Assembly: GCA_046542505.1 (NCBI GenBank)
Contig: JBKHBH010000040.1
Coordinates: 1 to 17,226 of the forward strand
Source of the DNA: Thermovirgaceae bacterium
GTDB lineage: Bacteria > Synergistota > Synergistia > Synergistales > Thermovirgaceae
Reading direction: 5' to 3'
Length of the DNA: 17,226 nt
Part shown: piece after piece, positions 1-17,226 of the stretch
How positions within the stretch are numbered: position 1 is the stretch's first letter
How the letters are laid out: every line of letters begins with the position of its first letter
The notes under the pieces: model-generated
What the model was told of the DNA's origin: nothing
What the model saw: the letters and a program-made list of their open reading frames with translations, nothing else
The model's database searches: none
Translations under genes and position numbers: made by a program

Positions 1-1095
1 ATTCGAGAGGATGACGATCCCGAGATCAAGCTCCGGCACAAGCATGACCAGGCTCTTGCAACCGGTGGTCTCACCATTGTGCCAAATCAGTTCATGGCCT
101 TCATAATCCGTTTTGACCCATCCCATGCAGTAGCTATCCTTCTCGCTGATAGGCGTCTGTGGATGATGGGGATAGACGAGGTTTTCAGTGGTCAGAATAT
201 CCTTGCCTCCGAAAGTTCCGTCACCAAGCTGGAAACGGACCCATTTCGCCATATCCAGAACGTTTGAATTGATTCCTCCCGCGGGGGCATAAACATAGGG
301 CCAGTTGAAGAAAGGCCACCTTCGCCCAAGGGGGCGAACCTCTCCGTCGCTCACCACGTGGAGAGTTGCCGCATTCGCCAATCCAAGGTACTCCTTCATG
401 GAGCAGGAAGAGCTGCTCATTCCGAGAGGGTCGAGGATTCTTTCCTTTAGATTGTCTTCCCAGCTCTTCCCGGTCTTGCTTTCCACCAGGGCTGCTGCGG
501 CCAGCCAGAGGTTGTTCACATAGGAAAATTCCGAGCGGAAGCTGTAGACAGGCTCGATATGGGCCATCGAGCGAAGGACATCTTCCCTTCCATACCCGAG
601 GAGAACGAGGACATCCCCGGCATAGGGTTTCATGCCGCTGTGCTGGGCCATGAGATCACGGACCTGGAAGTTTTCCGTTACCCAGGAGTCAGCCATGGCA
701 AAATCAGGCAAATGGGATCTGACGGGATCCTTCCACCCCAGGACACCTTCATCGACAACGGAGGCCACAAGAGCCGCCGTGAAAGCCTTTGAAGTGGACC
801 CTATCTGGAAAACCGTTTCGGGATTAACCGTTTCAGCCCCATTGATTTCCCTGACGCCGAAACCCTCGACGTATACGAGCTCGTCATTCTGGATGACGGC
901 CACGGCCATCCCGGGGATTTTGAACTCCTTCCGGGTTCTCTCCACCGACTCTTCGAAACGCTCCAGAATCGGCGCCAGCTCCGTTCGCGAAGGCCTTTCT
1001 TCTGCCTTTACCGGGGAAGCGACCAAAAAACAGAGGCAAGCTGCCAAGGACATCAGTACCGCAAAAACCTTGCGGACGTATCTTTTCTCTCTCAC
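1..1095 (-). CDS. Serine hydrolase, beta-lactamase class C/AmpC-CubicO family, with signal peptide; 3' end runs off the window
   Basis: Manual translation (not in ORF track): MREKRYVRKVFAVLMSLAACLCFLVASPVKA-EE...IPGMAVAVI...FQIGSTSKAFT (SxxK)...LMAQHSG...FSYVN (YxN)...PAGGINSN...IWHNGETTG...LGIVILSN. GTG at 1095 has GGAG upstream; in-frame ATG at 1125 is an alternative start. Confidence 0.92.
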   Translation of the reverse strand, partial: MREKRYVRKVFAVLMSLAACLCFLVASPVKAEERPSRTELAPILERFEESVERTRKEFKIPGMAVAVIQNDELVYVEGFGVREINGAETVNPETVFQIGSTSKAFTAALVASVVDEGVLGWKDPVRSHLPDFAMADSWVTENFQVRDLMAQHSGMKPYAGDVLVLLGYGREDVLRSMAHIEPVYSFRSEFSYVNNLWLAAAALVESKTGKSWEDNLKERILDPLGMSSSSCSMKEYLGLANAATLHVVSDGEVRPLGRRWPFFNWPYVYAPAGGINSNVLDMAKWVRFQLGDGTFGGKDILTTENLVYPHHPQTPISEKDSYCMGWVKTDYEGHELIWHNGETTGCKSLVMLVPELDLGIVILSN

Positions 1096-1200
1096 AGGGA
1101 ACCACTCCAGACTTTGAATCCTCATAAACGTTCGGATCCACAGAATCGGGAACCATTCCCGACCAATTTTAAAAAAATCAAAGTGCCAAAGGATATTATT

Positions 1201-1410
1201 TCATTTTTTCCCTGTTTCGAGAGTTTTCAAAAAAAGCATGGGCCCGACAAAAAATGCCTTGCCCACGAAATAAAGCCCGATCCCCGTCGTCAAGGCCTGA
1301 TCCCCCGTATCCAGGCCGACCTTCGAAAGGATCCACGCCCCTGCCCCAAGACACAGGGCAAAACTCACCAGGGCCGACAAAAACCCCAAAAATCTCGTCC
1401 TGTCTTCCAT
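1201..1410 (-). CDS. Small hypothetical membrane protein (69 aa, two hydrophobic segments)
   Basis: MEDRTRFLGFLSALVSFALCLGAGAWILSKVG...TTGIGLYFVGKAFFVGPMLFLK. ATG at 1410 follows a purine-rich AAAGGGG; a promoter lies upstream, so the ORF-track extension to 1539 is unlikely. Confidence 0.7.
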   Translation of the reverse strand: MEDRTRFLGFLSALVSFALCLGAGAWILSKVGLDTGDQALTTGIGLYFVGKAFFVGPMLFLKTLETGKK

Positions 1411-1440
1411 ACCATTTCGCCCCTTTCGCATAATATCAAT

Positions 1441-1461
1441 CCGGACGGATTTTCCGTCCGG
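1441..1461. repeat. Perfect 9-bp inverted repeat; likely 5'-end hairpin of the minus-strand transcript
   Basis: CCGGACGGA-ttt-TCCGTCCGG, just downstream of the predicted -10 at 1474-1479. Confidence 0.6.
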
Positions 1462-1473
1462 CAGGTATATATA

Positions 1474-1502
1474 ATGATAATGTGTTAACTTCAGCATTAC
1501 AA
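1474..1502 (-). promoter_or_regulatory. Sigma70-type promoter for small membrane protein / serine hydrolase
   Basis: Minus strand TTGTAA (1502-1497), 17 bp, TATCAT (1479-1474). Confidence 0.6.
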
Positions 1503-1580
1503 AAAATGCTTCCTTCAAAGGTGACTGGCTCTTGCGCATGTGTCTTGAGATTTTTTGGCAAAATCGCCATTTTCCCGTCG

Positions 1581-1609
1581 TTGTCTCCTTTCCACTAAAG
1601 TGAGATAAT
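1581..1609 (+). promoter_or_regulatory. Sigma70-type promoter for the diguanylate cyclase
   Basis: TTGTCT (1581-1586), 17 bp, GATAAT (1604-1609), with extended -10 TG at 1601-1602. Confidence 0.55.
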
Positions 1610-1681
1610 CCTTTGGGTTTGCTTCCTGCCCCGGATGTTTCGTGATCTCAACCCTCATTTTGGAGGAAAAAGACAAAATAC

Positions 1682-2899
1682 ATGTCATTTTTTGCGCAAT
1701 TGCACCTGCCGACGCTTCTTTTTGTGCTCATGGCGGTCATTTTCATGCTCGTGGGGACCCATATCATTATCTTCGCGAGCTACCCCGACATTCCCGGGGT
1801 CAGGCTTTCCGCTTTTGGGAACTTCCTCGTCGCCTCGCCCTTGTTGGGCCTTTTCCTTTTTTCACCTGATCTGCTCCCCTCTTTTTCGATTTTTTTAAAC
1901 ATCCTGATGACATCGGGCTTTCTGCTGATATACCTGGGAATAAGAGAATATGCGGGCAAAGGGGTAAAGAACGGAAAGCACCTTTTTTTGACCATGGCAG
2001 TATTCTCCGGGACCTTCACCCTTCTTGTGACACTCCTCCCCTGGGCTTTCAGGACCGTGGCGGGGATTTTCGTTTTGGGGATTATCTGTTTTTTGACAGC
2101 CTGGGAAGCCTGCGACGGTTTCAGGGGCAAAAGCCCGGTGCGGTGGATATTCGCCGGTGTTTTTTTCCTGCACGGGCTCTTTCTCCTGGGCTTCGCCCGG
2201 GGTGGCATGATGCTGGCTCTTGCCGGACAAGGGGCACTGGGACAAAACCCTGCGATTCTCAGGATCACCGTCATCGAATGCATTTTTGCGGCTTTAGCCG
2301 TCAATTTTACCTATATCCTCCTCATCACTGACCTTCTTTCCATGCGGCTCAAAAAGAAAGCCGACACGGATTATCTGACGGGCACCTACAACCGCCGGGG
2401 GATCATTCAACTGGGCGAAGCAACGGGGCGGACGCCCCTTTCCATCATCATCGCCGACCTCGACCACTTCAAGAATCTCAACGACACCTACGGCCACGCC
2501 GCAGGCGATCATGTCCTGAAAGAATTCACCCACACTCTCGGGAAAGGCCTTCGGCCCTGGGACATCCTTGGACGTTTTGGAGGAGAAGAATTTTTGATCC
2601 TTTTGCCGCAATTGGGGGGAGATACGGCATTTCGAGTTGCCGAAAGGCTGTGTCGTGAGGTGGAAAAAACCGAAATGCCCTGGGAAGGCAAATCCGTCAG
2701 GTACACCGTGAGCATGGGGGTCAGCTCAAGGGATGAAATGACAGACAAGGACCTGAACAGGCTCATCGCCGAAGCTGACAAGGCACTCTATATGGCGAAG
2801 AAATCGGGAAGAAACAAGGTAGTCCGCTTCGACCCTCAGCCGGGGGAATCCCTGCAGAACCGCCAGGAGGCCTTCCGCGCAAACACTGCGGAAATCTGA
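1682..2899 (+). CDS. Membrane-anchored GGDEF diguanylate cyclase
   Basis: About 7 hydrophobic N-terminal segments; C-terminal DYLTGTYNRR, DLDHFKNLNDTYGHAAGD, RPWD I-site (RxxD), GRFGGEEF active site, ADKALYMAKKSGRN. Confidence 0.95.
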   Translation: MSFFAQLHLPTLLFVLMAVIFMLVGTHIIIFASYPDIPGVRLSAFGNFLVASPLLGLFLFSPDLLPSFSIFLNILMTSGFLLIYLGIREYAGKGVKNGKHLFLTMAVFSGTFTLLVTLLPWAFRTVAGIFVLGIICFLTAWEACDGFRGKSPVRWIFAGVFFLHGLFLLGFARGGMMLALAGQGALGQNPAILRITVIECIFAALAVNFTYILLITDLLSMRLKKKADTDYLTGTYNRRGIIQLGEATGRTPLSIIIADLDHFKNLNDTYGHAAGDHVLKEFTHTLGKGLRPWDILGRFGGEEFLILLPQLGGDTAFRVAERLCREVEKTEMPWEGKSVRYTVSMGVSSRDEMTDKDLNRLIAEADKALYMAKKSGRNKVVRFDPQPGESLQNRQEAFRANTAEI

Positions 2900-2958
2900 G
2901 TTTTAAAGGAACAAGATCCCTGCAAAAAACACGGGTGCTTTCCCCTGTCATTATACAG

Positions 2959-3095
2959 AAGGACCCGGAGGTTGGATTTTCCCGCACCGGTAGCGAAGCG
3001 CCTGCATGGCACTCCTCAACACCTTTCACGTACCGAAGAAAACGGGGGTGACCCGGCATAGTCTCAATACCACCTGCCGCCGGGTCCCTTTTTTT
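2959..3095 (+). ncRNA. Candidate structured small RNA / 3'UTR element between convergent genes
   Basis: GGACCCGG (2961-2968) is complementary to CCGGGTCC (3080-3087); element ends in T7; internal CU-rich tracts. No family recognised. Confidence 0.3.
3050..3095 (+). terminator. Rho-independent terminator
   Basis: GACCCGGC (3050-3057) / GCCGGGTC (3079-3086) stem, 21-nt loop, followed by T7 (3089-3095). Confidence 0.65.
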
Positions 3096-3128
3096 GGCGC
3101 TGCTTTAGACCGACCTCATCGGATGACA

Positions 3129-4331
3129 TCACGCCTGCTCCAGCCACCTCCAGGCGAGTGCCGAAAGGAGCGTCACCCCATCGACCAGGACATCGTCATT
3201 GGTCCTGAAGACGGGGCTGTGATGCTGGGCGTCGGTCCCTTTTTCAGGGTCTCCCATCCCAAGAAAGAAAAAGGCCCCCGGAACTTTTTCCTGGTAAAAG
3301 CTGAAGTCCTCCGATCCCAGGATGATCTCCTGCTCCTCAAGGGCGTCTTCGCCCATAATGGATCCCGCCGTTTCCACAAGGAGTTCAACCATTTTCTTGT
3401 CGTTGACGGTAACTGGATATACGGGAAGGAAATTTACCCTGGTCTCGCACCTGAAAGCCGACCCGACCCCCTCGGCGATCCTCCTGATGCGTCCGGGCAT
3501 TTCGTCGCGGACAACGGGGCTCGTGGTGCGGACGTTGCCGGTAAGTTTTGCCGTTTCCGGAATGATGTTCGCCGCCGTGCCGCACTCGATCTTCCCCACG
3601 CTCAGGACCACCGCCTCCTGGGGGTCGATCTCCCGGCTCACAATCGTCTGTACCGTGGAGATGATCGTCGCGGCGGCAATGGTGGGGTCCACCGCTTCAT
3701 GGGGTCTTGAACCATGACCGCCGCGGCCCTTGACCTCGACCTCCCAGATATCCGCCGAGGCCATCACCGGTCCGACCCTGTACCCGAGCTTTCCCGTGGG
3801 AAGCTGCGCCCAGACGTGCATGCCCCATATGGCGTCAACTCCCTCAAGAACACCTTCATCTACAAGCTGCTTCGCCCCCGAGTCAAACCCGGACTCCTCG
3901 GCAGGCTGGAAGATGAGGCGCACCCTTCCGGGCAGTTCGTCCTTCAGTGCCGCCAGGACATGGGCGACGCCAAGAAGTACCGATGCATGGGCGTCATGTC
4001 CGCAGGCATGCATGACACCGGCGTTCTTAGACTTCCAAGGATTATCGATGGCCTCGTCCACGGGCAGGGCATCGATATCCCCCCTGATGGCCACCATGGG
4101 ACATTTTCCGTTGCCCCCTATGTCCGCTGCAACCCCCGAGCCGGTCCCCCTGAAACCCCGCCGGATGTTTTCGTAGCCAAGGTCTTTCAACACCGATTCG
4201 ATGATTTTCGACGTCCGCTCCTCTTTCCACGAGAGTTCCGGGTGGGCGTGGAAGTCGTGGCGGAATCCGATGACCTTCTCTTCAAGATCCTTTGCCAGGC
4301 TTCGAAATCTTTCCATATCCAAATTCATCAC
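3129..4331 (-). CDS. M20D family amidohydrolase (N-acyl-amino acid amidohydrolase / carboxypeptidase / hippuricase-like)
   Basis: RHDFHAHPELS, RGDIDALP, MHACGHDAH, FQPAEE, GMH, GRGGHGSRPH, SEDF, HHSP motifs. Start could be 4331, 4328 or 4316. Confidence 0.95.
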   Translation of the reverse strand: MMNLDMERFRSLAKDLEEKVIGFRHDFHAHPELSWKEERTSKIIESVLKDLGYENIRRGFRGTGSGVAADIGGNGKCPMVAIRGDIDALPVDEAIDNPWKSKNAGVMHACGHDAHASVLLGVAHVLAALKDELPGRVRLIFQPAEESGFDSGAKQLVDEGVLEGVDAIWGMHVWAQLPTGKLGYRVGPVMASADIWEVEVKGRGGHGSRPHEAVDPTIAAATIISTVQTIVSREIDPQEAVVLSVGKIECGTAANIIPETAKLTGNVRTTSPVVRDEMPGRIRRIAEGVGSAFRCETRVNFLPVYPVTVNDKKMVELLVETAGSIMGEDALEEQEIILGSEDFSFYQEKVPGAFFFLGMGDPEKGTDAQHHSPVFRTNDDVLVDGVTLLSALAWRWLEQA

Positions 4332-4339
4332 CCCTCAGG

Positions 4340-5524
4340 CTACATCAGGTTCACCAGGAAGCCCGCCAAAAAGACCGACGCAATGGTCACCGTGGTGAAC
4401 CCCGAGACCAGCATCTTGGGCAAGATCCCTGTGAGAACGAATTCCCGCTCTTCCGGCGTCTCCCCCAACGCCGTGGCGACCTCGTTGGAAATGATGAAGG
4501 TGGCCGGGAAGCCGAAAAGGCAGCAGACCCCGATGGCCAGGCTCATTTCCCAGGTATATTTGAAAATCTTCGCCGAAACGAGAGCCACAACGACGATGCC
4601 AACCAGCGCCACGGCGAAGGCGATCACGATGGGTCCGATCAAGGACATCACCATGTCGGGCGTAGCCTTGTTGAGGCTCATGAAGATGGGAACCAACAGG
4701 GCGAAAAGCGCCAGTCCCTCGGCGTTGGCCTTCGTCAGGATCTTGTGTTCCAGGAACCCTGCTTCGTAGAACAGGATGCCAAAGGCCAGGGCCATGACGA
4801 ACTTGTTGATCACGTCGCCCAGAAGGCCCGCTACCAACACGGCCAGCCAGCCGACCAGCATGGCCTTCATGATGAGGATAAAGGGCGTCTGGAGATCCTT
4901 CGGCGTCTCGGGAAAAATTTTCAAGGCTGGTCTTTCGTGTTCTTCTACAACCCTTTCACCCTTATTCGCCTCTGTGACTCCCTCTCCCCTGCGGAAAATC
5001 CCCCTGAGACGCCGCCCCTCCCTGGTGAGACAAACCGAGGCAATGGGCAGGCCTACGAAGTTCTGGAGCACCAGAAGGAGCGTTAAAAAGACAAGCACCG
5101 TCTCCAGCCCCTTTGCCTTGGCGGCCTCGCTCATGATGAGAGTGGCCACCACGCCCCCCGAGATCGGGCCCGCCGCGGGCACTGCAAATTCCTTGCCGAT
5201 CAGCGGCGACCCGATAATAAAGAGCGCAGCCGATGCGGCCACGATGGCGCCAAGAGCTATGAGGACCGTCTTCCACTCTTCCTTGAGGTCCCTGAGCTTC
5301 ATGAGCGTCCCCATGTGTACCATCAGCATCGGGATAAGGCCCAGTGCCACCGGGACGAGAGCCGAATCCTCGAAGAGCGTCTCGGGGATACCGAACCAGA
5401 ACCCCACCATGAAAATAATGCCCGACACAAACAGCATGGAAAAAACCGCTTTCGTCTTCTGGGCCACGAAATCGCCTACGGCGTAGACGACCGCGATGAC
5501 CAGAAGCGCCGCTACAGTACTCAT
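4340..5524 (-). CDS. Uncharacterised multi-pass membrane protein, putative amino acid/peptide transporter
   Basis: About 394 aa, two hydrophobic halves joined by a charged loop, Gly-rich GPISGG and GFP motifs. ATG at 5524 follows GGGGAGG; 8 bp from the amidohydrolase. Confidence 0.8.
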   Translation of the reverse strand: MSTVAALLVIAVVYAVGDFVAQKTKAVFSMLFVSGIIFMVGFWFGIPETLFEDSALVPVALGLIPMLMVHMGTLMKLRDLKEEWKTVLIALGAIVAASAALFIIGSPLIGKEFAVPAAGPISGGVVATLIMSEAAKAKGLETVLVFLTLLLVLQNFVGLPIASVCLTREGRRLRGIFRRGEGVTEANKGERVVEEHERPALKIFPETPKDLQTPFILIMKAMLVGWLAVLVAGLLGDVINKFVMALAFGILFYEAGFLEHKILTKANAEGLALFALLVPIFMSLNKATPDMVMSLIGPIVIAFAVALVGIVVVALVSAKIFKYTWEMSLAIGVCCLFGFPATFIISNEVATALGETPEEREFVLTGILPKMLVSGFTTVTIASVFLAGFLVNLM

Positions 5525-5562
5525 GTCCCATTCCTCCCCTGAGGAAACCACGAGATATGTAC

Positions 5563-5600
5563 AAAAAAGCCGGGGTCCCCTTCTTTTCGGGAACCCCGGC
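5563..5600 (-). terminator. Attenuator terminator hairpin (3:4)
   Basis: Minus strand GCCGGGGTTCCC-gaaaagaa-GGGGACCCCGGC-TTTTTT, about 40 nt upstream of the transporter start and downstream of a promoter. Confidence 0.9.
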
Positions 5601-5621
5601 CTCTTTTCGGCTCACGGACGC

Positions 5622-5711
5622 CTAGGCGTCGAACCGCAGAGGGGGTTCCACGCTGCCATAATAATAAAAGCAGAACCAGTTCATCGTAATGGACACGCGT
5701 GCTCTCCGCAT
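5622..5711 (-). CDS. Leader peptide MRRARVSITMNWFCFYYYGSVEPPLRFDA (29 aa)
   Basis: AAGGAGG SD (5726-5720), 8-nt spacer, ATG 5711, TAG 5624-5622; control codons TGG TTC TGC TTT TAT TAT TAT at 5678-5658. Confidence 0.85.
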   Translation of the reverse strand: MRRARVSITMNWFCFYYYGSVEPPLRFDA

Positions 5712-5745
5712 GCAGGCATCCTCCTTTTTAAAATTGTTGCTTAAT

Positions 5746-5774
5746 CTTATAGCACTTTATTCAGGAGGCGTCAA
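5746..5774 (-). promoter_or_regulatory. Sigma70-type promoter for leader-transporter-amidohydrolase operon
   Basis: TTGACG (5774-5769), 17 bp, TATAAG (5751-5746), preceded by extended -10 TG. Confidence 0.75.
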
Positions 5775-5815
5775 GAACACGAAGTTCAAGCTTTTCAGGA
5801 GCTGATTTCCCCTCA

Positions 5816-5862
5816 AAAAGCTAGAAACCCCCGCGGGCGGAAACTCTCCCGCGGGGGTTTCT
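5816..5862 (-). terminator. Rho-independent terminator of the DPS-like gene
   Basis: Perfect 15-bp inverted repeat AGAAACCCCCGCGGG (5823-5837) / CCCGCGGGGGTTTCT (5848-5862), T-rich after the stem on the minus strand, about 40 nt after the stop. Confidence 0.85.
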
Positions 5863-5901
5863 TTGAACCCTTTTAGGCCAGGACAACTTTTGCCCTGGGT
5901 T

Positions 5902-6456
5902 TTATTCGGGCATAAAGGGACGCACAAAGGGCGACGTTGCACCCTTGCGCATGAAATGCCCCGACGGACCTTCGCCGAGAAATTCCGAGAACCACGATTC
6001 ATGCTCGATTTCCTCGTGCAGTATCGCCTGGGCAAGGGCATAGGTCCTGTGATCCTTTCCGGCCGTCATGTTGCAAATCTCGTTGTACCCTCTTACGGCA
6101 CAACGCTCAGCCTCGACCAGGACTTCGAGGATGGCCTTCACGTCCGTCGGATCCTTCGGAAGATTGGCCGGCGGACAAGCTGACATGTCGTGAAAGGCTT
6201 TCATATCATCAGGGAGCTTCCCGCCCAGTTCGTATATCCTGGGCACCAGTGCCTCGAAATGGTTCCTGTCCTCTATGCGCGCCGCTTCAGCAATCTCCTT
6301 GATGCCCTCACCCTCAAGACCGATCAGGTTTGCCCGGAGGATCGTGTAATAGTAGAAGGTCGTCAGCTCGGCGGCCGCGTTTGCCACAAGAAGCTCCAAT
6401 AGTTCCTCAACGTTTACTCCCGCTTGCTCCACAACTTCTCTTGACACTTTTGCCAT
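5902..6456 (-). CDS. dps: DPS-like (DPSL) ferritin-family protein
   Basis: AAAELTTFYYYTILR, EDRNHFEALVPRIYELGG, SACPPA and EAERCA (paired Cys typical of DPSL/thioferritin), EEIEHE di-iron ligands; SD GGGGGAG. Confidence 0.92.
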   Translation of the reverse strand: MAKVSREVVEQAGVNVEELLELLVANAAAELTTFYYYTILRANLIGLEGEGIKEIAEAARIEDRNHFEALVPRIYELGGKLPDDMKAFHDMSACPPANLPKDPTDVKAILEVLVEAERCAVRGYNEICNMTAGKDHRTYALAQAILHEEIEHESWFSEFLGEGPSGHFMRKGATSPFVRPFMPE

Positions 6457-6749
6457 ATTCTCTCCCCCTCTTTGTCTCCCGTCCGGTATTTGCCGCTATG
6501 AATTTGTTCAAACAATATACCTGCCATGGTTTTCCGAAAACTGCAATGCGCAGAAACTGTATCACGGTTGTTCTTATTTGTAAACATTTCTGATTTAAGA
6601 GAAAAGCGGGAGAGAATTTGCGTAAGTCACTGTCATAGGATGGCAGTTAATCCTATCCGCTCTGCTGGAGCTCCCGGCGTTCATGGCACAATTTTGCCAT
6701 CCCCGGAGGAGATGTTTCCCAAAGAGGTTCGCATCGATCTTTTCCTCGC

Positions 6750-8420
6750 TCAATCAGGCGAACCCGCTTCATTGACCAGGGCTGTTACGTTGAAAAAATC
6801 GGCGCTGAGAGGCTGACGATAAACCGGCGTCCCGGGGTCTTTCCCCTCGAGAAGGGCCGCTCTGACCAGGGCGTATTCCGCCATGGCAGCACCGGAGGGC
6901 ACGGGATGGTCAAAGACTGAGGCCGGGACATGGTGAAAATCATCCGGACGGGATTCCACCCATCCTTCGGGCCCCCTGAAGGACTCCACGTAACTGGCCA
7001 AATCCACGGACACACTCCGCAGTTGCGGGTTTTCTTTCGCAAGGGTCAACACGGCCGCCAGAAGGGCCGCGGCGTCAAAGAGAAAGGATTGCTCCTGGAG
7101 TGCGCCGCGGGAAACGCAATGGGCCAGGCGCCGTCCGTCCCAGAAGACGTCCAGCAGGCGTTTTCCCATAGAATCGGCCATCTGGGAGAACGTTTTCTTT
7201 TGCAGCAGATACCCGGCCTCGGACAAGGCCATAACGGCGAGGGCATTGTTTCCGCACAGGATTTTGGTGTCTGCTTCAGGCTGGGGCCGTTCTCTCCGGG
7301 TTTCCAGGAGCTTTGCCTCAATTTCGGGCAGGTTCTCATCGACACGTTTCACCAGGTGGATCCTGCCTTCGAAGTTTCCGCCAGGTTCGATGTGATAAAC
7401 GCGCTTCAACTCGCGGAAATCCTCCCTGGAGAGGAGGCTTTCCAGCTCATCATAGCCCCACAGGTAGGTCCCGCCTTCTTCGTGTTGCGTATCGGCGTCA
7501 AAGGCAGCAAGAAACAGCCCCTCCCTTTCGAAGCATTCCCCGAGGCAGCGGGCGACGGTTTCCGCCGTTGACGCATAGGCCTCCTCTTTCAGGACGGAAG
7601 CGGCCAGGGAATAGCACCAAAGTCCCATGGCCTGGTCGTAGAGCATCTTCTCGAAATGGGGGATGTGCCACCGTTCGTCCACACAATACCGGAACAGGCC
7701 GCCCTGCAGGTGGTCATTGAGACCACCCAGCCGCATGGCATCCAGGGTCTTGCGGCACATGGCCCCGGCTGCAGGTGATTCCTCCTTCTCCAGCAAGTGC
7801 AAAAGGTACAGCAAGCTGCAATGGGGCGGGAACTTCGCACCTCTCCCGAACCCGCCTGACCGGTGGTCAAACAGCCGTTTCAGGGCCGGCAGGACCTGTT
7901 CACGCGAAACAGGGTCCGGCAAAGCCGCCGAAGGCATAAAAACCGCCGCATCAAGCTGTTCTTCCCGCCAGACCCGGTTCAGTCCTTTCGCCACATCCAG
8001 CAGGCCGGGCATTCCGCCTTCGGTCTGCGCCGGAAGGTAGGTAAAGGCAAATATCGGCTCAAGCCGTGGCGTCAGAAAAGCATTCAGCGGCCAGCCTCCA
8101 CTTCCCGTCGTGGCTGTGAGAAAGTCCATGAGATAGTGGTCGATATCGGGCCGCTCTTCCCGGTCGACCTTGACACAAACAAAATGTGAGTTTAGATACT
8201 CCGCCACGTTGTCATCGGAAAAGGCTCCCGCCGCCATGACATGACACCAGTGGCAGGTCGCGTATCCCGAGGATACGAAGATGGGAACATCACGTCTCGA
8301 GGCTTCCTCAATGATGCCCTTGCCCCATTCCTGCCACCAGACAGGATTGCCGGCGTGCTGCAAAAGGTACGGGGACCGGGCTGAATCCAGGTTGTTCCTG
8401 TCAAGACGTTCCGGTGTCAT
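6750..8420 (-). CDS. Thioredoxin-domain protein DUF255 (YyaL/SSP411-like)
   Basis: SPYLLQHAGNPVWW, CHWCHVM, KVDREERPDID, GGWPLNAFLTP, GGFGRGAKFP, PHFEKMLYDQA. Confidence 0.92.
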   Translation of the reverse strand: MTPERLDRNNLDSARSPYLLQHAGNPVWWQEWGKGIIEEASRRDVPIFVSSGYATCHWCHVMAAGAFSDDNVAEYLNSHFVCVKVDREERPDIDHYLMDFLTATTGSGGWPLNAFLTPRLEPIFAFTYLPAQTEGGMPGLLDVAKGLNRVWREEQLDAAVFMPSAALPDPVSREQVLPALKRLFDHRSGGFGRGAKFPPHCSLLYLLHLLEKEESPAAGAMCRKTLDAMRLGGLNDHLQGGLFRYCVDERWHIPHFEKMLYDQAMGLWCYSLAASVLKEEAYASTAETVARCLGECFEREGLFLAAFDADTQHEEGGTYLWGYDELESLLSREDFRELKRVYHIEPGGNFEGRIHLVKRVDENLPEIEAKLLETRRERPQPEADTKILCGNNALAVMALSEAGYLLQKKTFSQMADSMGKRLLDVFWDGRRLAHCVSRGALQEQSFLFDAAALLAAVLTLAKENPQLRSVSVDLASYVESFRGPEGWVESRPDDFHHVPASVFDHPVPSGAAMAEYALVRAALLEGKDPGTPVYRQPLSADFFNVTALVNEAGSPD

Positions 8421-9166
8421 CCGGCGTGTTTGACCTTTCCCACGGCTGCCATGTAAACGACAAACTCCTCTCCGCCGTCGACTCCCAGCAACTTGTCAGC
8501 CTCGTCCTGATCGTAGGCGGCGATGGCGCAGGCGCCTGCCGAGATGGCCTCGCAGGCCAGGTAAAGGTTCTGGCAGACATGTCCCGCATCAAGGGCGATC
8601 ACCTTGTAGGAGGCGTCGCCATAGCGCCACTCCATGCGGTACGGGACAGCCGTCCAGAAAAAGGTCACGGCTCCGGCACCGGCGAAGGCCTGACCCAGTG
8701 CCGCCCTGGCCGTCAGGGATTCCACGGCTTCAGGCCTGGAGACCGCCACGAGGGCGTGTTCAGTGGGAAGATACCGGTAAATCCCTTTTGAAAGACCCGG
8801 GACCCTGAAAAGGGCAAGATACGTCTCAAGGGCATGACGGCACCCGGCTGAGGGAACCACACGTTTGGCGTGCCCTCCTTCGGGCTTTTCCTTCATCCCC
8901 TGGGTCGCCCACAGGAGAAAGGAAAGCTCCTCCACAGAAAGAGGGTCCCAGTTGTAGTTCCTTCGGGAAGCCCTGTTCTGGATAGCATCCCAAAGTAGTA
9001 CCCCGCCTGGATCTTCCGGCTGCGGCAATGTTATCCGTTCGCAATCCTCCGGGCAGGGTTTGTAAACCGGAGGGGGTTTCACTCCCCGGTACTGGTCCGT
9101 TTCGGAAAAATCCACCTCTTTACGTATCGAATCCTTGAGAAAATACCGTCCTTCTTCCTTCATCAC
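8417..9166 (-). CDS. SagB/ThcOx family nitroreductase-fold flavoprotein
   Basis: RASRRNY, LSFLLWATQG, RVVPSAGCRHALETY, WRYG, LDAGHVCQNLYLACEA; ATGA overlap with the DUF255 gene. Confidence 0.92.
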   Translation of the reverse strand: MMKEEGRYFLKDSIRKEVDFSETDQYRGVKPPPVYKPCPEDCERITLPQPEDPGGVLLWDAIQNRASRRNYNWDPLSVEELSFLLWATQGMKEKPEGGHAKRVVPSAGCRHALETYLALFRVPGLSKGIYRYLPTEHALVAVSRPEAVESLTARAALGQAFAGAGAVTFFWTAVPYRMEWRYGDASYKVIALDAGHVCQNLYLACEAISAGACAIAAYDQDEADKLLGVDGGEEFVVYMAAVGKVKHAG

Positions 9167-9213
9167 GCAACACTCCCGGACTTAAAAGAATCTTGTTCAC
9201 TTTCGCCGGTTAC

Positions 9214-10629
9214 TCACTCGTCTGCAAGGAACCTGGGGCCGTGAGGCACGTTGCAGGCATGGCAGCGTTTCGTGTACCCCGCGGCGCTGTATCCCGTCAT
9301 CCCGCCGGCAACGTTGAAAAGCTTGGAAAAACCTTTTTGCTTCAGGATGGAGGCGGCGATGCTGCCCCGGTTTCCAGAACTGCAGATCACCACGACAGAT
9401 TTTTGGCGATCGAGCTCTTCATGACGAGACCTCAGCTCGTCAACGGGAATGTTGAGGGCACCTTCTATGTGATTGTCGTCGAATTCCGCCGGGGCACGCA
9501 CATCGAGCAAGATGAACTTTTCGGCGTCGGTGATCATGCCATGCAATCCCCCAGCCGAAAGGAGAGGGACGTTGCCTGTTGAAAAGCCCGCCGTGACCCA
9601 GGCCGGCATTCCCCCGGCGAGTATCCCTGTGATGCGGTCCACTCCAACCCTCCGGGCTCCGGTGACGGCCTTTTCGGCCTCCTCCGGCCCACTGTCGACG
9701 AGCAGGATATCCTTGTCCACCGGGAGGACCCAGCCGGCAAAAGTGGGGAAATTCCCGTTCAGGTCAAGATTCCACGATCCAGAAACATGATGGCCCGAAA
9801 AGGCATCGTAGGTTCTCACGTCGAGGATTTCCACATCCTTCGCTCGTTCCCGGAAGGCTGCCGGGTCCAGCTCCTCAGGCACGGGAAGTTTCGAAAGCAG
9901 CTCCGGCCCCTGCCGGTTGATCTCGGTACACCGCGAAAAGTGATCCGGAGCCGGCGGCATGTCGTTTGTAAGAGAATGGATAAATTCCTCCTTGTCCTCA
10001 ATATTGAGGGCGGGGTTGAAAAGCCGCTCGTACCCTATGGTGCTGGTCCGCTTGGCCGCCATGGAACGGCCGCACAGGGAACCCGCTCCATGTGCGGGAT
10101 ACACCTCGCAGTGATCGGGCAAAGACAGCAGTTTGTCGTGGAGGCTGTGATACAGTTTCCCCGCCAGGTCTTCCGCCTTGCCGGGGAAAAGATCGGGCCT
10201 TCCCACGTCACCCACGAAAAGGGTATCCCCGGTGAAAACCGCCACGGGACTGTCGCTCCTTGCAAGATCTTTCACGACGTAGGCCACATGCTCGGGTGTA
10301 TGGCCCGGCGTCTCCACGACTTCAAGAAGGAGGTTCTCGATCTCCACCGTGTCTTTTTCCGAAAGAGGGACGTGGTCGAAGACGCACTCGGCCGACCTGG
10401 GAACATGGATCTTCGCACCCGTCACCGCCGCAAGGTCCATGTGGCCGGAGACAAAGTCGGCATGCAGGTGGGTCTGAAAAATGTGAGTGATAGCCACCCC
10501 CATAGCCTGTGCCTCATCCAGATAAACCTGGATGTCTCGCCTCGGGTCGATCACTGCGCATGACGATTTCACTGCAAGAATATACGAACTGTGGGCAATC
10601 TTTTCCGTGAAAATCTGTCTGAGGAGCAT
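9214..10629 (-). CDS. MBL-fold hydrolase / persulfide dioxygenase-like protein fused to rhodanese domains (CstB/Blh-like)
   Basis: THLHADFVSGH, TPGHTPEH, FTGDTLFVGDVGRPDL, PAHGAGSLCG; two rhodanese domains, the C-terminal one with CSSGNRG; AGGAGG SD. Confidence 0.92.
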   Translation of the reverse strand: MLLRQIFTEKIAHSSYILAVKSSCAVIDPRRDIQVYLDEAQAMGVAITHIFQTHLHADFVSGHMDLAAVTGAKIHVPRSAECVFDHVPLSEKDTVEIENLLLEVVETPGHTPEHVAYVVKDLARSDSPVAVFTGDTLFVGDVGRPDLFPGKAEDLAGKLYHSLHDKLLSLPDHCEVYPAHGAGSLCGRSMAAKRTSTIGYERLFNPALNIEDKEEFIHSLTNDMPPAPDHFSRCTEINRQGPELLSKLPVPEELDPAAFRERAKDVEILDVRTYDAFSGHHVSGSWNLDLNGNFPTFAGWVLPVDKDILLVDSGPEEAEKAVTGARRVGVDRITGILAGGMPAWVTAGFSTGNVPLLSAGGLHGMITDAEKFILLDVRAPAEFDDNHIEGALNIPVDELRSRHEELDRQKSVVVICSSGNRGSIAASILKQKGFSKLFNVAGGMTGYSAAGYTKRCHACNVPHGPRFLADE

Positions 10630-10863
10630 GTTTGTTCCTCCTTTTGAAAATTGTCCCGGGATATTGGAAACTGCAGCAGTGCTGGACCACCCTGGTCTTT
10701 TTTCGTTTAAGCGATTACCGGTTATGAGGTTTCAGCAAGAAACCTGCCTGCTTTGCAAAGCATTGTATCCGCCGTTTCGGTCAATAAAATGGAACAGCCC
10801 AATTCCCGGCCCGTCTCCGACGGGGCTTTCTGCCGAAACATTTCTTCATTCAGGCCGTTTGCG

Positions 10864-12021
10864 TCACCATGCATTTCTGTAGATGCCTTCGATTTCCTCG
10901 ATGCCCAACTGCCTGGGGTTTTTGGAAAGAAGCCGCGTTTCGTTGACGGCGGATTCCGCCATCGTTGTCGTTGCGTCTTCGGGGACATCCACATCCCTGA
11001 GCCTTGCGGGAAGCCCCAGGTCCTCGATTAGTTCAAGCACCGCCTGAACGGAACTCCCGGCTGCTTCCCTGAGAGAAAGGTGCTCCACAGGCTCCCCCAG
11101 AGCTTCCGCGATGTCGGCATATTTTTCGAGCTCGCTCATCGCGTTGGCTTCCATGACGTAGGGCAGCATAAGGCTGTTGACGAGGCCGTGGGGCAAGTGG
11201 AACCGCCCGCCCAAGGTCAAGCTCAGGCCGTGGACCGCACCAAGGCCTGCGTTGGCAAAGGCCAAGCCCGCCTCGAGGCTGGCCAGTGACATGTAATACC
11301 GGCTTTCTTTGTTTTCCCCGTCAGCGACGGCCTTTCTCAAATACCGTGCGATCAGCCTGATCGCCGAAATCGACAGCTCTTCCGTAAAGGCGTTGGAACC
11401 GCGGGACACGTAGGACTCGATGGCGTGGACAAGGGCGTCCATGCCTGTTATCGCAGTGATCCCTGGAGGCATGGAGGAGGTAAAGGACGGATCGATCATG
11501 GCGAGGGAAGCTAGCATGTGGGGACTGACAATGCCCTTTTTCACGCCCCCCTCTTCCCCGATGCCGAAAACCCCGATGCGGGTGACTTCCGACCCCGTCC
11601 CGGCCGTCGTCGGGAGCATAATCGTGGGCAAACCCGGCTTGGGGACCTGGTTGACGCCTACAAGGCTTTTTGCCGGCACGTCGTTTTTCACAAGAAGGGC
11701 CGCCACCTTGGTGACATCCATTGAACTTCCGCCCCCGAGACCGATCAGGACATCCCAAGAACCATCCTTGACCCGGGAGGCCACCTGCTCTGTCAGTTCA
11801 AGGGGCGGTTCCGGCTCCACGGCATCGAAAAAGCCCGGATCCAGGCCGGCTTGATCCAGAACATCAAGGACCTGCTGCAGTATTCCGGCCTTGACGATTC
11901 CCGGGTCGGTGATAACAAAGGGACGTGAGCATCCCAGATCTTCTATTTGCCCGGGCAGTTCCCGGTATATGCCCTCGCCCAGCAAAAGAGCCGGCGGCGA
12001 ATAAAAGGCAATCTGTTTCAT
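10864..12021 (-). CDS. Iron-containing alcohol dehydrogenase
   Basis: GLGGGSSMD, PTTAGTGSEVT, GMDALVHAIESY, AVHG...HLPHG metal ligands. Confidence 0.93.
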   Translation of the reverse strand: MKQIAFYSPPALLLGEGIYRELPGQIEDLGCSRPFVITDPGIVKAGILQQVLDVLDQAGLDPGFFDAVEPEPPLELTEQVASRVKDGSWDVLIGLGGGSSMDVTKVAALLVKNDVPAKSLVGVNQVPKPGLPTIMLPTTAGTGSEVTRIGVFGIGEEGGVKKGIVSPHMLASLAMIDPSFTSSMPPGITAITGMDALVHAIESYVSRGSNAFTEELSISAIRLIARYLRKAVADGENKESRYYMSLASLEAGLAFANAGLGAVHGLSLTLGGRFHLPHGLVNSLMLPYVMEANAMSELEKYADIAEALGEPVEHLSLREAAGSSVQAVLELIEDLGLPARLRDVDVPEDATTTMAESAVNETRLLSKNPRQLGIEEIEGIYRNAW

Positions 12022-12044
12022 CCCGGACTGACACCTCCAATGGG

Positions 12045-13073
12045 CTACTTGAGATTTTCGCTCAGAACCGCCGGATCATACCGGTCGGCCAGCGCACAGC
12101 AGGCGAGAAGGGCTTCTGTCATGCTGACAGGGTTGGCGAGACCCTTCCAGGCGATGTCAAAGGCAGTGCCGTGATCCACCGAGGTCCGGATAAAGGGAAG
12201 GCCGAGGGTGACGCTGACGGTCCGGTAAAAATCATGGGTTTTTGCGGCGATGTGTCCCTGGTCATGATACAGCGAAATCACGCCGTCGAACTTCCCCTCC
12301 AAGGCCATATGAAAGACGCTGTCCGCAGGAACAGGTCCGGTGACATCTATCCCCGCATCTTGCGCCTGCTCGACACCCGGTATCAAAAACCGCGCTTCCT
12401 CGTCACCAAAAAGACCGCCGTCAGAGGCGTGCGGGTTGAGGGCCGCCAGGGCGAGTCTGCGGTCTTCAATTCCCAAAGACACCAGACAGCGGTCGGCGAG
12501 CCTGATGGACCGGACGATCCCCTCGACGGAGAGCCCCTCGATCATGGATTTGAGCGATTCGTGCCTGCTGTGGAAAAATATGCGCATGGCATCGACTAAA
12601 TACATGGTCACGCTTTCCCGGCTTTCGGAGAGTTTCGCAAGCATCTCCGTGTGCCCGATGTAGTGGTATCCCGCCTTCTTGAGAGCCTCCTTGTTGATGG
12701 GCGCCGTAGCGATTCCCTTGATCAGGCCCCTGAGTGCCAGGTCAACGCTTTTTGCGATGCATTCCACCGCGGTATGACCGCCGAGGGCTGAAATCCGGCC
12801 GATATCCAGATCCTGAATGTTCCCGACAATCCCGACGTCCAGCACCGGGATGGACGAAGGGCTTCTCTCGATTTTGCCCCGGCCGAGATCCACGGGCTGG
12901 AGGGAAGCAGACAGTTTCAGTCTCCTCTTGACGGCTTCAAGCACCTTCAGGTCTCCCACGAGAAGGTACTGTCCGCATTTCCAGATACCTTCGGATTCAA
13001 GGCTCTGCAACACAATCTCAGGCCCCACCCCGGCGGGGTCTCCCATCGTTACGGCTATTGGCATTTGACTCAT
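12045..13073 (-). CDS. pdxA: PdxA2-type 4-phosphothreonate / 4-hydroxythreonine-4-phosphate dehydrogenase
   Basis: TMGDPAGVGPE, TAPINKE, GHTE, LNPHA, YHDQGHI, RTSVDHGTAFDIAWKG; ATG at 13073 overlaps the kinase stop (ATGA) and follows AGGAGG. Confidence 0.93.
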   Translation of the reverse strand: MSQMPIAVTMGDPAGVGPEIVLQSLESEGIWKCGQYLLVGDLKVLEAVKRRLKLSASLQPVDLGRGKIERSPSSIPVLDVGIVGNIQDLDIGRISALGGHTAVECIAKSVDLALRGLIKGIATAPINKEALKKAGYHYIGHTEMLAKLSESRESVTMYLVDAMRIFFHSRHESLKSMIEGLSVEGIVRSIRLADRCLVSLGIEDRRLALAALNPHASDGGLFGDEEARFLIPGVEQAQDAGIDVTGPVPADSVFHMALEGKFDGVISLYHDQGHIAAKTHDFYRTVSVTLGLPFIRTSVDHGTAFDIAWKGLANPVSMTEALLACCALADRYDPAVLSENLK

Positions 13074-14299
13074 TCCGCATCCTCCTGTCGCAACCACTGG
13101 AGTGCCTTGTACAGGCCATCCCGGCCGCCTATGAGACCTCCTTTTGTGACTACCTTCAGCCCGTCTCGGGAAGTCCCCTTGATCCGGCCCCCCATCATCA
13201 ACGGAGCGAGTTCGGCGACGGGTTCAAGAAAATCGGCTCCCAGTCGGTCCAGAACACTCATCGCCGTATCCCCGCCGGAGAGAATGAGGCCGCACAAATT
13301 ACCATCCAGCGCCTGCATGACGATGGCACCGACTTCGGCGATCTGCCTCACAACTTCCTCCTCCCTGCCGTGGAGGACGGGCCCCTCCGGTTGAATAACC
13401 AGGCAGTCCGTCTTTTCTCGCTGCATCTGCCCGAGAAAGGCCCTGCAGTCCTGCATGACGACTGCGGTGTCCTGTCCGGGGGCAAACCGGTAAGGGGAAA
13501 CATTGAGCTTGCCTCCCAGGTATCCAAGCTGTTCCCTGGTCACATTGGAGGTACTGCCGATAAGGGCCAGGGCCATTTTCCTCTGCCCCGGAGCCAGGGT
13601 GTGGTAAAGGTACGCGGCGGTGAAGGGTCCGGGATCAACGGGGATAAACGAAACGGCAAGGGTTGCGGCGGCCTCGGCGATCGCCTCGATATCGCTGTCG
13701 CTTTGCGCGTCGGCAATGATGACCCGGCTTTCTTCCGCTTTTTGCCCGAGATCCCCGGCGATCTCCGCCATCCCTCCTTTTATCGTCTCAATAGAAATGC
13801 GGGATACCGGAAAGGAGCCCTCGAAATACCGGGGAACATAGCTCGTCGAAATGGGCCAGACAGGGTCATTCGCCACCTCGGTCCGTTCGAGGAGGGAACC
13901 GTTGAGCAGCTGGTAGCCCCCGACAGTGGTTCTCCCCGATGCGGGATAGGCCGGAACGACCAGGGCGACAGACTCGGGACGGTGTGCGAGAAGGCAGGCC
14001 GTCTCCACCAGGAGGTGGCCCCTGAGTGTGGTGTCGATGCGTTTCGCAAGTTGCCGGCCGGACCCGGCCCGCGCAACAAGGGTGTCCATCCGGGACCTTG
14101 CTCTTTCGGTTTCGATGGCCCGAGTGTTGAGGTTCACCACCAGCAGTTGGGACGGTTCCGGTTGTCCCGCGCCCTTCTTGCATTTCCAGTTCACCTGCAG
14201 CGTCGGTGAAAATCCTCTGGCTTTCAGCAGGATGGACTGTACCGAAGAGCCGGTGAGATCATCGCAAAAAACGGTAAAACCTGTTTCCCCTTGTCCCAT
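13070..14299 (-). CDS. Four-carbon acid sugar kinase (DUF1537, DtnK/DenK-like)
   Basis: DDLTG, KRIDTTLRG, PAYPASGRTTVGG, SGGDTA, TKGG; start taken as ATG 14299 after AGGTG; adjacent to pdxA2. Confidence 0.9.
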   Translation of the reverse strand: MGQGETGFTVFCDDLTGSSVQSILLKARGFSPTLQVNWKCKKGAGQPEPSQLLVVNLNTRAIETERARSRMDTLVARAGSGRQLAKRIDTTLRGHLLVETACLLAHRPESVALVVPAYPASGRTTVGGYQLLNGSLLERTEVANDPVWPISTSYVPRYFEGSFPVSRISIETIKGGMAEIAGDLGQKAEESRVIIADAQSDSDIEAIAEAAATLAVSFIPVDPGPFTAAYLYHTLAPGQRKMALALIGSTSNVTREQLGYLGGKLNVSPYRFAPGQDTAVVMQDCRAFLGQMQREKTDCLVIQPEGPVLHGREEEVVRQIAEVGAIVMQALDGNLCGLILSGGDTAMSVLDRLGADFLEPVAELAPLMMGGRIKGTSRDGLKVVTKGGLIGGRDGLYKALQWLRQEDAE

Positions 14300-14333
14300 T
14301 ATCTGATCACCTGTGTTTTTGCCCATCCAGATC

Positions 14334-14379
14334 GGTGAAAGACCGGGGTGGGAGATAAAACCCACCCCGGTCTTTCACC
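14334..14379. repeat. Perfect 19-bp inverted repeat; intercistronic stem-loop
   Basis: GGTGAAAGACCGGGGTGGG-agataaaa-CCCACCCCGGTCTTTCACC between dctP and the kinase. Confidence 0.85.
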
Positions 14380-14409
14380 CAGTGTCGCTCTTTTTTACCC
14401 CGTTCAGCC

Positions 14410-15456
14410 TTACAGACGCGGCCAGACAGCGTGGATATTTTCCTTGAAGTTGTTGTAAGACTCGATCACTTCTTTGGTAAATTCATCTTTTTCAGCTTCC
14501 TCGGCATAATACTTTTCGGCCTCTTCCATGAACGCATCCTCGATGGCTTTCGGGAGGGGGTGAATTTCAAGGCCCTCGTCACGGAATTTTTCCAGGGCCT
14601 CCAGGTCCGCCTCTATGGCCTTGGCGTAATAGGTATAGGCTTCTTCCTTCCATGCCGCCTCGATGATGTTTTGCAGGTCTTCGGGCAGTTCATCCCATAC
14701 TTTCTTGTTGAAGAAGTAGGGGTTCCATTCATAAGGGTGACGCACGGGGGAAAGGTAAATGTACTTGCCCGCTTCCTGCATTCCCATAGTCCAGTTGACG
14801 GCCGGGCTCGCAACTTCATAGGCGTCAATGACGCCACGATGCATGGCTTCGAAAACCTCGCCCACGGGCATGAGGGAACAGGCTGCGCCCATTCTGTCAA
14901 GGATTTCCGCGCCATCACCGGCTGAACGTATCCTCAGTCCCTCCAGGTCGGCAGGGGTTTCCAGGGGTTTGTTCGTGACCAAAAATACTTCCGGCGGAGC
15001 CAGCTGGCCCGCCCCGTTAATGATTTTTACGTTGTAATCCTTGAGCATCTTCTGGACGAGCTCGTTGCCTCCTCCTTCAAGCATCCAGACCATGGTCTCG
15101 CTGGGCGACATCCCGCCCGGTTTTGCGGTCAGTATTCCCGCTGCCGGCCACCTGTCCTTGTAGTACATGTAACAGGTATCGGCGAAGTCCAGGACCCCCC
15201 GGTGGACGCCGTCAAGCTCCTTGGTGGCCGGATAAATGGCGCCTGCCGGCTGCACGTTGAGTTTCAGCCTTCCGCCGCTGGCCGCCTCGGCTCTCTTGCA
15301 CGCCCTTACCAGAGACTCGTACATCACGTTTCCTGCCGGCATGCGCGACTGCCCCGTCAACTCGTAGACCTTTTCCTGTGCGCCGGCCACACCGGCGGCA
15401 AGCATGAGGGCAATCAGACACGCAACGGACATGAATAACCAGAATCTCCTTCTCAT
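14410..15456 (-). CDS. dctP: TRAP transporter substrate-binding protein
   Basis: Signal peptide MRRRFWLF...AGA-Q; NKPLETPADLEGLRIR (conserved Arg), EVFEAMHRGVIDA, WDELPEDLQ; GGGGAGG SD. Confidence 0.93.
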   Translation of the reverse strand: MRRRFWLFMSVACLIALMLAAGVAGAQEKVYELTGQSRMPAGNVMYESLVRACKRAEAASGGRLKLNVQPAGAIYPATKELDGVHRGVLDFADTCYMYYKDRWPAAGILTAKPGGMSPSETMVWMLEGGGNELVQKMLKDYNVKIINGAGQLAPPEVFLVTNKPLETPADLEGLRIRSAGDGAEILDRMGAACSLMPVGEVFEAMHRGVIDAYEVASPAVNWTMGMQEAGKYIYLSPVRHPYEWNPYFFNKKVWDELPEDLQNIIEAAWKEEAYTYYAKAIEADLEALEKFRDEGLEIHPLPKAIEDAFMEEAEKYYAEEAEKDEFTKEVIESYNNFKENIHAVWPRL

Positions 15457-15559
15457 TTTTGACTACCTCCCCTGTTTTGTTTCTCAGTCCGGGTTCTCTT
15501 CGGCCTTATTTGCCTAATGGCACCACCTCCGCTCCTTTCCGGATCAAAAACTCAGACTA

Positions 15560-16894
15560 TCACGCCATCTTCGAGGGCAGCCACAGGATGATCTGTGGAA
15601 AGGCAATGCATAGCGCCAGACAAATCACTATCAATATGATGAAAGGGATTACCCCGCGTATGATGTCCGTGGTCTCTATCCCCAGCCCCTTTGGCGCCGT
15701 GCCTTTCAGGAAGAATATGGCGTACGCGAAGGGCGGCGTCAAAAAGGACATCTGCAGGTTGATGCATATCATCAGGGCGAACCAGATGGGGTTGAATCCC
15801 ATCTCCACCGCCAGAGGGGTCACGATGGGAACAAAAAGCAGGACGATGCCGATCCAGTCGATAAACATCCCGAGGAAAAAGGCGATCACCATGATGATGG
15901 CGAAGGCCCCCCACCGCCCGCCCGGGGCGGCAAGGATGATGTCCCCGACAACCCCGCCGCACCCGGCCCGAAGAAACACGCCCACATAGGCGGTAGCCAT
16001 GGCGAGGATAAGATACACCATCCCGCTGAGCCGAATGGTGTCAACGGCTGCCCCCTTCAGTACTTCCCAGCTGAACTTGCGGTAGAGAATAGCCAGGGCC
16101 GTAGCGGCGAAAGCGCCCACGGCCGCCGCTTCAGTCGGGGCAGCGATACCGAAGAAAATGCTTCCCAGGACCGAAACGATGAGGATCACCGGGGGAAGCA
16201 GCGAGACGAAAAGCATGGAAAGCTTCCTCGAAAGGGGTATACCCTGAATTTCTTCCGGCGGTACAGCCGGGCCGGCATCCTTTTTGATCAGGCAATAGAT
16301 CACGATATATGCACAATACAAGAGAGAAAGCAGAAAACCCGGAAGAAAAGCCCCGAAGAAAAGCCGCCCCACGGAGACACCGGCAGCCGGACCGTACACC
16401 ACCAGCATGATGCTGGGCGGAATGAGGATGCCCAGCGTCCCGCCGGCGCAGACGGTGCCGCATGCCAGCGACTTGTCGTACCCGCGGGTGATCATGGGGC
16501 TAAGGGCAAGCAGGCTCAGGCAGGTGACGGAAGCCGCTATGACGCCCACGCAGGCCGCCAGAATCGTCCCGATCAGGATCGTGGCGATGGCCAGTCCTCC
16601 GCGCAACCTTCCAAGCCAGACGTACAGGGCTTCGAAAAGGGTTTCCGTGATCCCGGACCGTTCGAGCATGTTGCCCATGAAGGCAAAAAGCGGCACGGCC
16701 AACAGTGTGTAGTTCGTCAGCTGCGCGAATATGCGTCCGTAATAGAGTTCAAGGGTGCTTGGAAAGCCGAAAATCAGAGATCCTATGGCAAGTCCCATGG
16801 TCCCGATTCCCAGCGCGAAAGGGAAGCCGGTCAACACAGCCACAAAAACGCCGCCGAGCATTAAGACCGTCGCGAGTTCAGGCGTGATTGTCAT
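15560..16894 (-). CDS. dctM: TRAP transporter large permease
   Basis: LLAVPLF, GGTLGILIPPSI, TPPF motifs; highly hydrophobic; ATG 16894 overlaps the end of dctQ. Confidence 0.95.
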   Translation of the reverse strand: MTITPELATVLMLGGVFVAVLTGFPFALGIGTMGLAIGSLIFGFPSTLELYYGRIFAQLTNYTLLAVPLFAFMGNMLERSGITETLFEALYVWLGRLRGGLAIATILIGTILAACVGVIAASVTCLSLLALSPMITRGYDKSLACGTVCAGGTLGILIPPSIMLVVYGPAAGVSVGRLFFGAFLPGFLLSLLYCAYIVIYCLIKKDAGPAVPPEEIQGIPLSRKLSMLFVSLLPPVILIVSVLGSIFFGIAAPTEAAAVGAFAATALAILYRKFSWEVLKGAAVDTIRLSGMVYLILAMATAYVGVFLRAGCGGVVGDIILAAPGGRWGAFAIIMVIAFFLGMFIDWIGIVLLFVPIVTPLAVEMGFNPIWFALMICINLQMSFLTPPFAYAIFFLKGTAPKGLGIETTDIIRGVIPFIILIVICLALCIAFPQIILWLPSKMA

Positions 16895-17226
16895 AAGGCT
16901 CACCCTTTACGGCAAAATAGACGTCACGGATAAAAATCGCTGTTCCCTGAAGGAAAAAAAGCAAGAATCCCAAGAACAGGAGTATTCTCAAGGGGTACAG
17001 GGGTGGATAGATATAGGTTGCGGCGGATTTTTCATTGATGGAAATCGAAAAGAGCATCCAATCCCAGGAGGCTTTGACCAGACAACCGATCAGGGGGAAG
17101 AAGAACACCAGGGCACAAATGGAGTCCACCGTCGCTTTTGCCCGGTCGGACAGTCGATAGTAGAAAATATCCACGCGGGTATGGGCCTGGTGAAGGTGGA
17201 CGTATCCCCAGGAGAGGGCGTACATT
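16878..17226 (-). CDS. dctQ: TRAP transporter small permease (5' end outside window)
   Basis: HTRVDIFY motif and hydrophobic helices, directly upstream of dctM. Confidence 0.9.
   Translation of the reverse strand, partial: MYALSWGYVHLHQAHTRVDIFYYRLSDRAKATVDSICALVFFFPLIGCLVKASWDWMLFSISINEKSAATYIYPPLYPLRILLFLGFLLFFLQGTAIFIRDVYFAVKGEPYDNHA

Follow-up and report, generated by a model that had tools for sequence, protein, structure and literature searches.

A putative leader-peptide attenuator rich in aromatic codons precedes a conserved transporter–M20D amidohydrolase gene pair in a Thermovirgaceae bacterium

Introduction

In Escherichia coli, AbgT and AbgA/AbgB together provide uptake of p-aminobenzoyl-glutamate and its hydrolysis by an M20D enzyme, a class of amidohydrolases in which a Cys-Gly-His motif supplies a metal ligand. 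The enterobacterial trp, pheA and pheST attenuators combine a short ORF, in which codons for the regulated amino acids follow one another, with a terminator that competes with an antiterminator. AspT (AAE), CitS (2HCT), OadB and GltS (ESS) are elevator-type transporters. In Clostridioides difficile, according to PMC11477304, a lysine riboswitch lies ahead of yfcC, which codes for a putative transporter, and an M20D amidohydrolase gene.

Here we describe a locus that recalls each of these systems, found in a 17,226-nucleotide stretch of DNA from a Thermovirgaceae bacterium (contig JBKHBH010000040.1, positions 1 to 17,226, assembly GCA_046542505.1; hereafter the window). As in the AbgT system, a secondary transporter would be coupled to a cytoplasmic M20D enzyme that splits an amino acid off an amide conjugate after its import, but here the transporter has no Pfam match, control would be exerted by a leader-peptide attenuator and the product is putatively aromatic. 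With the C. difficile operon the locus shares an apparent amino-acid-sensing RNA leader over an uncharacterised transporter and an M20D gene, while differing in the transporter family (YfcC), in the amino acid, and in relying on translation of a leader ORF instead of a riboswitch that binds free lysine. The leader has the codon-run ORF and the competition between terminator and antiterminator of the trp, pheA and pheST attenuators; in contrast to these, its run mixes Trp, Phe and Tyr codons, the genes it would control are predicted uptake and salvage genes of a member of the Synergistota, and the whole cassette, promoter included, has been duplicated ahead of two different targets. In literature searches, neither this transporter family nor aromatic leader peptides of Synergistota turned up; a table row in PMC7438776 names an M20D peptidase, and the HisR passages of PMC9413887 have no bearing on the family.

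Results

Organization of the locus

A preliminary description of this DNA had reported two co-oriented genes 8 bp apart behind an attenuator, and this arrangement was confirmed, with the promoter, the leader ORF and the terminator all located as follows.

5746..5774, minus strand: promoter-like −35 (5774-5769) and −10 (5751-5746) hexamers with a 17-nt spacer, read from the sequence
5724-5720, minus strand: Shine-Dalgarno site of the leader
5622..5711, minus strand: leader ORF of 29 codons plus stop, from sequence reading and folding
5678-5658, minus strand: control codons 12–18 (one Trp, two Phe, one Cys, three Tyr)
5590..5649, minus strand: antiterminator, in which the 5' arm 5649-5638, within the leader ORF, pairs with 5604-5590 (fold and covariation)
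5563..5603, minus strand: intrinsic terminator hairpin (5603-5589 pairing with 5580-5566) and T-tract (5568-5563)
5537-5533, minus strand: Shine-Dalgarno site of the transporter gene
4340..5524, minus strand: membrane protein gene, ATG start, 394 aa, stop codon at 4342-4340
3129..4331, minus strand: M20D amidohydrolase gene, GTG start, 400 aa

The membrane protein gene comes first and the M20D gene follows after a gap of 8 nt (4332-4339), which widens to 11 nt should M20D translation in fact start from the ATG at 4328. Since the −10 hexamer ends in G, the promoter was missed by a consensus scan; its hexamers are nevertheless kept in a paralogous cassette and in two relatives. Chance is a poor explanation for the arrangement as a whole, because other phyla also have the gene pair, and because further copies of the leader show compensatory changes. 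The sequencing runs listed for positions 3100-5800 are DNA metagenomes from microbial-mat and hypersaline-lake samples, one of which may be the source of this DNA, and no RNA run is among them.

The leader resembles a classical transcription attenuator

Behind its Shine-Dalgarno site, the leader ORF carries six aromatic codons among codons 12-18, and in homologous leaders this run persists through synonymous and Phe/Tyr exchanges. When the 3' arm of the terminator was withheld from the fold of the window, the antiterminator formed at −33.8 to −37 kcal/mol, enclosing a nested hairpin that includes the stop codon of the leader. In an alignment of 21 leaders, the antiterminator comprised 23 pairs with 89.1% of cells paired and eight pairs changed on both sides, and the terminator 15 pairs with 97.1% paired and six pairs changed on both sides; for each helix, none of 500 shuffles reached as high a value. 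The 5' arm of the terminator also belongs to the antiterminator (shared alignment columns 87-101), so that the two helices are mutually exclusive. The 1:2 (anti-antiterminator) pairing was seen in the fold of the window's own sequence only. At the gathering score, Rfam gave no matches in the window or in 19 related genome loci, and with no Rfam match upstream a T-box or known riboswitch was set aside for this operon. That the leader ORF is a chance frame was ruled out by its recurrence with a Shine-Dalgarno site, by the synonymous changes within the run and by the existence of three architectures. Taken together, the sequence and its folds make this region a credible candidate for a leader-peptide transcription attenuator, classical in its expected behaviour.

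Related leaders precede other aromatic genes

The same promoter, leader frame and terminator precede a PaaK-like gene, predicted to code for an aryl-acetate-CoA ligase, on contig C30 of the same genome, and the link between cassette and PaaK-like gene extends across the host's family. A model of the cassette gave 17 strong matches in 19 genomes of this family, 11 of them ahead of PaaK-like genes, four ahead of the transporter and two with the gene undetermined; all four transporter-linked cassettes belong to the genus of the window. Five to six of the eight codons before a conserved Val-Gly/Glu-Pro-Pro specify Phe, Tyr or Trp in 16 of the 17 strong-match leaders, a count of aromatic residues made by eye that leaves out L031, for which the same peptide is printed as for L030. 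A Trp codon is present in 4/4 transporter-linked leaders of the window's genus vs 1/11 PaaK-linked leaders. In addition, a third, unrelated aromatic-rich leader with a terminator precedes a DAHP synthase-TyrA-AroA-AroE-AroC-AroK/B operon in the same genome. The aromatic meaning that the preliminary description had given to the leader is thus backed independently, since leaders with aromatic codons also stand ahead of the PaaK-like gene and the aro operon. Genes for chorismate synthase, prephenate dehydratase/chorismate mutase and TyrA are present in the genome, along with TrpA/B-like ones, so that scavenging would be a supplement and not a necessity.

These leaders bear on whether scarcity or abundance is sensed. 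The C-terminal part of the leader, Pro-Pro included, is highly conserved as a peptide across genera, as would be expected if a TnaC-like nascent peptide arrested the ribosome together with a free aromatic ligand and the operon were catabolic or detoxifying, and Synergistota do ferment amino acids. However, the conserved C-terminal codons coincide with the 5' arm of the antiterminator and the nested hairpin, and this overlap explains the conservation at the RNA level. Moreover, Phe and Tyr codons interchange freely within the run, as sensing of tRNA charging predicts, and an aromatic-rich leader ahead of a biosynthetic aro operon makes sense only under starvation control. We therefore consider abundance sensing very improbable.

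The membrane protein is a predicted elevator-type transporter of an uncatalogued family

The membrane protein had been described as lacking a nameable family, and an HMM search agreed, with no Pfam or NCBIfam match at E≤1; nor was there a meaningful Pfam match among 47 family members (the window protein and 46 relatives), including to Asp-Al_Ex (PF06826), 2HCT (PF03390) or Glt_symporter (PF03616). With no Pfam family at E≤1, membership of AbgT was ruled out. The label 'orphan', if taken to mean rare, does not hold, as the family comprises at least 848 clusters at 50% identity. A search of PDB sequences with the family profile returned chance-level rows only (E≥0.08).

The structure search that the preliminary description had proposed was run on an AF2 model of the 394-aa protein (pLDDT 90.5, pTM 0.84) and returned secondary-transporter folds. 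The best match in VIA-align was AspT (8y1x_B, Z 23.8, rmsd 3.6 over 349 of 394 residues), followed by CitS and OadB (both Z 16.9), and Foldseek gave CitS at E 5e-5, with TM of 0.54-0.60 to 5a1s and 5xar. On the strength of this model, which shares the fold of AspT, CitS and OadB, the protein is predicted to be an elevator-type secondary transporter with two repeats. It differs from AspT in lacking the central soluble domains (394 vs 543 residues) and is about as long as the short AAE and GltS proteins found in Synergistota. A HAAAP/APC-type aromatic permease was considered and set aside: the fold matches listed were of elevator-type and CPA-type transporters, and no solved chain of such a permease was among them, an absence that concerns these lists only.

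In hhalign comparisons, the family profile matched 16 GltS proteins weakly (probability 30%, E 5.4e-4, 325 columns in register) and 11 short AAE proteins with a probability of 1.5%, the latter template alignment being small and confined to Synergistota; a control comparison of AAE with GltS gave 3.5%. The invariant residues G123, G338 and P340 lie in two segments which, in the profile comparison, are aligned with the Gly-rich segments of GltS. Neighbouring clusters are automatically named 'Na+/glutamate symporter family' in the ESM Atlas.

These resemblances could mean that free aromatic amino acids are what the transporter imports, and that the M20D enzyme, though under the same control, works separately in the cytoplasm as a peptidase or deacylase on internal substrates. 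AspT, the closest structural match, exchanges free aspartate and alanine according to its PDB title; GltS, with which the best profile match was obtained, though a weak one, belongs by name to a family of glutamate symporters; and the ESM Atlas name points the same way. The genes that accompany the transporter, considered below, speak to this reading.

The hydrolase is an M20D enzyme and accompanies the transporter across phyla

The second gene had been assigned to M20D with a CGH metal ligand, in accordance with the profile scores obtained here: Peptidase_M20 (PF01546) matched over the full length at 156.6 bits (cut-off 24.6, E 1e-45), M20_dimer (PF07687) at 44.8 bits (cut-off 21) and TIGR01891 at 374.8 bits (cut-off 153.75), and Cys-Gly-His occupies residues 110-112 in the translation. 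With scores above these curated cut-offs, the 400-aa protein is confidently predicted to be an M20D metallo-amidohydrolase with catalytic and dimerisation domains. Its full-length architecture is common to Bacillus subtilis YxeP (1ysj, phmmer 6e-83) and Arabidopsis ILL2 (1xmb, 4e-82); a PDB chain titled 'aminobenzoyl-glutamate utilization protein' matched at 7.5e-36, and the Corynebacterium N-acyl-glutamine aminoacylase (6slf) is a further comparator, as is the archaeal CpsA model. The nearest curated equivalogs, CpsA (NF040868, 412.5 vs 500 bits) and DoeB2 (NF038260, 340.8 vs 550 bits), were missed, so neither orthology nor substrate specificity can be transferred from sequence.

An amide hydrolase adjoins the transporter homologue in all 21 genome loci from Synergistota, Bacillota and Fusobacteriota. 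In 13 of these the M20D gene starts at most 49 nt downstream; in five it lies 1.3-1.7 kb downstream (the intervening gene coding for another Peptidase_M20 protein in both loci checked), in one it lies upstream, and in two the partner is an Amidohydro_1 enzyme, which is unrelated to M20D. A scan of metagenomes with a 10-sequence family alignment found a hydrolase beside the transporter in 53 of 68 assessable loci (29 M20D, 19 Amidohydro_1, five both). The pairing proposed earlier is thereby borne out: the two genes are a conserved transporter and amide-hydrolase unit across phyla. The occurrence of two unrelated hydrolase superfamilies in the same position points to a substrate with an amide bond.

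For import of free aromatic amino acids, the 15 of 68 metagenome loci without an adjacent hydrolase could be cited. Against it, the pairing is tight and crosses phyla, with gaps usually below 50 nt, and the replacement of M20D by the non-homologous Amidohydro_1 would be difficult to account for if no amide bond had to be cleaved in the transported molecule. We regard free amino acid import as quite unlikely and favour import of an amide conjugate.

Control signals follow transporter subclades

The survey of leaders and T-boxes suggested in the preliminary description was carried out, and control signals do track transporter subfamilies. Three leader architectures, all rich in aromatic codons, precede orthologous transporter-M20D operons, in groups at 93%, 82-83% and 77-81% identity; an operon 93% identical to that of the window lies in the complete genome of an isolate of the same genus. 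They fall in one 14-row fork (SH-aLRT 83) nested in a 23-row clade with 98% support, both values being from a quick tree search. In a clade at 59-62% identity, Ile/Val codons outnumber aromatic ones in the control position (Ile/Val/Tyr type), and a homologue at 46% identity has a T-box whose specifier was read as Leu. Several transporter clades have no recognisable leader; among close orthologues, the scan found none in a nine-row clade that includes L007 (a Synergistaceae MAG) or in L064 and L076. The earlier proposal that the leader may assign a substrate class to the transporter family does not hold for the family as a whole, in which Ile/Val/Tyr leaders, a Leu T-box and no leader at all are also found.

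The Ile/Val-rich leaders and the Leu T-box imply that the family, possibly including this protein, may accept hydrophobic residues broadly. The operon might then salvage hydrophobic amino acid conjugates in general, with the leader reporting which amino acids are limiting in a lineage and not a substrate class. That the signals differ among clades of one family, that some transporter orthologues lack a leader and that characterised M20D aminoacylases and carboxypeptidases tend to broad specificity would all fit. On the other hand, the three independent leader architectures in the window's clade are all aromatic, and the gain of a Trp codon in the transporter-linked leaders of the window's genus suggests that these are tuned to Tyr, Phe and Trp alike. 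We judge broad salvage unlikely for this operon. For the transporter family taken together, conjugates of hydrophobic amino acids are the probable substrates.

Discussion

The reading we prefer, and hold to be somewhat probable, is that the operon is induced by aromatic amino acid starvation and that its products import and hydrolyse amide conjugates of aromatic amino acids. What we infer here is the induction by starvation, the direction in which the transporter works and the nature of its substrate. Transcription would begin at the promoter near 5770-5746 and would normally be stopped by the terminator at 5603-5563. A shortage of charged Tyr, Phe or Trp tRNA would make the ribosome on the leader stall in codons 12-18, leaving the arm 5649-5638 free to pair with 5604-5590; the antiterminator would replace the terminator and RNA polymerase would read into both genes. 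The transporter would then import an amide-linked aromatic conjugate, such as an N-acyl-L-amino acid or a short aromatic-containing peptide, which the cytoplasmic M20D enzyme would cleave to free Tyr, Phe or Trp.

More tentatively, in a proposal that we hold to be less likely than not as a whole, the window protein may found an uncatalogued elevator-type family of dedicated importers of amide-conjugated hydrophobic amino acids, spread over anaerobic Synergistota, Bacillota, Fusobacteriota and other groups in at least 848 clusters at 50% identity. Its members would almost always be tied to a cytoplasmic amide hydrolase, which would belong to either of two superfamilies unrelated to each other. 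Subfamily specificities (aromatic; Ile/Val/Tyr; Leu) would be readable from leader codons or T-box specifiers, and the window's genus would have copied the promoter-leader-terminator cassette from the PaaK-like gene, adding the Trp codon.

Coupled transporter-hydrolase salvage modules and leader-peptide attenuators are known kinds of system. What is new is a sizeable transporter family with neither a curated model nor a characterised member, a regulatory 'label' from which a testable hypothesis on the substrate of this family follows, and evidence for a Synergistota aromatic-starvation regulon, comprising the aro operon, the aryl-acetate ligase and the uptake-hydrolysis module, that would act via leader peptides. 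If the proposal is true, an annotation would become available for hundreds of proteins now called 'hypothetical membrane proteins' in the communities of anaerobic digesters, guts and mats, and aromatic amino acids in N-acyl or peptide-bound form would be indicated as nutrients that are exchanged there.

Organization of the operon

The window corresponds to contig C88 of a 2.14 Mb genome (142 contigs, 55% GC). Among public genomes, it is closest to Thermovirgaceae/Synergistaceae MAGs and to one isolate genome. The operon and the elements preceding it were placed as follows.

Features of the operon and its leader region (window coordinates)
5902-6456, minus strand: ferritin/Dps-like ORF, the gene preceding the leader region, with its own hairpin at its end
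5774-5746, minus strand: promoter-like -35/-10 pair with a 17-nt spacer
Between promoter and leader ORF, minus strand: Shine-Dalgarno site of the leader ORF
5711-5622, minus strand: leader ORF of 29 codons
5603-5563, minus strand: strong hairpin and T-tract
Between terminator and transporter start, minus strand: the transporter's own Shine-Dalgarno site
5524-4340, minus strand: membrane protein, 394 aa, ATG start
4331-3129, minus strand: M20D amidohydrolase, 400 aa, GTG start

The two genes are separated by 8 nt, or by 11 nt if the hydrolase starts at the ATG at 4328. Among codons 12-18 of the leader ORF are three for Tyr, two for Phe and one each for Trp and Cys, which bears out the preliminary description of a gene pair behind an aromatic leader. 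Elsewhere on the minus strand, positions 5902-10629 hold a redox/stress-type gene run (the ferritin/Dps-like ORF, a DUF255 thioredoxin-domain protein, a nitroreductase and a metallo-beta-lactamase-fold protein fused to rhodanese domains), while positions 10864-17225 hold TRAP transporter genes (DctQ, DctM, DctP), an SBD_N/NBD_C two-domain kinase-like protein, a PdxA-family dehydrogenase and an iron-type alcohol dehydrogenase, a cluster resembling acid-sugar (threonate/erythronate-type) catabolic clusters.

The leader as a predicted attenuator

Folding of the window leader gave a terminator of 15-18 bp, with a 1:2 hairpin upstream. When the 3' arm of the terminator was withheld, an alternative helix was formed between positions 5649-5638, located just past the aromatic codons, and the terminator 5' arm at 5604-5590 (-34 to -37 kcal/mol). 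In 21 homologous leaders, 89.1% of the cells were paired for the antiterminator, with both sides changed in 8 of 23 pairs, and 97.1% for the terminator, with both sides changed in 6 of 15. For either helix, 0 of 500 shuffles were as high as the real alignment in percentage paired or covariation score, and sliding by 1-3 columns made both helices collapse. Given the relatedness of the leaders, one of which supplied the structure, such controls somewhat overstate the case. The arrangement agrees with classical attenuation: a ribosome stalled at codons 12-18 would leave the antiterminator arm free, and one reaching the leader stop codon would sit inside the antiterminator.

Aromatic-codon leaders elsewhere in the genome

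Searching the genome for small ORFs that contain aromatic runs returned a paralogous leader on contig C30; a third aromatic-codon leader lies on contig C49.

Further leaders in the same genome
L022:5455-5705 (contig C30), minus strand: paralogous cassette (promoter, leader ORF and terminator), from the genome scan
L022:4183-5445, minus strand: PaaK-like gene behind this cassette
L163:7900-8250 (contig C49, about 28900-29250), plus strand: third aromatic-codon leader

The C30 cassette has the same promoter, frame and terminator as that of the window (mean column identity of 84% over about 250 nt, four copies) and precedes a PaaK-like phenylacetate-CoA ligase which, since it scores 491-496 bits, is below the PaaK equivalog cut-offs. 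Searching 19 genomes of the family (7 genera) with a covariance model of the cassette yielded 17 strong matches (>60 bits), 11 of them ahead of PaaK-like genes and covering all 7 genera, four ahead of this transporter, all in the genus of the window, and two with an unassigned target (contig end or unclear ORF). Because of this distribution, the PaaK-like gene looks like the older target, a copy having been acquired by the transporter operon, and the regulatory cassette seems to have been duplicated in its entirety, within one genus, ahead of a new operon. By eye, Phe, Tyr and Trp account for 5-6 of the 8 codons before a conserved Val-Gly/Glu-Pro-Pro in 16 of the 17 strong-match leaders (L031, whose printed peptide is the same as that of L030, was left out of the count), and a Trp codon was present in the run of 4/4 transporter-linked as compared with 1/11 PaaK-linked leaders.

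The C49 leader, unrelated to the window leader, is a 53-codon ORF in which Phe, Tyr and Trp codons abound; it has a promoter and a terminator of its own and precedes a DAHP synthase-TyrA-AroA-AroE-AroC-AroK/AroB operon. In anaerobes, aromatic amino acids are formed from aryl acetates by AMP-forming aryl-acetate ligases together with indolepyruvate:ferredoxin oxidoreductase. An IorA gene was found above its cut-off, and by gene content the genome appears able to make aromatic amino acids.

The hydrolase and its linkage with the transporter

The window hydrolase matched Peptidase_M20 (1e-45) and the M20 dimerization domain, and scored above the cut-off of the TIGR01891 'amidohydrolases' subfamily and below those of the nearest curated equivalogs, CpsA and DoeB2. 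Its best solved relatives were YxeP (6e-83) and ILL2 (4e-82), followed by a staphylococcal M20 protein, an N-acyl-glutamine aminoacylase and an aminobenzoyl-glutamate utilization protein; its Cys-Gly-His comprises residues 110-112. As judged from its sequence, which assigns no specificity, it is a bona fide M20D enzyme. The genome encodes four other M20D paralogues (38-50% identity), and the membrane protein is single-copy.

A hydrolase was found near the transporter homologue in 21 of 21 genome loci, a set that includes near-duplicates and partial loci (L003 equals L002 upstream; L006, L008 and L009 are incomplete). The M20D gene started 49 nt or less downstream of the transporter in 13 loci, 1.3-1.7 kb downstream in five (in the two checked, the intervening gene was another Peptidase_M20) and just upstream in one, and in the remaining two an Amidohydro_1 gene followed the transporter. 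From 80 metagenome loci, 12 with less than 400 nt downstream were set aside, and 68 were assessed for a gene starting within 91 nt downstream.

Downstream genes in the 68 metagenome loci
M20D directly downstream: 29
Amidohydro_1 (PF01979, about 396 aa) directly downstream: 19
Amidohydro_1 then M20D: 5
No hydrolase in the downstream flank: 15, one of these with M20D upstream

Since two unrelated metallo-amidohydrolase superfamilies fill one slot beside one transporter family, we infer an amide bond in the transported molecule that needs cleavage, and this linkage is the strongest argument for it.

Family and predicted fold of the membrane protein

The membrane protein had no match in Pfam or NCBIfam at E≤1, a Pfam search of 47 diverse relatives gave no meaningful match in any, and a search of PDB sequences with the family profile found nothing. 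A word-indexed search returned 526 relatives, all annotated 'hypothetical' or 'membrane protein', and an exhaustive one at least 848 clusters (50% identity) at E≤1e-3, with 206 at E≤1e-30; sources include Aminobacterium, Acetomicrobium, Pyramidobacter, Treponemataceae, Clostridiisalibacter, Gudongella and Fusobacterium. The transporter had been called an orphan, which, in the sense of rare, does not hold for a family of this size.

An AF2 model from a 47-sequence alignment was confident (pLDDT 90.5, pTM 0.84). With VIA-align it matched AspT, the aspartate:alanine antiporter (Z 23.8, rmsd 3.6 over 349 residues), CitS and OadB (Z 16.9 each) and Na+/H+ antiporters (Z 9-13), and Foldseek matched it to CitS (E 5e-5). 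Because of its structural matches to AspT, CitS and OadB, the modelled protein has a predicted two-repeat, elevator-type fold, as in secondary transporters. The sequence-level link to elevator families by hhalign was weak: the probability was 1.5% for a set of 11 short Synergistota AAE proteins (about 385 aa) and 30% for 16 GltS proteins (E 5.4e-4, 325 columns in register), as compared with 3.5% for an AAE versus GltS control. Neighbouring clusters are auto-named 'Na+/glutamate symporter family' in the ESM Atlas, none with a Pfam family. The invariant G123, G338 and P340 fall in two segments aligned to Gly-rich segments of GltS, which we take to be re-entrant loops. On the basis of the model, we filed the membrane protein as one predicted to work like an elevator-type secondary carrier. 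Membership in AAE, 2HCT, ESS or AbgT was not accepted, given the lack of a Pfam match and the weak hhalign links to AAE and GltS. Synergistota commonly encode short proteins (about 385 aa) that carry two Asp-Al_Ex repeats and lack the central soluble domain; these were above cut-off in 15 of the 61 genomes searched (L164-L178).

Control signals across transporter clades

Seven of the 80 metagenome loci had no upstream sequence, and a crude scan of the other 73 for short ORFs lying ahead of a terminator showed four leader types.

Leader types (identity of the transporter to the window protein)
A: 93%, 1 locus; the window's own type
B: 82-83%, 4 loci, also L004, L005, L062 and L063; Phe/Tyr/Trp run, unrelated architecture, two tandem terminators
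C: 77-81%, 4 loci; long Phe run, Trp-Tyr at end
D: 59-62%, 6 loci (L088, L090, L091, L092, L094 and L119; upstream of the match at about 1640-2001); mainly Ile/Val with Tyr

Other elements and the paralogue
L108:1669-1912, plus strand: T-box, 104.8 bits
L010:3734-3833, plus strand: ykkC-like match in a Bacillota MAG, 43.2 bits against a cut-off of 63, E 1.6e-4
G016:C27:4594-5781, minus strand: 39% paralogue of the transporter (locus L066), in a sister-genus genome

Type D leaders share the downstream arm and structural class of the window leader, and their operons are ordered transporter-Amidohydro_1-M20D. The T-box stands immediately ahead of a 46% homologue that has Amidohydro_1 as its next gene, and by Rfam alignment alone its putative specifier reads as a Leu codon; L112 looks identical upstream on inspection. 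The sub-threshold Guanidine-I/ykkC-like match, upstream of homologues in two Bacillota loci (L010; L012 looks alike), may be a ykkC variant subtype. The L066 paralogue, a single example, is preceded by a leader ORF containing Ile, Cys, Phe and Met codons and by a terminator (32.7 bits with the cassette model), and the M20D behind it is 52% identical to that of the window. A leader scan of close orthologues saw none in the nine-row clade holding L007 (a Synergistaceae MAG), nor in L064/L076.

In a quick maximum-likelihood tree of 84 transporters, the survey of control signals against subfamilies proposed in the preliminary description placed each signal type in one clade, types A, B and C together forming a 14-row fork (SH-aLRT 83) within a 23-row clade (98) and type D a separate clade (100); because kin share labels, the tree shows clustering of the signals, not co-evolution. 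The further idea was that the leader may assign a substrate class; aromatic types A-C label the clade of the window, but not the whole family, which includes the Ile/Val/Tyr leaders of type D and the Leu T-box.

Discussion

Modules of a transporter plus M20D are known, as in AbgT-AbgAB, which the present operon resembles in this respect, and aromatic amino acid attenuators with leader peptides are textbook cases. A similar module, in which yfcC and M20D form an operon with a lysine riboswitch, is described for C. difficile in PMC11477304. Our literature search, which covered few subscription journals, found nothing on this transporter family or on aromatic leaders in Synergistota.

The proposal of an aromatic amino acid scavenging module, together with its logic, is supported by the hydrolase linkage, the attenuator helices and the aromatic leaders elsewhere in the genome. 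The most economical account is that transporters of this family would import amide-conjugated hydrophobic amino acids to be hydrolysed in the cell, that the clade of the window would be adapted, in its regulation at least, to the demand for aromatic amino acids, and that the operon would be one member, beside the aro operon and the PaaK-like aryl-acetate ligase, of a leader-peptide-controlled starvation regulon in this genome. This provides a concrete, testable substrate hypothesis for a sizeable uncharacterized transporter family.

Follow-up and report, generated by a model that had tools for sequence, protein, structure and literature searches.

A probable ribosome-mediated attenuator with an aromatic leader peptide upstream of a transporter-amidohydrolase operon, and its relatives in Synergistales

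What does a short reading frame crowded with aromatic codons do immediately ahead of the genes for a membrane transporter and an amidohydrolase? The question is raised by the minus strand of a 17,226-nucleotide stretch of DNA from a Thermovirgaceae bacterium (assembly GCA_046542505.1, contig JBKHBH010000040.1, positions 1-17,226), the whole of which is referred to here as the window. The first-pass annotation took this region for a leader-peptide attenuator in which stalling on aromatic codons causes read-through into a transport/hydrolase operon. This core reading is strongly supported by comparative evidence, since orthologues carry homologous leaders, the antiterminator pairs covary and the codon runs track the downstream genes. 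We consider it highly probable that a ribosome-mediated leader-peptide transcription attenuator controls the operon of the transporter and the M20D amidohydrolase.

Layout of the locus and anatomy of the leader

The upstream neighbour of the element is a ferritin-like gene (5902-6456, minus strand; Ferritin Pfam match). It ends in an intrinsic terminator of its own, recognized from the sequence at 5814-5860 on the minus strand with a terminator scan match at 5846-5825, and the attenuator therefore opens a new transcription unit. The promoter of this unit, at 5746-5774 on the minus strand, consists of a -35 box TTGACG (5774-5769), a 17-nt spacer and a TG-extended -10 box TATAAG (5751-5746). The same arrangement is kept upstream of a paralogous leader on contig C30 of the same genome and in same-genus orthologues, so that the promoter originally proposed from the letters is backed by conservation as well. 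A simple consensus scanner listed neither the attenuator promoter nor the attenuator terminator, the former because the scanner's rule demands a T at the last -10 position; both were judged by folding and conservation instead.

A Shine-Dalgarno sequence AAGGAGG (5720-5726, minus strand) lies 8 nt ahead of the leader ATG at 5711. The leader ORF, MRRARVSITMNWFCFYYYGSVEPPLRFDA, comprises 29 codons and a TAG stop codon (5624-5622), spans 5622-5711 on the minus strand and has homologous ORFs in orthologues and paralogues. Its control codons, W12 F13 C14 F15 Y16 Y17 Y18 (5658-5678, minus strand), are aromatic at six of seven positions, exactly as first described. Between the leader ORF and the first structural gene stands an intrinsic terminator (5563-5600, minus strand), in which a G+C-rich stem of 12 bp (5600-5589 with 5580-5569) closes an 8-nt loop (5588-5581) and is followed by U6 (5568-5563). 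RNAfold gave the stem about -30 kcal/mol, in agreement with the GC-rich terminator and T6 that had been read from the sequence. The transporter ATG (5524) lies 38 nt beyond the U6 tract.

The aromatic run stands out beyond chance in this genome. Enumeration of all start-stop ORFs of 8-60 codons returned 87,630 small ORFs, 14 of which (5 distinct ORF ends) contain at least six aromatic residues in seven; the window leader is the only one of these 14 with both a Shine-Dalgarno sequence and a downstream T-run.

Alternative folds of the leader RNA and the position of the ribosome

The RNA from the Val codon of the leader to the terminator loop (5654-5579) folds, as its minimum free energy structure, into one long hairpin of -37 kcal/mol (z -3.72; 0 of 200 shuffles were as stable). 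In this antiterminator (5587-5652, minus strand), the leader stop codon sits in the apical loop, as the first-pass annotation had it. The 5' strand of the hairpin comprises the nine codons that end the leader, and its 3' strand doubles as the 5' arm of the terminator; the complementarity claimed between GGAACCCC (5649-5642) and GGGGTTCC (5597-5590) is present in the sequence.

Covariation was assessed in two sets. In an alignment of ten sequences made by MAFFT only, 78% of the antiterminator cells were paired, compared with 34-60% when the pairing was slid, and 9 of 25 pairs showed double changes; the terminator had 77% of its cells paired in the MAFFT alignment of ten sequences. The second set consisted of 59 members (56 distinct rows) aligned by the covariance model R1 described below. 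Here 82.5% of the antiterminator cells were paired versus 36-53% when slid, 23 of 24 pairs had changed on both sides, and 192 double-change cells were counted versus 10-32 when slid, values reached by 0 of 500 shuffles, with the proviso that all of these figures lean towards structure because the alignment was fitted to the structure of the model. The antiterminator, which excludes the terminator, is thus backed by covariation.

RNAalifold on the MAFFT alignment gave a different picture, namely the terminator together with a local hairpin (GCGU.GGAAC / GUUCG.ACGC), the antiterminator being absent. The local hairpin also appears in longer folds of the leader RNA. It competes with the antiterminator, so the default state of the ribosome-free RNA is uncertain; judged from these folds, it could serve as a protector and alter that default.

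A 1:2 hairpin involving the W-F-C codons had also been put forward, in keeping with the four-segment trpL/pheL architecture. This candidate was dropped. It was seen only in an isolated 45-nt piece, where its energy (-9.9 kcal/mol) was no better than chance, 23 of 200 shuffles being as good, and it was displaced by another local hairpin when more RNA was included in the fold. Nor is it conserved: in six relatives, 170-199 of 200 shuffles folded as well as the corresponding piece, which is to say that the piece folds worse than most shuffles. The four-segment architecture accordingly did not stand, given that its 1:2 protector is unsupported and that the ribosome-free nascent RNA folds into the antiterminator. 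To our knowledge, such a protector hairpin is not universal among ribosome-mediated leader-peptide attenuators.

The influence of a translating ribosome was modelled by a mask scan, in which a footprint from -18 to +10 around the A-site codon was assumed, the nascent RNA was folded up to the terminator loop, and the transcript was taken to begin at 5748, which is about 9 nt too far upstream by the most probable start. In the absence of a ribosome, and likewise for every A-site position from codon 1 to codon 18, the antiterminator held 8-10 of the 14 terminator-arm nucleotides. Codon 18, that is Y18, the last aromatic codon, was the last A-site position that left the antiterminator intact. With the A site at codons 21-27, two arm nucleotides were paired and the 5' arm of the terminator was free. 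At codons 19-20 and 28-30, the arm was predicted to pair with the Shine-Dalgarno region instead (9-12 nt), a pairing that we regard as unlikely in vivo. In silico, the antiterminator can form when the ribosome stalls in the codon run and is lost once the ribosome has reached the end of the ORF. The two alternative structures, their covariation and the position of the codon run are seen directly in the computed data. When the full-length RNA with the whole terminator was folded, the minimum free energy structure was always the terminator; the switch must consequently be kinetic, like its classical counterparts, the order of co-transcriptional folding being assumed.

These structures suggest the following mechanism. 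Transcription would begin from the promoter at 5774-5746, and the 29-codon leader would be translated as RNA polymerase advances. Scarcity of charged Trp-, Phe- or Tyr-tRNA would stall the ribosome within W-F-C-F-Y-Y-Y (5678-5658), which would leave the last nine leader codons bare and able to pair with the 5' arm of the terminator; the antiterminator would then form and polymerase would continue into the operon. With the aromatic tRNAs charged, the ribosome would instead move over the last nine codons as far as the stop codon of the apical loop. This would unwind the 5' strand of the antiterminator and let the terminator form, so that the transcript would end at about 5563. Of these steps, we infer that the leader is translated, that the ribosome stalls, that folding follows this kinetic order and that the switch responds to amino acid supply. 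The element would represent a two-structure variant of classical attenuation, with no support for a protector (1:2) hairpin. Since no such hairpin is supported, the fold predicts that transcription of an untranslated leader continues past the terminator, whereas superattenuation of the trp type makes the opposite prediction.

A family of leaders with one scaffold and varying codon runs

Among related genomes, 16 of 41 carry an orthologue of the transporter. Scanning of public genomes returned 416 places that encode a relative of the transporter, and 80 loci were kept; the closest are labelled as Thermovirgaceae and Synergistaceae, and the more distant as spirochaetes, Sedimentibacter, Ignavibacteria and others. 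The upstream 420 nt were scanned in 76 of the 80 loci, four being left out because the match was without the N-terminus. A small ORF followed by a strong terminator was detected in 13 of the 76; twelve of these are labelled as Synergistota, and the thirteenth is apparently the same place as in the same-genus genome G004. An SD-like purine run was a requirement of the filter for every leader ORF reported here in relatives.

The same-genus orthologues carry the leader ..MNWFGFYYYGGVGPPLRF(G/D)A. Distant orthologues have different leaders, again aromatic (GFFYYW, CFYYW, SFYFWY, SFFYYW, FFFGFWY and FFSFFFAYWY). Aromatic leaders do not occur throughout: one family of orthologues has Ile-rich, non-aromatic leaders (YIIILS, IVIYLS, VIIIYLS and VMIYIS), and among 11 orthologues from Synergistota, all belonging to the order of the window, inspection by eye showed no obvious leader in 3 (L007-L009). 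The Ile-rich leaders indicate that the link between leader and substrate is lineage-specific. A paralogous transporter and M20D pair, 39% identical, has a Met/Cys-type leader (FNMMCPDC). The leader of loci L014 and L068 is of the Met/Cys type, reading ..MPIICFNMMCPDCGSSPGVVGI in frame; ..VALIVGPPLEWSAF was rejected as a wrong-frame reading.

The paralogous leader on contig C30 of the window genome, MQRDRTAVLMNCFGFYYFSGVEPPLRFDA, is nearly identical to that of the window, with the same promoter, antiterminator and terminator, and it lies (as MNCFGFYYFSGVEPPLRFDA) ahead of the gene for a PaaK-like phenylacetate-CoA ligase. The covariance model R1 was built on ten leaders and was given the antiterminator as its structure. 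The window element scores 95 bits on R1, a value obtained by construction because the window sequence is in the seed, so that independent support comes from the other matches. The window both matches the model and has an in-frame leader stop in the apical loop, the two features that define membership of the family. Elsewhere in the window genome, R1 matched on contigs C110 (36 bits), C42 (24 bits) and C125 (17 bits). At E<=0.01, a rough threshold given that the calibration was shortened, matches were obtained in 106 of 151 sampled Synergistales genomes. These matches cover 44 of 51 genera, each of the ten families is represented by some of its members, and a single genome can have as many as 12; the matches number more than 300 in all. 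Five genomes from other phyla that carry the transporter yielded only two matches, both marginal (E about 0.009-0.01). Within the 80-locus set, the attenuator does not accompany the transporter and M20D pair outside Synergistota, unlike the gene pairing itself.

Thirty loci came from the R1 search, of which 24 were examined, the other six being duplicates of loci already read. In every one of these 24, an SD-preceded ORF stopped at one common position of the model, as it did in 22 of 26 loci from four complete genomes. At E<=1, R1 did not match the leaders of L012, L024, L025 and L046. The folds of L024, L025 and L046 contained an antiterminator with the 3' end of the leader paired to the 5' arm of the terminator, and the leader stop lay in or near the apical loop in L024 and L025 and outside that loop in L046. 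Because these three fail to match R1 despite their antiterminator folds, they are treated as diverged or independent relatives. The fold of L012 showed no clear antiterminator.

A conserved, covarying scaffold could also be that of a cis-regulatory RNA bound by a protein or a metabolite, either a riboswitch or a protein-binding leader, the small ORF then being incidental. Against this, the conserved part is the terminator/antiterminator pair alone, without an extra domain; a Shine-Dalgarno sequence, a start and an in-frame stop occupy one fixed structural position in every strong member (all 24 loci above); and the only systematic difference among members is a codon run that corresponds to the pathway. 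Nor is there a match to any riboswitch or T-box family of Rfam. Over the whole window, Rfam 15 gave 0 matches at the gathering score among leader, T-box and riboswitch families, and at E<=10 nothing relevant appeared, the best match being an unrelated viral element at 21 bits versus a gathering score of 65. Such a bound RNA is, in our judgement, highly improbable. Our search of the full-text literature on attenuators, leader peptides and uORFs in Synergistetes/Synergistota found no description of such a family; the Synergistales attenuator family and its targets appear to be new, and the principle that underlies them is already known.

Leader-peptide attenuation is further favoured by the codon runs. 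The scaffold is constant across the family copies, and the codon run varies with the downstream gene, which was identified by Pfam or NCBIfam or, in the case of the PaaK-like ligases, by tblastn. A Met run (..MMMCMCGGPP..) precedes MetN, MetI and MetQ on contig C42 of the window genome, and the Met run of L163 precedes a gene of the MetN type with ABC_tran and NIL Pfam domains. LeuA follows a Leu run (..SLSLLLGC..), homoserine dehydrogenase a Thr run (..VTTTTTMTTC..), and PanB a Val run (..FAVVVVVDV..). An Ile/Leu/Val run, IILVLVLALII within ..AIILVLVLALIIRC.., stands ahead of the acetolactate synthase (AHAS) small subunit, and two tandem copies of ..NIIIIAIIINC.. stand ahead of an ACT-domain small-subunit-like protein. 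Aromatic runs are found before a family-3 solute-binding protein (..SFFSFFFSC..), a sodium:solute symporter (..SFYFYFWF..) and, in the Phe/Tyr/Trp form, the CitS-fold transporter and M20D amidohydrolase of the window operon. For the Phe/Tyr runs (FGFVYFY, FVFNYYY, FFAIRYYF, FAFTYYY, FYFYYF, FFEYYY and FFFF), tblastn placed a PaaK-like ligase downstream in 21 of 22 loci; these ligases are 53-83% identical to the copy of the window genome, and the sole miss among the 22 is L119. Across the family, then, the codon run is observed to match the gene, and by extension the window operon would be linked to aromatic amino acids.

The leaders of the transporter and of the PaaK ligase are almost the same in the window genus. 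A hand count of the codon runs found Trp in 10 of 10 aromatic leaders linked to the transporter versus 0 of 22 linked to PaaK, which supports real Trp sensing at the window operon. A possible sensing of Cys, also raised at the outset, found no such backing, as the C14 codon is unconserved and is Gly in the same-genus orthologues.

Two further explanations bear on the leader peptide itself. Many leaders end in a conserved G-x-P-P-(L/G), which might cause an EF-P- or ligand-dependent arrest, in which case the element would sense elongation capacity or a small molecule rather than tRNA charging. Pro-Pro occurs in 33 of 46 leaders (hand count) and falls within the 5' strand of the antiterminator; a ribosome that paused there would favour termination. 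However, Pro-Pro is lost in 13 of the 46 leaders (SLPG, DSPE, FLPG, EGAF and others) with the RNA pairing retained. CCN CCN is, moreover, the in-frame complement of the G-rich arm of the terminator, so that RNA constraint alone explains Pro-Pro, and arrest leaves unexplained a variable codon run that tracks the regulated gene. We consider this explanation very unlikely. The other is that the ORF is a gene for a small hydrophobic protein with its own terminator, unconnected to control of the downstream operon. The peptide is indeed hydrophobic, and a small ORF followed by a terminator is a common arrangement, but conservation of the peptide is limited to the part under RNA-pairing constraint, the ORF shares its sequence with a structure incompatible with the terminator, and the element is invariably followed, closely and in the same orientation, by genes related to amino acids. 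An independent small protein is therefore scarcely credible, and attenuation by the translated leader is the reading that we retain.

Regulated genes, wider meaning and known systems

The first gene of the operon (4340-5524, minus strand) encodes a 394-aa membrane transporter for which Pfam and NCBIfam returned no family match. Its AF2 model (pLDDT 80.5) has the CitS Na+/citrate symporter 5a1s_B as its best PDB match (E 3e-5, TM 0.63, 14% identity), which points to a CitS/2HCT-like fold. The atlas cluster of the protein is named 'Na+/glutamate symporter family', and its neighbours include 2HCT (score 0.92). The second gene (3129-4331, minus strand) encodes an M20D-family amidohydrolase of the aminoacylase / carboxypeptidase type, with Peptidase_M20 and M20_dimer domains. 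It scored 374.8 bits on TIGR01891 against a cut-off of 153.75, which places it in that subfamily, and 412.5 bits on the CpsA equivalog, below the cut-off of 500. In most of the 80 loci, which come from several phyla and include some outside Synergistota, the transporter homologue is followed immediately by the M20D gene. Judging from the modelled fold and the domain matches, the operon may import a carboxylate-bearing conjugate of an aromatic amino acid and hydrolyse it to the free amino acid.

The PaaK-like ligase on contig C30 scored 491 bits on TIGR02155, below the cut-off of 646, and the window genome encodes IorA above the model cut-off. Reductive carboxylation via indolepyruvate ferredoxin oxidoreductase, by which aryl acids are converted to aromatic amino acids, is established biochemistry, and the PaaK-linked copies of the attenuator would fit the synthesis of Phe and Tyr from aryl acids by this route. 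Loss of the shikimate pathway was considered as a reason for the regulon and ruled out, since chorismate synthase is present (357 bits); the organism is thus not simply auxotrophic.

A bolder interpretation is that Synergistales possess one portable attenuator chassis, retargeted by swapping 5-8 codons, in which Pro-Pro acts as a built-in pause so that EF-P status or elongation capacity is also read. The chassis would have been copied ahead of biosynthetic genes, uptake systems and salvage enzymes alike, and the Pro-Pro pause would keep the ribosome on the antiterminator strand until polymerase clears the terminator. In this full form, we regard the idea as speculative and rather unlikely. Were it true, the codon run of each copy would show, as a natural label, which class of substrate an uncharacterised transporter or enzyme of Synergistota handles.

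Leader-peptide attenuation is best known from Proteobacteria and Actinobacteria. The present family suggests that it is a major mode of amino acid control in Synergistota as well, a phylum for which we found no account of it. The codon run would tie the pair of CitS-fold transporter and M20D amidohydrolase, conserved in several phyla, to the supply of aromatic amino acids, and the PaaK-like ligases to the supply of Phe and Tyr. The family also offers a natural experiment in the retargeting of a regulatory RNA via codon swaps and a new model for Rfam-style annotation.

The trpL, pheL and hisL attenuators of E. coli combine a short leader carrying cognate codons with mutually exclusive antiterminator and terminator structures, and a stall leads to read-through. 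The window element resembles them in its leader ORF, proposed to be translated, its cognate codon run and its mutually exclusive structures. Unlike them, it shows no sequence or covariance-model homology to these leaders and no supported 1:2 hairpin; the closing part of the ORF itself serves as the 5' strand of its antiterminator, whose apical loop contains the stop codon; and its targets are a transporter and a hydrolase. The E. coli ilvGMEDA and thr attenuators use mixed runs of branched-chain or Thr/Ile codons, govern biosynthetic operons and have the four-segment form. As in these, several amino acids would be read by the mixed run of one leader, whereas the window element has aromatic codons, a non-biosynthetic operon and the two-structure form. 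In Lactococcus, the leu/phe leader motif of Rfam joins one RNA scaffold to different codon runs with two specificities in one genus. The Synergistales family is similar in placing several codon runs on one scaffold in one organism, but it is order-wide and its codon runs are of at least seven kinds (Met, Leu, Thr, Ile/Leu/Val, Val, Phe/Tyr and Phe/Tyr/Trp).

The first-pass annotation considered it unusual that one leader should integrate several amino acids and that it should control transport rather than biosynthesis. Neither feature is new, given two precedents. In Corynebacterium glutamicum, an aroR leader containing Phe-Tyr-Phe, at which ribosome stalling controls aroF (DAHP synthase), is reported to be responsive to Phe and not to Tyr (Neshat et al. 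2014, as cited in the review PMC11802643). That leader shares with the window leader its mixed aromatic codons and ribosome stalling, the latter proposed in our case; it differs in having no Trp codon, in belonging to another phylum and in showing no detectable homology. A study of HisR and His attenuators, in the portion of its text at hand, reports no leader peptide in Synergistetes (PMC9413887). For transport, Stav et al. (2019) list candidate 'aromatic amino acid attenuators' in Firmicutes, uORF-12 and uORF-13, one of which lies upstream of amino acid transporters (PMC6429828). The same study had Thermovirga lienii among the genomes analysed and describes a motif, 'PBC-10', upstream of acetohydroxyacid synthase in Synergistia (PMC6429828); going by that description, PBC-10 may be an Ile/Leu/Val member of the Synergistales family. 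By description, too, uORF-12 and uORF-13 are set apart from the window family, being assigned to Bacilli, Clostridia and Erysipelotrichia (PMC6429828), whereas the window family is, as far as searched, confined to Synergistales and serves many amino acids with one scaffold.

The aromatic leader and its PaaK-linked relatives

The genome that holds the window encodes a second aromatic leader, MNCFGFYYFSGVEPPLRFDA, on the minus strand of contig C30 (L101:5481-5645), which is nearly identical to the window leader and carries the same promoter and terminator. Downstream of it lies a gene for a PaaK-like phenylacetate-CoA ligase. In the window's genus, the transporter leader seems to have been copied from this PaaK-linked leader recently.

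Six PaaK-linked leaders (L125-L127, L129, L130 and L133) were found to contain a Trp codon 3' of the Pro-Pro codons, as in ..PPRWADA and ..PPLWFDA. This codon is located on the antiterminator strand, and a ribosome stalled there would favour termination over read-through.

The transporter operon and its orthologous loci

The gene pair formed by the transporter and the M20D amidohydrolase was examined at 80 loci from public genomes (L021-L100). The pair is kept in Synergistota, spirochaetes, Bacillota and other groups, and this conservation suggests that the transporter and the amidohydrolase constitute a single functional module.

At the orthologous transporter locus L010/L038, the leader ends at an early stop codon (..VIIIYLSVGLL*), and the usual ending, ..PPLKVSV*, can be read in another frame only; the RNA pairing is retained. 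The altered ending may represent a true frame change or an assembly error. At L024/L025 (L005/L006), the aromatic leader is separated from the start of the transporter gene by two strong terminator-like hairpins arranged in series and by a further ~100-165 nt.

Elsewhere in the window, genes related to redox and sulfur chemistry follow one another at 6750-10629 on the minus strand; their products are a thioredoxin-like protein (DUF255), a nitroreductase and a metallo-beta-lactamase that is fused to rhodanese domains. The plus strand carries a gene for a GGDEF protein at 1682-2899.

Other members of the attenuator family

Two further attenuators and one candidate were located in the genome that holds the window. 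A homologous attenuator whose leader ends in ..TSIMMMCMCGGPPGVIGAA lies upstream of metN, metI and metQ (contig C42, L111:649-753, plus strand). On the minus strand of contig C110 (L110:5390-5488), an Ile/Leu/Val-type leader (..VILAIILLVLIPCGSPPGAAVT) with its terminator, which has a counterpart in a same-genus genome (L150), is followed by ~340 nt without a clear gene and then by AddB- and AddA-like genes, that is, DNA repair genes. The covariance model of the Synergistales attenuator family, R1, gave a weak match of 17 bits on contig C125 (L112:596-689, plus strand; leader ..FAYALIIYFPSGSPSW), downstream of which are encoded a 382-aa protein without a family and a class-III aminotransferase; a similar pair was also found at L148.

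In a single genome, two R1 matches ~240 nt apart (L151/L162) form tandem Ile-rich attenuators in series, and the gene that follows encodes an 83-aa ACT-domain protein resembling the acetolactate synthase small subunit.
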